Shown here: positions 1 to 64,000 of the stretch, one piece after another
Position numbering within the stretch: the first letter of the stretch is position 1
Layout of the letters: each line of letters begins with the position of its first letter
NCBI GenBank assembly: GCA_963764745.1
Contig: CAVXTN010000005.1
Coordinates: 422,207 to 486,206 of the forward strand
Direction: 5' to 3'
From: Candidatus Aminicenantes bacterium
GTDB lineage: Bacteria > Acidobacteriota > Aminicenantia > UBA2199
Length of the DNA stretch: 64,000 nt
Program-made: the position numbers and the translations under genes
Notes under the pieces: model-generated
Told to the model about the DNA's origin: nothing
Database searches by the model: none
What the model saw: the letters and a program-made list of their open reading frames with translations, nothing else

Positions 1-732
1 CGTCACGCCGCTGGGCATGGGCGTCAAGACCTTCGGCGGCGCGTTCACCCGCGTCATCAACGCCAATACGACCATCCCGGTCAGCCGCAGCCTGATCTTT
101 TCGACGGTGGAAGACAACCAGACCGAAGTGGACATCCAGATCTATCAGGGCGAAAGGGAGATCGCCGAGGAGAACAAGCTGCTGGGAAAATTCACCCTGC
201 TCGACGTCAAGCGCGCCCCGCGCGGCGTCCCGCGCATCGAGGTCACGTTCAGCATCAACATCAACGGCATCATGAACGTTCAGGCCATGGACCTCTCCAT
301 CAAAAAACAAAAAAGAAATACTGATCACCCAGTCCGGCCTGCTTGAGCAAGGATGAGGTCGAGAAGCTGAGGGAAGAAGCGAAAAAATTGTCCGAACTGG
401 ATTTGAAAAAAAGAGAAGCGATCTTCAAAAAAAACAAGGTCATCAACCAGATCTATTCGCTCAACCAGTTGAGCCGCGGCAGCAGCCTGCCGAGCGAGAT
501 CAAGGGCGAGATCGCGAGCCTGGTCCGCGAAGCCGAAAAAGAGATCGAAAAGGAAAATCTTCCCACCATGGAAGATCTCGAAAAACGGATGTTCGCCCTC
601 TGGCAAAAAGCGAGCGCCCTGAGCGGCGGCGAGCAACTGCCGGGGAAGATCGACGCGGCCATGGATATCGACCTGCAGGCGCCAAGCAGCTCGGATCAGG
701 CAAGAACAAGAAGGAAGATACCAAGCCGTTGA
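1..732 (+). CDS. dnaK: Hsp70/DnaK-family chaperone, 3' part (5'-truncated by window edge; one frameshift near 305-345)
   Basis: ORF 17..346 carries the substrate-binding domain signature VTPLGMG...NTTIP...STVEDNQTEV.I.IYQGER...PRGVPRIEVTF; it continues into the helical lid in ORF 343..732 across a poly-A run. Divergent from canonical DnaK, so possibly a paralog. Confidence 0.85.
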
Positions 733-796
733 GAATCAGTTTTAAATAACGACCGTCTTCTTGCCGCGCCGGCCTGTTTTGGGCACGGTTGTTTTG

Positions 797-2784
<1,988 letters not shown>

Positions 2785-2788
<4 letters not shown>

Positions 2789-2810
2789 GGGCGACCCGCT
2801 GGGTCGCCCT
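2785..2810 (+). repeat. GTAG-footed REP-like palindrome GTAGGGGCGACCCGCTGGGTCGCCCT
   Basis: GTAG followed by a GC-rich hairpin (GGGCGACCC/GGGTCGCCC); overlaps the metG stop codon; same GTAGGGG...CCCT frame as the pair at 43280-43362. Confidence 0.6.
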
Positions 2811-2891
2811 GCCGGGGGAAGGTCGCCCTGGTCTGAGTATCTATATGCCCCTGCCATTGCCTTATTCTTACCGTGGGGATACAATCAGCCC

Positions 2892-3942
2892 ATGAAAAAA
2901 AACCTGTTCATAGCCCTTCTATCCATATCTTTTTTCATTTCCGCCCAGGATGTGCGCCCGGTGCGCGACGATGTCGGGTTCTGCTGGCAGCCGGCGCAGA
3001 TGCGGCGCCTGATGGACCTCCTGGCCGCCGGCGAGCGGCGGGACTTCCCGGCGCGCGGCCTGGTAGCCGGCATCTCCCCGCACGATGACTACCTTTACGC
3101 CGGGCGCATGTACTATCCCCTGTTCAATACCCTGCGCACCAAGGAAGCGGTGATCTTCGGCGTCACCCATGGCACGGTGCGCAAGGAGATCGGCGACCCG
3201 CACAATATCCTGCTGCTCGATGAATACCGCTCCTGGTCGGGGCTGGGCCGGGAAGTGGCGATCTCCCCCCTGCGCGAGTGGCTGAAAAAGCGCCTGCCCA
3301 AGGAAGATTACGCCGTCAGCAACCAGGCCCATTCCCTGGAACACTCGATCGAGGCCCTGGTCCCTTTTTTGCAGTACCGCAATCCCGGAATCAAGATCAC
3401 GCCGATCATGGTCACGGCCATGCCCTATGAAAAAATGGCAGAGCTTGCCGAACGCCTGGCCGCGGCCCTGGCCGAGTACATGCGCGCCAACAGCCTTAAG
3501 CCCGGGCGGGACATCGTTTTCCTGATCTCGGCCGACGCCAACCATTACGGCCGCGATTTCGACAATATCCCCTTCGGCGAGGATGAAAAGGCCCACGCCC
3601 GGGGAACGGACCAGGACCGGCGCTTCGCCCGGGCGCTTTGCGACGGCCCGCTGGGCGAGCAAAAGATCCTGGCCCTGACCCAAGCGCTCTGGGGCGCCAC
3701 CTATCTCGATCCCCGCAACACCTACTGGTGCGGCAAATACGATATCCCCTTCGGCCTGCTGGCCATCCTCAAAACCATGCAAAAGATCTCCGGGCGCGGG
3801 ACTAAAGGGGCGGGTATTCCGCTATTCCGACACCTACAGCGAGGGAGTCCTGCCGCTGAAAAAGGCGGGGTTCGGCATCACTGCCCCCTTTTCCCTGAAA
3901 CATTGGGTGGGTTTTTTTTCGGCCGGATTTTACCTCGATTGA
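2892..3942 (+). CDS. MEMO1-family (AmmeMemoRadiSam protein B-like) protein with N-terminal signal peptide; frameshift near 3800
   Basis: Motifs SPHDDYLYAG, GVTH, EHSIE, SADANHY and WCG match the Memo/LigB fold; N-terminus MKKNLFIALLSISFFISA resembles a signal peptide; the shifted frame ends ...WVGFFSAGFYLD* at 3942. Confidence 0.8.
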
Positions 3943-4015
3943 ACGGATCCGGGAGAATGCCGCCGGGGCGGAACTTTCCGGATTTTTTTTACGTTATTAG
4001 AAAAAGGAGATACGC

Positions 4016-5089
4016 ATGAATCAAACGCGAAACGTTCTCGGTCTATTGATCATGATCTTTTTGGCCATTCCGGTTCTTTTCGGCATCATCTGGGCCGTGG
4101 GCCTGACCCAGGCCGTGGTTTCGCAGAAAACGCTGTCCGAACTCCCGGGGGAGATCATCGCCGAAGTTCCCGACCTGCTGGACGGGGTCATGCTGGCCGC
4201 CCGCGATGAAAATTCCGACATGGATTACGAATCCAGGACCTGGTTGCGAGCCATGGCCGCGGCAACCCCGCCGCCCAGGGAGTTGATGAAAGAAACCGGC
4301 CTCAATGACTGGCTGGATAAAGAGCTTTCCGGGTCCCTGCGCACCCTGGGAGATATCCTGAACGGCAGGACCACGGCCCGCGATATCTGGCTCGACATGC
4401 GGCCGCTCAAGGCCGTTTTCAGCCATCCGGCCATGGAAAACTGGCTGACCCAGGTCATGGAAAACCTGCCGGCCTGTTCCGCGGGCCAGACGCGGGACTG
4501 GGAACGGATCATGCTCGACGACAATCCCTACGGTTCGCCGCCTCCCTGCCGCCCCGATGCCGCCCAGAAAATCGCGGCCCTCAACTTCATCCGCAGCGAG
4601 ATCACCCGGGAGATCCCCGACCAGGTCAATCTCATGGAAAACGCCCATTTTCCCCATCACCGCTTCAACGTGGCCAGGACCGTGAGATCGTTCACCTATC
4701 TCCTGTTCCTGATCCCCGCCGTATTCATCGTCCTGGGCGCGCTGGTCGCCGCCCGCAGCACAGCGCATTTCTTCCGCTGGAGCGGAGCCGCGACCATGAT
4801 CGGCGGCGGACTGGTCCTGGCGCTCTCCTCGTTGGTCAAGGGGATCATTCCCTGGGCCATGCGCGTCGGGCCGGTCAATTATTCCTCTTCCTGGACGCAT
4901 TGGCAGGATGTTTTCGCCGACCATATGAGCGGGCTGGCCATCGTGATCTCCCGCCACTTCATGTCACCGGTCATCACCGTGGCCGGGACGGTATGCGTGA
5001 TCGGGCTGCTGCTGTTCGCCTTTTCCTTCACCTTCACCCGGGAAGCTCCGGCCAAGGCCCAACCACCGCAGCAGCCGCAAGCGTCCTGA
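4016..5089 (+). CDS. Hypothetical membrane protein (N-terminal TM, large soluble domain, 3-4 C-terminal TMs)
   Basis: Intact 357-aa ORF with RBS AAGGAG; hydrophobic segments at the N-terminus and in the last ~130 aa. Confidence 0.8.
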   Translation: MNQTRNVLGLLIMIFLAIPVLFGIIWAVGLTQAVVSQKTLSELPGEIIAEVPDLLDGVMLAARDENSDMDYESRTWLRAMAAATPPPRELMKETGLNDWLDKELSGSLRTLGDILNGRTTARDIWLDMRPLKAVFSHPAMENWLTQVMENLPACSAGQTRDWERIMLDDNPYGSPPPCRPDAAQKIAALNFIRSEITREIPDQVNLMENAHFPHHRFNVARTVRSFTYLLFLIPAVFIVLGALVAARSTAHFFRWSGAATMIGGGLVLALSSLVKGIIPWAMRVGPVNYSSSWTHWQDVFADHMSGLAIVISRHFMSPVITVAGTVCVIGLLLFAFSFTFTREAPAKAQPPQQPQAS

Positions 5090-5218
5090 AGACCTCGGAC
5101 CGCCAGTCAGCAACTGGCTCCCGGCGTCCAGAGGCGGAAACCATCCGGGGCGTCCCCGGTCCGGATTGCCGAGACCGGGAAGTTGCAATCATACCGGGTT
5201 CCCCTGTATAATGGCCGC

Positions 5219-6676
5219 ATGAAAACACTGCAGCTTTGCGCCGGCATCCTGCTGCTGGCGGCGCCCCGGCTGGCGGCGGTAACCATTTCGCCGCTGCCCT
5301 ACGGCACCAACGTTCACCTGGCCCAGAACAACGTGCTGGCCAAGGTGAAGGCGGCCGGGATCACCTGGATCCGCATCGACGTCAACTGGAACGCCATCGA
5401 AGCCAGCAAAGGGAATCCGGTCTATACTGACGTGGACCGCGTGGTCAATTACGCCGCCGCCAACGGGCTGTCCGTTTACGCCTCCATCGGCAGCACGCCG
5501 GGCTGGGCCAACGGCAAAAAGGGAGCCACCTATCCTGCCAGCAATGTCGCGGACTGGAAAAATTTCGTCGCCCGCACCGTGGCCCGCTACAAGAACCAGG
5601 TCAAATACTGGGGCATATGGAACGAACCCAATCTCAAGAATTTCTTCGCGCTGGGCAAGGACAAATTCGTCCAGCAGATATTGCTGCCGGCCGCGCAGAC
5701 CATTCGTAACGCCGACCCGGCCGCTTTCATCGTCGGGCCCGACCTGAGCCACAAGACCGAGGCGGGGACGGAATGGTATTTCTGGATGAAATACATCCTG
5801 GACAACGCCGGCAGCTACTTCGACATCATCTCCCACCATATATATGAAGACCACGGCGTCTATTATATGTATGAACTGCTGGAACAGGGCGACCAGTTCA
5901 TCCCGGCGGTCAAAAAGATTGTCGAGGAATCGGGGCAGGGAGGCAAGCCTTTCTGGATCACGGAAACCGGATGGAACACGCGCAATTACTCGGAAACCAT
6001 GCAGGCCGAGCGCTACCTGGACATGCTGCACACCCGGGCCCGCAAGAACTACCCGCAAAAAGTCTTCTTCTATGAGATCATCGACGATCCCAAGGCGAGC
6101 GTCGATCCCTTCGGCATCCTGCGCAGCAACCTGGACGCCAAGCCGGCTTACGATGCTTACAGGGACTACATCGCGGGCCTCTACCCCGACCCGGGCAACC
6201 CCGACGAAGGCAAGGTCAATAAAAAATGCTTCGCCGAGCAGACGCTGGACAACGGCACGGCCGGGACCCAGGACCCGGCCCTGGAAAAATTGCGCCAATC
6301 CAGGGATTTTTTGCACGGTTATTCGGCCAGCGCCAGAAAAACCGCGGATATTTATTACGATCTGAATGAAGAATTCATGAAAATCGCCCTGGCCGACGCC
6401 CGCGTTTTCAAACTGGGCCGGGAAATACTGGGACAATCACAGCTGCTTCTGGCCGACAACGGCTGGATCGAAATGAACCGCCCCCTGCCCGAGGGCCTTT
6501 TCCGCAATGTTGTCATGTTGACCGGGATCATAAAGAATGAATACCCGGAAACGGCGCTCGCCCCCCTGGCGCTGCTTGCCGATCAAAACCTGCCGCTCCT
6601 CGGAAAAATGCCCTTGCACGACCTGCTGGAATTTTACCTGAAAGAGGACATTCGAAAATTCAAGAAATTCCGCTAA
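5219..6676 (+). CDS. Secreted clan GH-A glycoside hydrolase (GH5/GH39-like) with extra C-terminal domain
   Basis: Signal peptide MKTLQLCAGILLLAAPRLAA; acid/base motif WNEP and nucleophile motif ITETG; GITWIRID. Confidence 0.8.
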   Translation: MKTLQLCAGILLLAAPRLAAVTISPLPYGTNVHLAQNNVLAKVKAAGITWIRIDVNWNAIEASKGNPVYTDVDRVVNYAAANGLSVYASIGSTPGWANGKKGATYPASNVADWKNFVARTVARYKNQVKYWGIWNEPNLKNFFALGKDKFVQQILLPAAQTIRNADPAAFIVGPDLSHKTEAGTEWYFWMKYILDNAGSYFDIISHHIYEDHGVYYMYELLEQGDQFIPAVKKIVEESGQGGKPFWITETGWNTRNYSETMQAERYLDMLHTRARKNYPQKVFFYEIIDDPKASVDPFGILRSNLDAKPAYDAYRDYIAGLYPDPGNPDEGKVNKKCFAEQTLDNGTAGTQDPALEKLRQSRDFLHGYSASARKTADIYYDLNEEFMKIALADARVFKLGREILGQSQLLLADNGWIEMNRPLPEGLFRNVVMLTGIIKNEYPETALAPLALLADQNLPLLGKMPLHDLLEFYLKEDIRKFKKFR

Positions 6677-7858
6677 ATGGGCTTTTATGCCGATTTCCAT
6701 ATCCATTCGCGCTATTCGCGCAGTACCTCGCCGGCGCTCGAACTGCCCGAACTCGCTCGTTGGGCCGGGATCAAGGGGCTCAGCGTCGTGGGCAGCGGCG
6801 ATTTCACCCATCCCCTTTGGTTCGACAGCATCAAAAAATCCCTGACCGAAAATGTTCCCGGGCTTTTCACCCTGAAGGGGAATCCCGGTGCGCATTTTAT
6901 CCTGAGTTCGGAAATTTCCCTGATTTACAAAAAAGCCGGCCGTGTCCGGAAAATTCATCTTCTCCTCCTGGCGCCCAGCCTGGATACCGTGGAAAAGATC
7001 AACGCTTCCCTGGGCCGGCGCTTCAACCTGCGCGCCGACGGCCGCCCCATCCTGGGCGCCGCGGTCCGCGACCTGAGCGCCGAGATCCTGGCCATCGACG
7101 ATCGCGTCATGATCATCCCGGCCCATATCTGGACCCCCTGGTTTTCCCTGCTGGGGTCCAGGTCGGGCTTCGACAGCCTGGAAGAATGCTTTGAAGATGT
7201 CGCGCCCTACATCCACGCCGTGGAAACCGGATTGTCGGCCGACCCGCCCATGCTGTCGCGGGTGTCGTCCCTGCGGCGCTATACGATATTGTCCAATTCA
7301 GACGCCCATTCGGCCCAGAACCTGGGCCGGGAAGCCAACGAGCTCGACTGCCCGCTCAACTATGACGGCATCGCCCGGGCCATCCGCGACAACCGGATCG
7401 TGCGCACCATTGAATTTTTCCCGGAAGAAGGCAAATACCACCATGACGGCCACCGCCTGTGCGGCATTTCCCTGCCCCCGGCCGCGACCCGGAAGCTGGG
7501 CGGGATATGTCCGGTCTGCGGCAAGCCGCTGACCCTGGGAGTCCTGTACCGGGCGGAGGAGCTGGCCGACAACGAAACGGAACCCCGGGTCCCCTTCAGC
7601 TACCAGATCCCCCTGAGGCAGATCCTGTCCCAGCTCATGGGATGCGGGGAAAATTCCAAAAAGGTCAGCCAGTATTATTTTTCGCTGATCGAGCGCCTGG
7701 GCGCCGAATTCCAAATTCTGCAGCACCTGCCCATCGCGGAGATCGCCGGGACCGACGAGAGGCTGGCCGCCGCCATCCAGGCCATGCGCACCAACCGCGT
7801 CCGCCGCGTCCCGGGCTACGACGGGGTCTACGGAAAGATCCTGCTGGATCCTTTCTGA
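6677..7858 (+). CDS. Endonuclease Q-family PHP-domain protein
   Basis: DFHIHSRYS, GSGDFTHP, PAHIWTPWFS, SNSDAHS, GKYHHDGHRLC and CPVCGKPLTLGV zinc motif, characteristic of the EndoQ/TIGR00375-like family. Confidence 0.8.
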   Translation: MGFYADFHIHSRYSRSTSPALELPELARWAGIKGLSVVGSGDFTHPLWFDSIKKSLTENVPGLFTLKGNPGAHFILSSEISLIYKKAGRVRKIHLLLLAPSLDTVEKINASLGRRFNLRADGRPILGAAVRDLSAEILAIDDRVMIIPAHIWTPWFSLLGSRSGFDSLEECFEDVAPYIHAVETGLSADPPMLSRVSSLRRYTILSNSDAHSAQNLGREANELDCPLNYDGIARAIRDNRIVRTIEFFPEEGKYHHDGHRLCGISLPPAATRKLGGICPVCGKPLTLGVLYRAEELADNETEPRVPFSYQIPLRQILSQLMGCGENSKKVSQYYFSLIERLGAEFQILQHLPIAEIAGTDERLAAAIQAMRTNRVRRVPGYDGVYGKILLDPF

Positions 7859-7927
7859 GAGCCGAATGGTTGACATTTGTTTCCGGTTATATTATTGTTT
7901 TTTTTAAACTAAATCTTTGGAGGAAAT

Positions 7928-9191
7928 ATGAAACAAACGGGAAATGTTATGCGGTTTTTTATGACCGCAGCCCTTATCGTGTTCACGTGTATCTCTCTGT
8001 CGGCCAACGGGCTGAACCTCAACGGCGTGGGCAGCAAGGCCATCGCCATGGGCGGCGCCTTCATCGGCCAGGCCGATGACTTCAGCGCCATCTTCTGGAA
8101 CCCGGCCGGCCTGAGCCAGATGAAGGATTCCAGCATCTCTTTCTTCGTCACCGACCTGATCCCGACCGGCACGTATGCCTTCCCCACCTACGGCATCGAC
8201 GCCAAGACCAAGTCGTCCATGTACCCTTCCGGGTCCATCGCCTATTTCAAGCCGATCAACGACAAGCTCATCATCGGCATCGCCGCCTACGTGCCGTCAG
8301 GTACAGGCGCCAAGTGGAATGGCGAAGAACTGAAGGTCCTGACCTCCGGCGTCGCCTACCGTTGGGAAAGCTTCATGGGCGTGATCACCGTATCCCCGGT
8401 CATCGCCTACAAGGTCAGCGACCAGTTCTCCCTGGGCGCCACCCTCAACCTGAACTACGGCATGCTGAAACTCTGGCGCCCCGGCGTCGGGCAGTATAAC
8501 GAAGACCTGAGCGGCCTGGCCTTCGGGGCCACCTTCGGCGCCATGTTCAAGCCCATTGACAAGCTGAGCATCGGCCTGACCCTGCGCACTCCCACCAAGG
8601 TCAAGTTCAGCGGCGAGGCCACGATGGCCGGCGCCTCAGTCTTGCCGATTCCGGGGGGCGTTCCCACCACTTCCGACGCCGATCGCGAAGCGACCTGGCC
8701 GCTGTGGGCCGGGCTGGGCATCTCCTTCAAGGCCACCGACAAACTGACGCTGAACGCGGACGCCCAGTTCACCAACTGGAAGAAAATCCAGACCATCCCC
8801 ATCACCTATGATAACGCGACCTGGCAGGCGCTGAAGGCCCATCCCCAGCTGAAAGCTGCTTTCAACAATGATTTCGACCTGCAATGGAAAAATGCCATCC
8901 AATGGCGCTTCGGCCTGGAATACGCTATTTCCGAAAAACTGGCCCTGCGCGCCGGCTATTATTACGATCCCTCTCCATCCGACCCCGCGACCCTCAACAT
9001 CCTGCTGCCCGAGATCACCTACAACGTCGTCACCGCCGGCCTGGGCTACAAAGCCGACAAGCTGGCCATCGACTTTTGCGTTGAATACCTCGATGGGCAA
9101 AGACGTGCTGTCGCCCATGAACGGCAAAATGCCGGGAACGCACGGCATGAACATCCTGGTGCCCAACATCGCCTTTACCTACCGCTTTTAA
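7928..9191 (+). CDS. Outer-membrane long-chain fatty acid transport protein, FadL/OmpP1/TodX family (frameshift near 9095)
   Basis: Signal peptide followed by NGLNLNGVGSKAIAMGGA...DDFSAIFWNPAG; beta-barrel C-terminus ...NIAFTYRF* in the alternative frame. Confidence 0.9.
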
Positions 9192-9213
9192 TTCCCGCCA
9201 GCGATCCTACACG

Positions 9214-9254
9214 GGCGGAGATGCCGGCAAAACCGGCGTCTCCGCCTTTCTTTT
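9214..9254 (+). terminator. Rho-independent terminator after the FadL-like gene
   Basis: 14-bp stem GGCGGAGATGCCGG/CCGGCGTCTCCGCC, loop CAAAA, followed by TTTCTTTT. Confidence 0.8.
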
Positions 9255-9295
9255 CTTCAGCGGACCGCGATTTCCGGCAGCAAAACAGATTTTCC

Positions 9296-9324
9296 TTGAA
9301 AAATCACTAAAAAAATAGTACAAT
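9296..9324 (+). promoter_or_regulatory. Sigma-70-type promoter of the rplS-rnhB operon
   Basis: TTGAAA-N17-TACAAT, 40 bp upstream of the rplS ATG. Confidence 0.55.
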
Positions 9325-9364
9325 AGCGAATCATTCAACTCACTGCCAATTTAGGAGACCAAAC

Positions 9365-9814
9365 ATGACAGAAGAAAAGAAAAAAAGCAAAGAGCGCCCG
9401 GCTGAAAAAGCCAAGCCCCAGCCGGAAGCCGTCGCAGATAAGCACGCCCAGCCGGTCCCGCCGGCAATGGCGGCCGAAAAAAAGGATGCCAAGAATTTCC
9501 AGGAATTGCGCAGCGATATTCCCGAGATCAGGCCGGGAGACGAGCTGAAGGTGTTCTATCGGGTCATCGAAGCCGGCAAGGAAAGGACCCAGACGTATGA
9601 GGGCACCGTGATCGCCATCAAGAACATCGGGATTTCCAAGACCATCACCGTGCGCAAAAATTCGTTCGGCATCGCCGTGGAAAGGATATTTCCGCTGAAT
9701 TCCAAGCTGGTCCAGAAGATCGAGGTCAAGAAGCATACCAAAGTCAGAAGAGCAAAACTATTCTACCTGAGAAAGCTGAAAGGCAAGGCGTCCCGCCTGA
9801 AAGAACTCAGGTAA
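9365..9814 (+). CDS. rplS: 50S ribosomal protein L19 with charged N-terminal extension
   Basis: IPEIRPGD...ERTQTYEGTVIA...TITVRKNSFGIAVERIFP...KVRRAKLFYLR. Confidence 0.95.
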   Translation: MTEEKKKSKERPAEKAKPQPEAVADKHAQPVPPAMAAEKKDAKNFQELRSDIPEIRPGDELKVFYRVIEAGKERTQTYEGTVIAIKNIGISKTITVRKNSFGIAVERIFPLNSKLVQKIEVKKHTKVRRAKLFYLRKLKGKASRLKELR

Positions 9815-10413
9815 TGGCTGATTTTGCCCTAGAAGCAGAATTACTCAAAACAAATTATAGCCGCATATGCGGCGTGGATGAAGTAGGACGGGGATGCCTG
9901 TTCGGCCCCGTGGTCGCCGGAGCGGTCATATTGGATCCCAAGCGCCTGAACCGCGAATACGACGACTCCAAAAAGCTTGCCCCGGGGCACAGGCTGCGCC
10001 TGGCTCGCGATATTTACGAAAAGGCGCTGGCCTATTCCATCGGTTGGTGCTGGAATGACGAAATCGACCGCTGCAACATCCTGGAAGCCACCCGGCGATC
10101 GATGCGCCTGGCCGTCCGGCGCCTGCAGGTCAAGCCGGACTATATCCTGGTCGACGCCATCCCCCCCGATTTTCTGGCGGTCGAGGGCCGGGCCGTTATC
10201 CAGGGAGACGAAAAGAGCCTGTCCATCGCCGCCGCCTCGATCATCGCCAAGGTCTTCCGCGACCACTTGCTGGAAAAAATGGCCGTTTATTTCCCGGAAT
10301 ACGGACTGGCCCAAAACAGGGGTTATCCTACACAAAAACATAAAAATATGTTATTATTGCATGGGGAAACTATTTTTCACAGAAAAAGTTTTAAATTAAA
10401 AAATGGCTGTTGA
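9814..10413 (+). CDS. rnhB: Ribonuclease HII
   Basis: GVDEVGRGCLFGPVVAGAV, DDSKKL, ILVDA, GDEKSLSIAAASIIAKV, NRGYPT. Confidence 0.95.
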   Translation: MADFALEAELLKTNYSRICGVDEVGRGCLFGPVVAGAVILDPKRLNREYDDSKKLAPGHRLRLARDIYEKALAYSIGWCWNDEIDRCNILEATRRSMRLAVRRLQVKPDYILVDAIPPDFLAVEGRAVIQGDEKSLSIAAASIIAKVFRDHLLEKMAVYFPEYGLAQNRGYPTQKHKNMLLLHGETIFHRKSFKLKNGC

Positions 10414-13240
10414 AAACCGATTAAAGACTTTGCAGCTGGCGGACAAGCTGTTCAAGCAGGGAAAGATTGAAGCAGCCATCAAAGAATATCAGAAAATAAT
10501 CGAGGTGAAACCCGACGACCTGGAAGTGCGCAGGATCATCGGTGACTTGAATCTCAAGCTGAACAGGCTTTCCGAGGCCTTCAAGCAATTCGAATGGATC
10601 TCCGATTTTTATCTGAAGGAAGGCTTTTTTACCAAGGCCATCGCCATGTACAAGAGGATCACCCGCCTCGATCCCCAGAATGAAGGGATTTCGTTCAAGC
10701 TGGCCGATCTGTACTCCAAGCAGGGCTTGACCATCGAGGCCAAGCAAATATACCTGGAATTGGCCGAGGAATACAAGCGGCAGAACAACCAGAAAAAAGC
10801 CCTGGGCATCTATAAAAAAATTCTCGAATTCGATCGCAGCAACATCAAGATGCGCATCCTGCTGGCGGACAATTATTTGCGCGAAGGCATGAAGGATGAG
10901 GCCGTCAACGAGTATCTCACCGCCAGCGACATCCTGATCAAGAAGAAGGAATTCGCTCCGGCCGAGGAGCTCTTGCTGCAGACCTATACCAAGATCAAGC
11001 ACCTGAAGGTCTTTGAAAAGCTGATCTCCTGTTACATCACCCAGGGCAACAGCAACAAGGCCATTCAGATGCTCAAGAACCTGGGCGACGAGATATACAA
11101 GCACCTGAACCTGCTCAAGATCCTCGGCGAACTTTATTTCAAGAACAATCTCATCGAGGAAGCCGAACAGATCTACAAAAAAATCGCCGCGATCGATTCC
11201 AACGAGACCGAAGTGATCATGAAGCTCGGCAAAGTCTACCTGCAGAGGGAGGAGATCGACAAGGCCTATCAACTCTTTCTTCCCACCATTGACCACTTCA
11301 TTGAAAAAGAAAAATATGACGAAGCCAATTCGCTGCTGCGCTTCATCATTACTTCCAACAACACCTATCTGCCGGCCCTGAACAAGCTGGCCTCGATTTT
11401 CAAGGCGACAAAAAAGACCAGCAGCCTGATCGCCATGTACGAATCCCTGCTCCCGATCTACGAGCAAAAGAACATGAAAAGCGAACTGATCGCCGTATTG
11501 AAGGAGCTGATCGAGTTGTCGGATTCGCCCTTCGCCTACCAGGAGCAACTTGGCAAACTGACCGGAGAACCCTCGGCCGAGGACGACGAGAGCAAGCAGG
11601 AGAGGGAATTCATCGGCTTTCAATTGAACAATGCCGACCAGGCCTTGAAAAACAACAACTTTAAAAAAGCGATCGATCTTTTAAAAACCGCCCAGAACGC
11701 TTTCCCCAAAAATATCGATATCCGGATCAAATTGTTCGACGTCTACCAGATGAGCAACGATATCGAAGCCCTGCTCGGCGAGGGCATCGAGCTGTTGAAG
11801 ATTTACAAGAAAGAGAACAAGGACGAAGAGCACAAGGCGCTGCTGGACAAGCTGACCAAGCTCAAGCCCAACGATGAGCGGCTGCTGGACCTGAGCGGCC
11901 ATGAGCGGACCAATATCGAAATCGATTTCGATCATGCCGAGATGATCGAGCAGATCAAGGAACTGCAGCAGCCCAGTCATGGGCGAAATGGAGATCTCAG
12001 AGAACAAGGGGGAAGAAGAAGACATTTTCCTGCTCAAGGGCGAAGACAGCCTGCAGATCAAAACCGAGGCCGAAAACAAAAAAGGGCTGTCCTCCCACCT
12101 GGCGGAGCTCGATTTTTACATCAGCGAAGGCTATTTCAGCAACGCGGAAAAAGTCCTGGAAAAGCTGCGCAAAGAGTATCCGGAAAGCAAGGAAATCGTT
12201 TCCCGCCTGGCCCGGATAAAAAAAGCCAGGGAGATCCAGCCCGACAAGACCGACTCCATCAAGGTCAAGCCCGGCGAAACCGAAAAAATAGAGATCGAAT
12301 CCTCGATCGCCCAGGAAAGCGATCTCCTGCAAAAATTCGAGGACTCGAAAATCGAAATCAAGCTTGACAATCTGTATGAACAAGTCCGACGACAAGATCG
12401 TGTCCGACGGTTTTGCCGATATGGACAACATCCATTTTGAAATTGAAATGGAGGATCCGGAAAACAAGGAAATCGCTCCCCATGATCGAGGTCGATCAGG
12501 AGGAGATCATCCAGGCTCCCAGCGGCAGCCAGAAAAGCAGCACGGCCGATCCGAGCTACCTCGGTTCCAGCGCCGATTTCCTGGACATCGACAACATTTT
12601 CACCAGCGATGAAGCACCGGCCAGCAGCGAGTCCCCGTTCCGGGATATCGATGAAAACGAAATGGTCGAAAGCGAAGTGGACATATTGAAGAACGAGGGC
12701 CTTTTTCTCGAAGAAGAGGACTTCCACGAAATCGAAAAATCGGTCCCGGCAGAATTGAGCGCCATCAAATTCTGGGTGGACGAACTGCAGAAGCAACGGA
12801 CTTCGACCATCGAAAAAAACATGATGGAGATCTTCAAGGAATTCAAAAAAGGGGTGGACGAAAAAATCGGCCACGAAGATTACGATACCCGCTACAACCT
12901 GGGCATCGCCTACAAGGAGATGGGACTGATCGAGGAAGCCATCCACGAATTCCTGATCTCATCCAAGCACCCTTTGAAATTCTTCGATTCGGCCGGCCTG
13001 CTCGGGATCTGCTTCCGGGAAAAGGGGATGATGGACGAATCCATCGGCTGGTTCGAGAAGGCCCTGCAAACGCCGGACCGCAAGGACGACGAATACAACG
13101 CCGTCAAATACGAACTGGTCACGACCGCCAAGCTGAAGGAAGATTATCTGTACGCCAAGAAGCTGGCCTTTGAGATCCTGAAAAAAGATCCCAATTACCG
13201 GGACATCAAAGCAATTTTTGAAGAACTCCAACACATATAA
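10403..13240 (+). CDS. Large tetratricopeptide-repeat protein (about 940 aa; frameshifts near 11980 and 12380-12480)
   Basis: Many N-terminal TPRs (ORF 10403), an acidic linker (ORFs 11979 and 12413) and a C-terminal TPR pair starting DYDTRYNLGIAYKEMGL. Confidence 0.85.
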
Positions 13241-13287
13241 TTTTTTCAGGCCGGAACGCTTTCCCGAAACCGGAAAGCGAAATTGAA
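13213..13287 (+). repeat. 75-bp direct repeat, copy 1 (end of the TPR gene plus downstream DNA)
   Basis: 63/75 identical, ungapped, to 13547..13621 (manual alignment). Confidence 0.85.
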
Positions 13288-13530
13288 ACGGCAGACCTTC
13301 TGCCCAGGCTATCCTTTTCGTTCCGAAAGCCTATTGAACAAGGAATTTAACGCAATACCGAAAAATGTATAAAAACCGTCTTTAAAATGCTTGTCAGACC
13401 ATGCTTTTGAGGCTAATACTGAATTTTGTGATATAACGATTTTCCCTATTGAAATGGTAAATCTTTAGTTGATATTTACTTTTTTTTGAATGGAAACAAG
13501 GAGGATTCTTGCAAAAAAACATTCGAACCA

Positions 13531-16500
13531 ATGAACAAGCCCGATGAATTTTTGAAGAACCCAGACACACATAATTTTCCCGGGCCGGGACGCTTTCCCG
13601 AGACCGGAAATAAAAATTGAAGCCAGACGGCTTTGCCAGGCGCTTCGGGATCCAGGGCGGCGAAGCCTTCGACCGCTGGCATGACGAAAAGCTCAGCCTG
13701 ATCACGGTGCCGAATTCTCCGCAAAATCTCGCCCGCCTCCACGATATCTTTGCCTTCCATTCCAATCTCCTGCAAAATATCACCGCTTTCCTGCCAGGCA
13801 ACTTCCAGATCGATATCCTGACGCAGCCGTTTACGGCCAGCGCGCCCGCCGTTCTGGCCGGGCAGCCGGCGGCGGCGGCGGAGAGCATTTTCGGGCAATA
13901 CCTTGCCTTCCTGGGCGCGGCCCGGGAATGGGGCATGGATTTCGTCGATTTTTCCAAATTCCAGATCCTGCCCGGGCGCGACCCTGCGTTTCGGCTGGGA
14001 CCTGGATCGCCACCCCTTCCCTTCCCCCGCCGCTTTCCTGCCCATTTTCAGCCAGAACCGCCACTTGCGCGACCTGGACGAGTGCAATTACCTGGATGTC
14101 ATAAAAAGGACGACAAAGAAGTCCCGGTCTCCGAAGCCGGCCGGCTACCTGTGCCGCGGCGACGATTTCACTTCCAATCTGCTGCATGCCCGCTCGCTGA
14201 ACGGCATGAAGGCCAATGCCGCCATCAGGATCCACACCACTTCCCCCTGGCAGAAACCGATCATCCGCAACAATCTTTTCCATGCCCTGAATGGCGAAGA
14301 ACTCCTCCTGCTGAAAATGGACTTGGAGAGCGTGCCCTTACGCGATTTTTTTTCGGACTTGTGCGGCCGGGAAAAAAGCAACAAGGAGAATCCATCCGCG
14401 CAAGTGCGGGAATTCCGCTCCTTCTTGCAGCAATCGGTTTTTCAAAAGACCGTTTTGCTGATCGACAACCTGGCGAAAAAAGAAGACATCCGGCTGCTCC
14501 GCTACCTGCTGGAAGCAGGAGACATCCCGGGGTTGACCCTCATCCTGTTCAACGACTCCGCACCCTTCGACTGTGACCTTGAATTGCGTGAAGACCCGCC
14601 GGACCAATTGCAAAAATACCTTCCCGCCTTGTTCCCCCGGCCCAGACATCCCGGCCTGAGCAAAAAGGAAAGTGAACTTTTTAAAAAGATCGCCATGATC
14701 GAAGTCCCGGTTCCCGTGGCCGTCGCCCGCTTCCTGGCCGGGCGCGACGGCGGCCCGACCATCGCCGGGCTGTTGAACAAGCAATACCTGACGGAAATCA
14801 AGAACCAGCAAACCCTGTCCCCGAATTTGCCCCGAGCCCAGGCCCGGGCAAACCGGAAGGAAAAGAAGGAATTGCTGGAGCTGCTGGCGGCCGAAACGGA
14901 TTGGGTCTACGCGAAAGTGAGCCGAATGATCGACGACGAGCAATGGGCGGCCCTGGAACAGTACCTGAAGAACATGGCGGCGGAGTCTCCGGGGCTGGTG
15001 GCACCCGGCCCGGCTGCCGAGCTGATCTTGCGCCACCTGCCGCAGATGGCTTCAGCCGGCAAGATCCTGGAATACTTCGTGGAAATCCTCATCCAGAGCG
15101 ACTGCCTGCCGCTGGCCCAAAAAGTGCTTGCCGGATATGCCGAGCCAGGACAAGGTTTTTGCCCGGCTGAAAGCCGCCCACCTGGCCATGAGGAGGAAGG
15201 AATACCCAAGGCTCGGCAAGCTGCTTTCCGGGCTGGGCCGGGTCCCGGAAGAGCTGAGGGACGAATGGCTGTACTTGAAATTCTATTATCATGAAAAAAT
15301 CTCGCAAGCCCAAAAGGCCGACGAATACGAAGGCAAGATCAAAAGCCCGTATTATCGGAATCTGTGCCTCAGCCAATTGAGCGACCGCAGCATCTACAAT
15401 CGCGATTTTGCCAAAGCCCACGCCCAATTGGCCGGAGCCCTGGCCTATTTCGCGAATCGCCGCTTCTGGCGCGAGGAGATCGAGATCCAGAGCCAGATGG
15501 CGAAATTGTGGCGGGAAAAAGGAAATTTCCAGGAAGCCGAATCGCTTTACAAGACCATCTACATTAAAAGCGAAACCGAAGGCCTGGCATTGAGGTCGGC
15601 AGCCATCGCCGTGGACCTGGGCAATTTGTACATGGAAGAGGACGATGATTTTCAAGCCGAATGCTGGTATCAAAAAGCATTGCATTTGTTCGAAAAAGAA
15701 AAGAATGCCGACGGGATCATGCTGGTGAATTCCAACCTGATCAATATTTTTTTCGCCAAGGGCAACTGGCTGGAAGCCGAGAAGCTCCTGCGCGCCGTTC
15801 TGGCGGCCAACGAAGAGAAGCAATTGCCGAATTCCTGCGCCATCGACTACCTGAACTGGGCCAACCTTGAAAATTTGCGCCTGCATGACGACAAGGCCTT
15901 GAAATTGCTCGAACATGCCACGGAAATTTTTAAAAACGCCGGCAACAGCAAAGGGCTTACCGAGTGCGCCTTTCTCAAGGGCCAGAATAGCCTGTTTCGC
16001 CCAAGGGCTCCCGGCCGCCAAGCCCGCGGAAGAAAAATGGTTCAGTGCCGATCAAAGGACCGTCTGCGGCATATTCAGGCAATTCGGCTCCTTGCCCGGC
16101 AAAGGCCGGGAGGCCGCCACGCTCAAGATGCTCGACGGCATCACATCAGAAAAAATCAGGTTCGATACGCTGCGCCTGCTGCTGACGCAGCCACCGGAAA
16201 ACGGAATGGCTGGACCGCTTCAGGGAAATCGCCTGGGAACTTTCCCGGCAGGCGAAAAATTATTATTACTACGAATTTTGGTATATGTATTTTGACCTGA
16301 GCGCGGAAGCCCTGCCCGGCGCCGGCCCGCGGCGCGACGAATTTTTTGCCATGCACGATTTTTTCCGCATGAACAAGAGAACCCTCTCGGCCAAACTCGA
16401 CCACCTGCGCCGGCGCGAGGAAGAGAGCGAAAGTCACCGCGATCTTTTTGACGACGCCCGCCTGGTCGGAAATTACAGGCAATGGCGGCTTCCCGAAGAT

Positions 16501-17810
16501 TTCTTCAACAGTTTTTTTTATGAACTCAACAAACCGGCGCGCATCGATTGGCTGGCCATGTAGATCCACGAAAAGCGGCAGCCGCTTGTTCAAATTCTCG
16601 AGTTCCGGGCTTTGCCAGGAACTTGCGGGAACAAATGCTGCAGCACACCCTGGAGGCACGCGGAAAATCAAGAACTACGACCTGGCCGAGATCAAAAGAA
16701 ATTTCAGCAGCCAGGAAAAATTTTTTTATCCGTTCGCCAATACCAAAATGATCCGCTGGCCGATCGACGAACAGCTCCTGGCCGGCCTGGTCATCGGGTT
16801 CGAGGACGGCGAATTTGTATTTCCAGGATTTTTTCGAGCGCCACAAGGAAACCTTCAAGAAATTCCAGGTGCTGTTTCAAGCATTTTCTGCAAAATGAAT
16901 TCCGTACTCCATGAAAAACTGGATTTCATCGTCGGCGCATCGGAAAAGATCAAGGAAATGAAAACCCTGATCGCCCAGGTCAGCAAGGTGGATTTTTCCC
17001 TGCTGATTACCGGCGAAAGCGGCAGCGGCAAGGAACTGGTGGCCAACGCCGTTCATTTGCTCAGCCCCAGGGCCAGCCAGCCTTTCGTTTCCGTCAATGC
17101 CGCGGCCATACCCGAGACCCTCCTGGAAGCGGAGCTTTTCGGATATAAAAAAGGGGCGTTCAGCGGCGCCGGCGAGAATCGCGTCGGCTTGCTGGAAGCG
17201 GCCGACCGCGGCACATTTTTCCTGGATGAGATCGCCGATCTGCCCCTGCTGCTGCAGGCAAAGGTCCTGCGGGTCCTGCAGGAAAAGGAAATCCGCCGCC
17301 TGGGCGAAAACAAGACCATCAAGATCGATATCCGCCTGATCTCCGCCAGCAACCAGAACCTTGAGGAATTGATCAGGAAAAACCTGTTCCGCGAAGATCT
17401 GTTTTACCGGCTCCAGGACCTGGTCATCCATATTCCGCCCTTGCGGGAAAGGCGGGAGGACATCCCGCTGCTCATCGAATATTTTTTAAGCAAATTCGGT
17501 TATCCCGCGGCAGACGCCGGACAAATTGCTGGCCATCGCCGACCTGTTCGCGCAATGACCGCTTGCCCGGCAATGTGCGCGAACTTGGAATCGAAGATCA
17601 AGAAGATGATCACCTTCAACCCCGAGCTGGAGGTTCCCGCCTGGCGCGAAGACGCAACCGGCAACCTGAAGAGCGCCCGCCAGGCCTTTGAAAGGAATTT
17701 GCTGCTGAATACCTTGAACGAACAGTCCTGGCACAGGGACAAAACCGCTGAAAAGCTGGGCATCAGCCGCATGGCCCTTTTCAAATGCTGAAAAAATATA
17801 AGATAAAAAG
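13531..17810 (+). CDS. Giant sigma-54-dependent transcriptional activator (long divergent N-terminal region, TPRs, AAA+ domain, Fis HTH); multiple frameshifts, end approximate
   Basis: RBS AAGGAGG then ATG at 13531; TPR-like ORF 15128; C-terminal ITGESGSGKELVA, ELFGYKKGAFSGA, FLDEI, FREDLFYRL and HTH (KTAEKLGISRMALF). Confidence 0.85.
13547..13621 (+). repeat. 75-bp direct repeat, copy 2 (inside the predicted 5' end of the sigma-54 activator gene)
   Basis: 63/75 identical to 13213..13287; offset 334 bp. Confidence 0.85.
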
Positions 17811-18733
17811 ATGACGCGCCTGGCTGCTGAAAAAAGCCGGCTGGTTTTTGCTTTTTCTCTGGGCGGCGGGCAGCCTGATATTTCTTACTGGTGCAGGCGG
17901 TCCCCGGCGACCCGCTGCTGTCCATCTTGGGGCAGAGCCCGCGTTCGGCGGACATCCTGCGCTTGCAGGATTCCCTGAAACTGAACCAGCCGTTGCTTTC
18001 GCGTTACGCGCGCTTCATGAAGAAGCTGTGCGTTCTGGATCTGGGAGAATCCCTGATCGACCGCAAGCCGGTTTTGGGTTCCATCCTGAAATATCCTGCC
18101 GAACACCCTGGGCCTGACCCTGGCCGCCATGCTGATATCCGTTGCCGATCGCCTTCCCGCTGGCCATCATGGCCGCTTTCAATAAAAACGGCCCCTGGGA
18201 AGCGCTGGCCATGATTTTTTCGGCCGTCGGGCCTGGCCTTGCCCGGCTTCCTTCTCGGCATCCTGCTGATCCTGGTATTTTCCGTGTCCTGGCACCTTTT
18301 CCCCATCTCCGGCAGCGGCGGTATCCGCTTCCTTGTCCTGCCGGCACTGACACTGGGAATTTCCCTGGGCGCCTTTCTGACGCGCATGGTACGCGCAGTC
18401 CTGAACAGGGAGCTGCAGCAGCCCTACGTGCTCCTGGCCAGAGCCAAGGGGCTTTCCAACGCCCAGATCTACCGGCGGCATGTTTTAAAGAATGCCCTGG
18501 CCCCCATCATCACCCTGATCGGCCTGCAACTGGGCGCCCTGTTGAGCGGAGCCATCATCGTGGAGAGCATCTTTTCCTGGCCGGGGCTCGGCACCCTCCT
18601 GATCACCGCCATCCGCCAGCGCGATTTCCCCATGATCCAGGGAACGGTCCTGTTCATGGCGGTCGCTTATCTGTTGTTGAATTTTCTGGTCGACCTGTCC
18701 TATCCGTTCCTCAACCCCGCGCATCCGCCATGA
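17810..18733 (+). CDS. Peptide/nickel ABC transporter permease (DppB/OppB-like), frameshifted
   Basis: VQAVPGDP, LDLGESL, EAA loop YVLLARAKGLS...RHVLKNAL, VESIFSWPGLG, RDFPMIQG. Confidence 0.9.
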
Positions 18734-19566
18734 TTCGGCTTCATAAGCAAAACCGGCAATTCCGCCTGGGCGTTCTGGCCTCTGGCCGGCCTGGGCCTGG
18801 CGCTGGCCGGCCTGGCCGCTTTCCAGGGGATCAGCTTGCGGCTGCATATCGACCAGCGCCTGCAATCTCCTCCCGCGGCACACTTCCTGGGCACGGATGC
18901 CTTGGGCCGCGACCTGCTTTCCTGCCTGGCGTTCGGCACTCTGGTCTCGTTGGCCATCGGCCTGGCCGCCGTCTTCATCGCCGCCGCCCTCGGCGCCGGC
19001 CTGGGCTTCCTGGCCGGCTGGCATGGCGGCCTGCTCGACATGCCTGCATCATGCGCGGCGCCGATTTCATCCTGGCCTTTCCCGGCATCCTGCTGGCCCT
19101 GGCCCTGATCGCTTTTTGGGGCCAGGGCGTCGTGCAACCTTGTTTTCGCGCTGGCAATCAGCGGCTGGGTAAGCTACGCCCGACTGGTGCGCGGCGAAGT
19201 TCTGAAGATCAAGAGCCAGGAATTCATCCTGGCCGCCCGCGGCTTCAACGCCTCCTCCTGGCAGATCGCCACCCGTCACATGCTGCCGCTGATCTTCCCC
19301 CTGCTGCTGACCCAGGCCGTTTCGGGCGTCGCGGCGGTCATCATGGCCGAATCAAGCCTGAATTTCCTCGGGCTGGGCCTGGACCCGCGGCTGCCGACCC
19401 TGGGCGGCATGATCGATGCCGGCCGCGGCCACCTGTTCGACAACCCGTCCCTGGTCATCCTCCCCGGCGTTTGCCTGATCCTGCTGGTCGCCGGCTTCCT
19501 GCTCCTGGCCGAAGGCCTGAAAATGCGGCCGGCCGGCAGCCGCTTTTGCAAAAAAAAAAGAGATAA
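18730..19566 (+). CDS. Peptide/nickel ABC transporter permease (DppC/OppC-like), frameshifted
   Basis: HFLGTDALGRDLL, QEFILAARGFNAS...RHMLP, AESSLNFLGLG, LGGMI. Confidence 0.9.
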   Translation: MIRLHKQNRQFRLGVLASGRPGPGAGRPGRFPGDQLAAAYRPAPAISSRGTLPGHGCLGPRPAFLPGVRHSGLVGHRPGRRLHRRRPRRRPGLPGRLAWRPARHACIMRGADFILAFPGILLALALIAFWGQGVVQPCFRAGNQRLGKLRPTGARRSSEDQEPGIHPGRPRLQRLLLADRHPSHAAADLPPAADPGRFGRRGGHHGRIKPEFPRAGPGPAAADPGRHDRCRPRPPVRQPVPGHPPRRLPDPAGRRLPAPGRRPENAAGRQPLLQKKKR

Positions 19567-19619
19567 GTATACAATCAAGGCCGTTCCCATCGCGACGGCA
19601 GACGACAGGGAGGTCGGAC

Positions 19620-19908
19620 ATGGAGAAAAGAAAGGAAATACGCATCAAAAAAAGGATCCTCTCCAGCCTGGAAGAAAAACCGGCCATCATCGTCGACATA
19701 TCGCAGAGCGGAATCAGAATTTCCATGAGCCGGCCTCCGAAGAACCAGGACGTCGACATCAAGCTGCAAATCGGCGGCAAGGTGATCAACTTGAAAGGCG
19801 ATGTCCGCTGGATCAACCGCATGGCTCCAACCAGGCTTCCAACAATATCGGCATCGCCATCCGCGAAGCCCCGCCCGAATACTACGACATGCTGACGGTT
19901 TCCGCTAG
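19620..19908 (+). CDS. Small stand-alone PilZ-domain protein (frameshift near 19830; end approximate)
   Basis: EKRKEIR (RxxxR-like) and DISQSG (D/NxSxxG) motifs, then GDVRW and IGI. Confidence 0.75.
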
Positions 19909-19949
19909 GCAGCGAACCTTAAAAAACGGAGCCGCTTCGGAGACGTCGG

Positions 19950-22928
19950 CTACTCTTCCTTGGCCCCGGCCAGCAATTGTTCGCCGGCAAGCGGCGGCCG
20001 CGGCCGGTTCGGGGACGATCTCGATTTCATCGTCGCGCAGGCGGCAGACCAGGTAGCGGGCGTCCTCCCACTCTTTTTCCAGCGACAGGTAGGCGATTTT
20101 TTCCAGCAGTTCCTTTTTCAGGACCCGGGTCAGGTTGCGCGCCCCGTATTCGAGGGAATAGCCCCTGGCGGCGATGTGGGCCAGCACATCATCCTTGACG
20201 ACCAGTTCCTTGCCCTGTTTTTCCAGGTCGTGGCGCACTTCCCGCAAATGGATGTCGATGATGGCCTTGATGTCGGCGTCACGCAGGTGGCGGAAAACGA
20301 TGATCTCATCGATGCGGTTGAGGAATTCCGGGGAAAAATATTTTTTCAGGGACTTGATCAGGGTGGCCCGGGAAACCTGCGTCCCCTCCTGGCTGCTCTT
20401 GTAGCCCATGTTGGCCTTGGAAAACAAGGCGGTGCCGATGTTGGAGGTCATGACGATGGTGGTTTTGGAAAAATCGATCACGTTGCCGCGGGCGTCGGTC
20501 AGGCGGCCGGCGTCGAAGACCTGCAGGAAAATATTCAACAGCTGGGCGTCGGCCTTTTCAATTTCATCCAGCAGGATGATCGAATACGGGATTTTGCCGC
20601 ACCTTGTCGGTCAGCTGGTTGGAGTCATAATAGCCCACATATCCGGGAGCCGCGCCGACAAAGCGCGAATAGGTGAATTTTTCCATGTATTCGGACATGT
20701 CGATGCGGATCAGGTAATCCTGGCTGCCGTAAAGGGCTTCGCTCAGGGCGATGGCCGTTTCGGTCTTGCCGACCCCGGTCGGGCCGATGAACATGAAGAC
20801 GCCGTCCGGCCGGTTTTTCTTGATGTCGTAGCCCAGCTTGGAGGTGATCACCGACGAAACCATCTTGGCCACCGCTTCGTCCTGGCCGACGATCCGTTTC
20901 AGGATATTGCCGCGCAACGCCGTCAGGCGGCTCTTCAAGGAAATGGAGATGTTGGTTTCCGGGAGATTGCCGATGTCGGCCAAAACCTCCAGCACATCGG
21001 ACTCCTCGATCTTCAGCGGCGCCGCCCTGGACGGAAATGTTCTTCAGCTTGACCTTGGCGATGCACCTTTCCAGGAGCATGATGGCCGAATCGGGCAGTT
21101 TCCTCTCCCGGATATCCCTTTTGGCGCTCTCGACGATGTCTTCGACGATCTGGTTGGAGACCAGCAGGTTGTCGGCTGGCGACCACCTGGCTGACCAGGT
21201 TCTTCAGAATTTTACGCGTGCCTTCCGGCGACAACTCGTTGACGATGATTTTCTGGAAATAGCCCAGCAGGGAATTGTCCTTTTCAATGGTGTTCTTGTA
21301 TTCCTCGTAGTCGGTGCTGGCGATCACCTGGATGGAATTGTCACGCAGGAAATTCTTGAGGATATTGACCAGGTCCAGCGACGTGCCCCGGGCCGCCCCG
21401 GTGGACATCATCAGGTGCATGTCTTCCAGCACCAGGATGGCGTTCTGGGATTTGAATTCCTGCAGGAGTTTCAGGACCTTTTCCTCGAATTGGCCGCGGT
21501 ATTTCGAACCGGTGAGCAGGCTGACGAAATTGATCTCCTTGATCTTCTTTTCCTTCAGCGCCGGCGGCACTTCGTCGAAAATGATCTTCTGGGCCAGCAG
21601 GCGGATCAGGGTCGATTTGCCCACCCCGCGTTCGCCGATCAGCAGCAGGTTCCTTTTCGAATTGGAGATGAGGATCTCGATCATCTGGCGGAGTTCCTTG
21701 CCGCGGCCGATGATCCTCTCCTCGTTCTGGATCACGGTTTCGGTGATATCGAAAAAAGCGTCGTTTTTCTGGGCGTCGGGCTTGCTCTTGCTCTTGTCGA
21801 TGCTTTCCCGCAGCTTTTTGATCTTGTCGCCCAAGCTTTTGCTCTGGGCGATCAGCAGCGCCTTTTCATAAAAATTCAGGGCCAGTTCGATGTTTTCTTC
21901 CCTGGCATAGACGTCGCCCATCATTTCGTGCCCTTCGGCGTAAAAGGGATAAAAAAGCAGGAATTTCTGCAGCAGGCGCTTCATTTCCAGGGCGCGGTTC
22001 AAATTGGCCAGGTTGCGTGATCTGCAAGAGATAGATCAGGGGCATGTTGAAATCTTCGAAAGCGATCTCCTCCAGCTGCAGCAGACTTTCCGTGAACAAT
22101 CTTCAGCTGCTGGTTGCGGTAGGCCGCCTCCACTTCGCGCCATTTGCTCCAAGAATCCGCCCTCGCTCCTTCGGCAATTGCGGCTCGGATGCCGCTCCAG
22201 GTCGGCAAAGCAAAAATTGGCCAGGTAGAATTCGCCGATTTTCTGCCAGACGCTCTTCCGCGTTCACGACGATCTCCTCGCCGCTGGTCGAGATTGCCGA
22301 AGATCACCTCGCTCTGCCGCGGGTCGCGACAGAAACAAGACCCGCTCGTTCTGAACGATCACAAAGGGAAAAAGGCTGAAATTCATGGTGGCATTGCCGT
22401 AGATCAGCTCATCATGCAGCGCGTTCCATGGGGACCGAAAAGGTTTTTTGGCGTCACCCTTTTGTTGACGTCACCGCGCCGCTGATCTTCTGGTCGAAAA
22501 GCTTGAACAGGTTTTCGATCCAGAATTTGTAATCGGCAAAAAGGTTCTTTTTTTCCTTGTCTTCGGCCTGCAGGCGGCCGTTTTTAAAGTAGTCGCTCAG
22601 GTTTTCCAGTATGAACACCAGCGTCTGCCTCTCGGTCTTGCTCATGCTCAAGACCTGGGTGTTGAATGTCTGCAAATAGGCGATGATGTTCTCCAGGACC
22701 TGCAGAATATCGTTGTCGAAAAAACGTTTTCCCGGCCGGGAGTTGGAAATTCTTTTTGCGGGCCAGGTTTTCGGCCTTGAACAGGGCGTCCAGGATATGG
22801 ACGATATAAAATATCAGGCGGTCCGAATTTTCCTTGTTGAATTCACGTTTCTCAAATTTGAAATCGGGCAGAAAAATGGCCAGAAACATGCCCATTCTTC
22901 CAAATTGGCCAAAATGTGGGTCCATCAT
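19950..22928 (-). CDS. Atypical ClpA/B/C-family AAA+ ATPase with long N-terminal domain including a TPR; heavily frameshifted, possibly two genes split near 22454
   Basis: NBD1: IIGRGKELRQMIEIL...GERGVGKS...GSKYRGQFEEKV. NBD2: FIGPTGVGKTE, RIDMSEYME, GAAPGYVGY, LLDEIEKA, DAGRLTD, TSNIG, FSPEFLNRID, YGARNL. The upstream reading 22928..22000 appears continuous once indels are allowed. Confidence 0.85.
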
Positions 22929-22956
22929 GCGCTCCGCTTGTTTTCGCCTGACATTG

Positions 22957-23022
22957 ATTATATTGACAATATTCCGCAAAAGTCAATTTGAAATTGCTTT
23001 TTCGGTCCGGGTTTGCTATACT
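22957..23022. promoter_or_regulatory. Back-to-back divergent sigma-70-type promoters for the Clp ATPase (-) and the kinase (+)
   Basis: Minus strand TTGACT(22986-22981)-N18-TATAAT(22962-22957); plus strand TTGCTT(22994-22999)-N17-TATACT(23017-23022). Confidence 0.55.
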
Positions 23023-23035
23023 TTTTCCTGGAAAC

Positions 23036-25383
23036 ATGGATGAATTACTGAGCAATCCTCTGGTCAAATTGGCCATCATCGCGGCCGTGATGGCATTGAT
23101 CCTGAAGATCGTCTACCAGATCCTGAAGACGGCCAAGGTGTCTGCCTTTCAGAACCGGTCGTTTTTCGAGGCGTTCTTTTACCTGCTGGCCAAAAAGGCC
23201 TACATGGACCGCGACGCCAAGAGGGCCCGCAAGCAGAACATGTTCCTCAAGTCCGGAAAAATATACGAAGAGATCGGCGAATTTAAAAAAGCCCTGCAGG
23301 TCTACGAGGAAGGCCAGGAATACGACGTCATGGGCGAACTGCTGGAAAAGCTGAACAAGGAAAGCGAGGCCATCGAAATATACAAAAAAAGCGGCAACAG
23401 CGACAACCTGGTCAAGCTGCTGCTCAAGCGCAAAAACATCGAAGCCGCCGGGACCGTGCTGGAGAACAACAATCGCTTCCAGGAGGCGGCCGAATTATAT
23501 TACAACTATGAACGGTATGAAAAAGCCGCCCAGATCTATGAAAAAAAAGGATTTTACAAGAAAGCGGCCTATATCTATGAAAAAGGCGGCAATTTGAAGA
23601 AAGCCGCCGTGCAATTTTGAAAAATGGTTCATCACCAGTTTCGACACCACGGTGGGCTACCAGAACTCCAAGCAGCTGGAGCAGGAATTGCTCAAAGCCG
23701 TGGAGTTGTATACCCAGCTGAACGAATTGGAAAAAGCCTACGACCTGCTGATCAAGTACGGAAAATTCGAAAAAGCCGCCGAAATCGCGGTCAAAATGAA
23801 CAAACTCCCCGAGGCCGCCAAGAATTTTGAAAAAGCCCAACTGCCGCTCAAGGCCGCCGAGATCTACGAGCAGATCGAACGAGCCCAAGATCGCCTTCCT
23901 GCTGCGCGGCGAGAACGCTTTTGCCAAGGGCAACACCCTGGAAGCGGCCGAATGGTTTTTAAAGGGCGAGGACTACACCCGGGCAGCCGAACTGTTCGAA
24001 TGGGACAAGAAATACGCCAAGGCCGCCCACTGCTATTTCATGAACCAGAATTTTCTGGGGGCCGCCGAAAACTACCTGAAGGACAACAACGAAGAAGAAG
24101 CGGCCAAGATGTTCGAAATGGGCCGGGAATGGAAGATGGCGGCCAATATCTCCATGAAATACGGAAAATTCCAGAAAGCCGGGGAACTGTACGAAAACGC
24201 CCAGGAATACTTCAAGGCCGGGGTCTCGTTCATCAAGGTGGACGATGACCGCCGCGCCCTGTCCGATTTCCAGCTCGTCCCCGTCGATTCCCCCGATTTC
24301 AACACCGCCATCACCCACATGGCGAACATCTTTTTAAAGAACCGCAAGCCGCAGCTGGTCATCGAAAAAATCGAAAAATTGCTCGGCGAAAACCAGATCG
24401 ACAAGTCCAACATCGAGTGGTTCTACGTCCTGGGGCAGGCCTACGAAAACGCGGGCAACTTCAAAAAAGCGTTTGAGATCTACCAGATGATCCTGACCGA
24501 GGACTATTCGTTCAAGGACGTGCACCAGAAGATCAAGGACGTGGAGAACCTGATCCAGAAATACAAGGAAATGGAGCTGATCAGCGAGGATTCCAGCGAA
24601 CGCTACCGCATCATCGAAAAGATCGGCGAGGGCGGCATGGGCGTGGTGTTCAAGGCCGAAGACACGGTCCTGAAGCGCGTGGTGGCCCTGAAGATCCTGA
24701 ACAAGACCCTGGTCACCGACAAGCGCAACCTGGAGCGCTTCTTTTCCGAAGCGCGCTCCACGGCATCGCTGACCCAGGCCAACATCGTCACGGTGTACGA
24801 CGTCGGCCAGATCAAGGACGACTATTTCATTTCCATGGAATATATCGAAGGGGAAAATTTCATGAACCTCATCCGCCGCAAGAAGGCTTTCTCCCCGTCG
24901 CAGATCATTTTCATCGCCATCAAGCTTTTCAAGGCCCTGGATTATTCGCACCGCAAGGGGATCATTCACCGCGACATCAAGCCGCACAACATCATGATCA
25001 CCAAGCAAAAGGAAATAAAGATCATGGATTTCGGCCTGGCCGTGATCCTGGGCGACCAGAAAAAAGGCGAAAGCGGTGTCATCACCGGCACGCCCTATTA
25101 CATGTCCCCGGAACAGATCCAGGGCATCCCGGTCGATCACCGCACCGATATCTATTCGTCGGGCACCACCCTGTTCCATCTGACCACCGGCCACGTCCCC
25201 TTCAAGGGCGAAAATATTTTTTACCAGCACCTGTTCGACCCGGTGCCGCCGATCAAGAAATACCGCACCGATGTTCCCGAAAAACTGTGCTACATCATCG
25301 AAAAGTGCATGGAAAAGAAGCGCGAGCAGAGATTCCAAAGCGCCATGGAAGTATTGAACGAAATGAAAACCATCAAAATATGA
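23036..25383 (+). CDS. Hanks-type Ser/Thr protein kinase with N-terminal TM helix and long helical (TPR-like) repeat region; two frameshifts
   Basis: GEGGMGVV, VALK, HRDIKPHN, DFG, GTPYYMSPEQ, DIYS; repeats such as YEKAAQIYEKKG and FEKAAEIAVK. Confidence 0.92.
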
Positions 25384-25387
25384 GGAG

Positions 25388-26548
25388 ATGAAAATGGATT
25401 TTTCCTTAAACGAAGAACACCTGGCATTCAAGGAAGAGACCCATAAATTCGCCGAGAAGGAAATGCGGCCCAATTCCCACGAGTATGACGAAAAGAACGA
25501 ATTCCCCTTCGAGATCATGCAGAAGGCCTTCGCGGCCGGTTTTCTCACCTCGGGCATCCCGGCCGAATACAACGGCGCCGGCCTCTCGACCCTGGTCAAC
25601 ACCATCGTCTGCGAGGAACTCGCCTGGGGCTGCGCCGGCATGTACACGTCGATCATGGCCAACACCCTGGCCACCACGCCCATCGTCCTGTTCGGCAGCG
25701 AAGAGCAGAAGAAAAAATTCCTGACGCCGCTGACCGAGAAAATGTCATTCGCCTGTTTCGCCCTGACCGAGAAGGAAGCCGGCTCCGACAACTCGGCCAT
25801 CCAGACCACGGCCGTGAAGAAAGGCGACCATTACGTGATCAACGGCTCCAAGACCTTCATCACCAACGCCGGCGTCTCGCAGCTGGGCGTGGTATTCGCC
25901 TCCACCGACAAGGACCGCGGCGCCCGCGGCCTGACGGCCTTCATCGTGCCCATGGACACCCCGGGCGTCACCGTCGGCAAGCACGAGAACAAGATGGGTC
26001 ACCGGGCCTCCAACACGGCCGAGATCTTTTTCGACGAGGTCAAGGTCCCGGTTGCCAATGTCCTGAAAAGGGAAGGCATGGGATTCATCATCGCCATGAA
26101 GACCCTCGACTACGCCAGGCCCGCCGTGGGCGCGGGCGGAGTGGGAGTGGCCCGCGCCGCTTTCGAGGAAGCCCTCAAGTATTCCCAGACCAGAGTGCAG
26201 TTCGGGCGGCCCATCGCCACGTTCCAGCACAACGCCTTCAAACTGGCGGAAATGGCCACGGATATCGACGCGGCCAGGCTGATGGTCTACCGCTCGGCCT
26301 GGATGCTGGACAACGGCATGAAGGCTTCCAAGGAATCGGCCATGGCCAAGGTCATGGCCACCGACGTGGCCATGAGGGTCACGGTCGACGCCGTCCAGCT
26401 TTTCGGCGGCTACGGCTACATGAAGGAGTATCCGGTCGAAAAGATGATGCGCGATGCCAAGCTGCTGCAGATCTACGAAGGCACCAACGAGATCCAGAAG
26501 CACGTCATTTCGCTGGAACTGCTGGGATCGGTAAAAAACATCGGTTGA
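25388..26548 (+). CDS. Acyl-CoA dehydrogenase (short/branched-chain type)
   Basis: FALTEKEAGSD, NGSKTFITN, KMGHRASNTAE, RVQFGRPI, QLFGGYGY, IYEGTNEIQ. Confidence 0.95.
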   Translation: MKMDFSLNEEHLAFKEETHKFAEKEMRPNSHEYDEKNEFPFEIMQKAFAAGFLTSGIPAEYNGAGLSTLVNTIVCEELAWGCAGMYTSIMANTLATTPIVLFGSEEQKKKFLTPLTEKMSFACFALTEKEAGSDNSAIQTTAVKKGDHYVINGSKTFITNAGVSQLGVVFASTDKDRGARGLTAFIVPMDTPGVTVGKHENKMGHRASNTAEIFFDEVKVPVANVLKREGMGFIIAMKTLDYARPAVGAGGVGVARAAFEEALKYSQTRVQFGRPIATFQHNAFKLAEMATDIDAARLMVYRSAWMLDNGMKASKESAMAKVMATDVAMRVTVDAVQLFGGYGYMKEYPVEKMMRDAKLLQIYEGTNEIQKHVISLELLGSVKNIG

Positions 26549-26552
26549 AGCG

Positions 26553-27683
26553 ATGGATCGGCACTTCGACGTCATCGTCATCGGCGGCGGCATTATCGGT
26601 CTGGCCTCCGCTTACCACCTGAGCCGGCGCGGCCGCAGCGTGCTGGTGCTGGAAAAAAAGTATTCCGGCTCCGGCTCCACCGGCCGCTGTATCGGCGGCA
26701 TCCGCCAGCAATTTTCTACCCCGGGTGCGATCCGCCTGATGCAGGAGAGCGTTCGCCAGTTCCGCGCCATGCGGGAAGAATTCGGTTTTTCGGTGGAATA
26801 TTTCGAGGGCGGCTACCTGTTCCTGGCCCATGACCCGCAGCGCCTGGATACCTTCAAGGCCATCCTGCCCCTGCAGCTGCAATTGGGGCTCAAAGTCCAG
26901 ATCCTGAGCGCGGCCGAGTGCCTGAAGATCGCTCCACAGTTGAACCCGGAAGGGTTGCTGGGGGGAGTTTTTTCTCCCGAGGACGGCCAGGCCTACCCGT
27001 TCAAGGTCATGGAAGGCTATATCCAGGAGATCAAAAAGCGCGGGTCCGAAGTTCGTTTTTTCACGGAGGTGAATGAGATCGTGGTGGAACGGGGAACCGC
27101 CAAGGGCGTAAGGACCCTGACGGGAGAAACTTTCCCTGCCGACGTCATCCTGAACGCCACGGGACCCTGGGCCCAGGAAGTCGCCAGGCTCGCCGGCCTG
27201 GAGCTGCCCATCGAGCCCGAGGAACACGAGGCCTTCATCACCGACCGCGTGCCCGCCATCTTCCCCACCATGGTGGTCGACTACCGGCCGGACGGCTGCT
27301 ACTTCTACCAGCGCAGCAACGGCCAGGTGATCGGCTGCTACAGCCCGGTGCCCAACAAGCCGGGCATCCACACCGAATCTTCCCTGGAATTCCTGGTGGA
27401 AATGTCCAAGCGCACCGTGCGCCTGGTCCCCGAGCTGGCCACGGCCAGGGTCATCCGCCATTGGGGCGGCTGCTATTCCATGACCCCGGACGGCAGCCCC
27501 TTCATCGACAAAACCGAGATCAACGGCTTTTTCGTGGCCAACGGCATGTGCGGCCACGGCTTCATGTTCGCCCCGGCCATCGGCCGCTATATCAGCGAGA
27601 TCATCCTGGACGGCAGCTACCCGTTCGACTGGTCGGAATTCCGCATGGGGCGGGAGTTCTCGCGCCAGGAACTCCTGAAATAA
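26553..27683 (+). CDS. FAD-dependent oxidoreductase, DAO/sarcosine oxidase beta/dye-linked proline dehydrogenase family
   Basis: VIGGGIIG, GSTGRCIGGIRQQF, ATGPWA, YSMTPDGSPFI, GMCGHGFMFAPAIG. Confidence 0.9.
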   Translation: MDRHFDVIVIGGGIIGLASAYHLSRRGRSVLVLEKKYSGSGSTGRCIGGIRQQFSTPGAIRLMQESVRQFRAMREEFGFSVEYFEGGYLFLAHDPQRLDTFKAILPLQLQLGLKVQILSAAECLKIAPQLNPEGLLGGVFSPEDGQAYPFKVMEGYIQEIKKRGSEVRFFTEVNEIVVERGTAKGVRTLTGETFPADVILNATGPWAQEVARLAGLELPIEPEEHEAFITDRVPAIFPTMVVDYRPDGCYFYQRSNGQVIGCYSPVPNKPGIHTESSLEFLVEMSKRTVRLVPELATARVIRHWGGCYSMTPDGSPFIDKTEINGFFVANGMCGHGFMFAPAIGRYISEIILDGSYPFDWSEFRMGREFSRQELLK

Positions 27684-27687
27684 GAAC

Positions 27688-29213
27688 ATGGCGATCAAAA
27701 TCGACGGCGACAACCTGAGCCTGGAACAATTCGACCAGGTGGCCCGCGGGAAAAAGCGCGTGGAGCTGTCGCCCGCCGCCGTGGCCAAGATCAGGAACTG
27801 CCGGTCGGTCCTGGAAGGCTTCCTGCATTCCGACAAGCCCTATTACGGCATCAACACCGGTTTCGGCGCCCTGGCCCAGCGCCGCATCGAGAAAAAGGAC
27901 CTGAAGAAACTGCAGAAGAACCTGATCAAGAGCCACACCGCCGGCGTCGGCCCGAACCTGCCGGCCGATATCGTGCGCGGCATCATCCTGCTGCGGGCCA
28001 ACGTCCTGGCCAAGGGCTACAGCGGCGTGCGCCTGGAAGTGGTGCGGCTGCTGCTGGACCTGCTGAACAAGGATATCAGGCCCCTGATCCCTTCCAAGGG
28101 ATCGGTGGGCGCTTCCGGCGACCTGGCGCCGCTTTCCCACCTGGCCATGGTCCTGATCGGCGAAGGCGACGTCGTGTACCGCGACCGCGAACAGAACTCG
28201 GCCGCGGCTTTCAAGCAAGCCGGCCTGCAGCCGCTGGTGCTCCTGGAAAAGGAAGGCCTGGCCCTGATCAACGGCACGCAGGTGATGACCGCCATCGGGA
28301 TTTTCAACCTGCGCGAGGCCGAAAACCTGGCCAAAGTGGCCGATATCGCCGGCGCCATGACCTTCGAGGCCCAGCTGGGCAATCCCTCGCCTTTTTGCGA
28401 GGAGATCCAGAATGTCCGCCGCCATCCCGGCCAGATGGAGAGCGCCGGCAACATCCGGCGCTGACCAAGGACTCGCCCCTGTGGAACTCCCACCAGGGCC
28501 GGAAAAAAGTGCAGGATGCCTATTCCGTGCGCTGCATTCCCCAGGTGCACGGGGCGGCGCGCGACACCCTGAAGTACGTGCGCCGCGTCCTGGAGATCGA
28601 GACCAACTCCGCCACCGAGAATCCCCTGATCTTCCCTGACCAGAAGATCATCCTCTCCGGCGGCAATTTCCACGGCGAGCCGGTGGCTTTCGCCATGGAT
28701 TTCCTGGGCATCGCCATGACCGAACTGGGCAACATCTCCGAGCGGCGCATCGACCGCCTGATCAACCCCGCCTCCAACATGGGGCTGCCCAATTTCCTCG
28801 TGGCCGACAACGGCCTGAATTCAGGCTTCATGATCGTTCACGTCACGGCCACGGCCCTGGCTTCGGAAAACAAATCCCTGGCCCATCCGGCTTCGGTGGA
28901 CAACATCCCCACGTCGGCCAACCAGGAAGACCACGTCAGCATGGGCACCATCGGCGCCCGCCAGGCGCGCGAGATCATCGGCAACCTGACCCACATCCTG
29001 GCCATTGAATTGATGGCCGCGGCCCAGGCCCTGGATTTTTACGAACATAAAAGCTCGCCGCCGCTGGAAAACGTGAAAGCGCTGATCCGCAAGCAGGTGC
29101 CCTTTTTGCATGAAGACACGCGCATGGACGTCCATATCCGCCAGATCGTCGACCTGATCGAAAGCGGCAAGCTGATCGCCGCCGCCGAAGCAACGGGCTT
29201 GCGGCTCTCGTGA
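27688..29213 (+). CDS. hutH: Histidine ammonia-lyase (frameshift near 28455)
   Basis: YGINTGFG, LIKSH (SH specificity pair), GSVGASGDLAPL (ASG for MIO), QDAYSVRCIPQVHG, GGNFHGEP, SANQEDHVSM. Confidence 0.93.
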
Positions 29214-29467
29214 TGTTCCGCCTCCTGCTTCTGGCCGGAATTGTTTACCTGCTTTTAAAATGGCTGCGGCGGAGCGCCCAGCCGCGGGAAAAGGGGCAAA
29301 CATTCCGGCGCCGGGACACGGCCGTCGAAGAGATGATGCGGGACCCGGTTTGCGGCACCTATGTCCCGGCCAGCCAGGCCGTCACCCTGCAACGGGAAAA
29401 AGAGATCCTTTATTTCTGCAGTTCCGGCTGCCGCGACAAGTTCAAGGAAATTCCAAAAGCCAATTGA
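29210..29467 (+). CDS. YHS-domain protein with N-terminal membrane anchor
   Basis: DPVCGTYV...YFCSSGCRDKF; start overlaps the hutH stop. Confidence 0.85.
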   Translation: MMFRLLLLAGIVYLLLKWLRRSAQPREKGQTFRRRDTAVEEMMRDPVCGTYVPASQAVTLQREKEILYFCSSGCRDKFKEIPKAN

Positions 29468-30163
29468 ACCCACCAAAAACGGCAAGTTACCGCCTGCCCT
29501 TTCAATCGTTGCGTTCAGCCCGCCGGCTGCGCCCCGCCGGCCGCGGAATAAAAAGGTCAGCACGAACCCGACGACGAATCCGCCGATGTGCGCCATGTAC
29601 GCCACCCCGCCCGTGTCCGCCGTGTTGGCGATCGAACCGATGCCGCTGAAAAACTGCAGCACGATCCAGAACCCGATGGCGAGCAGCGCCGGCACCTGGA
29701 CCACTCCCTGGCCCTGCAATACCCTGACCTTTCCCTTGGGGAACAGCAAAATGTAGGCGCCGAGCACCCCGGCGATGGCCCCCGACGCGCCCAGGTTGGG
29801 CACGTTCGACTTGAGGTTGAACGCCAGCTGGGCGAACGTGGCCGCCAGACCGCAAAGCAAATAGAAGACCGCGAACTTGCCGTGCCCGAAACGGTCCTCC
29901 ACGTTGTCGCCGAAGATCCACAGGTAAAGCATGTTGCCGCCCAGGTGCACCCAGCCGGCATGCATGAACATGGCGGTGAAAAGCGTCAGGAAATCCGCGG
30001 CCGGATCGGCCAGAAAGCGCCTGGGGACGAAAGCCCATTTCCCGATGAACGCATCGCCGCCGCTCATCTCCACGAAGAAGAACAGGACGTTCAGGGCGAC
30101 CAGGGCATACGTGACCAGCGGAACGGTCCTGCGCGAGGTATCGTCATCGCCTATTGGCAGCAT
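29255..30163 (-). CDS. Rhomboid-family intramembrane serine protease (true 3' end probably near 29515)
   Basis: MLPIGDD, MFMHAGWVHLGGNMLYLWIFGDNVEDRFG, GASGAIAG (catalytic Ser), AYMAHIGGF (catalytic His). Confidence 0.92.
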   Translation of the reverse strand: MLPIGDDDTSRRTVPLVTYALVALNVLFFFVEMSGGDAFIGKWAFVPRRFLADPAADFLTLFTAMFMHAGWVHLGGNMLYLWIFGDNVEDRFGHGKFAVFYLLCGLAATFAQLAFNLKSNVPNLGASGAIAGVLGAYILLFPKGKVRVLQGQGVVQVPALLAIGFWIVLQFFSGIGSIANTADTGGVAYMAHIGGFVVGFVLTFLFRGRRGAAGGLNATIERAGGNLPFLVGSIGFWNFLELVAAAGTAEIKDLFFPLQGDGLAGRDIGAANRVPHHLFDGRVPAPECLPLFPRLGAPPQPF

Positions 30164-30179
30164 AAGATTTCCCTCCTTG

Positions 30180-31370
30180 TCAATTTTTATTATTGACTTC
30201 CGAAAAAATCGATTCCCCCCAGTTGACGCCGATGGCATATTCCATGCATTTTCTGAACATTTCATTGGAAAATTCGGGCGGCTGCAGATGATCGGTTGCC
30301 GAGTCGGTATTGGTCCTGTCGAAAATCCTGTCGTCGGACAAATAAGGGCGATAAGGCTCTATGAAACGGTCGAACAGTTCCTCGACGGGATTGCGCATGA
30401 CCTTATTTTCCGCCTGGCCGCAAATGATCTCCACGCCGCGTATTTTCATGAATTCTTTGTTGTAAGCGGCCAGCGTTTCCAGCGTCGGTGCGGAGTTGTT
30501 GGTCAAATGAAAAATACCGCCGGGCGAATGGCTCGCGATTATCTTGCGGGTCGCCTGCACGAAGTAATCCACGGGAATGAGATTGATAGACCCCCTCTGC
30601 GGCAGATAGACCCGCAGCGGCAGATGCAAATATCCTTCGCCATCGAGAAATATTCCGCTTCTTTGCGCTTTTTCCCCGCCATGATTCTTGATGTCATTCA
30701 GATAAATATCCCTGATATACTGGACCGATTTAATGGGAAAATACAAGGCATTGAATTTGAGCGCGCGCCCTGTTTGCGAATCCCCGAACACGATGGACGG
30801 GCGGATGATCGTCAACGGTATTGAATTCTCCTCGCAAAATGTGGCGATGACTTTTTCGGCCCGGGCCTTGCTTTCTTCATATACATTCACAAAAGCCGAT
30901 GCCTGGGGAAGTGTTTCCCTGCAGACGGCATGGTTGATCCCGGCCACATAGGCGGTGCTGATGTAATGGAACGCCCGCACATGGCTATGGGCCGCAAAAT
31001 CGAGGATGCCGTTCAACGAATGAACATTGGCCGCCCAAACCAGGTCCCGCTTGCGTTCCGAAAAATTCGTATCCGACGCGCAATGAATGACCTGGTCGGT
31101 CATGGCGCAGAGTTTGTTATACTTTGCTTGCGGAATTCCGATCCTGGGCTTTGAGAAATCAATTTCCATCATCTCCAGCTGGCCCATGCACCCCTCTATC
31201 CCGAACCAGCGCAAAAGCTTGGCGATCCTTTCCTCCAGAGTTTCCCCCTTTGTCGAGCGGCCGAGAATCAGCAACCGGTACCCGCTCTGGAGCAATTGCG
31301 CCATGAGGTGGCTTCCCAAAAAGCCCGTCGCTCCGGTCAGGGCAATGACGGGGTTTGCTTTATGCGACAT
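30180..31370 (-). CDS. Extended SDR of the male-sterility/thioester-reductase (fatty acyl-CoA reductase-like) family
   Basis: TGATGFLG, HCAS, YISTAYVAG, YEESK (YxxxK), IIRPSIVFG. Confidence 0.85.
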   Translation of the reverse strand: MSHKANPVIALTGATGFLGSHLMAQLLQSGYRLLILGRSTKGETLEERIAKLLRWFGIEGCMGQLEMMEIDFSKPRIGIPQAKYNKLCAMTDQVIHCASDTNFSERKRDLVWAANVHSLNGILDFAAHSHVRAFHYISTAYVAGINHAVCRETLPQASAFVNVYEESKARAEKVIATFCEENSIPLTIIRPSIVFGDSQTGRALKFNALYFPIKSVQYIRDIYLNDIKNHGGEKAQRSGIFLDGEGYLHLPLRVYLPQRGSINLIPVDYFVQATRKIIASHSPGGIFHLTNNSAPTLETLAAYNKEFMKIRGVEIICGQAENKVMRNPVEELFDRFIEPYRPYLSDDRIFDRTNTDSATDHLQPPEFSNEMFRKCMEYAIGVNWGESIFSEVNNKN

Positions 31371-31390
31371 CTTTCACTCTCTTTGCATGT

Positions 31391-33270
31391 CTATAAGTAC
31401 AGAAGGTTCTCTTTCCGGCAGCAGCCCCGGTTGACGACATAGCGGACCTGCCTGATCGTGCCGGTTTTTTTGGCATAGTCGTCCAACAGGGCGCCGGCCT
31501 CGCCGGTCGCCTGCTGGACCCTGGCGATCTCGGCCGGGTCATTGTGGTCGAAATAGTAATCGTATTCCCAGACGCATCTTTTCCCGTTGTCAAAGGGCGT
31601 AATAAAGCCCAATCCGTTCTTCAGGCGATGCTTTTCGGCAATGCCCCGTAACCCGTCCTGGATTTCGCCGATCAACGCATTGTCGATGGGGAGATAAGAA
31701 ACGAACGCGACGCAGGGTTTTTCCCGGCAATAACGCGAGCTCTGTATCCTGAACGTGTTCAGCCAGACCAGATCGCTCATCTCCGGCCGGGAGTAAAGCT
31801 TCCTCAAAAAAAGGACGCAGGTCCGGGTCGATATCCCGGGCCTGCAGGGCGGGAGAAGGAGCGATCGCCGTCTCGGCGAGTTCGGCGAACTGGCTCAGCC
31901 GCAGGTAGGAGAAAGGCTCGTTATCGGCGAGTTCCTCCAGCAGGTCCAGCCATTTTGCGGATGTGAGCGCCGGCAATCCCTGGAAAAGGGCTTTAAAAAG
32001 CCGCTGGTCAATGAGCGGATGCCCCATCTCGCGGACGGAGCGCAAGGCATAGGCGTCGCCGATGAGAAGCACAAGATAGGGCATGCCCAGTTTTTCGCTG
32101 AAGATGCTTCTTGCTTCGGCGGCGAGTTTTTTGGTCGGGGCAATGAAAGTTGACACGAAATCTTCGCCGAGAATACCGATCGCCAGGCCGATATGCCGGG
32201 TCGCGCATTCCCTGGCGAAATCGAGAGCGGCGGCGAGCGACGCAAAGGGAACAAGGACACCCTCTTCGTCAGCGGTGACGCGGATGAAGTTTCATGCTCA
32301 CCGATACGCATATGGCAATCGCTTCCTGCTCGGCAAGCGAATTGGGGAACGAAAAGAGATTGGGCGCGGCCATGTCGTTCAGCCTGAAGAACGAACCGTC
32401 CCGGGCAACGAACTCGGCGTCGGTAAAGTTGTCGGCGGAGATCCCGTAGGTCGTGGAAAAAGTGGAAAGCAGGCCGGAGGTCATCATGTTGGCGCAGACC
32501 AGGGCCGCCGGCTCGGCGGTATGCACCCTGTAGCCGCGCTTTGCGCGCTTCCCGCTGCAGGTCGAATGCCGCCACTGCCCGGTCCCACTTTCACCGACCA
32601 GTTCTTTTCGTCGAAATCCATGGCTCTTCATGCGGTTGAGGTCCAGGACCGCCCCTTCGCTGAACACCAGGCCGTGGCTGGACGCGCCGTTGCCGCGCAC
32701 GCAATAGGGGATCTTGTTCTTGTTCAACAGCTTGATGATGGCGGATATCTCTTCCTTGGAAGCGGGCATGACGACGTACTCCGGCATTTTGAACGTCACA
32801 TGGGGGCAGAGGTCGTGATGATAGGTGATCCTGATCGCGGCATCGTTGCTGGCCCAGCAATCGCCGACGATTTTTTTCATTTCGGCAAGGACCGCGTCAT
32901 CTTTTGCCCGGGCCACTTTTCCGCCGTTTTTCACATAGGCTCCAACATGGTCTTTCAATGCCTTCATGACCTTCGAGGGGCGCAGCTCATTGACAAAGTA
33001 GCATTGGTAATCGCACTTGCCGCACAGGTTGCAGCTCTCCGCGATTTCAACGCATTTTTCAGTGACCGGGATCGCGTTCTCGGCGAGCGCGGCGTACAGG
33101 TCCATCCGCCCCACGGGATAAAAACTCGCATAGTGTTTTTCCAGTCCCGACGCGCATACGCCGCTGCCGAGAAAATCGATCTTGCACATGGCGTAATGCC
33201 GGCAATTTTTGGCGGTGGCCAGCGCTTCTTTTGCCGCGTTCGCCGTTTCAGTCTGGACGGATTTTTTCAT
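31391..33270 (-). CDS. FAD-binding (PCMH/VAO-type) oxidoreductase with N-terminal Cys-rich Fe-S module; several frameshifts
   Basis: N-terminal CRHYAMC...C and CNLCGKCDYQC; FAD-binding VVMPASKEEIS...VRGNG...LDLNRM, VHTAEP, YGISADNF. Confidence 0.8.
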
Positions 33271-34091
33271 TTGCCAACCCCTTTTTTGACGGCATAACCG
33301 ATATACATGATGCCCAGATTCCCGCTTTCAACGGCGAATAACTGTTCGCCGAGTTCCCTGTACGTCAGCGCTCCCCTGGCCCTTTGGCGGAGGGTGCCGA
33401 GAAATTTCCGCAGGGAGACATTGGGCCCCATGCCCCTGTGTTCTTTCCACTCCAGATCGTTTTGCCGCAGGAGCGATTTCAATTCGTTCGGCCTGATGAA
33501 CATCTCCCAGACATGGAGGTTGGGCGGCGCGAAAGCCCAGCGCTTCCAGACCTGTGCGATTTTGATCGCCACCAGATTGCTCAGGAAGGTGCGGTTGAGC
33601 GTGTCATAGCAAAAAACGCCTCCCGGTCTAAGGACGCGGGATATCTCGGCGATGACCTGGGCCACGTCGCGAACATGCTCCAGAACATCGCAGCAAAAAA
33701 CAATGTCGAAGGAACGGTCCCGATACGGAATAGCCTCCCCCGATCCTTGCTCATAGGTGATGCGCAGCCCGACGGCCCGCGCATGATCGGCGGCTACGCG
33801 CAGCGAAGGCGCGGAAGGGTCGATCCCGGTGACGGCAAAGCCCAGGCGCGCGATCTCCTCGCACAGGATGCCGCCGCCGCAGCCGACCTCCAAGACCGCT
33901 TGACTTTGAGGGTCGACTTGCAATTCTTTGAACAATATCTTTTTAAAATACCCCACCCGGGCGGGATTGAACGAGGACTGCATCAGGGAAAAAGGGGAGT
34001 CCGCCTGCCGCCACCTGTCGCCGGCGGATTGATAGAGATCGTTGTCGATGCGATCGTAGGTTGCCTGCGCGACTTCCTTCACAAAATCCAT
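33267..34091 (-). CDS. UbiG-like class I SAM-dependent O-methyltransferase
   Basis: NPARVGYF, VLEVGCGGGILCEEIARLG..VTGID, CCDVLEHV, LRPGG..CYDTLNRT. Confidence 0.85.
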   Translation of the reverse strand: MDFVKEVAQATYDRIDNDLYQSAGDRWRQADSPFSLMQSSFNPARVGYFKKILFKELQVDPQSQAVLEVGCGGGILCEEIARLGFAVTGIDPSAPSLRVAADHARAVGLRITYEQGSGEAIPYRDRSFDIVFCCDVLEHVRDVAQVIAEISRVLRPGGVFCYDTLNRTFLSNLVAIKIAQVWKRWAFAPPNLHVWEMFIRPNELKSLLRQNDLEWKEHRGMGPNVSLRKFLGTLRQRARGALTYRELGEQLFAVESGNLGIMYIGYAVKKGVGK

Positions 34092-34215
34092 CCTCCTCTC
34101 TTTGTTGCCCCATCCGGATCCTCCCAGGCCTGGCCGCTTCTCTTGTTATTGTACCTGAAAATGTGCGAAGTAGGAATGGCGCCGCTTCGCCTTTCTTCCG
34201 GGGTCGCCGGCCGGT

Positions 34216-34635
34216 CTATCTGATCAGTTGCACCTGCAGCTTGACCTCGGGCCCGGCCAGCGCTTTTGATACCGGACAATTTTTTTTCGCTTCGTCCGCG
34301 TACTTTTGCAGATCCGTTTCGGTCAGGTTCGGCACCTGCGCCTGCGTGTTCAATTCGACCATCGTGATCGTCGGGCCTGCGCCCAGGTGCACCTTGGCGG
34401 TAGTGGCGATCCGCTCGGGGACAAAGCCGGCCCCGGTCAGAACCGCGGCCAGGAACATGGAAAAACAGCCGGCATGCGCCGCGCCGATCAATTCCTCGGG
34501 ATTCGTGCCGCGACCGTTTTCGAAGCGCGAGGCATAGGTGAACGGCCCCTCGTAAGCTCCGCTGCCCAGCCTCATGGTGCCGGCCCCTTCCTTCAACGTG
34601 CCTTTCCATTCCGCCGATGAAGTTCTAATGGCCAT
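34216..34635 (-). CDS. osmC: OsmC-family peroxiredoxin
   Basis: SRFENGRGTNPEELIGAAHAGCFSM and AKKNCPVSKAL. Confidence 0.93.
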   Translation of the reverse strand: MAIRTSSAEWKGTLKEGAGTMRLGSGAYEGPFTYASRFENGRGTNPEELIGAAHAGCFSMFLAAVLTGAGFVPERIATTAKVHLGAGPTITMVELNTQAQVPNLTETDLQKYADEAKKNCPVSKALAGPEVKLQVQLIR

Positions 34636-34691
34636 GTTCTCTCTCCTCGCTTAAAAATTTAAATGGATTGTGGCAAAAGGGAGGGAAATTG

Positions 34692-35807
34692 TCAATATCG
34701 ATCGCTTTTGAGGGCCGTGCCCGCCTCGAGGTCCAGCAGGAAGCGCTTGCGCCACAAGCCGCCGCCGTAGCCGACGAGTTCGCCAGCGGCCCCGATGACC
34801 CGGTGGCAGGGGACAATGATGGCAATGCGGTTGTCCCCGTTGGCCTTGGCCACCGCCCGCACCGCATTGGCCAACCCGATGGCTTGGGCCTGCTCCTTGT
34901 AGGAACGGGTGCGGCCATAAGGGATCGCCTGCAATCCGGCCCAGACTTTTCGCTGGAACGGAGTGCCGGGCAGCACCAGGGGCAGGTCGAATTTCTTTCT
35001 TTTGCCGGAAAAATATTCCTGCAGCTGCGCGTTCAGCCGGTCGAAGTGCTTGCTGAAACCGGGGACGCATTCAGCCCCAAGCAGCTTGCCCAATCTTCGC
35101 AATTGGGTCTCCAGCATCCTCCTGTCGACAAACTCCAGCAGGCAGATCCCTTCCTCGCTCGCCGCCGCCAATAGCGGTCCCAGGGGGGTGAGGATTCTCG
35201 TGGTCGCGATCAGCAGCCGCTCCGGGCTCTGGCGCGGTGCAAAGCCGGCCGTTTTCTTGAACTGGCCGCCGAAGCCGCTCAACGATTCATAGCCCGATGC
35301 GAAGGCCGTTCCCGTGACCTTCTCGCCATGCCTGATCCTGCCGAAGGCCTGGCCGACCCGCAAGGCGCGCAAATAGGCCTGGAAGGTCATGCCGTGGTGT
35401 TTCTTGAACCAGTTGCGCGCGCGGCTGGGCTCCACCCCCCTGTCCCGCAGGTCGCGATCCTTCAGCCGGACCAGCGGGTCGCCGTCGATCTCGGCCAGCA
35501 GCGGTTTCAGCCAGTCGGGGGCTGCCCCTTTCAACTCCAGGGGCAGGCAAACCTTGCAGGGCCGGTAGCCGCGCAACAGGGCGTCGCGGGCCGAGCCGAA
35601 AAATTCGACGTTCTCCATCTTCGGTTTTCGCGCCGTGCAGGTGGGGCGGCAGAATATGCCCGTGCTCTTGACCGCGGCCACGAATATCCCCTCGAAATTT
35701 TCATCTTTGTTAACCAGCGCCGCGTACAATGTTTCGCGGTCGGGCAATGATCGCTCCATGGCTTCACCTCGCTTTTCCTTATTTCGCATGCCTGCTTCCA
35801 TTTTCAA
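34692..35807 (-). CDS. ada: Bifunctional Ada-type regulator / methylated-DNA--protein-cysteine methyltransferase
   Basis: Ada zinc domain GIFCRPTC...YRPCKVC, AraC-type HTH, C-terminal PCHRV active site. Confidence 0.92.
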   Translation of the reverse strand: MKMEAGMRNKEKRGEAMERSLPDRETLYAALVNKDENFEGIFVAAVKSTGIFCRPTCTARKPKMENVEFFGSARDALLRGYRPCKVCLPLELKGAAPDWLKPLLAEIDGDPLVRLKDRDLRDRGVEPSRARNWFKKHHGMTFQAYLRALRVGQAFGRIRHGEKVTGTAFASGYESLSGFGGQFKKTAGFAPRQSPERLLIATTRILTPLGPLLAAASEEGICLLEFVDRRMLETQLRRLGKLLGAECVPGFSKHFDRLNAQLQEYFSGKRKKFDLPLVLPGTPFQRKVWAGLQAIPYGRTRSYKEQAQAIGLANAVRAVAKANGDNRIAIIVPCHRVIGAAGELVGYGGGLWRKRFLLDLEAGTALKSDRY

Positions 35808-35848
35808 CCTTGGCCATTATGCGATCATTTCAAACCGGCGACAACCGA

Positions 35849-35856
35849 AAAGCGCA
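35849..35856. promoter_or_regulatory. Candidate Ada box AAAGCGCA upstream of ada
   Basis: Exact match to the E. coli Ada-box octamer about 40 bp upstream of ada, but on the strand opposite the gene. Confidence 0.35.
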
Positions 35857-35967
35857 CGACCATTTTTTTTTGAAACCGCGACTCACCGCAAAATTTTAAG
35901 GATAGTAAGCAACGTAGCGATGGTCGCAATTTTTCTTGATGTTTCCCATGCGGCTCGTTTTGAAAAT

Positions 35968-36990
35968 TCAGGAATTCTCTTGCTGCAGAGTACTGACCAG
36001 ATGGGTCAATTGATGGCGGTTCTTCACGTTCATTTTCCGGTAAAGGCTGTAGACGTGGCTCTTCACGGTATGGATGGAGATAAAAAGCGATTCTTCCATC
36101 TGTTTATAACTTTTACCGTCGATGACCAGCTCGAAAACTTCCAGCTCGCGGGCGGACAGGCCGTGTTTTTTTTGCAGGGACCGCAGATCGATGCGCCGGC
36201 CGATGATCTTCCCCAGGCTGCCGGCCCAGGGGGTGAAATAGAACTTCAACCAGAAGACCGGGATAAGATTGGTGACAAGGATCAGCACCTTGGCCAAGGA
36301 GATAGTCAAATAATAGTAAGGGAACTCGTTGAGGACCAGCAAAAACAACTGCATGAGGATAAGGCCGAGAAAAAGCCGGGCAAATGCTTTGTCGGAACGT
36401 TTGCGGTCAGGGTCGGAATCATGGCGGTTTGCCGTATGCAGGCGAACCAGCCACGCCAGCTCCAGCAGGTTCAGGGGCCAGACATAGAGATTCCAAAAAT
36501 TGAGCAGCGGGCTTTTGGGCATATACGCCGGGAAGCGCATGGCCAGCAGGAACAAGCCCATGGCAGAGGCCATGAATAAAAACAAGGCCGGGGCGAACCA
36601 TTTGGGCAGTTTTTTTTCGCGCAGCCAGGCGATCATTTTATATAGGAAAAAATACGACCCCAGGATCAGCAGCGAACGCAGGGGCCAGTCGATCGACTTG
36701 AGCATCAGAATAATATTTCCCAATTGCCGGGAAGTCAGGTTGCTTTTAAAATAGACGACAAAAAATGATTCGAGCTCGATCAGGTTGTACAAGATCATGA
36801 ATCCCAGCAGATAGCGGAGGCGGGAATCGGGAAAACGCCGCGACTTCTGCTGGAAATAAAACACGGCCCAAACTCCGATGAGCAGAGCAAGAACCGTGGA
36901 CAGGATATTGAAATGCCGCAAGAAGGGTTCCTCCTTGATATAAAAAATGATTATAAGGCAAATCTTTTTGTCGGGCAAGAACAACTTCAA
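35968..36990 (-). CDS. LuxR-family transcriptional regulator with multi-TM N-terminal sensor domain (start uncertain)
   Basis: About seven hydrophobic segments, then LSARELEVFELVIDGKSYKQMEESLFISIHTVKSHVYSLYRKMNVKNR. Confidence 0.88.
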   Translation of the reverse strand: MKLFLPDKKICLIIIFYIKEEPFLRHFNILSTVLALLIGVWAVFYFQQKSRRFPDSRLRYLLGFMILYNLIELESFFVVYFKSNLTSRQLGNIILMLKSIDWPLRSLLILGSYFFLYKMIAWLREKKLPKWFAPALFLFMASAMGLFLLAMRFPAYMPKSPLLNFWNLYVWPLNLLELAWLVRLHTANRHDSDPDRKRSDKAFARLFLGLILMQLFLLVLNEFPYYYLTISLAKVLILVTNLIPVFWLKFYFTPWAGSLGKIIGRRIDLRSLQKKHGLSARELEVFELVIDGKSYKQMEESLFISIHTVKSHVYSLYRKMNVKNRHQLTHLVSTLQQENS

Positions 36991-37023
36991 GACGGGATGT
37001 CCGCGGCATGTCTCGGGAAACCA

Positions 37024-37063
37024 TATGATTTTTGCAAATCATACCAATTCCCCATGGGCAACT
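37024..37063 (+). promoter_or_regulatory. Conserved 40-bp upstream motif, copy 1 (putative regulator-binding site)
   Basis: TATGATTTTTGCAAATCATACCAATTCCCCATGGGCAACT; 34/40 identical to 38274..38313; contains ATGATT-N6-AATCAT and CCCATGGG palindromes. Confidence 0.65.
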
Positions 37064-37125
37064 TCCAAAAAACGTCGCATTCTTCACAATGAAGTCGATT
37101 AAGCAAAACGCCAAAGGAGGATGTC

Positions 37126-38136
37126 ATGTTTATCGAAAAGTACCTTCGCGGGATCGCCAGTTTCATGATGCTTGTTTTCATGGCCGCAGTTCTGGCGGGT
37201 GACAATTCGTTCTTCAAAAAGAAAACTTCGGAAGCAGGATCGGCCGCCAGGCCAAAGACGGTTCAGGCGGAAGCTTCATCACCCCGGGCATTGGAAAAAG
37301 AGAGTGCCAATCCCGGAATGGGGAAAAAGAAAAAATTCCCCGTATTGGCCGTGGCCTTGGGAATCGGAGTCGCCGCCGGGCTGATCCTGCTCCTGACAAA
37401 GAAAAAAAAGGATGATGCCAAAACCCCTGCCACCTATGCGGGCGGCGTTCTGGCGGTGAGCGGCATGCGCTATGAATTCGCCGCGATTCCAGCCGGTTCG
37501 TTTCGCATGGGCAGCGACGCCGCGGAGGCCTTGGCGGATCAAAAACCGGTGCACGCCGTGACGATTTCCGCAGGGTTTTGGCTGGGAAAAACCGAGGTGA
37601 CCCAGGGACTCTGGAAAGCGGTGATGGGGAACAATCCCGCCAATTCCCAGAGCGGAGACAACTTTCCGCTGGAACAGGTTTCCTGGGAGGATTGCCAGCG
37701 ATTCATCGCAAAGTTAAATCAAATGACCGGAAATGACAGTTTCCGCCTGCCGACCGAAGCGGAATGGGAGTATGCCTGCCGGGCCGGCACGACAGGGGAA
37801 CGTTACGGCGACCTGAATGCCGTGGCCTGGTATTCCGGCAACTCCGGCAATCTCAGCCATCTCGTGGCCCAGAAACAGCCCAACAATTGGGGTTTATACG
37901 ATACGCTGGGAAATGTGGACGAATGGTGCTCGGATTGGTGGTCGGAGACCTATTTCAGCCAGTCGCCAGCAGTCGATCCCCAGGGACCTTCCTCCGGCAC
38001 CAAAAAGGTTCTCCGCGGTGGGGATTCTTTTTTTGAAGCCGAGTGGTCACGGGCGGCGTTCCGCATTGACGCAGAACCGTCACATGCCAATAAGGCCACA
38101 GGGCTTCGCCTGGCCGCGGTTTCAGCGGGGAATTAG
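37126..38136 (+). CDS. FGE-sulfatase-domain (SUMF1/PvdO-like) protein, signal peptide plus internal TM anchor
   Basis: FRMGS, KTEVTQ, RLPTEAEWEYACRAG, NNWGLYDTLGNVDEW, VLRGG. Confidence 0.9.
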   Translation: MFIEKYLRGIASFMMLVFMAAVLAGDNSFFKKKTSEAGSAARPKTVQAEASSPRALEKESANPGMGKKKKFPVLAVALGIGVAAGLILLLTKKKKDDAKTPATYAGGVLAVSGMRYEFAAIPAGSFRMGSDAAEALADQKPVHAVTISAGFWLGKTEVTQGLWKAVMGNNPANSQSGDNFPLEQVSWEDCQRFIAKLNQMTGNDSFRLPTEAEWEYACRAGTTGERYGDLNAVAWYSGNSGNLSHLVAQKQPNNWGLYDTLGNVDEWCSDWWSETYFSQSPAVDPQGPSSGTKKVLRGGDSFFEAEWSRAAFRIDAEPSHANKATGLRLAAVSAGN

Positions 38137-38217
38137 CCCAGTGGCATGGCTTGTCACGCTTCGCGGCGCATGCCTTCCTTGTTTGACCGCCCGACGGGAA
38201 TGATGGAACAATTATCT

Positions 38218-38264
38218 TAATAATTCACCAGTTGCTGGCGGTTCTTCACGTTCATTTTCCGGTA
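38218..38264 (-). pseudogene. 3'-terminal remnant of a second luxR-family gene
   Basis: 29-bp exact match (38236..38264) to 36014..36042; reads YRKMNVKNRQQLVNY*, versus YRKMNVKNRHQLTHL in the intact gene. Confidence 0.75.
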
Positions 38265-38273
38265 GGGAATTCG

Positions 38274-38313
38274 TATGATTTTTGTAAATCTCACTAATTT
38301 CCCATAGGCAACT
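38274..38313 (+). promoter_or_regulatory. Conserved 40-bp upstream motif, copy 2
   Basis: TATGATTTTTGTAAATCTCACTAATTTCCCATAGGCAACT; 34/40 identical to 37024..37063. Confidence 0.65.
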
Positions 38314-38384
38314 GCTGAAAACCACCGTATCATTTGCGAAGCGTGACGATGAAAACCAGTCTTTTTTGAAATAAGGAGGTTGTC

Positions 38385-39542
38385 ATGTTTTTCGCAAAGC
38401 ACATGCGCATCATTCTTTTGGTCCTGGCTGCGGTTTGGCTCCATTCGCCGGCGGTTGCCGCCGACCCGACCCTGCCGCTGCCCATCCGCGAGGAAAAGCT
38501 CGCTTCCGCCAAAGTCGGGGAAACCAGGGAATTCTGGGTCTCGCTGCCCGATCGCTACATGGAGTCCGGCGAGAAATATCCGGTGCTCTACATGATGGAT
38601 GGGGACTTCAACTTCAACTCGGGCGTGATCGGCGGATTGCGCCATGCCGCCCAGCTGGGCGAATTTCCCGAATTCATCATCGTGGGCATCCAGAACACCG
38701 ATCGCGGGAAAGACAGCTTCCCCGAGGAGCTCACCTACAGCGACGGCAGCAAAGACGGGGGACGGGCCAACCAATACCTGGATTTCATCCATGATGAGCT
38801 GATTCCGCATGTCGAAAAAAATTACCGCTGCGAAAAATTCCGGGTGCTCTATGGTACTTCCAATACCGGCTTCACCGCCGTGTACGCATTGTTCCGCAGC
38901 CCCGAGCTTGCCGATTATTATGTCGCCGCCAGCGCCACACTGCGCGTGCCCTACTTTCTCGCCAAGCGCGACCAGCTGATCCGCGACTTCAAGGGAGGAA
39001 AGCGGAAATTGGCGCTGGTGATGGGTGAGGACGATTTTCCCACCATCCTGAGCCAGAACGGGGAACTGAAGGAAAAGATCGATATGATGGCGCCGCCAGG
39101 CCTGGCCTGCCGGTTTGCCGTCATCACGAACGCCGGGCATGTGCCGGCCAACGCCCTGCTGGAAGGAATGCGCTCTCTTTTCGCCGGCTGGAAGCTCAGC
39201 GGGCCCCTGACCGAGGATAGCTTCGACGAGATCCGCGCCCAGGTGGACAGGCGTCTCGAAAAATATGGGATTGCCGGCAGGCTTCCCGAAGACGAGTTGA
39301 AGGGTCTGGGTGAGGGCCTGCTGGCCGAGAAGAAATATGGCAAGGCCCTGGAAGTGGTCCAATACCGGGTGGACAGCTATCCCGGTTCCGCCGACGCGCG
39401 GGTAAGCCTGGGCGATGCCTATCGAGAGAGCGGCAGGCCGGACAAAGCCAAGGAATGTTTCAAACAGGCTCTGGCGCTGGCCCCGGGCCATGCCGGCGCG
39501 GCAGCCAAACTGAAAGAGTTGGATAAAAAACAAGCAAAATAA
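38385..39542 (+). CDS. Secreted alpha/beta-hydrolase (putative esterase) with C-terminal TPR
   Basis: Signal peptide; YPVLYMMDG, IIVGI, GGRANQYLDFIHDELIP, GTSNTG nucleophile elbow; TPR ARVSLGDAYRESG. Confidence 0.85.
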   Translation: MFFAKHMRIILLVLAAVWLHSPAVAADPTLPLPIREEKLASAKVGETREFWVSLPDRYMESGEKYPVLYMMDGDFNFNSGVIGGLRHAAQLGEFPEFIIVGIQNTDRGKDSFPEELTYSDGSKDGGRANQYLDFIHDELIPHVEKNYRCEKFRVLYGTSNTGFTAVYALFRSPELADYYVAASATLRVPYFLAKRDQLIRDFKGGKRKLALVMGEDDFPTILSQNGELKEKIDMMAPPGLACRFAVITNAGHVPANALLEGMRSLFAGWKLSGPLTEDSFDEIRAQVDRRLEKYGIAGRLPEDELKGLGEGLLAEKKYGKALEVVQYRVDSYPGSADARVSLGDAYRESGRPDKAKECFKQALALAPGHAGAAAKLKELDKKQAK

Positions 39543-39577
39543 ATTCACTGTTACGTAGTAAGGAAAAGGAGGTCTTA

Positions 39578-40111
39578 ATGGAATCAAAACAGAGTCGGCG
39601 TTATTTTCTGAAAAGTTGCGCGAAATTCGGCGGAGCCTGCTGCGCGCTGCTGGCCTGGAACCGGCATATCCGGGCCGAAGACAATCCCGAGGCAAAAAAA
39701 GAGCCCGCAAAAAAACCGATTGATTTTAAGAAACTTTCCTATTGCGGGATCCCCTGCGAACAGGCGTGTGAACTCTATAAGGCAACCCTGGAAAACGATG
39801 TAAAAAAGAAAAAGCTTTTGTATGAACAACAGGAGATGAAAAAGAATTTTGGCATCGAATTCGATCCGGAAAAAGTGTTCTGTTACACCTGCAAACCCGG
39901 GGACAAGCCCAAAAAGGTCGGCATGGACACCTGCGTCGTCCGTATCTGCGCGCTGGCCAATGGCATGGAGTCGTGCGTTCAATGCCGGAACCTGGCTGCC
40001 TGCGGCAAGGAGTTCTGGAAAACCTGGCCCGAGCTCTACGAATTCAACAAAAAAAACCAGACGCGCTACAGCGCCGAGCCGGGAGCGGCTCTTCGGGAGG
40101 TCAAGTCCTGA
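39578..40111 (+). CDS. Cys-rich DUF3795-like protein with Tat signal
   Basis: SRRYFLK twin-arginine motif; SYCGIPC...C, CYTC, C..RIC, SCVQC...C. Confidence 0.75.
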   Translation: MESKQSRRYFLKSCAKFGGACCALLAWNRHIRAEDNPEAKKEPAKKPIDFKKLSYCGIPCEQACELYKATLENDVKKKKLLYEQQEMKKNFGIEFDPEKVFCYTCKPGDKPKKVGMDTCVVRICALANGMESCVQCRNLAACGKEFWKTWPELYEFNKKNQTRYSAEPGAALREVKS

Positions 40112-40203
40112 CGGGCAACGTTCGCGCCTCCCTGTCGCGCGCCCGAAACGGCGCGGTTGCGCAAATGGGCAGGGAACGAATCAACGCTATTGGAGAAAAA
40201 AGC

Positions 40204-41148
40204 ATGACAAATAAATTTCTGCTCATCTGGCTGTTTTTGGCTCTGCAAAATTTTATGGCGGCAGCTTCCGCCAAGTGTACCCTGACGGCGGACAAGGATT
40301 TGACCAATGCGGCCGCGGCGGAGCCCGCTCACCGGATCAGGGGCGCCTACTTCGGTCGGAGCTTGCCGGGAGAAACGCCGGTGCCCTTTGCGCCTGAAGT
40401 TCTGAGTTCGCTCGGATCCTGGGTGGAAGCCACGGAGTTCTCTCCGGATGGCAGCCAATGCTTCGTGTCAGTGGGAGCCGCGGATTATTCGAACGCGAAG
40501 CTATACTATTCAAAACGCAGGAACGATTACTGGACGCCATTTGCGAAGGCTCCGTTCAGCGCGAATTTCACCTATGCGAACGAACCCGTGTTTTCGGCGG
40601 ACGGCGCCACCCTCACGTTCACCGGAAAAAAAGCGGCCGGGACGCTGGATCTCTGGACCGTGAGCCATACACATCGGGGCTGGGCCGCGCCCGTGGCGTT
40701 GCCTTTTCCGATCAACGGCAGCGCCAAGGAATACCGCGGCAGCTATATGACGGACGGGGCCCTGTATTTCGGCTCAAATCGTTCCGGCATGATGCAGGTG
40801 CACAGAACGCGCAAGGATGCGACCGGGGCGCTGGTGGTGGAACTGGTTGGAGCCCCGATCAGCATGAACAGTCATGAAGGGGATCCCTGCATCGCCCCGG
40901 ACGGTCATTTCCTCATCTTCTATTCCGCCCGGGACGGGAAAAGCGCGGATCTCTTCGTGAGTTTCCGGGACGGAAACGGGGGCTGGGGGGCGCCCATCAA
41001 TCTTGGGGACAAATTCAACAGCGCGAACGATGAATACGGCGCCCACCTGTCCAGCGACGGCAGATACCTGTTCTTTACCCGCCACACGGCGCAGGGGAAC
41101 GGCATCTACTGGGTGGCCGCCTCGGCCATCGAAAAACTCAAACCATAA
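40204..41148 (+). CDS. Secreted PD40/TolB-like beta-propeller protein
   Basis: YFGRSLPGETPVPFAP; repeats FSPDG, FSADG, PCIAPDG, HLSSDGRYLFF. Confidence 0.8.
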   Translation: MTNKFLLIWLFLALQNFMAAASAKCTLTADKDLTNAAAAEPAHRIRGAYFGRSLPGETPVPFAPEVLSSLGSWVEATEFSPDGSQCFVSVGAADYSNAKLYYSKRRNDYWTPFAKAPFSANFTYANEPVFSADGATLTFTGKKAAGTLDLWTVSHTHRGWAAPVALPFPINGSAKEYRGSYMTDGALYFGSNRSGMMQVHRTRKDATGALVVELVGAPISMNSHEGDPCIAPDGHFLIFYSARDGKSADLFVSFRDGNGGWGAPINLGDKFNSANDEYGAHLSSDGRYLFFTRHTAQGNGIYWVAASAIEKLKP

Positions 41149-41187
41149 TTATCGGATCCCGCGAATTTTTTGTGGCCGACCGCAGTC

Positions 41188-42072
41188 CTATTTTTCGGAA
41201 AAGTAGCCGCGTTCTCTCAGAAAACGCTCAAATTGAGCTTTGCCATCGTCGCGAAAACCGGGGTCCGGGTCAAAGTTGTCTTCCTGGTCCGCTAAGTTGC
41301 GGGTAAGCAGGTGACCCACTCCCGGGTAGACATGCAGCTCGCAGACGCCCCCGGCCCGGATCACGCGCTCGCGGAACCGTTCCGCCTTGGCCAGCGGCGT
41401 AAGCGTGTCTTTGTCGCCGTTGACGATGCAGGAGGGAGGCGTCGAAGCCCCGGCGTGCTCCATTGGGGAATAATCCGCGGCGCTCGCCCGGCCCTGGAGC
41501 AGGCGCACGAACCAGCCATCGGCCTCGACGTCCAGCGCCGGGGACCACAACAGCAGCAGGTCGGGCTTGGAGCTCGTGTCGTCGATCCCGTCGCCGGGGA
41601 GATCCAGTGTCGCGGCGGCGGCGACCAGCTGGCCGCCGGCCGAAACGCCGTATCCGACCACGCGCTTGGGATCGATGTTCAATTCCGTCGCATGGCGGCG
41701 CACCCAGCGAAACGCGGCCCGCGCATCGTCCAGGGCTTCGATCGGCGTGATCTTCCCTTCCGCGAGGCGGTAATCGACCGTAACGGCCGTCAGGCCATAA
41801 TGGGCAAAGCGCATGGCCTCTCCCGCGGTCCAATCGGCGCTGCCCGCCACCCAGCCGCCGCCATGGAATAGAAGAACCACGGCCGTGGGCTGCGCGGAAA
41901 TTTCGCCTCGCGGTGAAAATACGTACGCGTTCAGTTTTTGCCCGTCTATCTCGCGAATGACATATGGGCGCGGTTGCGGGGCGGCGTCGTTCGCTGCCGG
42001 CACGGTCTGCGCGGCCAAGACCCCGGCCAGGGCCAAGATCAAAAGAAAACAAAGTTTCGTTCGCATCCTCAT
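41188..42072 (-). CDS. Secreted alpha/beta-hydrolase (HSL/BD-FAE-like esterase)
   Basis: HGGGW, DYRL, GVSAGG nucleophile elbow, GDKDTLTP, GVGH. Confidence 0.9.
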   Translation of the reverse strand: MRMRTKLCFLLILALAGVLAAQTVPAANDAAPQPRPYVIREIDGQKLNAYVFSPRGEISAQPTAVVLLFHGGGWVAGSADWTAGEAMRFAHYGLTAVTVDYRLAEGKITPIEALDDARAAFRWVRRHATELNIDPKRVVGYGVSAGGQLVAAAATLDLPGDGIDDTSSKPDLLLLWSPALDVEADGWFVRLLQGRASAADYSPMEHAGASTPPSCIVNGDKDTLTPLAKAERFRERVIRAGGVCELHVYPGVGHLLTRNLADQEDNFDPDPGFRDDGKAQFERFLRERGYFSEK

Positions 42073-42177
42073 TTCTCCATTGGTTTACAGTCTGGTATTC
42101 GCAGGCGTTACATTGTAGAAAACGAATCCCGGGAATGAAAGGTTACACTATATCAGATAAATCGAATGAAAAGGTCT

Positions 42178-42550
42178 TTATTCAGGTTTCGCAGTCCTGA
42201 AAAATAAAACCAGGTACAAGCCGGCCAATAATGTACAAACTATGAAGATCACCGGCGAGAACCTGGGTGAGATAACGATCTCCTCGACCGCGCGCGAACC
42301 ATAGAACAGGAATACAAAAAGGAGCACCATCCGCCCCAGCTTCGTCCCCAGCATTTCCTGCGCATAGCATAATGAACTGATGGCAAACAGCAAAATGATC
42401 AGCACGCCGCCCGACGTTGAGCATCTCCATCAGCGGCCGGTCCCCCGCCGCGATCCCCGGGCTGGTATGGATCCGGTATCCCAGCCACACATGAAAGATC
42501 ACGAAAAACGCGTTGACCACCCCGCCTATGCGCAACAGGATTCGGTTCAT
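42178..42550 (-). CDS. Small hypothetical membrane protein (frameshift near 42405)
   Basis: Four hydrophobic segments when ORFs 42182..42550 and 42178..42405 are joined. Confidence 0.6.
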
Positions 42551-42614
42551 ATTCCATCCTCCTATGTTCTTGTAGAGTAAAGCTTTACGATGTCATTGGA
42601 ATCAAATATCCATG

Positions 42615-43221
42615 TTAGCGTAGCGGCTGGCGGATGATGGTCTTCCACTTGGCGGGGTCGGCCTTGCGGATGTCGGAGAGGTAGATTTCGTGGTGCTTGC
42701 CGGAGAGTTTACCGATTGAAGACAATGAAAGAGTGCACTTTGGCAACCGTGGGACCCTCGGAAGTGAAGGGACCGATGTGCAGGATCTGCGCGCACTTGC
42801 CTTCGGCGAACGGTTCGTAGCGCAAGCGGGCGAGGGCGGGCAGGTTCTTCTTTTTTTTCACCTCGGCGATGGTGTCGCACACCAGCGCCGTGGAGACGAA
42901 CTCGGGCTGCATGATCATCATGGTCCATTTCCAGCCCGACTTGTCTCGAGCCGAGAACGCGGCCATGTCGTCGGCCCACCACAGCCCCTCCAGCGGCGGC
43001 ACGCCGTAGTCGATGGCCAGGGTATTCCTGACCTTGAACTTGATGGCGTAGGCCACGGAGAAGAGCGCCTCGACCGCCTCCTGGTAGGCCGGCGCCGTGT
43101 TGGGGTCGCCTTGGCCGTCGATCATCAGGAAGTTCATGCCCGGCACCTCGACCAGGGCCACATCCTTCGCGGAAGGCTGGTAAAGATACTTAAGCTCTTT
43201 TTTAAGATCGATCTTTGTCAT
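42615..43221 (-). CDS. GyrI-like small-molecule-binding domain protein (frameshift near 42715)
   Basis: KIDLKKELKYLY, FLMIDGQGDPN, PLEGLWW, HIGPF; alternative frame ends HHEIYLSD.RKADPAKWKTIIRQPLR*. Confidence 0.85.
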
Positions 43222-43279
43222 GCTGGCTTCTCCTCGAGGCCGAAAGAAAAATCACTAAAAAGGAAATAGCCTCCTCCAT

Positions 43280-43362
43280 GTAGGGGCACGGCGCGCCGTG
43301 CCCTAAATGAATCGTATCGTGCGCAAGGGAAAATGCAAGGGCGGGAATAACCCCACCCCTAC
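43280..43362. repeat. Inverted pair of GTAG-footed REP-like hairpins (REP doublet)
   Basis: GTAGGGGCACGGCGCGCCGTGCCCT (43280..43304, +) and GTAGGGGTGGGGTTATTCCCGCCCT (43362..43338, -); both 25 nt, 33-bp spacer. Confidence 0.75.
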
Positions 43363-43373
43363 CGCTATTAAAC

Positions 43374-44902
43374 CTAATACGTCTTCAGCTCGCCGATGGC
43401 GCTCTCGACCGCGTGCAGGATGTCGCGCTTCTTGACCGTCTCCATCATGGCGTTGTGGTCGGGGTAGAGCGGCCGGTCCTCGTCCAGGTGGGCGACGACC
43501 TTGCGCACCGCGTCCTTGGCGGCCAGGGTGCCCTTGCCCGGGGTGAACTCGCGGAAATCGAGGGCCTGGGCGGCGGCGATGAACTCGATGCCCAGCACGC
43601 CGTAGGCGTTGTCGATGATCTGCCGGGTCTTCAGCGCCGTGTTCATGCCCATGGAGACGAAGTCCTCCTGGTCGGCGGCGGCCGGGATCGACTGGATCGA
43701 GGCGGGCATGGACAGGATGCGCTGCTCGACGATCAGCATGTCGGCCGTGTACTGGCTGAGCATGTGGCCCGGAATACATGCCCGCGCCCTTGGTCAGGAA
43801 GGCGGGCAGGCCGACGCTCAGGGCCGGGTTGAGCAGGCGGTTCAGGCGCCGCTCGGAGATGACGCAGGCCATGGTCACGCAGGCGCCCATCATGTCCAGC
43901 GGCACCGAGATCGGCGAGCCCTGGAAGTTGGCGCCGGTCAGGACCACCTTGTCGTCGGGCAGGAAGATGGGGTTGTCGCCCACGCCGTTGAGCTCGATCT
44001 CGATCTGGCTGCGCGTCCAGCGCAGCTGGTCGCGGGCGGCGCCCAGCACCTGCGGCGTGGAGCGCATGCTGTAGGCGTCCTGCACCTTGACCTTGACCTT
44101 GCCCAGCAGGTCGGAGCCCTCGATGATGTGCTTGATGTTCTCGGCCGAGGTGACCGCGCCCTGGAAACCGCGCAGCTTGTGCAGGCGGGCGTCGTAGGGC
44201 TTCATGTTGGCCATCAGCGCCTCCAGGGTCATGGCCGCGGCGATCTCGGCCTGCTTGAGCAGCCGCTCGGTCTCGTAGATCTGCAGGCAGGCCATGCCGT
44301 TGATCAGGTTGCTGCCGTTGATGGCCGCCAGGCCGTCGCGGGCCTTGAGGCCCGGCACGGGGATGCCGGCTTTCTTCATGGCCGCGGCGCCGCTCAGGCG
44401 CTCGCCCTTCGAAAAAGGCCTCGCCCTCGCCCATGAGCAGCAGCGCGATCTGGCTCATGGGCGCCAGGTCGCCGCAGGCGCCGACGCTGCCCTTGTTGCA
44501 GACCACCGGCGTCACGCCCTTGTTCAGCATGTCCACGTAGGTCTGGGTGATGTCGGGCCGGCAGCCCGAATAGCCGTTGGCGTGGACGTTGATGCGCGCC
44601 AGCATGGCCGCCCGCACCTCGGGGATGGGCACCGGCGTGCCGATGCCGGCCGCGTGGTTGTAGATCAGGTATTTCTGGAACTGCCCGACCTGCTCGTCGG
44701 TCAGCACCACCTCGGAAAATTCGCCGATGCCGGTGTTGACGCCGTACATGATCTCGCGGGCCTCGATGCGCTTCTCGATGAAGGCGCGGCACTTCTTGAT
44801 CCTTTCCACGGCGTCGGGATGGAGCTCGACCTTCTCCAGGCCGTAGGCCACCTTATACACATCTTCGATCTTCAGGTTCTTTCCGGTCACGACAATCGCC
44901 AT
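43374..44902 (-). CDS. Second MIO-family aromatic amino acid ammonia-lyase (HAL-like) with Ala-Cys-Gly motif; frameshifts near 44400 and 43770
   Basis: [57 protein letters not shown]. Confidence 0.9.
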
Positions 44903-44948
44903 TTGTCCTCCTTTGATATTATGGGATGTATTTTTTTCAGCAAGGGTC

Positions 44949-44977
44949 ATTGTATGCAAATCCAGCGCTTTTGGCAA
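44949..44977 (-). promoter_or_regulatory. Sigma-70-type promoter for the second ammonia-lyase
   Basis: TTGCCA-N17-TACAAT on the minus strand, about 47 bp upstream of the ATG. Confidence 0.5.
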
Positions 44978-45064
44978 CCGTCTGCGAATATTTTGACCGG
45001 GCGGATGCGGGCGGCCCTTGACAGAAATGGTATAATGAATCCTGGATCAAACAAGGAGAAAGAA

Positions 45065-46933
45065 ATGGAAAACGAAAAGGAACAAACATTCGAATTTCAG
45101 TCCGAAGTCAAGCAGCTGCTCGACATCCTGGTATACTCGCTTTATAAAAACAAGGAAGTTTTCCTGCGCGAGCTGCTGTCCAACGCCGCCGACGCCCTGA
45201 ACAAGATGCAGTTCGAGATCCTGACCGAACCCGCCCTGCGCCGACAAGGACCAGGAACTGAAGATCACCATCAGCCGTCGACAAAAAGCACGGCAAGCTG
45301 GTGGTCGAGGACAACGGCATCGGCATGAGCAAGGAGGAGCTGGTCGGCAACATCGGCACCATCGCCCATTCCGGCACGCTGGACTACCTGAAAAAGATCA
45401 GCGAGTCCCCGGCCAAAGGCCAGGTGGACCTGATCGGCAAATTCGGCGTGGGCTTTTATTCCAGCTTCATGGTGGCCAAGGAGATCCATATCGCCAGCAG
45501 GTCCTGGCGCCCAGGACAGCCAGGCCTGGCTGTGGAAATCCAAGGGCGAAAGCAGCTACACCATCGAGGAAACGGAAAAAACCGGGCGCGGGCACGCGCA
45601 TCGAGCTGTTCCTTGAAAAAAGATGAAAAAGAATTCCTGGAAACCCACCAGCTCAAGCACATCATCCTGAAGCACTCCAAGTTCGTCCCCTTCCCCATCT
45701 ACCTGGAGGGGGAAAAGATCGAGCGCAAGGAGGCCATCTGGACCCAGCCCAAGTCCAAGCTGAGGACAAGGATTACGCCGAGTTCTACAAATTCTTCGAA
45801 AACACCCAGGAGGAGCCGGAGACCTACCTGCACCTGTCGTCCGACGCCCCGGTGCAGTTCACCGCCGTCCTGTTCGTGCCCAAGACCTCGTTCGAGCTGC
45901 TGGGGCTGATGAAGGCCGAGCCCGGCGTGGATCTCTATTCCAAGAAGATCCTGATCCAGAAAGGCTCCAAGGACATCATGCCCGAGTACCTGCGCTTCGT
46001 CAAAGGGGTCATCGATTCCGAGGAGATCCCGCTGAACATCTCGCGCGAGACCATCCAGAACAACGTGCGCATCGACAAGATCAAAAAGCACGTATTGAAA
46101 AAACTCCTGGAACATCTGGAAGGGCTCAAGGCCAAGAATCGCGAGCAGTACCTGAACATCTGGAAAAATTTCAGCAAGAATTTCAAGGAGGGCGCGGTCA
46201 GCGACTATGACAACCGGGAAAAACTCTCGCAGCTGCTGCTCTTTGCCAGCTCCAAGACCCCGGCAGACCAGCTGACCGACCTGCGAGGAATACGTCGGGC
46301 GCATGCCCGAGGGGCAGAAGGAGATCTACTTCCTGGGCGGCAGCGACCGCCAGACAATCGAAAAAAACCCGGCCCTGGAGATCTTCCGCAAGAAGGATTA
46401 CGAAGTCCTCTACCTGCTCGATCCCCTGGACGAATTCGTCCTCGACCATTTGCATGAATACGACAAGAAAGCCTTCAAGATGGCCGAAAGCGCCGACATC
46501 CCGCTGGAGGAGAAAGCCGGGGCCGACGGACGCGGCCATGGCCAAGGACGCGGAGAACCTGATCATCTATCTGAAGACGATCTACGGCGAGCAGATCCAG
46601 GACGTGAAGATCTCCAAGCGCCTGACCGACAGCCCCTGCCTGCTGCTCAACCCGGCCGACGGCCCGTCGGTGCAGATGGAAAAGATCATGAAAATGGTCA
46701 ACAAGGACTACCAGCTCGGCAAGCGCGTCTTGGAGATCAATCCCGCCCACCCCCTGATCCGCAAGATGGTGGCGCTGCACAAGAAAGACCCGGCCCTGCC
46801 CCTGCTCAAGAACCTGGCCCTGCAGCTGCTGGACAACATGAAGCTGCGCGAGGGGATATTGAGCGACACCGAGGCCGCCATCGCCCGCATCCAGCAGATC
46901 ATGCTCGACGCCGGCGGACCGGCCGGCCAATAG
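45065..46933 (+). CDS. htpG: Chaperone HtpG (Hsp90), multiple frameshifts
   Basis: [79 protein letters not shown]. Confidence 0.95.
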
Positions 46934-46963
46934 AATTGATTCAGCGGCCGCGAACGGGACGGC

Positions 46964-47705
46964 TCAGCGAAAAATGGGTGACGCCTCGGGGTCGAAGGGA
47001 TTGGTGCGGATGGCCAGGGAGAAAAGATAGGGGTAATCGTGCTTCAGGTGGCTCATGTAGGCCAGCCATTCCAGCACCAGCAGGTGGAAGGCCCGGCGCA
47101 GGTCCTGGGCCAGGTGCTGCAGGTCGGCCTCGGGCAGCCTGCTGAAATCTTCCCGGTAGACCAGTTCATCGGTCAGGTGAAAGACCGCCCACAAAAGGTC
47201 GGTGAACTTGTCGTGCTCGAGCAGGTTGGTGTTGCCCAGCAGGGAAAGCAGAAAGTCCCGGCGCGCGGTCAGGAAAACCTTCAGCTCCGGCAGGCTGCCG
47301 CCGCGGCTGTCGATGGCGTAGGGAAATTCCGCCAGCTGGCCGCGCAAGCCGGCTGAAATCCTTGTCGGCCCAGCGCCGGTCATGCAAAACCAGGGCCTTC
47401 AGTCCTGCTTCGTTTTTTTCAAAGCGAAGGAACATCTTGAGAAGCTCGCCGCCCACCTCGCTGAAGAACGTGCCGATGACCATGTTCATTTTCTTCAGCT
47501 TGGCCTTTTTCTCGCGGTTGCCGAGCAGCTGGTTGATGATCAGGGTGACGAAAAGGACCTGGAAGGGCAGGAAGGCGATATCGCCCAGCAGGTATTCGAA
47601 AATGTAATGCGCGTCCCGGAAGAGCAGGAAGTGCAGCATGTACAACCCGGCCGAGACCAATACCAGGACAAACGACAATACCACCTGCCATTTTAAATTT
47701 TTCAT
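46964..47705 (-). CDS. Conserved hypothetical membrane protein (frameshift near 47345)
   Basis: Two N-terminal TMs; GDIAFLPFQVLFVT, NMVIGTFFSEVG, NLLEHDKFTDLLWAVFHL, YPYLFSLAIRTNPF. Confidence 0.7.
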
Positions 47706-48631
47706 TGCCGCGCTCCGTCCGCGGCGGCATCGGACAACGATTTCCCGCCCGCGGCGCGTAAAATAAATGCCAGGAAACACGACCGCCGCTCCAAGCAGCA
47801 GCATCGAGGTGACCTTGTCGCCCAGGAGCAGATGGGCAAAGACGACGGCCAGGACCGGCTGCAGGTTGGAATAAACGGCGGTCTGGCTGTTGCCCACCTT
47901 GCGCACTGAAAAGAACCACAGCACCAGGGCCAGGGACAGGGCGAGCAACCCGGAAAAAGCCAGGCAAAGCCAGGCGCGCAGGGAAATGGCGGCATAAGGG
48001 AGCGACCGCAGGGCGCCACGGAAAAAGGGAAGAACATCAGGGAGCCCAGCCCCATGGTCACGGCGGTGAATTTCAGCGGCGAATAGATCTTCAAAAGCGG
48101 CCGGGCCGAGACCGAATAATGCGCCCACAAAAAAACGGCGGCAAAAAGCAGCAGGTCGCCCTTCCAGGTCTGCCGCGACAGGGCAAAGCCCCCGGCCCGG
48201 CCGCTAATGACCAGGTAGATCCCGGCAAAACCCAGGGCGATGCCCAGCCAGCCCAGCGGCTTGATCTTTTCGTGCTTGAAAAAGGAACTGAGCAGGGAGA
48301 TCATGATCGGCGCGCTGCCGAAGATCACCGCCGTGTTCGAGGCCGTGGTCAGATCGATGCCCGTAATGAACAGGTATTGGTAAAGGGTGTATCCGGAAAA
48401 CGAAAGCAGGATGATCTTGGGCAGGTCGCGCCTGGCGAAACGCAGGTTTTTTTCAGCTCACCAGCAGCCAGACGAGCAGGACCGCGGAAGCCAGCAGCAG
48501 GCGGATGCCGTTGTAGGGCAGGGGCGGGATCTCGGCCAGGGCGATCTTGACCAGCGACAGGTTCAGGGCCCAGATCGTCACCACCAGGAGCATCAGCGAG
48601 ATCGTTCGCTGAAAATCTTAACTGTCTTCAT
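47702..48631 (-). CDS. DMT/EamA-family transporter, frameshifted
   Basis: About ten TMs; TTASNTAVIFGSAP, GDLLLFAAVFLWAHY, YSNLQPVLAVVFAHLLLGD. Confidence 0.85.
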
Positions 48632-48852
48632 TTGCCTTGAAGACACATGGTAGCATAGCCGCTACAGCCAGGCAAGATGCGGCCATTCCCGGTTTTTTCG
48701 GTTTTCAGCAGGCGCCGCGGCGGCCGCTGCGGCGCCGCCCGCCGGAACGGCGGTTAAACGACGGAAAAGAAGCGGTCAACCCGGAAGCCGGCCGGGGACC
48801 CAAGCCGCGCTTTTGTCTCCGCGGCGGTCGCTGCCCGGCCGGCGCCCGCGGT

Positions 48853-49238
48853 TCATTCCAGCCAGATCTTCACGGTTTCGCCGTGGTCTTCCACTTCCAC
48901 CAGGGCCAGGGGCCCGGCCGCCTTCAGGTCGTTCCATACCCTCTGGATGTCGATCTGGCAGCCGTGCTCGACATTGAATTTCTTTGTCCGGGCAGGCATT
49001 GATCATGATCTCCACCAGGGAAACGGGCAGGGTGATCTTCACCTTTTCCTGGTCCCCGTCCTTGCCCGTCACCAGGATCTTGAACCATTGCACGCTTTTC
49101 TGGCCCGCTTCTGGAACTTTCCTGGCTCTTTACGGCATTCTTGATGACCTTGTAGTCATCGGCCGCTGAGGCAAAAAGCGCGACCGCCATGACCAGGACA
49201 AACAGGCAAACCGTCAAGCCCACGATTCTTTTTTTCAT
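48853..49238 (-). CDS. Small secreted hypothetical protein (frameshifted)
   Basis: Signal peptide MKKRIVGLTVCLFVLVMAVALFASA; core WFKILV...EKVKITLPVSLVE...VEVEDHGETVKIWLE*. Confidence 0.7.
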
Positions 49239-49258
49239 GTATCCTCCTCGAAATGGGT

Positions 49259-50085
49259 TCATTCGACCCAGAGTTGAAATACGCCGTTCTCATCCTGGAT
49301 GTCGATCTTCATGCCCTTGGCGGTCAACTGGTCCAGGATCCTGTCCAGGTTATAGCCCTGTTTCTGCAGGGTCCGCTTCTGCTCGTCGCTCAGCGACTTC
49401 AGGGCCAGGTCGGCCAGGCCCAGCGGGATGCTCAGCGAGACCTTTTCCCGGGGGTTGTTTTTATCGAATATGCGGATGCGGAGCATTTTGCCGCTCAAAT
49501 TGCCGTCGGCACGGCCCGTTCCCTGGAGCCGGGCGGGATCGATGCGCATGACCGCGATCTTGGCCCGGTCGCGCAGTTCCTCGTCCTTTTCCCTGTCCAG
49601 GATGGTCTGCAGCACCGGCAGAGCGCGGAGGGCGGCGGCGCGGTCGGGCAGGTAGCTCAGCTTGAAGGCGGCATAATAGGAAACCACCTTGTTCTCCTGC
49701 GCGAGCGACTCCAGGATCTTGCGCAGGTAGTCTTTTTCCCCGGCCTGGTAGAGGGCGGCAGCCAGGTCGATGATGGAAATCCGGGCTTCTTCGGCCAGGT
49801 TGCTGCTCGCCGAGCTTCTGACGAATTTTTCATAACTCTCCAGGGCCTGTTTCTTCATCTCCCAGCTCTTCCTGGCATTTGCCGCGGTAAAAAAGCGCCG
49901 CCGCATAGTAACGGCTCTCGGCCTGCATGCCGATAACCTCATCCAGCTTCTTTCAAGGCGGCGGTCCATTGCTTGTCGAAAATCAGCAGCTTGGCTTTTT
50001 CGAAGGCATTTTGGTCGGCCTGGGCCGGCAAAAAACCCGAAGCGAACCAGGCCAGCAAAATCATACTGCACAGTTTCTTTTTCAT
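49259..50085 (-). CDS. Secreted TPR/HEAT-like helical protein with C-terminal beta-rich domain (frameshift near 49900)
   Basis: Signal peptide; AFEKAKLLIFDKQW..., LFYRGKCQE; C-terminal MLRIRIFD...EKVSLSIPLGLAD...QDENGVFQLWVE*. Confidence 0.75.
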
Positions 50086-50867
50086 TTAAACCTCTTGATA
50101 GGGCGGATAAGAGAGATCTCTTTCCAGCAAACGGATCTTCAGCAGCAATTTTTCATTTTCCATGATCTGCTGCAGGCGGTTGATCTGGCTGCACAGCTGC
50201 CGGTCCTCCAGCTGCAGGATCTCATAATTCACCCAGTCGATCCGTTCGCTGACGCTTCTCACCTTGAGCCACTCCACGGCGGGCAGGTTCTGTTGAAAAT
50301 ATTTTTTTTTCAACAGCAACTCCTTGGCCTGGCGCGAATACAGGCGGATCTCCCAGGGCGCGACTTCCTCGCTGGCGCAATCTTTGAGCAGGTCGGTGAA
50401 CATCAACTGGCTTTGCTGCAGGTAGGAGATCACTTCTTCGCGGGCCAGTCCCGATTGCAGGCGCGTCGCGGCCGCGGCCGACAGGCGGCCCTGCCAGCTC
50501 GGCAGGGCTCACGGCGCGGGGGCGGGTCAGGAAAAACAAACCCAGGCCCACGACGGCCGCCAGGAACGCCGCCGCGGCCAGGACGGGCGAAGGAAAACAA
50601 CGGAGCCGCGCGCCGGGGAGCAGGCCGCCTCTCGCTGCCGGCCACGACCCTGGCGGTCACCGCCTCCCAGTCGATGGCCCGCATTTCGGCCTCCGCCTCG
50701 GCGGCGGGCATTGCCGCCGCGGCCAGCAGGGATCGCCAGGCGGCCAATTCCTCGCGGCAGGCCGGGCATCCGCGCAAATGCGCCTCGACCGGCCGCCGCC
50801 GGTCGTCATCGAGCTCGTCGGCCGCCAGCCATTCCAGCAGCGGCAGGAACTCACGACATGCTTTCAT
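50086..50867 (-). CDS. Anti-sigma factor with zf-HC2 zinc finger and TM helix (frameshifted)
   Basis: HLRGCPAC (HxxxCxxC) at the N-terminus; immediately downstream of the ECF sigma gene. Confidence 0.85.
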
Positions 50868-51461
50868 ATTTGCCTCCCGCGCCGGCGGGCGCCACTTCCC
50901 GCCGGATCTGCTTCAGGGCCCGGTGATGCAGCGCCTTCACGGTGCCGATGGAGATCGCCATGATCTCGGCCACCTGGCGCAGCTTCATCCCCTGGCCGTA
51001 TTTCAGGGAAAAAACCTCTTTTTGCTTCCGTGACAGGTTTTCGACCGCCCGCGCGATCGCTTCGCGCGGTCTGCCGGGACTCCCAGGCCGCCTGGGGATT
51101 GTCGGCAGCGGCCAGTTGCCGGTCGGGGACATTGTCAAAGCCCCCTTCCAGCTTCCGTTTTTTGGCATACTTGCGGTAATAGTCCACGCACAAATTGTAG
51201 GCCAGGCGGTAGATCCAGCTTTGCAGGGAGTGTTCCGGCCGGTAAGAGCCTATTTTTTCATATACCCTCATGAAGGTCTCCTGCACGATTTCCAGGGCAT
51301 CGTCGCGGTCATGGAAAAACCCGTAGCGCCAGGGTGAAGATTTTTTTTTGGTAAAGTCCGACCAGCTCGGCAAAGGCTTGCCGCTCCCCGTTTTGGATCC
51401 GGGCCACCAGGTCATGTTCCAATTCCAGGCCATGGTCTTCTCCGCCAACGGCTACTGCCAT
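50851..51461 (-). CDS. ECF-family RNA polymerase sigma factor (frameshifted)
   Basis: AFAELV..YQKK, DALEIVQETF, SWIYRLAYNLCVD, region 4 LRQVAEIMAISIGTVKALHHRA. Confidence 0.92.
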
Positions 51462-51662
51462 CGGTTTGGTCACAGGCTCTTCAGCGACTGCATAAAGAGA
51501 CGAGGATCAACAGCAGAACAAACAATATTCTCTTGGCCATTTCTTTCTCCAGTTTTGCCCATGCATAAGCTGTAACGAAACGGGCCGGCAAAAAGTTGAC
51601 GCGCCACCGGCTTTATTCTGAAGAATTAATCGGCGGCTGTCAAAGCGGAGGCCGGATGTTCC

Positions 51663-51691
51663 TTGACAAAAAAAAGGCGATTGGTTACACT
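51663..51691 (+). promoter_or_regulatory. Sigma-70-type promoter for the SPFH-coaE operon
   Basis: TTGACA-N17-TACACT. Confidence 0.6.
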
Positions 51692-51736
51692 TATTTCATG
51701 GAAAACATCAAGCAAGTGTTTAAAGACGGAGGAAAC

Positions 51737-52585
51737 ATGACCAAAAATATCGGGAAATATATAATGGTTGGCGTGATCGTCCTGTTCCTGCTGGTTTTCA
51801 TGTTCAAGATCTACATCGTCGTCGATCCCGGCGAAAAAGCGGTGATCTTCAACAAGGCCACCGGCAACCTGCGCGTGACCCCGAACGAGGGCTTCTATTT
51901 CCTGATCCCCCTGATCGAGGAACCCACCGTTTACGACATGAAAGCCCGGACCTATACCATGAGCATCGCCGCCCTGGAAGGGGAAATCAAGGGCGACGAC
52001 TCGCTGCAGGCGCTGACCTCGGACGGCCAGACCGTGCTGCTCGACATCTCGGTGCGCTACCATCCCGACGTCGACAACCTGGACAAGCTGCACCGCCGCA
52101 TCGGCGTGGATTACGTCAACAAGGTCCTGCGCCCCCAGGTGCGCTCCATCGTGCGCATGATCGTGTCCGAGTACCCGGTGCTCGACGTCTATTCGGGCAA
52201 GCGCATGCTCATCCAGTCCGAGATCGAAAGAAAAATGAGCGATTCCTTGAAAAAGAGCTATATCACCTGCGAAGAGGTGCTGCTGCGCAACGTCCAGTTC
52301 TCGCGCGATTTCCAGCAGGCCATCGAAAACAAGCAGATCGCCCAGCAGGAAGCCCAGCGCATGAAGTATGTTTTGGAAAAACAGGAAATGGAAAAGACGC
52401 GCAAGATCATCGAGGCCACGGGCGAGGCCGAATCGCTGCGCCTGAAGGGCAAGGCCCTGGCCGACAATCCGCTGCTGATCCAGTACGAATACGTCAAGCT
52501 GCTTTCGCCCAACATCCAGGCCATCATCACCGACCAGAACACGATCTTCAATTTCTCGGACTTCATCAAGGGCCAGAAAAAGTAA
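51737..52585 (+). CDS. Prohibitin/SPFH (band 7) family protein
   Basis: RBS GGAGG; N-terminal TM; LTSDGQTVLLDISVRY, LLRNVQFS..FQQAIENKQIAQQEA. Confidence 0.92.
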   Translation: MTKNIGKYIMVGVIVLFLLVFMFKIYIVVDPGEKAVIFNKATGNLRVTPNEGFYFLIPLIEEPTVYDMKARTYTMSIAALEGEIKGDDSLQALTSDGQTVLLDISVRYHPDVDNLDKLHRRIGVDYVNKVLRPQVRSIVRMIVSEYPVLDVYSGKRMLIQSEIERKMSDSLKKSYITCEEVLLRNVQFSRDFQQAIENKQIAQQEAQRMKYVLEKQEMEKTRKIIEATGEAESLRLKGKALADNPLLIQYEYVKLLSPNIQAIITDQNTIFNFSDFIKGQKK

Positions 52586-52598
52586 GCCCGGCCGGCGC

Positions 52599-53214
52599 AT
52601 GCACACCATCGGCCTGACCGGAGGTTTCTGCAGCGGCAAAACATTCGTGTTGAAAGTCCTGGAAGAGCAGGGCTGCTTCACCATGCGCGCCGACGACCTG
52701 GCCAAGAATATCATTTTCACCAAGGATTCGCCCGTCCTGCGGGAGATCATTTCCAGTTGCGGACCCGACATTTATGACCCGGAAAAAGGACTGGACAAGG
52801 AAAAATTCAGCGCCATGCTCTTCGAAGACTGCGAAAAGCGCAATCTCATCAATTCCATCGTGCACCCGCTGGTCAGCGAGGAGCGCCGGAACAAGATCCG
52901 CGCCGTCGCCGCGAGCAAAGCCTACGACTTCCTGGTCTACGAATCGGCCCTGCTGCTGGAATCGGGCATCTACCGCGAATTCGAAAAGATCATCGTGGTG
53001 TATACGTCCGCCGCCGAACAGCTTCGCCGGGCCATGGAGCGTGACCGGCTTTCGCGGGCCGAGGCGGAAAAGCGCATCCAGTCGCAGTTCCCGCTTGAAG
53101 GAAAAACTGAAAGTGGCCAATTACACCATCGACAGCAGCGGCTCCTTCGAAAATACCCGGGCCAACACCCTGGAAGTTTTTCACCTCTTGAAAAAAGATT
53201 TTAATTTTTTGTAA
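52599..53214 (+). CDS. coaE: Dephospho-CoA kinase (frameshift near 53100)
   Basis: IGLTGGFCSGKT, ADDLAK, LINSIVHP, ALLLE, RIQSQ, NYTIDSSG. Confidence 0.9.
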
Positions 53215-53234
53215 ATTGTGCTACCATTCCCCAC

Positions 53235-53913
53235 ATGGAGAGCACGGAGTATTTGGAAGAACTTTTGCGGTTGTTCAATCTGGGCAAAGGGGCGCCCATT
53301 GCCGATATCCTCGAAAAATACCTGGAAAAAACGCTGCAGATCAAGTTCCAGCGGATCATCATCAACCAGGATATCCTGAAGGAGGAATTCGTGCGCCTGC
53401 ACGAAACGTTCCTCAAGCTCCTGAAAATCTACCAGGCCGGCGACAAAAAGCTGGAAATGAGCCTGTTTTCCGGCGACCAGCTGGCCAAGTTTTTTTACAA
53501 CCAGGGCGTCTACGCGCTATGCAAGGACAACTACCTGCTGGCCGGGGAAAAATTCCACGAAGCCTATAAGCTCAACAAGCGCAACATCTACCTGTTGATC
53601 TACCTGGGCATCATCCTGACGGTCAGGAAAAACTTTTACGCGGCCGAAAAATATTTTGCCGACGCGCTCCTGCGCGACCCCAACTACGACGATGCCTGGT
53701 ACTTCGCCGCCGAGAACCTGTTCAAAGCCGGCAATTTCAGGAAGGCCCTTGAATACTACGAAAAAACCAAGAAGCCTGAACCCCGCCTACAACGAGATCA
53801 ACTTCCGCATCAAAGAGGCCAAGGAAGCCATCATCCGAAAACAGCGGGCGGGCAAAAAAGATTCCCTGCTCCGCAAGATCGTCAACTATTTCCGCAACGC
53901 TTTCGAGAAGTAG
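53235..53913 (+). CDS. TPR protein (frameshift near 53770)
   Basis: FFYNQGV..., YLGIILTVRKNFYAAEKYF, AWYFAAENLFKAG. Confidence 0.75.
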
Positions 53914-54049
53914 CCGCCCTGGGATCATTCCCCCATCAGCTTCATGCCGCCCGATGCGTTCATGGGGACGATGCCCAAGTCCGATATTGTTTGCCTGATA
54001 CATTCATGCTAAGATTTGTCGGCAAAAAGATGATCGGAAAAATCGACAA

Positions 54050-55600
54050 ATGGCAGCCATGCCGCTAGCCTTGCCTAAAAAAACGGGGACCGGACAGAGC
54101 CTGGTCCGGATATTAAAAAACAATTCATCTCTTCATTTTTTGTTCATTCTTATCATGGAGCTGCTTGCCTATCGTCATCTTTTTTCAATTTTTTTTCTAT
54201 CCGATGATTTTGAACTGCTGCAAAGAAACATGTTATGGCTGAACCCCAGCCAGGGCTTTTTTCGCCCGATCCCGAAATTAATCATGCTCTCTTTTCACTT
54301 CCTGTTTGGCACCCGGACCTTCGCTTTTCATCTGCTGTCTTTTTTGATCCATTATGCAAACGCCCTGTTGATCTATTTCATTCTGCAAAAATTAATGCGC
54401 AACAAGCCGGCCGCGCTGATCGGAAGCGCCTTATTCGTCGTCAATTACCTCAATTCGGAAGCGGTCTTCTGGATATCGTCCATCAACTCGATCCTGGTGA
54501 CCCTATTCATACTTTTGGCGATCAATTCATTTTTAAACTACCTTGCATTCGCCACGACCGGGTATAAAAAGCAATCGCTTGCCTATCTGGTCCTGGGATT
54601 GCTTACCAACGAAAATGCCATCATGCTTCCGGCGCTTTTATTTATCCTTTATGAATGTTACTCGAAATTCAAAAGCAAAATCCGCTTCGCAGATCTGCTA
54701 AAGGACTTGACCGGCCATTTCATCATTATTTTTGCCTATGTGCTGGTCAAATCCCTGTCACTGGTCTCCAATTTCAGGCAGGGAACGCTCTCTTTCGGTT
54801 ATCACGTGATCAGGAATCTAAGATTCTTTATCCTGTCCATCTTTACCTTCAATCCATTCAATGATCTCCCCTTTGTCTATATAGACACAAACCTGCTGAA
54901 TATTTTTTTACAGCATCCGATCAAAAAGCTTGATCCGAAATTCGATCTGTTCCATTTTTATTTTCCCCTGTTGATAGGGGCAATAATTCTCGCGTTTTTT
55001 ATTTATATCCTTTTTAAAGGCCCGGCAAAGCTCAAGTATACTTCACTTGCCATCATCGCCTCCACGCTCCCGGTCGTCATGTTGTCATCCACAAATCTCC
55101 CCTTTGGTGGATATTATCGCTATCCCCTGCGGCTAATGTATTTACCGAGTAGCCTGTTCGTGATTTTCCTTGCCCTTTTCCTGAACAAAGCCCTGCTCTG
55201 GCTGAGAAAAAGGAGTGAACTGAGGAAGTACTCGGCAATACTCATGATCCTGGTTTTCAGCCTGCTCCTGTCCGAAACCATAAAAACCAACGGCAGGAAT
55301 TCGGATTGGCTTAGAGCCAGCGCGATAACCCGGTCCATCCTGGGTCAATTCGGCAAGTTCATTGGCTCATCCCCGGAAACAAGACACATCGTATTATTCA
55401 ATGTGCCGGATAATTATCAAGGCGCGTATATTTTCAGGAACGGGCTTGCCGCCGCCATCAAGCTGTATTTCCCGGCTGCCAAGGTAAAAATCGAGCCTTC
55501 CAAATTACCGGCAAAAAATGCCGGCAAATTTAAAACCCATGAAAGCGGGCTCATTTTTCTGGATTGCGCCGGGGGTAAGCTGACCCCCATCCCGGATTGA
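54050..55600 (+). CDS. Polytopic GT-C-fold (ArnT/PMT-like) membrane glycosyltransferase
   Basis: FLSDDF acidic motif after TM1, FFRP, FHLLSFLIH, SEAVFWIS, ENAIMLP, YRYPLRLMYLP; about 11 TMs; AT-richer DNA. Confidence 0.75.
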   Translation: MAAMPLALPKKTGTGQSLVRILKNNSSLHFLFILIMELLAYRHLFSIFFLSDDFELLQRNMLWLNPSQGFFRPIPKLIMLSFHFLFGTRTFAFHLLSFLIHYANALLIYFILQKLMRNKPAALIGSALFVVNYLNSEAVFWISSINSILVTLFILLAINSFLNYLAFATTGYKKQSLAYLVLGLLTNENAIMLPALLFILYECYSKFKSKIRFADLLKDLTGHFIIIFAYVLVKSLSLVSNFRQGTLSFGYHVIRNLRFFILSIFTFNPFNDLPFVYIDTNLLNIFLQHPIKKLDPKFDLFHFYFPLLIGAIILAFFIYILFKGPAKLKYTSLAIIASTLPVVMLSSTNLPFGGYYRYPLRLMYLPSSLFVIFLALFLNKALLWLRKRSELRKYSAILMILVFSLLLSETIKTNGRNSDWLRASAITRSILGQFGKFIGSSPETRHIVLFNVPDNYQGAYIFRNGLAAAIKLYFPAAKVKIEPSKLPAKNAGKFKTHESGLIFLDCAGGKLTPIPD

Positions 55601-55622
55601 AAATTTAAGGAACCAATAGGTT

Positions 55623-57005
55623 CTATTCTTTCTTCCACTTCACGCCGTCGGCGGTATCCAGCAAGGTGATGCCCTGCTTTTTCAATTCGGCGCGGATGGC
55701 GTCGGCGCGGGCAAAATCTTTTTCCTTGCGGGCCTTTTCGCGCTGGGCGATCTTTTCTTCGACGGCCGCGGCCAGGGGAGTCGCATCGCCCCGGTCCAGG
55801 ATGCCCAGGACCGAATTCAGGCGGTCCATGTAAGCCAGGACGCCGGCCGCGTCATTCTGGCTGATCTCATTCATCCGTTGATTGATCTCGTGGATCAAGT
55901 CGAACAGCACTCCCAGGGCGCCGGAAATATTGAAATCATCGGCCATGTTCGCGGCGAAAGCATCCTGGCTGGACTGCAGCAAGGCCGAAAGCTTCGCGTC
56001 CGCCGCGCCCGCTTTTTGCACGTTTTTCAGGGAAAAAACAAAATTCTTGATGCGGCCCAGGGCCTGCCCGGCCATTTCCAGGTTCTCAAGGGTGAAATTA
56101 AGCAGCTTGCGGTAGTGGGTGGATATCAGGAGGTAGCGCACGACCATGGGATCGTAGCCGCGCTGGAGCAGGTCGCCCAGGGTATAAAAATTTCCCAGCG
56201 ACTTCGACATTTTCTTGTTGTTCACCACCAGGTGCTGGCAGTGCAGCCAGTAATTGACGAAGGTCTGGCCGTTGGCGCATTCGGACTGGGCGATCTCGTT
56301 TTCATGGTGCGGGAAAATATTGTCCACGCCGCCCATGTGGATGTCGAAATGCGGCCCCAGGTATTTCATGCTCATGGCCGAGCATTCGATGTGCCAGCCG
56401 GGGCGCCCTTCCCCGAAAGGAGCCGGCCAGAAAGGCTCGCCGGGCTTCCGGCCCTTCCAGAGCACGAAATCCTGGACCGCTTCCTTGTCGTACTCATCGG
56501 CGTCGGCCGCCGCGCCCGCCCGGAGATTGTTCAGGATCGATATTGGCCAGGCGGCCGTACTCCTTGAAACTCTCGATGCGGAAATAGACCGATCCTTCCT
56601 TCCGTAGGCGAACCCTTTTTCCAGCAGCACCGCGATCAGGTCGATCATTTCCGGGATGTGCGCGGTGGCGCGCGGGTAGACGTCGGCCGGCAGGATGTTC
56701 AGGGTGCGGATGTCTTCATGAAAGGCGTCGATGTATTTCTGGGTCACTTCGGCCAGCGGCAGCCCCGTCTGGTTGGCCTTGCGGATGGTCTTGTCGTCGA
56801 TATCGGTGATGTTCATCACGTGGCGGACGCGGTAGCCGGAAAAAATGAAAAAACGCTTGACCAGGTCCTCGAAGATGTAGGAGCGGTAGTTGCCGATGTG
56901 CGGGTAGTCATAGACCGTGGGGCCGCAGGTGTAAAGTCCGATCGTTCCTTTCTCGATCTCGTGGAATTCCTCCAGGCTGCGGGTCATGGTGTTGAAAAAT
57001 CTCAT
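55623..57005 (-). CDS. cysS: Cysteine--tRNA ligase (frameshift near 56540-56600)
   Basis: [59 protein letters not shown]. Confidence 0.97.
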
Positions 57006-57007
57006 GG

Positions 57008-57761
57008 TTATTTTTCCTCGTCCGGCGCGGGGCGGCAGCGGCTCTCGGCATACCAGCGCACCTGCTTGCAGAAGCGGTCGAACACGGCCACGTCGGCGTT
57101 GGTCCAGCGGGTGCGGCTCATGGCCCGCTTCAGCGAGCGGTGGAACAGGCCGTTCTCGGGCTCGCGCACCTCCAGGCTCTTCATCAGGTCCCAGATATTG
57201 TCCGTGATGCGCTCGAACGACCGTTTTTCGGCCATGCGCGGCAGTTCCGAGGCGTGGCCGCTTTCATGGACCGCCTTGAATATTTCATAGGTGACCACCA
57301 TCACCGCCTGCGAAAGGTTGAGCGACGGGTAGGTCCCGGCCATGGGGATGCGCACGAAATAGTTGGCCAGTTGGCTTTCGTCGGTGGTCACCCCCTTGTC
57401 CTCGCGGCCGAAGACCACGGCGATCTTTTCACCCGGCAGCGGAAGCGGCGACCTGTTCGGCCGCCTGCGCCGGCGAGAGGAAATCCTTTTTCCACTTGCC
57501 CATTTTGGCCGTGGCCAGGAACACTTTCGAGATGCCCTGCAATGCCTCGGAAAGGCTGGTGAATTCGCGGGCCGCGGTTACGATCTCCTGCGAGCGGTAG
57601 CCCATTTTCCTCTGCTCGACCTCGTCGCGGAAAGGCACGGGGTTGACCAGGCGCAGGCGGGACAGGCCCATGTTCTTCATGGCCCGCACCACCGAGCCGA
57701 TGTTGCCCGCGTTCTTGGGCTCGACCAGGACGATATGGATTCGTTCTAGGATTTCCTTCAT
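57008..57761 (-). CDS. SPOUT RNA methyltransferase, TrmJ/LasT family (frameshift near 57420)
   Basis: IVLVEPKNAGNIGSVVRAMKNMG, VFGREDKG, YPSLNLSQAV. Confidence 0.9.
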
Positions 57762-57897
57762 TTTTTTGTTTGTTGCCTCGGAAGCGCTGAAATTATAGTA
57801 CAAATCCCGCCGGCAGGCAAATGTGTCCGCCGGCTGCCCAGGCGCCGCCCTGAAATTCAGTTGCGCATTGCCGGGGTCGGTGGCTTTTTACAGAGGA

Positions 57898-58824
57898 TCA
57901 CAGATCGAGCTTGATCTGTTCGATTTTGGCCGGGTCGGTCGTTCCCAGGCCGTATTTTTTCTCGGCGATTTTCAGCTGCTCGGGCACGGGCATGGGGGCG
58001 ACCTTTTCCAGGACGCGCTTCGCGTTGATGACGGCGAATGCGGCGCTCTCTACCGCCAGCGGGTCGGTGCCCATGATGATCCCGCCCCAATACCAGGGCA
58101 CGCCGCGTTGATACGAGCCGCGCAGGCCGTTGACGATGTTGAGGATGGTTTTGTTCCTGATGCTGGGCCGGGCGCAGACGCCGGCCAGAAAATCGGGATC
58201 ATTGTGGCACTTTTTCATGTCCTCGGGAACAAGCGAGCCGATATGGTTCTTGAGCAGCAGGCTGACGAGCAGATCGCCGTCAATGCATTTCAGGGAGGCC
58301 AGGTTGATGATCTTGGTGGCGGTGGCGGTAACGATTTTGGTCAGCCGCTCCCGGGAATCGAACCCGTCCTGGTCGGTCCCGGTATAGCGCACGCCGGAAC
58401 CGGAACCGTTGACGGCAAAGTTGCTCTCTTTCATATTTTCGCTAATGTTGTCGTAGACGATGATGTGATCGGCCGAGATGACCGTTTGCAGGCTGAGGCA
58501 GAGGGCAGTCACAAGTTCCGGATGGGGCCTGAGGCCGATGGTCCAATTATCGCTGTTGATCTTGATGGCCACGACATCGCCGGAGCGTAGCCCGAGCGCT
58601 TTCCAGGAGTCGGCAGCGGTTTTTTGCCCTGTAGTGGCCAGCAGCGCCCGGTCGAAAAGGCGGGCGGTCTCCTTGGCGTCGGCCTGGTTGCGCTCGTTGA
58701 TCGCCTTGGCGTTGCGGGCCAGGACGACCCGACTTTTGCCTGCGGCTGACAATTCAGCCGTTGCGCCCAAAACAAATAGCGACAGGATTGAAAACAGTGA
58801 CGCAACCAGCCTGGTTTTGCTCAT
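57898..58824 (-). CDS. DUF362-like protein with signal peptide
   Basis: VVAIKIN, RPHPELV, IINLASLK, LLKNHIG, IVNGLRG, GTDPLAVE. Confidence 0.7.
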   Translation of the reverse strand: MSKTRLVASLFSILSLFVLGATAELSAAGKSRVVLARNAKAINERNQADAKETARLFDRALLATTGQKTAADSWKALGLRSGDVVAIKINSDNWTIGLRPHPELVTALCLSLQTVISADHIIVYDNISENMKESNFAVNGSGSGVRYTGTDQDGFDSRERLTKIVTATATKIINLASLKCIDGDLLVSLLLKNHIGSLVPEDMKKCHNDPDFLAGVCARPSIRNKTILNIVNGLRGSYQRGVPWYWGGIIMGTDPLAVESAAFAVINAKRVLEKVAPMPVPEQLKIAEKKYGLGTTDPAKIEQIKLDL

Positions 58825-59333
58825 TTTTTTTCCTCATCCGGGGATTTTAAAATAGCGGCGGCGAATCGATCCAGGGTTTCCGCGAGACGATCGTCATCCA
58901 CGTGGAGATAGATCAGGCTCTTGTCCAGGACCATATAAATGAAATAATCGGGCGGAAACCGGTAGGCCTTGTTCGCAACAGGGAGCGGCAGGGGCGAGCC
59001 TCCGGCCGGGGCGATACGCTCGTCGGCCAGCGCGGCCAGCGCCTGCGCCGCGGTCTCCATGGTGAAGCGGTCAAAAGTAATGATCCTCTTGCCGGGGTTT
59101 GAAAATTCGCGGTGGACAAGCTTCCGGAAGCCGTGCTCCACATAAACGACGCCGCCGCCATCCATGTAGTTGAAGATGGTGCCGTTGGCCAATTTTTGCT
59201 CGGGGGCTCCGTAGAATTCCCCGCTGCCGCTGGGAACAAAACCACTGGGCAAAGGGTTTTCGGCAGCGGACACGCGGCCAATCGCCAGCAGGGCGCACAG
59301 CAAAAAAACTCCATAACGCATCAATATCCTCAT
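58821..59333 (-). CDS. Secreted hypothetical protein (DUF6599-like)
   Basis: Signal peptide; TIFNYMDGGGVVYVEHGF; 4-bp overlap with the DUF362-like gene. Confidence 0.55.
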   Translation of the reverse strand: MRILMRYGVFLLCALLAIGRVSAAENPLPSGFVPSGSGEFYGAPEQKLANGTIFNYMDGGGVVYVEHGFRKLVHREFSNPGKRIITFDRFTMETAAQALAALADERIAPAGGSPLPLPVANKAYRFPPDYFIYMVLDKSLIYLHVDDDRLAETLDRFAAAILKSPDEEKK

Positions 59334-59373
59334 TTTTAATGAATTTTACGTGTTTCACAGGCAAAAGTTTATC

Positions 59374-59402
59374 TTGACGCCGGCGCCGAAAACCGTTACA
59401 AT
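59374..59402 (+). promoter_or_regulatory. Sigma-70-type promoter of prfB
   Basis: TTGACG-N17-TACAAT; the ATG follows 8 bp later (leaderless-like). Confidence 0.55.
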
Positions 59403-59409
59403 CTCAGGC

Positions 59410-60503
59410 ATGGAACTTGTGCAACTCAAAAGCCTTTTCGTCGAACTGAAGCAGAAAGCCTCCGACCTCAGGGGGTTTCTTTGAAATATCCAAAAAGACC
59501 GAACAGATAAAGGAAATCGACGCCAAGCTGACCGATCCCGCCATCTGGAGCAAGCCCCAGGAAGCGGCCCGCCTGCAGAAAGAACAAGAAGGTCCTGAAC
59601 AGTTTCCTGACCGTGGACTCCAAGCTGGGCTTCGCCATCGAGGAGCTGGAGACCTATTTCCAGCTGATCGACGAGGACCCCGACCTGCTCCCGGAACTGG
59701 AAGAAAAAATGACCCATTTCCAGGAGTACCTCGAGGAGACCGAGGTCAAGCACTACCTCAACGGCGAAAGCGACGCCAGCAACGCTTTTTTAAGCATCCA
59801 CCCCGGCGCCGGCGGCACCGAGAGCCAGGACTGGGCCGAGATCCTGCTGCGCATGTACCTGCGCTTCGGCGAGCGCCTGGGCTTCAAGACCGAGATCACC
59901 GACATCCTGGCCGGCGAGGAAGCGGGCATCAAGAGCGTCACCGTGCGCTACGAGGGCGAATTCGCCTTCGGCTACCTGAAGGAGGAGATCGGCGTGCACC
60001 GCCTGGTGCGCATCTCGCCCTTCGACGCCAACAAGCGCCGGCACACGTCGTTCGCCGCCGTGTTCGTCATCCCCGAGGTGGACGATTCGATCCACATCGA
60101 GATCGACCCCAAGGACCTGCGCATCGACACCTACCGCTCCTCGGGCAAGGGCGGGCAGCACGTCAACCGCACCGATTCGGCCGTGCGCATCACCCACCTG
60201 CCGACCAACACCGTGGCCCAGTGCCAGAGCGAGCGCTCGCAGCACCAGAACAAGGACGCGGCCATGAAAATGCTGCGCTCGCGGCTCTACGACCTGGAGA
60301 TGAAGAAACAGCAGCGCGCCAAGGACAAGATCGAGGACAGCAAGGGCGGCATCGCCTGGGGCAACCAGATCCGCTCCTACGTCCTGCACCCCTACCAGAG
60401 CATCAAGGACCACCGCACCGGCATCGAGCGCGGCGACATCCAGCGCGTCCTGGACGGCGACATCATCGGCTTCATCAAGGAATCACTCAAGCTTCCCAGA
60501 TAA
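59410..60503 (+). CDS. prfB: Peptide chain release factor 2 (programmed +1 frameshift after codon 24, plus artefactual indels)
   Basis: [21 protein letters not shown] (SPF anticodon-mimic), [30 protein letters not shown]. Confidence 0.97.
59470..59485 (+). other. prfB programmed +1 ribosomal frameshift site
   Basis: AGGGGG-TTT-CTT-TGA-A: internal SD, 3-nt spacer, slippery CUU-U and in-frame UGA at codon 25 from ATG 59410. Confidence 0.9.
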
Positions 60504-60507
60504 ATTA

Positions 60508-60605
60508 GTGAAACGTGAAAAGTGAAATGTGAATAGTTAAGAAACTTCCAAGATCTATTTCTTGTTCTGGTTTTTACCTTTCACTTTTCACTTTTTACTT
60601 TTCAC
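60508..60605. repeat. Inverted heptamer tandem array between convergent genes
   Basis: Five GTGAAAA-like units at 60508..60542, a 28-nt spacer, and five reverse-complement TTTTCAC-like units at 60571..60605. Confidence 0.8.
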
Positions 60606-62463
60606 AATAGTTTTACTATATCTTGTACAGATCTTTTCGCCGCCGGAACCAGTCAACACACATACTTCCTTCTTTGACAGAGCGGCGATATCGATCACCA
60701 GACGATCAGCGTTGTCGACCGTGAAACGGTCGCCGGCCTTGGCCACGGTGACCTTGAAGCGGTCGGCACTCCGGCCGGCAGGGTATAGCGGTCGAAATCC
60801 TCCTGCCAAGCCCAAGATGGCCGCGACAGGATCGCCTCGCCCAGGACGCCGGCGGCACCGGCATAGAACAGGGCCCCCTGGCCGTTGCCGCTTTTGTCGG
60901 ACCATTCGAAGATGTTCATGTCCGACAAATTTTTTGCCGACAATTTCTTCCAAATATTTGTCCGCTTCCTTGCGAAAGCCGTATTGATACAGGGCGCTGA
61001 CCAGCCGGCCGCCGATCCAGTCCCATTCGCCGCCGTTCTGGTAGCTCCAGGGCGAGCGCAACAATGGATGGGGAAAAAATCCCTCCGGGTAAGGCGGCAG
61101 CAGGGTGAAGGAGACCGAGCGCAGACCGAGCTGTCTGCGTTTCGCTTCCAGCACGCCCAAAAAGCGGGCGACCTCAGCCTTGTTCATCAGCCCGGCGCGC
61201 ATGGCCTCGGCATTGCCGCCCACGGCCAGGATATCCTTTTCCAGTTCAAAAAAATCCGGGCGTCCGGAGACACGGTGAACCAGGAAATATCCCTGTTCTG
61301 GCAGGTACAGTTGCCGCCGGCTGTCGGCGGCGACGGCCTTTTCCCGCTGCTGCCATTTGTCGGCCAACTCCCGGCGTCCCAGGCGCTCGGCCAGCAGGAC
61401 CATCCGCTGCGCCGCCTGGATGAACATTGCCTGGGTATAGATGGAAAAGGTCCGCCGCGAGCGGTCGGAAAGCTTGGTGGCGCGGGAATCGGCATAGGAT
61501 CTTTCCACGTCGCCCCAGTCGGCGGTGAAGCCGCTCCAGATCAGTCCGCAAGCCCGGTCCCGCTTGCGGTTCCAGACCCACTCCAGTGATTTGTCCAGCC
61601 TGAGCAGACGGGAAATGCCGGCAACCTCGCCGCCGAGCCAGCCGGGGTCGCACAAGGCAAGCTGGTAGGCGGCCAGGACCAGTGAACTCTCCTGGTCGGT
61701 CTCCACCGTATTCTTGTCGCAGCGCCCGGCCGTGTCGACCCAATCCTGGATCTGTCCGTCGGGATTCTGCGCTGGAGAAAAACCGGTCCAGCATTTTTTG
61801 CAGAGCGGGCAAAGGGTAAAAAAAGCGGGCGTAAAACAGCAGGGTAGCGGTGTCGCGGATCCAGATCTGCGGGTAGGTGCTGCCGGCGGCAAAACCGAAA
61901 AGCCCGCCGCCCAGCCGGACCTCATTGTTGCGCAGGACCTGGCGCAAGAGATACTGCTCGCGGTCAAGCCACTCCCGGCCGGTTTCGCAACGGCTGGGCA
62001 GCAGGGCGTCGCGGAAATCGGCCGCGACCAGCGGCAGCAGGCGCAGCTCAAGTGAGCAGGTTCCCCACTTTTTGTCCCGTCCCCAGAATTCCCCTTCGCG
62101 CACCAGGTCCCATTCCAGCCGGTAGGAGCCGGCGGCCATGCCGAAATAAACCGGCAGGGCGAAGCGGGACGTGGAGCCGGGTCTGACGGCAAAGGGCAGG
62201 GAGAAGCGGCGGTTGTCGAAGCGCACCAGCCGCCCGGCCAGGTCGCGCACATGATAGGAAATGAAAAAATTTCCGGCCTGCTCCAGCCGGAAAGCGGAGC
62301 GGTTGCTCACGACAAAGTTTATCAGGACTTTTTCGCCCTGGCGCGCCGTGACCTGGAGGGGCGCGCAGCTGATGCCGACTTCGGCTCCCTGGCGGTCGGA
62401 CAAGAGCAGCAAGATCGAGATAAAAAAGGCCAGGCGCAAGCCGCGACCCCGGGCGCCCATCAT
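60588..62463 (-). CDS. Secreted/membrane-anchored protein: Ig-like N-terminal domain plus six-hairpin glycosidase-like domain (frameshifted)
   Basis: N-terminal TM; YRLEWDLVREGEFW beta domain; YPQIWIRDTA, QIQDW, DWGDVE, SYQNGGEWDW. Confidence 0.65.
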
Positions 62464-63353
62464 CGGCCCTCCCCCAGGCGCGCCTTTTCCCGGAAGAAAT
62501 CGGCCAGGTTCAGTTGCCAGTCGCGCACCTGGAAACCCAGATCGCGCACCGCCTTGCCGCTGTCCAGGGCCGAATAGCGGGGCCGCGCCGCCGCGGTCGG
62601 GAAGGCGGAGGTGGGGATCGCCTCCAGGGGGATCTTTTTGGCGATGAACCCGAATTCCAGCGCCAGATCCATGATGCGCGCGGCGAAATCATGCCAGGAG
62701 ATCACGCCGCCGTCGCAGTAATGGTATATGCCGTAGCGGCCGCTGCCGGACGCGATCAAACCGGCGACGTTTCCGGCCAGGGCCGCGGCGTAGGTCGGAG
62801 AACCGAACTGGTCGTTGACCACGCGCGCTTTCTCTTTCTCCCGGAAAATTTTCAGCATGGTCTGGACGAAATTGGGACCGTAGACGCCATACAGCCAGCT
62901 GATGCGCAGGAGAAAGAACGCCTGGCAACAGGCCGCCAGCCGGGTCTCCCCCTGCCATTTGCTCCAGCCGTAGCGCGAAAGCGGCCGGGGCGGCGCGTCC
63001 TCCGCGTAAGGCTCCTCGCGGTCGCCGGCGAAAACATAATCGCTGGAAAAGTGGATGATCCTGGCTCCCAGCTCGGTCGCCAGCCGGGCCAGGTTTTCCA
63101 CCCCCCCGGCATTGACGGCCAGGGCCCGCTCCGCTTCGCTTTCGGCGCGGTCCACCGCCGTGTAAGCGGCGCAATTGACCAGCCAGCGGACCTGCTTGCC
63201 GCGGGCAAAGTCCTGCAGGTCCCGCGGGCGGCAAATATCCACTTCCAAATCAGTGGCGAAATACGGCCAGCCTCTGTTTTCGAATTCGCGCGCCAGCTGC
63301 CGGCCCAGCATGCCCGCGGCGCCGACCAGCCAGATCCCGGGAGCGGGCTTCAT
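62460..63353 (-). CDS. rfbD: dTDP-4-dehydrorhamnose reductase
   Basis: VGAAGMLG, NCAAYTAVDRAE, SSDYVF, YGWSKWQGE, DQFGSPT, AARPRYSALD. Confidence 0.95.
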   Translation of the reverse strand: MKPAPGIWLVGAAGMLGRQLAREFENRGWPYFATDLEVDICRPRDLQDFARGKQVRWLVNCAAYTAVDRAESEAERALAVNAGGVENLARLATELGARIIHFSSDYVFAGDREEPYAEDAPPRPLSRYGWSKWQGETRLAACCQAFFLLRISWLYGVYGPNFVQTMLKIFREKEKARVVNDQFGSPTYAAALAGNVAGLIASGSGRYGIYHYCDGGVISWHDFAARIMDLALEFGFIAKKIPLEAIPTSAFPTAAARPRYSALDSGKAVRDLGFQVRDWQLNLADFFREKARLGEGR

Positions 63354-63368
63354 GGTGCCGGCGGAGCG

Positions 63369-64000
63369 TCAGGCCCGTTCGTCAGCCACGCGCAGCAAGT
63401 AGTCGCCATAGCCGCTTTTCTGCAGGGGTTCGGCAAGCCGCCTCAGTTGTTGCCTGTCGATCCAGCCATTGTGGAACGCGATCTCCTCCAGGCAGGCGAT
63501 CTTGAGGTCCTGGCGGTCCTCGATGGTCTTGATGAACATGGTGGCATTGACCAGCGACTCGTGGGTGCCGGTGTCGAGCCAGGCGAAACCCCGCCCCAGC
63601 ACCTGCACGCGCAACTTGTCCTTTTCCATGTAGGCGCGGTTGACATCGGTGATTTCCAGCTCGCCGCGCGCCGACGGCTTCAATGAACGCGCAATCGCCG
63701 TGATGTCGCGATCGTAGAAATAGAGACCGACCACGGCGAGGTTGGAGCGGGGCCGGGCGGGTTTTTCCTCGATGGAAACGGCCTTGCCCCCGACGGCGAT
63801 CTCCACCACGCCATAGCGCTCGGGATCCTTGACCGCATAGCCGAAGACGATCGCCCCACCGATAGCGACGGCGTCCGCGGCCTGGTGCAGCATCCCGGTC
63901 AGGCCCTGGCCATAAAAAATATTGTCGCCCAGGATCAGGCAGACGGGTTCGTTGGCGACGAAATCTTCGCCGACCAGGAAGGCGTCGGCCAGGCCGCGCG
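63369..64000 (-). CDS. rfbA: Glucose-1-phosphate thymidylyltransferase, 3' part (5' end beyond window)
   Basis: [52 protein letters not shown]. Confidence 0.96.

What the first reader, a model, noticed from the sequence alone, without database searches (positions are those of the whole stretch)
19620..25383. Candidate phospho-regulated proteolysis module: atypical Clp head-to-head with a membrane TPR-like Ser/Thr kinase, plus a PilZ protein
The Clp and kinase start codons are only about 107 bp apart, with back-to-back sigma-70-like promoters whose -35 boxes are 7 bp apart (seen), implying coupled or mutually exclusive transcription. Both proteins carry helical-repeat interaction domains, and a stand-alone c-di-GMP-receptor-type PilZ gene converges on the Clp. 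Kinase-directed Clp activity is established for McsB/ClpC (arginine kinase). A Hanks-kinase/TPR-Clp pairing would be a different system. This is my best candidate for an undescribed system in the window (inference).
Basis: inference. Interest (0 to 1): 0.68.

Follow-up and report, generated by a model that had tools for sequence, protein, structure and literature searches.

The report
Clp-like unfoldase beside membrane kinase
An uncultured Aminicenantes bacterium carries a lineage-specific Clp-type protein unfoldase back-to-back with a membrane-anchored protein kinase; the pairing is inherited within one bacterial family and may be functional, but nothing yet shows that the kinase controls proteolysis, and in this assembly the genes are broken by sequencing-type errors.

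Summary
A PilZ gene (19620-~19909, +) converges on a Clp/Hsp100-like gene (19950-22928, -). That gene starts 107 bp from a TM-solenoid Hanks kinase (23036-25383, +), and the two -35 boxes are 7 bp apart. In this assembly all three genes are interrupted by single-base insertions (about 15 in the Clp-like gene, 2 in the kinase, 1 in PilZ). Congeners have intact genes, and pN/pS is 0.03-0.15 in every kinase frame segment, so these are almost certainly assembly errors.

In 141 Aminicenantia genomes the divergent pair is adjacent in 42 of 68 genomes that have both genes. All 42 belong to one family (f1). Three sister families have both genes, never on the same contig (0/16). Twelve genomes keep the kinase without the Clp-like gene. 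Each gene has its own conserved promoter, which survives when the genes are unlinked. PilZ is not a conserved partner.

The Clp-like gene's more consistent neighbour in f1 is a receiver-LpxC fusion, which lies elsewhere in this genus. The unfoldase has a new N-domain ending in three TPRs, a Walker-B "ED" in ring 1 and a ClpC-like ClpP loop.

Verdict: a real, lineage-specific neighbourhood. The phospho-proteolysis module is unproven.

The parts
19620..19909 (+). Single-domain PilZ gene (about 97 aa in congeners). RxxxR at 19629-19643 and DxSxxG at 19695-19712. Frame change near 19830 in this assembly. Converges on the Clp-like gene.
19950..22928 (-). Lineage-specific class-I Clp/Hsp100 (ClpA-architecture) unfoldase gene, about 990 aa when intact. 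Here it is split over at least 6 frame segments by about 15 indels.
21740..22928 (-). N-terminal domain of about 390 aa that replaces Clp_N. It comprises a helical bundle, a small beta subdomain and three TPRs (TPR motif YPFYAEGHEMMGDVY at 21907-21951).
   Evidence: AF2 model with pLDDT 80. Foldseek against PDB matches only the TPR part. Only about 20 representative clusters in 1.84 billion proteins cover the non-TPR part.
21415..21636 (-). D1 ring motifs: Walker A GERGVGKS (21613-21636), pore loop GSKYRGQFE (21484-21510), Walker B LVLEDMH with ED in place of DE (21415-21435).
20131..20785 (-). D2 ring motifs: Walker A GPTGVGKT (20762-20785), pore loop PGYVGY (20630-20647), Walker B LLDEIEKA (20551-20574), MGY tripeptide at the ClpC VGF/AGF ClpP-docking position (within 20395-20412), sensor-2 GARNL (20131-20145).
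22957..22986 (-). Clp-like promoter: -35 TTGACT (22986-22981), 18-nt spacer, -10 TATAAT (22962-22957). A GGAG Shine-Dalgarno sequence precedes the ATG at 22928.
   Evidence: Invariant in 17 sequences covering 11 labelled f1 genera.
22994..23022 (+). Kinase promoter: -35 TTGCTT (22994-22999), 17-nt spacer, extended -10 TGcTATACT (23014-23022). Only 13 nt separate the -10 from the ATG at 23036, so the mRNA is probably leaderless or nearly so.
   Evidence: Conserved and retained in unlinked genomes.
22984..22996 (.). Palindrome CAATTTGAAATTG spanning both -35 boxes. It is not conserved in genera where the promoters lie further apart, so it is probably a by-product of the back-to-back -35 boxes and not an operator.
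23036..25383 (+). Hanks-type Ser/Thr kinase gene (about 785 aa when intact). N-terminal TM anchor at 23060-23125, a cytoplasmic alpha-solenoid of about 480 aa, and a C-terminal kinase domain (GEGGMG 24625-24642, VVALK 24679-24693, HRDIKPHN 24967-24990, DFG 25027-25035, SPE 25105-25113). Two +1 insertions at about 23611 and 23874.
25388..29213 (+). Genes tightly following the kinase, probably in the same operon: acyl-CoA dehydrogenase (25388/25394-26548), DAO-type FAD oxidoreductase (26553-27683), and an aromatic amino-acid ammonia-lyase (27688-29213, itself split by a frameshift).
   Evidence: Kinase-ACAD adjacency is also seen.

Best explanation
The region holds three separately transcribed genes of an Aminicenantia MAG.

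1. A PilZ c-di-GMP receptor. It is a genus-level neighbour only.

2. A lineage-specific two-ring Clp/Hsp100 unfoldase with ClpA architecture (no M-domain).
- The Clp_N domain is replaced by a new domain of about 390 aa: a helical bundle, a small beta subdomain and three TPRs.
- Ring 1 carries Walker-B ED in place of DE, so it probably binds ATP but hydrolyses it poorly (inferred).
- Ring 2 and both pore loops are canonical.
- An [M/L]GY tripeptide sits at the ClpC VGF/AGF position. The protein therefore most likely docks on the genome's single ClpP as a specialised, D2-driven substrate selector (inferred).

3. A Hanks Ser/Thr kinase. It is tethered to the membrane by one N-terminal helix, has a cytoplasmic TPR-like solenoid of about 480 aa, and heads an operon with acyl-CoA dehydrogenase, DAO and ammonia-lyase genes.

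Genes 2 and 3 are transcribed divergently from two autonomous sigma-70-type promoters placed back to back. This arrangement is ancestral to one family (f1), where the reconstructed cluster is ACAD<-kinase <-> Clp-like->REC-LpxC. It is largely retained there. The window's genus has moved REC-LpxC elsewhere.

The kinase-Clp adjacency is best read as inherited family-level synteny that may reflect a shared physiological context at the membrane or envelope. It is not a demonstrated kinase-directed protease.

The frame interruptions in this window are assembly (consensus insertion) errors, not biology.
For: Domains and motifs.

No Clp_N and no M-domain: ClpA is the best model at 500.9 bits against a cut-off of 993, and it aligns in one stretch.

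N-domain model, and only TPR matches in PDB. The family is rare.

One clpP per genome.

Kinase solenoid model with pLDDT 88 and TPR/IFT-A-type matches.

Linkage statistics.
- Adjacent in 23 of 24 g1 genomes and 19 of 28 genomes of other f1 genera.
- 0 of 16 in families f2, f4 and f6.
- Twelve genomes have the kinase only.

Contexts.

Autonomous conserved promoters.

Clp-like->REC-LpxC adjacency in 21 of 29 non-g1 f1 genomes, and kinase<->REC-LpxC in 5 Clp-less genomes.

Errors, not pseudogenes:
- Intact orthologues in all congeners.
- pN/pS of 0.03-0.15 in each kinase frame segment.
- Neighbouring genes and distant genes (sigma-54 activator, ammonia-lyase, REC-LpxC; clpP match truncated) are also disrupted.
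- CheckM completeness is 71.65% for a 3.5-Mb, 15-contig genome, against 93-97% for comparable congeners.
Against: Conservation of a divergent pair across at least 11 genera, while the outer flanks change, is more than background synteny usually gives. One partner is a regulator-type protein.

The Clp-like gene is almost never found without the kinase (1 of 69 genomes, and that MAG is 80% complete).

The cluster, the REC-LpxC fusion and this form of the N-domain all appear together in family f1.

These points leave real room for a functional link.

ClpP docking, a weak D1 and the operon structure are inferences only.
Confidence: 0.55

Rival explanations
1. Kinase-directed proteolysis module. 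The membrane-anchored kinase phosphorylates either the unfoldase's N-domain or a client, most plausibly the receiver-LpxC fusion. This gates unfolding and ClpP degradation, giving a Hanks-kinase counterpart of McsB/ClpC or of PknB-RseA-ClpC1P2. The TM-TPR kinase would play a LapB-like scaffolding role in controlling lipid A synthesis.
For: The divergent pair is kept in 42 of 52 f1 genomes that have both genes (42 of the 49 that can be decided).

Clp-like->REC-LpxC is same-strand with short gaps in 21 of 29 genomes. Kinase<->REC-LpxC stays together after the Clp-like gene is lost.

Phyletic nesting: the Clp-like gene occurs without the kinase only once.

Both proteins have repeat scaffolds.

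There is a precedent for Ser/Thr-kinase-dependent Clp proteolysis: PknB phosphorylates RseA, which ClpC1P2 then degrades (PMC10027907).
Against: The genes are unlinked in families f2, f4 and f6 (0 of 16) and in 7 f1 genomes.

An intact kinase is retained in 12 genomes that lack the Clp-like gene.

The kinase is translationally close to catabolic genes, not to proteolysis genes.

The receiver of REC-LpxC has a canonical Asp acceptor, which points to a histidine kinase.

In the window's own genus REC-LpxC lies on another contig.

No FHA or other phospho-binding fold was found in the N-domain.

The phyletic pattern is confounded by phylogeny.
Confidence: 0.17
2. Co-regulated but mechanistically independent. 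The two back-to-back promoters share upstream DNA, so divergent transcription couples them through supercoiling or a common regulator. The two products would then be made together, for example in an envelope or membrane stress programme, without the kinase acting on the unfoldase.
For: The intergenic core is invariant across genera (AAAAAkCAAT...TTGACA).

The -35 boxes are 7 bp apart in this genus, with a palindrome across them.

Predicted transcription start sites are about 79 bp apart.
Against: The spacing between the promoters varies by up to about 40 bp, and the palindrome is lost in several genera.

Each promoter persists unchanged when the genes are unlinked.

No regulator gene is conserved nearby.
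Confidence: 0.15
3. The genes are genuine pseudogenes in this organism: a decaying locus, not assembly error.
For: There are multiple frame interruptions in three adjacent genes. Most insertions are not in homopolymers.
Against: pN/pS is 0.03-0.15 in each frame segment.

There is no excess of substitutions or in-frame stops.

The same kind of interruption hits unrelated genes here and on other contigs, including essential lpxC (frame-split) and clpP (match truncated at profile position 152 of 182).

CheckM completeness is low despite high contiguity.

All congeners have intact genes.
Confidence: 0.05

Closest known systems
ClpA / ClpC (class-I Clp/Hsp100 unfoldases, ClpP partners)
   Same: Two AAA+ rings, both pore loops (KYRG, GYVG), canonical D2 Walker A and B, and a ClpB_D2-small domain. 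A hydrophobic-Gly-aromatic tripeptide sits exactly where ClpC has VGF/AGF. D1 and D2 are contiguous with no M-domain, as in ClpA.
   Different: No Clp_N domain; a new domain of about 390 aa ending in three TPRs takes its place. D1 Walker B is ED in all 90 family members aligned. Scores fall far below every NCBIfam equivalog cut-off (ClpA 500.9 against 993). The family is restricted to Aminicenantia.
McsB/McsA-ClpC phospho-arginine degradation system (Bacillus)
   Same: The concept only: a kinase encoded near a Clp ATPase that could mark proteins for ClpP degradation.
   Different: McsB is a guanidino (arginine) kinase, whereas this is a Hanks Ser/Thr kinase (PF00069). The pArg receptor is the Clp_N domain, which is absent here. 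The mcsB genes are co-transcribed with clpC, whereas these genes are divergent and separable.
PknB-RseA-ClpC1P2 (Mycobacterium tuberculosis)
   Same: Phosphorylation of a substrate by a Hanks kinase triggers Clp-dependent degradation (PMC10027907).
   Different: That system uses canonical ClpC1 and a PASTA kinase, and the genes are not linked. Here no substrate is known and nothing has been tested.
LapB(YciM)/FtsH control of LpxC (E. coli; from established knowledge)
   Same: A protein with an N-terminal membrane anchor and cytoplasmic TPRs sits next to an AAA+ machine. In most f1 genera it also sits next to lpxC.
   Different: The AAA+ partner is Clp-type, not FtsH. The TPR protein carries a kinase domain in place of a rubredoxin domain. 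LpxC is fused to a receiver domain. In this window's genus lpxC is unlinked.
PknG-type TPR-containing bacterial Ser/Thr kinases
   Same: A Hanks kinase fused to a TPR-like repeat scaffold in the cytoplasm.
   Different: The domain order is reversed: TM anchor, then about 14 short helical hairpins, then the kinase at the C-terminus. There is no rubredoxin domain and no PASTA or extracellular sensor.

Membership tests
Clp/Hsp100 class I (ClpA/ClpC type) | Two AAA+ modules with Walker A and Walker B (hhhhDE) in both rings | tested here: inconclusive
   D1 Walker A is present, but D1 Walker B reads hhhhED in 90 of 90 members. D2 Walker A and B are canonical.
Clp/Hsp100 class I (ClpA/ClpC type) | N-terminal Clp_N (double Clp repeat) domain | tested here: not met
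   No Clp_N hit in Pfam for the intact orthologue. The N-terminal 390 aa model as a different fold plus TPRs.
Clp/Hsp100 class I (ClpA/ClpC type) | Pore loops and the C-terminal D2-small domain | tested here: met
   GSKYRGQFE and APGYVGY are invariant. PF10431 scores 54.9 bits.
Clp/Hsp100 class I (ClpA/ClpC type) | ClpP-docking [LIV]-G-[FL] loop | tested here: inconclusive
   [M/L]GY aligns with AGF/VGF of S. aureus and B. subtilis ClpC. It is IGF in a family-f6 orthologue. Binding was not tested. One clpP is present per genome.
Clp/Hsp100 class I (ClpA/ClpC type) | Score above the NCBIfam equivalog cut-off (ClpA, ClpB, ClpV, ClpK, ClpG) | tested here: not met
   The best is ClpA at 500.9 bits against a cut-off of 993.15.
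McsB/ClpC-type kinase-directed Clp system | Guanidino-kinase McsB and a pArg-binding Clp_N domain | tested here: not met
   The kinase is PF00069 Pkinase. Clp_N is absent.
Hanks-type Ser/Thr kinase | Pkinase domain with Gly-loop, VAxK Lys, HRD, DFG and SPE motifs | tested here: met
   193.6 bits against a cut-off of 31.7. All motifs were located.
PknB/Stk1 PASTA kinases | Extracellular PASTA repeats after a central TM helix | tested here: not met
   318.6 bits against a cut-off of 450, and only the kinase domain aligns. The TM helix is N-terminal and the rest of the protein is cytoplasmic solenoid.
PilZ c-di-GMP receptors | PilZ domain with RxxxR and D/NxSxxG motifs | tested here: met
   PF07238 scores 32.3 bits against a cut-off of 22.5. 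RKEIR and DISQSG are present. Binding was not tested.
Conserved functional gene module (kinase + Clp-like + PilZ) | Linkage kept across the taxa that have the genes | tested here: inconclusive
   The kinase-Clp pair is linked in 42 of 68 genomes, all in family f1, and in 0 of 16 genomes of three other families. PilZ is not conserved as a neighbour.
Conserved functional gene module (kinase + Clp-like + PilZ) | Physical interaction or phosphotransfer between the components | not testable with these tools
   No multimer prediction or experiment was available.

The most novel reading that the evidence does not exclude
In Aminicenantia family f1, a membrane-anchored TPR-solenoid Hanks kinase and a Clp_N-less ClpA-like unfoldase with a weak first ring form a membrane-proximal regulated-proteolysis device. 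The unfoldase would work with ClpP. The likely client is the receiver-fused LpxC encoded just downstream of the unfoldase in most genera. This would be a Clp-based, phosphorylation-gated analogue of the LapB/FtsH control of lipid A synthesis. In the window's genus the same parts persist but lpxC is unlinked.
Probability: 0.15. Interest if true: 0.75.

Novelty: new variant of a known kind. Interest (0 to 1): 0.4.

Why it matters
If the kinase and the unfoldase do work together, this would be the first genetically linked Hanks-kinase/Clp system. It might also be a new way of controlling LpxC, the committed step of outer-membrane lipid A synthesis, in a widespread uncultured lineage.

Without that link, the unfoldase still stands as a clear new Clp/Hsp100 variant. 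It has a new substrate-selecting N-domain, a Walker-B ED first ring and a ClpC-like ClpP loop. Its family is very small (about 20 clusters in 1.84 billion representatives).

On the practical side, this report shows that the genome carries many insertion-type consensus errors. Gene calls and "pseudogenes" from it should not be trusted without read support.

Tried and rejected
- Palindrome CAATTTNAAATTG as a shared operator: rejected. It is exact in only some genera, and the two -35 boxes are separated by up to about 50 bp in others.
- PilZ as part of the module: rejected, because the neighbour on that side varies.
- Known RNA elements in the region: none in Rfam.
- N-domain as a known phospho-binding or adaptor fold: Foldseek against PDB gives no hit at E <= 0.001, and only TPR matches at E of about 2e-3 or weaker.
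- A consistent alternative partner for the Clp-like gene outside f1: none. It is SppA plus a membrane protein in f4, DUF1015 (with or without hslVU) in f2, and unrelated genes in f6.
- Literature search for Hanks-kinase/Clp modules or Aminicenantes Clp work: it found only the unlinked PknB-RseA-ClpC1P2 precedent.
- A genome-wide frameshift census was not attempted, because no protein database is available in the Python box.

Full report
**What is in the sequence**

Six-frame reading of 19800-23000 shows no long minus-strand ORF. It shows a Clp/Hsp100-like coding sequence that hops between frames. Pfam on the pieces gives the following:
- TPR plus AAA for 21013-22002.
- AAA_2 for 20564-20995.
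- AAA_2 plus ClpB_D2-small for 19882-20538.

The plus-strand kinase is likewise split into three frames (22988-23620, 23652-24248, 23827-25383). Only the last piece carries the Pkinase domain, at 193.6 bits.

The ORF at 19620-19895 is a PilZ domain. Its RKEIR and DISQSG motifs are intact.

The start codons are at 22928 (-) and 23036 (+), 107 bp apart.

The promoter scan found TTGACT-18-TATAAT at 22986..22957, an 11 of 12 match and the best site in the region. On the plus strand I read TTGCTT (22994-22999), a 17-nt spacer and TGcTATACT (23014-23022). That is a weak -35 with an extended -10, lying 13 nt before the ATG.

**The frame breaks are almost certainly assembly errors**

The window is G000:C5. 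The genome is 3.5 Mb in 15 contigs yet only 71.65% complete by CheckM. Congeners of similar size and contiguity score 93-97%.

Complete orthologues in the congeners read as single open frames: a kinase of about 785-835 aa and a Clp-like protein of about 990-1047 aa.

DNA alignment with the close congener G022 gives these counts:
- Two single-base insertions in the kinase, at about 23611 and 23874.
- About 11 indel events in the N-terminal half of the Clp-like gene.
- Four +1 insertions in its C-terminal half.

Nearly all are insertions, and most lie outside homopolymers. One search also places the true stop codon at 19950-19952.

Each of the three kinase frame segments, read in its own frame, has pN/pS of 0.03-0.15 against G022. 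The gene has therefore evolved as an intact coding sequence.

The same damage affects other genes:
- PilZ, near 19830.
- The upstream sigma-54 activator, with at least 4 frame changes over 13638-17782.
- The ammonia-lyase at 27688-29213.
- REC-LpxC on contig C12, where the match comes in two overlapping pieces and the ORFs are split.
- clpP on contig C12, where the match ends at profile position 152 of 182, a likely but unconfirmed break.

**The proteins, read from intact orthologues**

*The Clp-like protein (P0001, 995 aa, from congener G011)*
- It matches ClpA best, in a single stretch, at 500.9 bits against a cut-off of 993. It has no Clp_N domain and no M-domain.
- In 90 full-length family members, D1 Walker A, both pore loops and the D2 Walker A and B motifs are conserved.
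- D1 Walker B is hhhhED in every member. It is DD in families f4 and f6.
- An [M/L]GY tripeptide aligns with the AGF/VGF ClpP-docking loop of ClpC. It is IGF in one f6 orthologue.
- Most genomes searched (37 of 41) show a single clpP; none shows a second intact copy.
- The N-terminal 390 aa model with pLDDT 80 as a helical bundle (residues 1-145), a small beta subdomain (149-218), and helices ending in three TPRs.
- Foldseek against PDB matches only the TPRs.
- A profile search of 1.84 billion representatives finds only about 20 clusters that cover the non-TPR part.
- Word-based search finds 98 proteins, and the named ones come from "Candidatus Aminicenantes" or Acidobacteriota MAGs.

*The kinase (P0002, 785 aa)*
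- It has one N-terminal TM helix.
- About 30 ten-residue helices follow, forming a regular alpha-solenoid (pLDDT 88). Its best structural matches are IFT-A, SPINDLY/OGT and APC/C TPR proteins.
- A complete Hanks kinase domain sits at the C-terminus.
- Because the kinase domain must be cytoplasmic, the solenoid is cytoplasmic too.

**Comparative test of the "module"**

I searched 141 Aminicenantia genomes. The kinase orthologue occurs in 80 genomes and the Clp-like gene in 69. Both occur in 68.

| Group | Genomes with both genes | Adjacent and divergent | Not adjacent | Undecidable (contig ends) |
|---|---|---|---|---|
| Window's genus g1 | 24 | 23 | 0 | 1 |
| Other f1 genera | 28 | 19 | 7 | 2 |
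| Families f2, f4, f6 | 16 | 0 (never on the same contig) | 16 | 0 |

- The adjacent f1 genera outside g1 are g13, g14, g15, g18, g21, g23, g24 (in part), g25, g27 and g28.
- The 7 non-adjacent f1 genomes come from g16, g17, g19 and part of g24.
- In f2, f4 and f6 the local contexts are unrelated to the pair.
- Twelve genomes have the kinase only: 7 in f1, plus families f5 and f9 and one f6 genome.
- Only one genome, an 80%-complete MAG, has the Clp-like gene only.

In three independent metagenomic contexts the kinase-ACAD and kinase<->Clp junctions persist, while the 3' flank of the Clp-like gene is REC-LpxC, UbiA or PilZ.

**Promoters**

An alignment of 17 intergenic regions, covering 11 labelled f1 genera plus three contexts without a genus label, has mean column identity of 31%. 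Within it:
- TTGACA-17/18-TATAAT is invariant on the Clp side.
- TTGATT/TTGCTT-17-TGnTATACT is invariant on the kinase side and always lies 12-14 nt before the ATG. The kinase mRNA is therefore probably leaderless.
- The distance between the two -35 boxes ranges from 7 to about 50 bp. The palindrome seen in this window (22984-22996) is therefore not a conserved operator.

In genomes where the genes are unlinked, the kinase keeps its own promoter in both genomes examined (G059 and G105). The Clp-like gene keeps its promoter in G105, but in G059 no such promoter is visible upstream of it.

These are therefore two autonomous promoters placed back to back. It is not an overlapping or mutually exclusive design.

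**A stronger association than the one proposed**

Earlier notes from this scan gave me a lead, and I tested it. The full-length receiver-LpxC fusion exists only in family f1. Other families have plain LpxC.
- It lies immediately downstream of the Clp-like gene, on the same strand with gaps of about 10-140 bp, in 21 of 29 non-g1 f1 genomes. This includes genera where the kinase is unlinked.
- In 5 of the 7 f1 genomes that lack the Clp-like gene, the kinase is divergent directly from REC-LpxC. That pattern indicates a clean deletion of the Clp-like gene.
- The receiver has canonical acceptor residues, and the LpxC motifs are present.

The ancestral f1 cluster was therefore ACAD<-kinase <-> Clp-like->REC-LpxC. 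In genus g1 REC-LpxC is never on the Clp contig. In G000 it is at C12:27545-28868.

**Interpretation**

Shown by the results:
- The gene content, the domains and the motifs.
- The promoter conservation.
- The linkage statistics.
- The error nature of the frameshifts (strongly supported).

Inferred only:
- ClpP docking.
- A hydrolysis-poor D1 ring.
- A leaderless kinase mRNA.
- Operon structures.

The kinase-Clp adjacency is family-level. It is separable and is not required by either gene. I therefore rate plain inherited neighbourhood, with independent biochemical roles, as most likely (about 0.55).

Conservation of the core while the flanks change, the near-complete nesting of the Clp-like gene within kinase-bearing genomes, and the REC-LpxC link keep two alternatives open. 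One is a functional kinase/unfoldase (and LpxC) device, at about 0.15-0.2. The other is simple co-regulation, at about 0.15.

The only literature precedent I found for Ser/Thr-kinase-triggered Clp proteolysis is PknB-RseA-ClpC1P2 (PMC10027907). It uses unlinked canonical components.

**Verdict**

This is a real, lineage-specific gene neighbourhood containing a genuinely new Clp/Hsp100 variant. The "phospho-regulated proteolysis module with PilZ" is not established. PilZ should be dropped from it. In this assembly the genes are corrupted by consensus errors.

Noticed in passing
window 13600-29300, and G000 contig C12 (27545-28868; 554696-555142): There is a patch of insertion-type frameshifts. 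The sigma-54 activator has at least 4 frame changes. DppB, PilZ, the Clp-like gene, the kinase and the ammonia-lyase (27688-29213) are also split. REC-LpxC elsewhere in the genome is split, and the clpP match is truncated. Genome completeness is only 71.65% in 15 contigs. This is likely an under-polished long-read MAG.
   Followed up: partly
L041 9027-10343; L064 2534-3871; G000:C12:27545-28868: A receiver(REC)-LpxC fusion is specific to family f1. It has a canonical Asp acceptor and intact LpxC motifs. In 21 of 29 non-g1 f1 genomes it lies directly downstream of the Clp-like gene. In Clp-less genomes it is divergent from the kinase. In the window's genus it is unlinked.
   Followed up: yes
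window 13638-17782 (+): A giant sigma-54 enhancer-binding protein of about 1390 aa, with a long N-terminal region, MalT-like TPRs, Sigma54_activat and HTH_8. It lies upstream of two DppB/DppC-type permease genes (17831-19558). No ATPase or binding-protein gene was seen among the ORFs between the activator and PilZ.
   Followed up: partly
window 23014-23036, and alignment A4: The -10 of the kinase promoter lies only 12-14 nt before the ATG in all genera, with no Shine-Dalgarno sequence. This suggests a conserved leaderless or near-leaderless kinase mRNA.
   Followed up: partly
L036 4926-9847 (G030, family f2); L037 5392-9681 (G035): In family f2 the Clp-like orthologue directly follows a DUF1015 gene. 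In G030 it is followed by hslV-hslU, making a small proteolysis cluster.
   Followed up: no
L031 4117-9801 (G027, family f4): In family f4 the Clp-like orthologue is the third gene of a same-strand run: SppA (peptidase S49), then a polytopic membrane protein, then the Clp-like gene.
   Followed up: no
window 29255-30265 (-): A rhomboid-family intramembrane protease gene converges on the end of the kinase operon.
   Followed up: no
window 22984-22996: A perfect palindrome CAATTTGAAATTG spans both -35 boxes. It occurs once in the window (0.42 matches with up to 1 mismatch are expected by chance) but is not conserved in all genera.
   Followed up: yes

What the first reader, a model, noticed from the sequence alone, without database searches (positions are those of the whole stretch)
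19950..22928. Clp/Hsp100 ATPase with a TPR-bearing novel N-domain and an apparently dead first ATPase ring
NBD1 keeps Walker A (GERGVGKS) and the pore loop (KYRG). Its Walker B reads VLEDMH instead of FIDEIH, and the arginine-finger motif AALERRF is replaced by NSLLGYF (seen). NBD2 is canonical (GPTGVGKT, GYVG, DEIEKA) and carries MGY at the position of the ClpP-docking IGF/LGF loop. The usual Clp-N repeats are replaced by about 370 aa of unknown helical sequence ending in a TPR. Inference: a specialised unfoldase driven only by NBD2 that selects substrates or an adaptor through its TPR.
Basis: partly seen in the sequence, partly recalled or inferred. Interest (0 to 1): 0.72.

Follow-up and report, generated by a model that had tools for sequence, protein, structure and literature searches.

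The report
Aminicenantes Clp unfoldase, degenerate first ring
This gene encodes a member of a previously undescribed branch of the Clp/Hsp100 protein-unfolding ATPases, found only in uncultured Aminicenantes bacteria. The first ATPase ring has lost its catalytic residues but stays strongly conserved, the usual N-domain is replaced by an unknown fold plus TPR repeats, and the gene sits head-to-head with a Ser/Thr kinase gene.

Summary
In this window the gene is not one ORF: 14 frameshifts break it, with no in-frame stop. Five adjacent genes on both strands (13.9-24 kb) carry the same damage, so it is a regional assembly error, not a pseudogene. Orthologues in 23 of 24 same-genus genomes are intact ORFs of about 985-1000 aa.

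The protein is ClpA-like: N-domain, D1, D2, no M-domain. It forms its own well-supported branch, separate from the true ClpA and ClpB encoded in the same genomes.

- **D1:** all 33 full-length species representatives of its clade keep Walker A and the KYRG pore loop. Walker B reads L-E-D instead of D-E, and both arginine fingers are lost (G-Y/F/H/V). D1 remains 80% identical on average.
- **D2:** fully canonical.
- **ClpP loop:** a conserved [MLV]-G-[YF] aligns with the ClpC VGF loop and lies at about the same spacing as the [VM]GF of the genomes' own ClpA.
- **N-domain (about 395 aa):** a confidently modelled 250-aa fold with no PDB match, followed by about 3 TPRs.
- **Kinase:** a membrane-anchored kinase gene is the divergent neighbour in 38 of 41 species.

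This is a new variant of a known kind. The mechanism is inferred, not tested.

The parts
19950..22928 (-). Whole Clp/Hsp100-like gene (conceptual product about 985 aa). Broken in this assembly by 14 frameshifts at about 22724, 22455, 22426, 22317, 22289, 22255, 22190, 22146, 22100, 22018, 21177, 21020, 20590 and 19992.
   Evidence: Intact orthologues of 985-1000 aa.
22478..22928 (-). N-domain part 1 (aa 1-150): bundle of four long helices. Carries the most conserved N-domain motifs, [RK]TERQT[FL] and FWIENxFK.
   Evidence: AF2 models with pLDDT 84 and 86. No PDB fold match, best E 0.56. Invariant columns.
22265..22477 (-). N-domain part 2 (aa 151-220): seven-stranded beta meander after a disordered loop (aa 156-170). 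The least conserved part of the protein and the site of most assembly frameshifts.
21790..22258 (-). N-domain part 3 (aa 223-376): helical hairpins. Within them, about 115-160 residues align to 3-4-TPR domains.
   Evidence: Foldseek hits to MamA, CTPR3 (1na0, TMt 0.84, rmsd 1.9), Sgt2/SGT, HOP TPR2A and RPAP3. Sub-threshold Pfam TPR_1/2/8. Generic TPR proteins match profile positions of about 300-360.
21238..21720 (-). D1 large AAA+ subdomain (aa 400-560). Walker A GERGVGKS 21636..21613. Pore loop KYRG 21504..21493. Walker B ILVLEDMH 21438..21415 (E-D where Clp has D-E). Sensor-1 position in VIASTD 21327..21310 (Asp where Clp has Thr). Arg-finger position in NSLLGYFQ 21276..21253 (G-Y where Clp has R-R).
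21008..21228 (-). D1 small subdomain (AAA_lid_9, aa 564-636). A short D1-D2 linker follows, with no M-domain.
   Evidence: Pfam. LPDxAI-to-Walker A2 spacing is 104 aa, against 102 in ClpA and 222 in ClpB paralogues. ClpA aligns in one stretch.
20302..20812 (-). D2 large subdomain (AAA_2, aa 702-871). Walker A GPTGVGKT 20785..20762. Pore loop GYVG 20644..20633. Walker B ILLDEIEKA 20577..20551. Sensor-1 TSNIG 20448..20434. Putative ClpP-docking tripeptide MGY 20409..20401.
20068..20286 (-). D2 small subdomain (ClpB_D2-small, aa 877-949) with sensor-2 GARNLTR at 20145..20125.
22957..22986 (-). Near-consensus sigma-70-type promoter: TTGACT, 18-nt spacer, TATAAT (11 of 12). It ends about 29 nt upstream of the ATG.
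   Evidence: Most same-genus-level loci keep AAATTGAC[AT]-17/18-TATAAT at a similar distance from the start.
22988..25383 (+). Divergently transcribed gene. It encodes one N-terminal hydrophobic helix, about 500 aa of alpha-solenoid (TPR/SNAP/clathrin-like) and a C-terminal Hanks Ser/Thr kinase with HRD and DFG present. It is 828 aa in the intact orthologue and has 4 frameshifts in the window.
   Evidence: Divergent neighbour in 38 of 41 species genomes and in contigs carrying members about 55% identical.
19620..19895 (+). Small PilZ-domain ORF, convergent with the 3' end of the Clp-like gene.
   Evidence: Pfam PilZ, E 1.3e-7. Found downstream of the Clp-like gene in 21 of the 41 loci; a response-regulator-LpxC fusion takes that position in two distant members.

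Best explanation
The gene encodes a class-I (two-ring) Clp/Hsp100 unfoldase of a distinct subfamily restricted to the Aminicenantes lineage. It is additional to that lineage's ordinary ClpA, ClpB, ClpX and ClpP.

**Shown here**
- The architecture is ClpA-like: N-domain, D1, D2, no M-domain.
- D2 is a fully canonical motor.
- D2 carries a conserved hydrophobic-Gly-aromatic tripeptide where ClpA, ClpC and ClpX dock onto ClpP.
- D1 keeps the P-loop lysine and the substrate-gripping KYRG pore loop and is under strong purifying selection.
- D1 has Walker B D-E swapped to E-D, sensor-1 Thr changed to Asp or Asn, and both trans-acting arginines replaced by Gly-aromatic.
- The Clp_N repeats are replaced by a 395-aa domain found only in this family: a 250-aa helical-bundle/beta-meander fold with no PDB match, then about three TPRs.
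- The gene has its own conserved strong sigma-70-type promoter.
- It is paired head-to-head with a membrane-anchored alpha-solenoid Ser/Thr kinase gene.

**Inferred**
- The protein forms a hexamer.
- D1 binds ATP but hydrolyses it very slowly or not at all. It then serves as a stable assembly platform and substrate-holding collar.
- D2 alone powers translocation into ClpP.
- The N-domain, rather than ClpS- or MecA-type adaptors, chooses the substrates.
- Substrate choice or unfoldase activity is coupled to the neighbouring kinase.

The frameshifts in this window are assembly errors.
For: Family and architecture:
- Pfam domains.
- Best PDB relatives are ClpC at 1e-124, and ClpA aligns in one stretch.
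- Best NCBIfam model is ClpA at 506 bits.
- D1-D2 spacing is 104 aa, against 102 in ClpA and 222 in ClpB.
- The family is one branch (SH-aLRT 100), apart from the ClpA, ClpB and ClpC-like paralogues of the same class.
- Those paralogues pass the ClpA and ClpB equivalog cut-offs.

D1 and D2 residues:
- Census of 125 members and of 33 species representatives. All have LED, G[YFHV], KYRG and GxxGVGK[ST]. D2 motifs are invariant.
- D1-large mean pairwise identity is 0.80, against 0.87 for D2-large and 0.38-0.55 for the N-domain.

Consequence of losing the arginines:
- R322A, R323A and the double mutant of ClpB NBD1 lose about 1000-fold ATPase activity yet still bind nucleotide (PMC4239642).
- In ClpA, NBD1 ATP binding drives hexamerisation and NBD2 does most of the hydrolysis (bioRxiv 10.1101/2025.08.12.669770).

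ClpP coupling:
- MGY aligns with VGF of B. subtilis ClpC.
- [MLVI]G[YF] is conserved family-wide.
- The spacing matches the [VM]GF of the genomes' own ClpA to within a residue, and ClpB paralogues lack the tripeptide.
- A single clpP is present in 37 of 41 related genomes.

N-domain:
- AF2 pLDDT 84 and 86.
- Only TPR hits in PDB for the whole N-domain. None for residues 1-254.
- A profile search of 1.84 billion representatives finds the full domain only at the N-terminus of proteins of about 1000 aa, or in shorter hits that look like fragments.

Kinase pairing.

Promoter.

Assembly error:
- 14 frameshifts, all extra bases, with no in-frame stop.
- The four flanking genes in 13.9-24 kb carry 15, 6, 3 and 4 frameshifts, while genes further out carry 0-3.
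- Orthologues are intact.
Against: - No biochemical data exist for any member.
- E-D at Walker B could retain some Mg2+ coordination and catalysis, and another basic residue might substitute for the arginine fingers.
- In ClpB the D1 arginines are needed for nucleotide-driven oligomerisation. A hexamer without them needs another assembly determinant, and none has been identified.
- Tyr in place of Phe or Leu in the ClpP loop is untested.
- clpP is not adjacent. It lies next to clpX on another contig.
- The kinase is adjacent only in the ED clade. The class-level DD homologues have unrelated neighbours, although kinase orthologues exist elsewhere in those genomes.
- The Foldseek TPR hits are weak by E-value (about 1e-3).
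- No library of predicted cellular structures was available.
Confidence: 0.55

Rival explanations
1. A ClpP-independent remodelling or holding chaperone. The MGY tripeptide would be a relic or serve another contact. The protein would unfold, extract or hold specific clients (for example membrane-proximal complexes near the kinase) without degrading them, as ClpB, ClpV or Skd3 do.
For: - clpP is not in the neighbourhood.
- Tyr at the third loop position has not been validated in characterised ClpP partners (my recollection; not checked here).
- An ATP-locked D1 with intact pore loops would suit holding (inference).
Against: - The tripeptide is conserved as hydrophobic-Gly-aromatic over the whole family, including IGF, VGF and MGF in class-level members.
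- It sits at about the same spacing as in the same genomes' ClpA, while ClpB paralogues lack it.
- There is no M-domain for Hsp70 coupling.
Confidence: 0.2
2. D1 is still a working, if unusual, ATPase. Glu would coordinate Mg2+, Asp would act as the base, and a different residue would supply the trans-acting positive charge. Both rings would then drive translocation.
For: - D1 is very strongly conserved (0.80 mean identity).
- The E-D pair is invariant rather than drifting.
- Class-level relatives have D-D, which fits loose Walker B definitions (hhhhD[DE]), and they keep one or two arginines.
Against: - Three catalytic elements changed together in the clade: Walker B, sensor-1 and both arginines.
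- Single Arg-to-Ala changes in ClpB NBD1 cost about 1000-fold in ATPase.
- Strong conservation is equally expected for a nucleotide-binding structural ring.
Confidence: 0.15
3. The copy in this genome is a genuine, recently inactivated pseudogene rather than a victim of assembly error.
For: - 14 frameshifts in 3 kb.
- Reads could not be checked.
Against: - All 14 events are extra bases and there are no in-frame stops.
- Amino-acid identity to the closest orthologue is high wherever the frame is followed, against 87% at nucleotide level.
- The adjacent sigma-54 activator, two ABC permeases and the kinase carry the same kind of damage (15, 6, 3 and 4 events), on both strands. Genes outside 13.9-24 kb are nearly clean.
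- The genome is in 15 contigs but only 71.65% complete by marker genes. I take that as typical of an indel-rich long-read assembly.
Confidence: 0.04
4. The kinase plus the AAA+ ATPase form a mobile anti-phage defence pair.
For: PADLOC models hit both proteins: DolB and PDC-M37B for the ATPase, PD-T4-6 and mad6 for the kinase.
Against: - The hits cover only the generic AAA_2 and kinase domains.
- The pair is single-copy and syntenic in every species of the genus.
- The clade forms a single, deeply diverged branch.
- It is flanked by housekeeping genes, not by a variable island.
Confidence: 0.03

Closest known systems
ClpA (E. coli type; NCBIfam TIGR02639)
   Same: - Two AAA+ rings with no M-domain.
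- Nearly identical D1-D2 spacing (104 against 102 aa).
- D2 carries a hydrophobic-Gly-aromatic ClpP loop at about the same spacing.
- Aligns in a single stretch and is the best NCBIfam model.
- In ClpA, D1 is mainly the assembly ring and D2 the main hydrolysing ring.
   Different: - Scores 506 bits against a cut-off of 993.
- No Clp_N domain, so no ClpS site.
- D1 Walker B is ED, there are no Arg fingers, and sensor-1 is Asp.
- Separate tree branch from the genuine ClpA of the same genomes.
ClpC (S. aureus, B. subtilis; PDB 6em9, 3j3t)
   Same: - Closest solved relatives by sequence (E 1e-124 to 1e-116).
- D2 and its VGF loop align directly with MGY.
- ClpC is functionally tied to a protein kinase that marks substrates (McsB arginine kinase; my recollection).
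   Different: - No M-domain coiled coil, no Clp_N and no MecA- or McsB-type partner genes.
- The neighbouring kinase is a Hanks Ser/Thr kinase, not McsB.
- D1 is catalytically degenerate.
Apicoplast ClpM (Plasmodium)
   Same: An Hsp100 with a non-canonical, presumably inactive D1 and a functional D2 (bioRxiv 10.64898/2026.05.20.726455).
   Different: - ClpM has lost Walker A as well as Walker B, and it lacks the ClpP-binding motif.
- Here Walker A, the pore loop and the ClpP loop are all kept, and D1 is highly conserved.
- The lineages are unrelated, so this is convergence.
Skd3 / human CLPB, and two-ring AAA+ proteins with one inactive ring (NSF D2, Pex1/Pex6 D1)
   Same: - Design principle: a helical-repeat N-domain plus a single working Hsp100 D2-type motor (Skd3; it appears among the PDB hits).
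- Alternatively, one structural ring plus one motor ring (Pex1/6 and NSF; my recollection, with Pex1/6 papers listed).
   Different: - Skd3 has no D1 at all and has ankyrin repeats rather than TPRs.
- NSF and Pex belong to the classic AAA clade, not to Hsp100.
- None of them docks to ClpP.

Membership tests
Clp/Hsp100 class I (two-ring) AAA+ ATPases | Tandem AAA+ modules: D1 (AAA + AAA_lid_9) and D2 (AAA_2 + ClpB_D2-small) | tested here: met
   Pfam hits are all above the gathering cut-offs. PDB hits to ClpC, ClpB and ClpA range from 1e-124 to 1e-104.
Clp/Hsp100 class I (two-ring) AAA+ ATPases | Canonical catalytic set in both rings (Walker A K, Walker B DE, Arg fingers) | tested here: not met
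   D2 is canonical. D1 has Walker B ED and G-Y at the Arg-finger positions, conserved in all 33 species representatives.
ClpA (TIGR02639 equivalog) | Whole-protein score above the curated cut-off (993 bits) | tested here: not met
   506 bits. The same genomes' real ClpA scores 1058-1070.
ClpA (TIGR02639 equivalog) | Clp_N double repeat at the N-terminus (ClpS binding) | tested here: not met
   No Clp_N hit. The N-domain model has a different fold.
ClpA (TIGR02639 equivalog) | No M-domain between D1 and D2 | tested here: met
   Spacing is 104 aa, against 102 (ClpA) and 222 (ClpB). Single-stretch alignment.
ClpB (TIGR03346) and ClpV (TIGR03345), ClpK/ClpG | Score above the curated cut-off; long M-domain coiled coil; no ClpP loop | tested here: not met
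   487, 449, 420 and 409 bits, against cut-offs of 1232, 885, 1900 and 1900. No M-domain, and the tripeptide loop is present.
ClpP-partner unfoldases (ClpA/ClpC/ClpE/ClpX) | Hydrophobic-Gly-Phe/Leu tripeptide on the D2 loop after sensor-1 | tested here: inconclusive
   The position and spacing are met and [MLVI]G[YF] is conserved. In this clade the third residue is Tyr, and binding to ClpP has not been tested.
ClpP-partner unfoldases (ClpA/ClpC/ClpE/ClpX) | Physical and functional coupling to ClpP | not testable with these tools
   Only co-occurrence is shown: clpP is present in 37 of 41 related genomes and is not adjacent.
TPR domain proteins | Tandem 34-residue helix-turn-helix repeats | tested here: met
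   The AF2 model has paired helices across aa 255-376. Foldseek aligns 114-160 columns to 3-4-TPR structures with TMt up to 0.85. Pfam TPR models stay below the cut-off.

The most novel reading that the evidence does not exclude
The unfoldase and the divergently encoded membrane Ser/Thr kinase form a phospho-dependent proteolysis switch. The lineage-specific N-domain would read Ser/Thr-phosphorylated clients, or would itself be switched by phosphorylation, and deliver them to ClpP through a D2-only motor. D1 would act as an ATP-locked assembly and holding ring. This would be a Hanks-kinase analogue of the McsB-phosphoarginine/ClpC system, built on a new substrate-recognition fold.
Probability: 0.15. 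Interest if true: 0.8.

Novelty: new variant of a known kind. Interest (0 to 1): 0.55.

Why it matters
**A natural test of D1's role.** How much work the D1 ring of two-ring Hsp100 machines must do, beyond assembly, is still debated on the basis of engineered Walker B and arginine-finger mutants. This clade is a natural version of that experiment. Walker B and both arginine fingers are altered, yet the P-loop, the pore loop and the overall D1 sequence remain under strong selection. The class-level sister lineages (Walker B D-D, one or two arginines retained) provide intermediate states.

**A new recognition domain.** The N-domain is family-specific, confidently modelled and has no solved structural relative.

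**A possible kinase link.** The gene is conserved next to a membrane Ser/Thr kinase gene in a phylum with no cultured representatives. If the link is functional, it would widen the known ways in which bacteria mark proteins for Clp-dependent unfolding.

**Annotation.** Public annotation calls these proteins ClpC, ClpA or 'AAA family ATPase'. That hides the fact that they fail every curated Clp equivalog.

Tried and rejected
- **Gene-specific pseudogene.** My first impression, from simple tblastn HSP counts, was that this gene carried far more frameshifts than its neighbours. Frameshift-aware alignment showed the neighbours are equally damaged, so I dropped the pseudogene reading.
- **Fold of the N-terminal 254 residues.** Nothing turned up: Pfam, Foldseek against PDB (best E 0.56), and an HMM profile against 1.84 billion representatives, which found only the family itself plus generic TPR hits.
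- **Operon partners in class-level homologues.** There is no consistent partner. One lineage has SppA (Peptidase_S49) plus an unknown gene immediately upstream. The others have unrelated genes.
- **Defence system.** PADLOC hits are generic domain matches. Rejected.
- **Literature.** Searches for Aminicenantes plus Clp, and for Hsp100 proteins with a degenerate D1, found no description of this subfamily. The only precedent found was apicoplast ClpM.
- **Not attempted.**
  - A tree with named external references such as ClpE, ClpL and ClpV.
Full report
**1. What is in the window**

The finding lies on the minus strand.
- The start is the ATG at 22928 and the stop is TAG at 19952..19950.
- The reading frame is not continuous. 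tblastn with the closest orthologue splits the gene into pieces in all three frames.
- A frameshift-aware protein-to-DNA alignment needs 14 frameshifts, all of them extra bases in the window. Ten are in 22724..22018 and the others are at about 21177, 21020, 20590 and 19992. There is no in-frame stop.

**2. Why the frameshifts are assembly errors**

- The nucleotide alignment to the orthologue is 87% identical, and the indels are almost all +1 insertions next to substitutions.
- The same analysis on twelve neighbouring genes gave clear results:
  - sigma-54 activator, 13.6-17.8 kb: 15 frameshifts
  - two ABC permeases: 6 and 3
  - kinase: 4
  - genes outside 13.9-24 kb: 0-3
- The damage therefore covers five adjacent genes on both strands. 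It is not specific to this gene.
- The genome is in 15 contigs but only 71.65% complete by marker genes. I take that to be typical of an indel-rich long-read assembly.
- Orthologues in 23 of 24 same-genus genomes are intact ORFs whose products run 985-1000 aa from the conserved start.

**3. Identity of the protein**

- Pfam finds AAA (D1), AAA_lid_9, AAA_2 (D2) and ClpB_D2-small, and no Clp_N.
- The closest solved relatives are S. aureus and B. subtilis ClpC (E 1e-124 to 1e-116). ClpA aligns in one uninterrupted stretch.
- The best NCBIfam model is ClpA at 506 bits against a cut-off of 993. ClpB, ClpV, ClpK and ClpG are also far below their cut-offs.
- The distance from the D1 LPDxAI motif to the D2 Walker A is 104 aa. 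It is 102 aa in the genomes' own ClpA and 222 aa in their ClpB. There is no M-domain.
- The same genomes encode a genuine ClpA (1058-1070 bits) and a genuine ClpB (1265-1364 bits). They also encode ClpX next to a single ClpP.
- In a maximum-likelihood tree of the D1-D2 cores, the family is one side of a branch with SH-aLRT 100, opposite the ClpA, ClpB and ClpC-like paralogues of the same class. That tree came from a quick search and is unrooted.

**4. Distribution**

- A search of 5.8 billion proteins returned 620 hits, and the 120 listed are 53-97% identical to the query. Sources label them 'ClpC', 'ClpA' or 'AAA family ATPase', and most named records come from Candidatus Aminicenantes or Acidobacteriota MAGs.
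- A scan of one genome per species found the full N-domain in 41 species genomes, all MAGs, with N-domain identity from 96% down to 32%.
- More distant homologues (30-39% identity) occur in three other families of the same class.

**5. The D1 ring**

The gap-free alignment to ClpC gives these equivalences:

| Element | ClpC | This protein |
|---|---|---|
| Walker A | LIGEPGVGKT | LIGERGVGKS |
| Walker B | ILFIDELH | ILVLEDMH |
| Sensor-1 region | IGATT | IASTD |
| Arg fingers | ALERRFQ | SLLGYFQ |

- The Mg2+-binding Asp has become Glu. The catalytic Glu has become Asp. Sensor-1 Thr has become Asp. Both trans-acting arginines are gone.
- In a census of 125 family members and 33 full-length species representatives, all members of the window's clade have L-E-D, G-[YFHV], KYRG and GxxGVGK[ST].
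- The class-level homologues have I-D-D at Walker B, or V-E-D in one of them. Nine of the ten retain one or two arginines (IRNFQ, TRLFQ, IRRFH).
- The catalytic Glu-to-Asp change is therefore old. If the tree is rooted on the canonical Clp proteins, the ED swap and the loss of the arginines are derived characters of one monophyletic clade.
- D1 is not decaying. Mean pairwise identity of its large subdomain within the clade is 0.80, against 0.87 for D2-large and 0.38-0.55 for the N-domain.
- Published work on ClpB NBD1 shows that R322A, R323A and the double mutant lose about 1000-fold ATPase activity. [quoted passage not shown]
- In ClpA, ATP binding at NBD1 drives hexamerisation and NBD2 performs most of the hydrolysis (bioRxiv 10.1101/2025.08.12.669770).
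- My inference is that D1 is a nucleotide-binding ring that hydrolyses very slowly or not at all and still contacts substrate through its pore loop. How the hexamer is stabilised without the arginines is open.

**6. D2 and ClpP**

- All D2 catalytic motifs are conserved in every sequence examined: GPTGVGKT and GYVG without exception, and Walker B LDE-EKA, sensor-1 TSN-G and sensor-2 GAR with only conservative variation at neighbouring positions.
- The tripeptide MGY aligns with VGF of B. subtilis ClpC.
- Across the family the tripeptide is [MLVI]G[YF], including IGF, VGF and MGF in the class-level members.
- It lies nine residues after SNxG. The genomes' ClpA carries [VM]GF after eight or nine residues, and their ClpB has nothing comparable.
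- This is good positional evidence for ClpP docking. It is not proof, because Tyr at the third position is untested.
- clpP is single-copy, present in 37 of 41 related genomes and located elsewhere in the genome.

**7. The N-domain**

- An AlphaFold2 model of residues 1-400, built on 20 aligned family members, has mean pLDDT 84 and pTM 0.84.
- It shows a bundle of four long helices (aa 32-147), a disordered loop (aa 156-170), a seven-stranded beta meander (aa 151-220) and then helical hairpins (aa 223-376).
- Foldseek against PDB matches only the last part, over 114-160 columns. The hits are 3-4-TPR domains: MamA, consensus CTPR3 (TMt 0.84, rmsd 1.9 Å), Sgt2/SGT, HOP TPR2A, RPAP3 and CHIP. E-values are about 1e-3.
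- A separate model of residues 1-254 (pLDDT 86, pTM 0.87) has no PDB match better than E 0.56.
- A profile of the whole N-domain searched against 1.84 billion representative proteins finds the full domain only at the N-terminus of proteins of about 930-1000 aa, or in shorter hits (about 120-520 aa) that I take to be fragments. All other hits are generic multi-TPR proteins that match only profile positions of about 300-360.
The non-TPR two-thirds is a family-specific module, and it is at least as conserved as the TPR.

**8. Genomic context**

- Within the genus the gene order is conserved:
  - sigma-54 activator with TPRs (1394 aa)
  - two ABC permeases
  - a small PilZ gene, shown separately to lie downstream of the Clp-like gene in 21 of the 41 loci
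  - the Clp-like gene on the minus strand
  - the kinase gene on the plus strand
  - an acyl-CoA dehydrogenase
- The kinase (828 aa in the intact orthologue) has one N-terminal hydrophobic helix and about 500 aa of alpha-solenoid with weak TPR, SNAP and clathrin hits. It ends in a Hanks kinase domain with VALK, HRD and DFG present.
- The kinase is the divergent upstream neighbour in 38 of the 41 species genomes that carry the N-domain.
- It is also the neighbour on metagenome contigs whose Clp-like protein is only 55% identical, where the downstream neighbour differs.
- The class-level DD homologues are not next to a kinase. Kinase orthologues (30-35% identity in the solenoid) exist elsewhere in those genomes.
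- Among the related genomes searched, every lineage that carries the Clp-like family also carries the kinase. One family has the kinase without the Clp-like gene, and two families have neither.
- A near-consensus sigma-70-type promoter (TTGACT, 18 nt, TATAAT) ends about 29 nt upstream of the start codon. Most genus-level loci keep it at a similar distance from the start.

**9. Mechanism proposed**

- Shown: the domain architecture, the motif states and their conservation, the separate phylogenetic position, the position of the ClpP loop, the N-domain fold classes, and the pairing with the kinase gene.
- Inferred:
  - A hexamer forms in which D1 binds ATP and acts as a static assembly and substrate-holding ring.
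  - D2 is the sole motor and threads substrate into ClpP.
  - The N-domain, rather than Clp_N with ClpS or MecA, selects the clients.
  - The kinase is functionally coupled to the system. It may mark clients, regulate the unfoldase, or act as a membrane-anchored adaptor through its solenoid.
- I put about 0.55 on this package as a whole. The main rivals are:
  - a ClpP-independent chaperone (0.2)
  - a D1 that still hydrolyses ATP (0.15)
  - a true pseudogene in this genome (0.04)
  - a defence system (0.03; the PADLOC hits are generic)

**10. Comparison with known systems and novelty**

- The protein works most like ClpA or ClpC. It fails the ClpA, ClpB, ClpV and ClpK/G equivalog tests and lacks Clp_N.
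- The only Hsp100 with a degenerate D1 that I found in the literature is apicoplast ClpM. ClpM has also lost Walker A and the ClpP motif, so it represents a different state in an unrelated lineage.
- Skd3 (helical-repeat N-domain plus a single D2-type motor) and NSF or Pex1/6 (one structural ring plus one motor ring) are conceptual analogues.
- No paper in the searchable library describes this subfamily.
- Earlier first-stage notes on three other genomes reported the same ED swap, MGY and kinase neighbour. Those claims were tested here and hold.
- Verdict: a real feature and a new variant of a known kind. It is of moderate to good interest for AAA+ mechanism and for Clp substrate selection. 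All mechanistic steps are still inferred.

Noticed in passing
window 13900-24000: This roughly 10-kb stretch is dense in extra-base frameshifts: about 42 events across five consecutive genes on both strands. Genes before 11 kb and after 25 kb carry 0-1 each. It looks like a locally unpolished or strain-mixed part of a long-read assembly. Any ORF-based reading in this stretch needs an orthologue as a guide.
   Followed up: yes
window 13617-17782 (+): A very large sigma-54 activator, 1394 aa in the intact orthologue. It has a long N-terminal region with MalT-like TPRs ahead of the Sigma54_activat, AAA_lid_14 and HTH_8 domains. It is syntenic with the Clp-like gene within the genus, and a partial match to its C-terminal part lies near one class-level homologue (L040).
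   Followed up: partly
window 19620-19895 (+): A small PilZ-domain ORF is convergent with the 3' end of the Clp-like gene. It is present in 21 of the 41 loci. A response-regulator-LpxC fusion gene takes that position in two distant members. The C-terminal 20 residues of the window ORF read out of frame.
   Followed up: partly
L039 6117-11801 (class-level genome G027): In one distant lineage the Clp-like homologue is the third gene of a tightly packed co-directional set: SppA (Peptidase_S49, a ClpP-clan peptidase), an unknown 305-aa protein, then the Clp-like gene. This could hint at a different peptidase partner in that lineage.
   Followed up: no
window 22988-24600 (+), kinase N-terminal half: The kinase's solenoid consists of repeated 'YEKxG/AAxxYE'-type helical hairpins, with weak Pfam hits to SNAP (the NSF adaptor), clathrin and IFT TPR models. 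A SNAP-like adaptor next to a two-ring AAA+ protein is suggestive, but the hits are far below the cut-offs.
   Followed up: no
L057, L059, L060, L062, L072, L077 and others (record titles): Several public MAGs that carry this Aminicenantes-specific gene pair are labelled by their submitters as Patescibacteria, Chrysiogenales, Omnitrophota, Deferrimicrobium or 'uncultured Clostridia'. At least three of them (L057, L060 and L062) are the same contigs as genomes the genome search places in the window's genus. The record labels are unreliable.
   Followed up: no

Follow-up and report, generated by a model that had tools for sequence, protein, structure and literature searches.

The window, by which we mean the whole stretch of 64,000 nucleotides analysed here, encodes two ammonia-lyases, a canonical hutH and a relative at 43374-44902 in which the tripeptide that should give rise to the MIO cofactor reads Ala-Cys-Gly (ACG) instead of Ala-Ser-Gly (ASG). 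This raises the question of whether the cysteine is genuine and, if so, which reaction such an enzyme would catalyse. Our analysis indicates that the ACG gene is likely to encode a histidine ammonia-lyase (HAL; L-histidine to urocanate plus ammonia) of a distinct PF00221 subfamily, with an MIO derived from Cys; histidine as the substrate and the maturation are what we infer from sequence comparisons.

The gene lies on the minus strand, where the sequence reads from an ATG at 44902 to a TAG at 43376-43374, and a plus-strand reading of 43374-44902 was dropped because no gene is there. The sequence-only reading had placed a lyase gene in this interval; the lyase is present, but not as a single open frame, since the span 44902..43374 comprises 1529 nt (509 codons plus 2 nt) and the window copy reads in three successive frames. 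These pieces cover successive positions of the PF00221 profile and therefore represent one gene with two +1 shifts. Its features, in the direction of transcription, are as follows (G000 is the assembly of this window).

44949..44977, minus strand: sigma-70-like promoter, TTGCCA, 17-nt spacer, TACAAT (consensus scan, 10/12 matches)
44907..44913, minus strand: ribosome-binding site aaggagg, a few bases 5' of the ATG at 44902 (direct reading)
44405..44902, minus strand: coding piece A, codons 1-166, with Tyr53, Asn82-His83 and Ala142-Cys143-Gly144 (PF00221 positions 1-157, E 3e-56)
44471..44479, minus strand: MIO-precursor codons GCC TGC GGC, Ala142 Cys143 Gly144, with the Cys codon at 44476-44474 (sequence)
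44405..44410, minus strand: first frame break, one extra base in gaaggg (~44409), an insertion private to G000 against 11 congeners
43771..44403, minus strand: coding piece B, codons ~166-376, with Asn195, Gln274/Tyr277/Arg280 and Ala324-Asn-Phe-Gln327 (PF00221 positions 158-372, E 2e-67)
43766..43770, minus strand: second frame break, one extra base in gggcc (~43767), an insertion private to G000 against 11 congeners
43374..43766, minus strand: coding piece C, codons ~378-508 plus TAG, with Asp410-Gln-Glu412-Asp-Phe414 (PF00221 positions 377-466, E 1e-23)
43335..43362, minus strand: terminator-like hairpin of 12 pairs, then ATTTTCCCTT, 12 nt past the stop (consensus scan)

Both promoter hexamers were kept in the intergenic alignment of the congeners, and the (A/G)AGGAGG upstream of the start codon was kept in 11/12 aligned loci. 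The ACG lyase, which is oriented divergently from the neighbouring htpG, thus looks like a monocistronic unit with its own putative promoter, ribosome-binding site and terminator-like hairpin. A further ATG, at 44950 upstream of the start codon, shares the reading frame of the lyase and overlaps the -10 hexamer, and no separate conserved leader mini-ORF was seen upstream of the lyase in the 12-genome alignment. Two other elements were observed around the gene. Between the lyase terminator and a GyrI-like gene (42709-43221, minus strand) there is a perfect 20-bp GC-rich palindrome, GGGCACGGCGCGCCGTGCCC, at 43284-43303, which is not followed by a T-run. In addition, the htpG-lyase intergenic region contains the motif ATTATACCAT-(4 nt)-TGTCAAG (~45064-45083), kept in 12/12 congeners; read in the htpG direction, it presents TATAAT just 7 nt after TTGACA, a spacing too short for a standard sigma-70 promoter, and its role may be that of an extended -10 element or of an operator controlling htpG.

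At the triad itself, the minus strand reads ggc gcc tgc ggc gac (G141 A142 C143 G144 D145), and GCC TGC GGC was identical in 11/11 congeneric orthologues. The sequence-only reading had named a sequencing error in the Cys codon as the finding that would overturn it. Such an error can be discarded, because the codon is shared by the 11 congeners and TGT is also used in the clade to which the enzyme belongs (TGC 19 times and TGT 4 times among the loci examined); the errors of this copy sit elsewhere in the gene. Within the clade, position 143 was Cys in 127/137 sequences and Ser in 10/137, and nothing else, while Ala142 and Gly144 were invariant across the 137 sequences and the GSVG-A-x-G-DLAP loop around them was fixed. 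Among the 120 best database relatives, none of them below 81% identity, 113 carried ACG and 8 ASG, and 16 clade representatives from other families of the class Aminicenantia (60-72% identical) comprised 14 ACG and 2 ASG. Four canonical HutH genes taken from this class were ASG (4/4), and the best 150 representatives of 50%-identity clusters contained 122 ASG, 8 SSG, 6 ACG and 1 TSG.

The assignment of the ACG enzyme to the PF00221 fold is unambiguous, an intact orthologue matching the profile over its full length (540 bits, profile positions 1-466). The clade protein scored above the cut-off of the NCBIfam HAL subfamily NF006871 (540.4 bits vs 524) and below that of the hutH equivalog TIGR01225 (520.6 bits vs 539.15); the canonical paralogue, represented by its intact orthologue P0122, exceeded both cut-offs (689.9 bits with TIGR01225). 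The scores gave no support for a TAL, PAL or 2,3-aminomutase, every NCBIfam equivalog of these enzymes remaining far under its cut-off (Tyr 2,3-mutase, 366 vs 501; D-beta-Phe mutase, 350 vs 800; FlxA TAL, 335 vs 700; PAL, 208 vs 519). The best solved relative was PDB 7tqr, a 'probable histidine ammonia-lyase' (residues 3-493, E 5e-94), and a look-up in the ESM Atlas gave nothing beyond automatic names.

Pairwise alignment of the ACG enzyme with the canonical HutH of the same lineage gave 40% identity. The canonical hutH of the window (27688-29213, plus strand) carries SH, ASG, GGNFH and ANQEDH, with one frameshift near 28400-28460, and comparison with it confirmed the motif differences that had been pointed out from the sequence, NH for SH, ANFQ for GNFH and DQEDF for NQEDH. 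These differences characterise the whole clade: Asn82 was found in 128/137 sequences and Ala324, Gln327, Asp410 and Phe414 in 137/137 each, where canonical HutH has Ser, Gly, His, Asn and His, respectively. In total, the clade and canonical HutH can be told apart at 31 positions, including the active-site-motif changes S82N, G324A, H327Q, N410D and H414F. The catalytic residues, also as previously claimed, are kept (Tyr53, Asn195, Gln274/Tyr277/Arg280, Phe326 and Glu412), and together with His83, Ala142 and Gly144 they showed no variation among 137 clade and 115 canonical sequences. Of these, Gln274/Tyr277/Arg280, Phe326 and Glu412 correspond in Pseudomonas putida HAL to Gln277/Tyr280/Arg283, Phe329 and Glu414, respectively. 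His83 and the equivalent of Glu414 bind the imidazole in the P. putida enzyme and distinguish HAL from PAL and TAL; in the Ser-His selectivity pair, the clade thus keeps the His and mostly has Asn in place of the Ser. As a side observation, the clade gains a conserved Cys135 (P0001 numbering), eight residues before the MIO precursor, where canonical HutH has Pro, and loses the conserved Cys that canonical HutH has after the catalytic Arg (C281S, same numbering).

The phylogeny of ACG variants, suggested earlier as a check, yielded a distinct PF00221 clade: a 44-row group stood apart from canonical HutH with 99-100% support, and position 143 changed between Ser and Cys at least 9 times on an 80-row tree. 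Two ACG representatives, P0206 and P0210, were nested in the canonical HutH group and represent independent origins of the Cys variant. P0206 belongs to a metagenome hut operon (L042:4457-7536) with a urocanase, two amidohydrolases, an ABC transporter and two tandem PF00221 genes, of which the first is ASG and the second, P0206, is ACG and falls inside the canonical group. Furthermore, the copy of the window's genus shares 81-84% identity with proteins assigned to at least eight other phyla, including Cloacimonetes, KSB1, Ignavibacteria, Armatimonadetes, Calditrichaeota, Marinimicrobia and Zhuqueibacterota, but just ~70% with its counterparts in sister genera of the family. It nested in a multi-phylum subclade in the trees, and an AU test rejected its grouping with the copies of its own family with p = 4e-5, a value that overstates the case because the group was named after seeing the tree. 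For the canonical HutH of this lineage, the identity drops to 54-59% once other phyla are compared. These comparisons suggest cross-phylum lateral spread of the ACG lyase, with the caveat that metagenome bins may carry wrong taxonomic labels.

The distribution of hut genes bears on the function. Among 121 sampled Aminicenantia genomes, a homologue was found in 119 and hutU in 116. In family f3, hutU was present in 24/24 genomes, and 23/24 had a single lyase match, which was of the ACG clade. In G105, G086, G135, G100 and G064, five Aminicenantia genomes that are nearly complete (one is a single contig), a family-profile search gave exactly one PF00221 gene each, of the ACG clade, and each also has hutU and a hutI above cut-off; two genomes reached via hits attributed to other phyla (G041 and G042) likewise had hutU and a sole PF00221 gene that was of the clade. 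In G064, hutU (TIGR01228, 851 bits) ends 13 bp before the ACG-clade lyase in an apparent hutU-lyase operon, and this hutU scores as a plain urocanate hydratase, not as a thiourocanate hydratase. On the parsimonious reading, those organisms that have a clade member as their sole lyase would use it as their working HutH. The string in G064 (L039:679-4892) continues with a cysteine synthase/cystathionine-beta-synthase-like PLP gene, the gaps being 13 and 15 bp; the position of a sulfur-metabolism gene right after a Cys-precursor lyase may be a coincidence.

In other genomes the ACG lyase is accompanied by a canonical paralogue. In the window genome and in its genus, g1, it occurs alongside a canonical HutH that scores highly, and both paralogues occur together in roughly 40/121 genomes of the class (hand tally of the table); since canonical HutH is present in the window genome, the ACG lyase is not needed to complete the pathway there. 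From this coexistence the sequence-only reading had proposed a different substrate, a proposal that the wider sampling does not support, because His83 and Glu412 were found in 137/137 clade sequences, the gene is the sole lyase beside hutU in many genomes (with hutI where checked), and in G064 it adjoins hutU itself. A shifted substrate (an aromatic amino acid, or a modified histidine such as methyl- or thio-histidine), at any rate where the enzyme stands beside canonical HutH, would agree with the coexistence, with the score under the hutH equivalog cut-off, with the location away from hut neighbours in most genomes examined and with the 31 clade-specific positions, which include neighbours of catalytic residues and an ANFQ motif that presumably resembles the NFQ of PALs. 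We nonetheless regard it as unlikely, given the invariance of the two histidine-binding residues, the pairing with plain urocanate hydratase instead of thiourocanate hydratase and the scores with the PAL, TAL and aminomutase models, all far below their cut-offs. In the genomes keeping both paralogues, a shifted substrate preference or redundancy is possible. It also seems improbable that the clade is a separately evolving histidine-family lyase, whose Cys maturation and 31 residues would suit anoxic reducing cells and which would act on a modified histidine beside the canonical paralogue; if this were true, identities of 81% or more between proteins assigned to at least eight phyla would mean that a gene of selective value had been passed on laterally more than once.

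The function cannot be read from context alone: on the three contigs examined, the neighbours were gatD/E-like genes, SAM-cycle genes and htpG, and no gene neighbourhood was conserved across phyla. Regarding the canonical hutH of the window, 5 bp separate its start from the gene upstream, a DAO-family FAD oxidoreductase (PF01266; 26553-27683, plus strand), which is sarcosine-oxidase-beta/glycine-oxidase-like and under all equivalog cut-offs; on the related contig L017, an acyl-CoA dehydrogenase lies upstream of hutH instead.

We also considered whether the two frame breaks are genuine and the window copy a pseudogene that lost its function recently, made redundant by the canonical hutH. Two frameshifts within one gene and a functional paralogue in the same genome would fit this idea, which we find very unlikely in view of the state of the assembly and of the orthologues. 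The neighbouring htpG (HSP90-family chaperone; 45140-47145, plus strand) reads in about four frames and carries 6 private one-base insertions and 1 deletion against the 11 congeners, so that core or essential neighbours are equally broken; elsewhere in the genome the canonical hutH is in 2 frames, hutI in 4 and the open frame of hutU is shortened. In the 12-genome alignment, the ~2.9 kb over the ACG lyase and htpG contained 9 private one-base indels, 8/9 of them insertions. The assembly, with 15 contigs and 3.5 Mb, has an estimated completeness of merely 71.65%. The orthologues of 11 congeneric genomes share 90-97% DNA identity, and most of the full-length copies are intact single frames of ~508 codons that read FFEGER (F-E-G-E-R) across the first break point and MYSGHM (Y-S-G-H-M) across the second. 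Removal of one base per break gave a single 508-codon frame that is 94-96% identical to the intact orthologues, with 59-82 synonymous and 20-32 non-synonymous codon differences from them, a mostly synonymous pattern unlike that of a decaying pseudogene. Because htpG next to it carries seven more private indels, the two frameshifts are most likely one-base insertion errors of an indel-rich assembly, and gene breaks in this assembly should not be taken as biology.

The proposed HAL subfamily would have as its signature A-[C/S]-G together with Asn82, ANFQ and DQEDF. The MIO (4-methylideneimidazol-5-one) electrophile requires a dehydroalanine-type exocyclic methylene at residue 143, for which Ser loses water and Cys loses H2S. 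In the ACG enzyme it would be formed autocatalytically from Ala142-Cys143-Gly144, backbone cyclisation coming first and elimination of H2S, rather than H2O, following, and the mature cofactor would be the same as in Ser-type enzymes. Catalysis would then proceed as in HutH, with Tyr53, His83, Asn195, Gln274/Tyr277/Arg280, Phe326 and Glu412. That MIO could plausibly form from Cys had already been put forward for this gene, and the comparisons support it: the Ser/Cys replacements recorded on the tree took place with the flanking loop unchanged, and the fact that only these two residues alternate in an otherwise frozen loop fits both as mere precursors of the same dehydroalanine. In addition, Langer, Lieber and Retey are said to have described in Biochemistry in 1994 that an engineered P. 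putida HAL, S143C, matures to fully active enzyme with loss of H2S, which speaks against a Cys143 that stays in place. Relatives of HAL that work without MIO do exist (ergothionase, PDB 6s7j, and the lyases in 10.64898/2026.04.22.720169), but it is highly improbable that Cys143 is not eliminated, leaving an enzyme without MIO, as in the trimethylammonia-lyases, or one using the thiol itself, as those lyases are without the whole triad and the 137 clade sequences have just the two dehydroalanine-capable residues at 143 between an invariant Ala142 and Gly144.

Cys is the majority natural state at this position in a large and very conserved clade, the apparent working HutH of many uncultured anaerobes. 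Annotation rules that demand Ser would mislabel its genes, and clade relatives have already been given database names such as 'phenylalanine ammonia-lyase' or 'aromatic amino acid lyase'. The clade also offers a natural system to study MIO maturation via loss of H2S. The mature ACG enzyme probably does not differ chemically from ordinary HAL, which leaves little biological surprise: the clade is a natural variant of a known enzyme. In the literature searched, we found no description of a natural Ala-Cys-Gly ammonia-lyase and no characterised or assayed member of the ACG clade.

Lastly, the ACG clade can be placed among the known systems of the PF00221 family. In MIO-dependent lyases the textbook tripeptide is Ala-Ser-Gly (or Thr/Ser-Ser-Gly), and reviews and recent papers still derive MIO from Ala-Ser-Gly. 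A 2026 preprint states that this triad is required in all characterised ammonia-lyases and also describes MIO-less lyases, relatives of HAL, that do not have the triad (10.64898/2026.04.22.720169). These trimethylammonia-lyases, which include ergothionase (PDB 6s7j) and histidine betaine lyases, are PF00221 relatives that convert histidine derivatives into urocanate-type products; in contrast to them, the ACG clade keeps the context of the triad, with Cys or Ser at its centre. The solved relative PDB 7tqr has MIO modelled at the same place as the ACG triad, carries GNFH and NQEDH like canonical HutH and falls outside the ACG clade. The engineered S143C P. putida HAL shares with the clade a Cys at the central MIO position, but the former is a laboratory point mutant, whereas here Cys is the natural majority. 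The closest parallel in function would be HutH (EC 4.3.1.3; P. putida HAL, PDB 1b8f and 1gkm), with which the clade has in common the PF00221 fold family, a length of ~508 residues, coinciding numbering at Tyr53, His83 and 142-144, all catalytic and histidine-binding residues and the company of hutU and hutI. It differs from canonical HutH in its ~40% identity, a Cys instead of a Ser precursor, the 31 clade-specific substitutions, a score below the TIGR01225 cut-off and an identity of at least 81% across proteins assigned to eight or more phyla, where the canonical enzyme falls to 54-59%.
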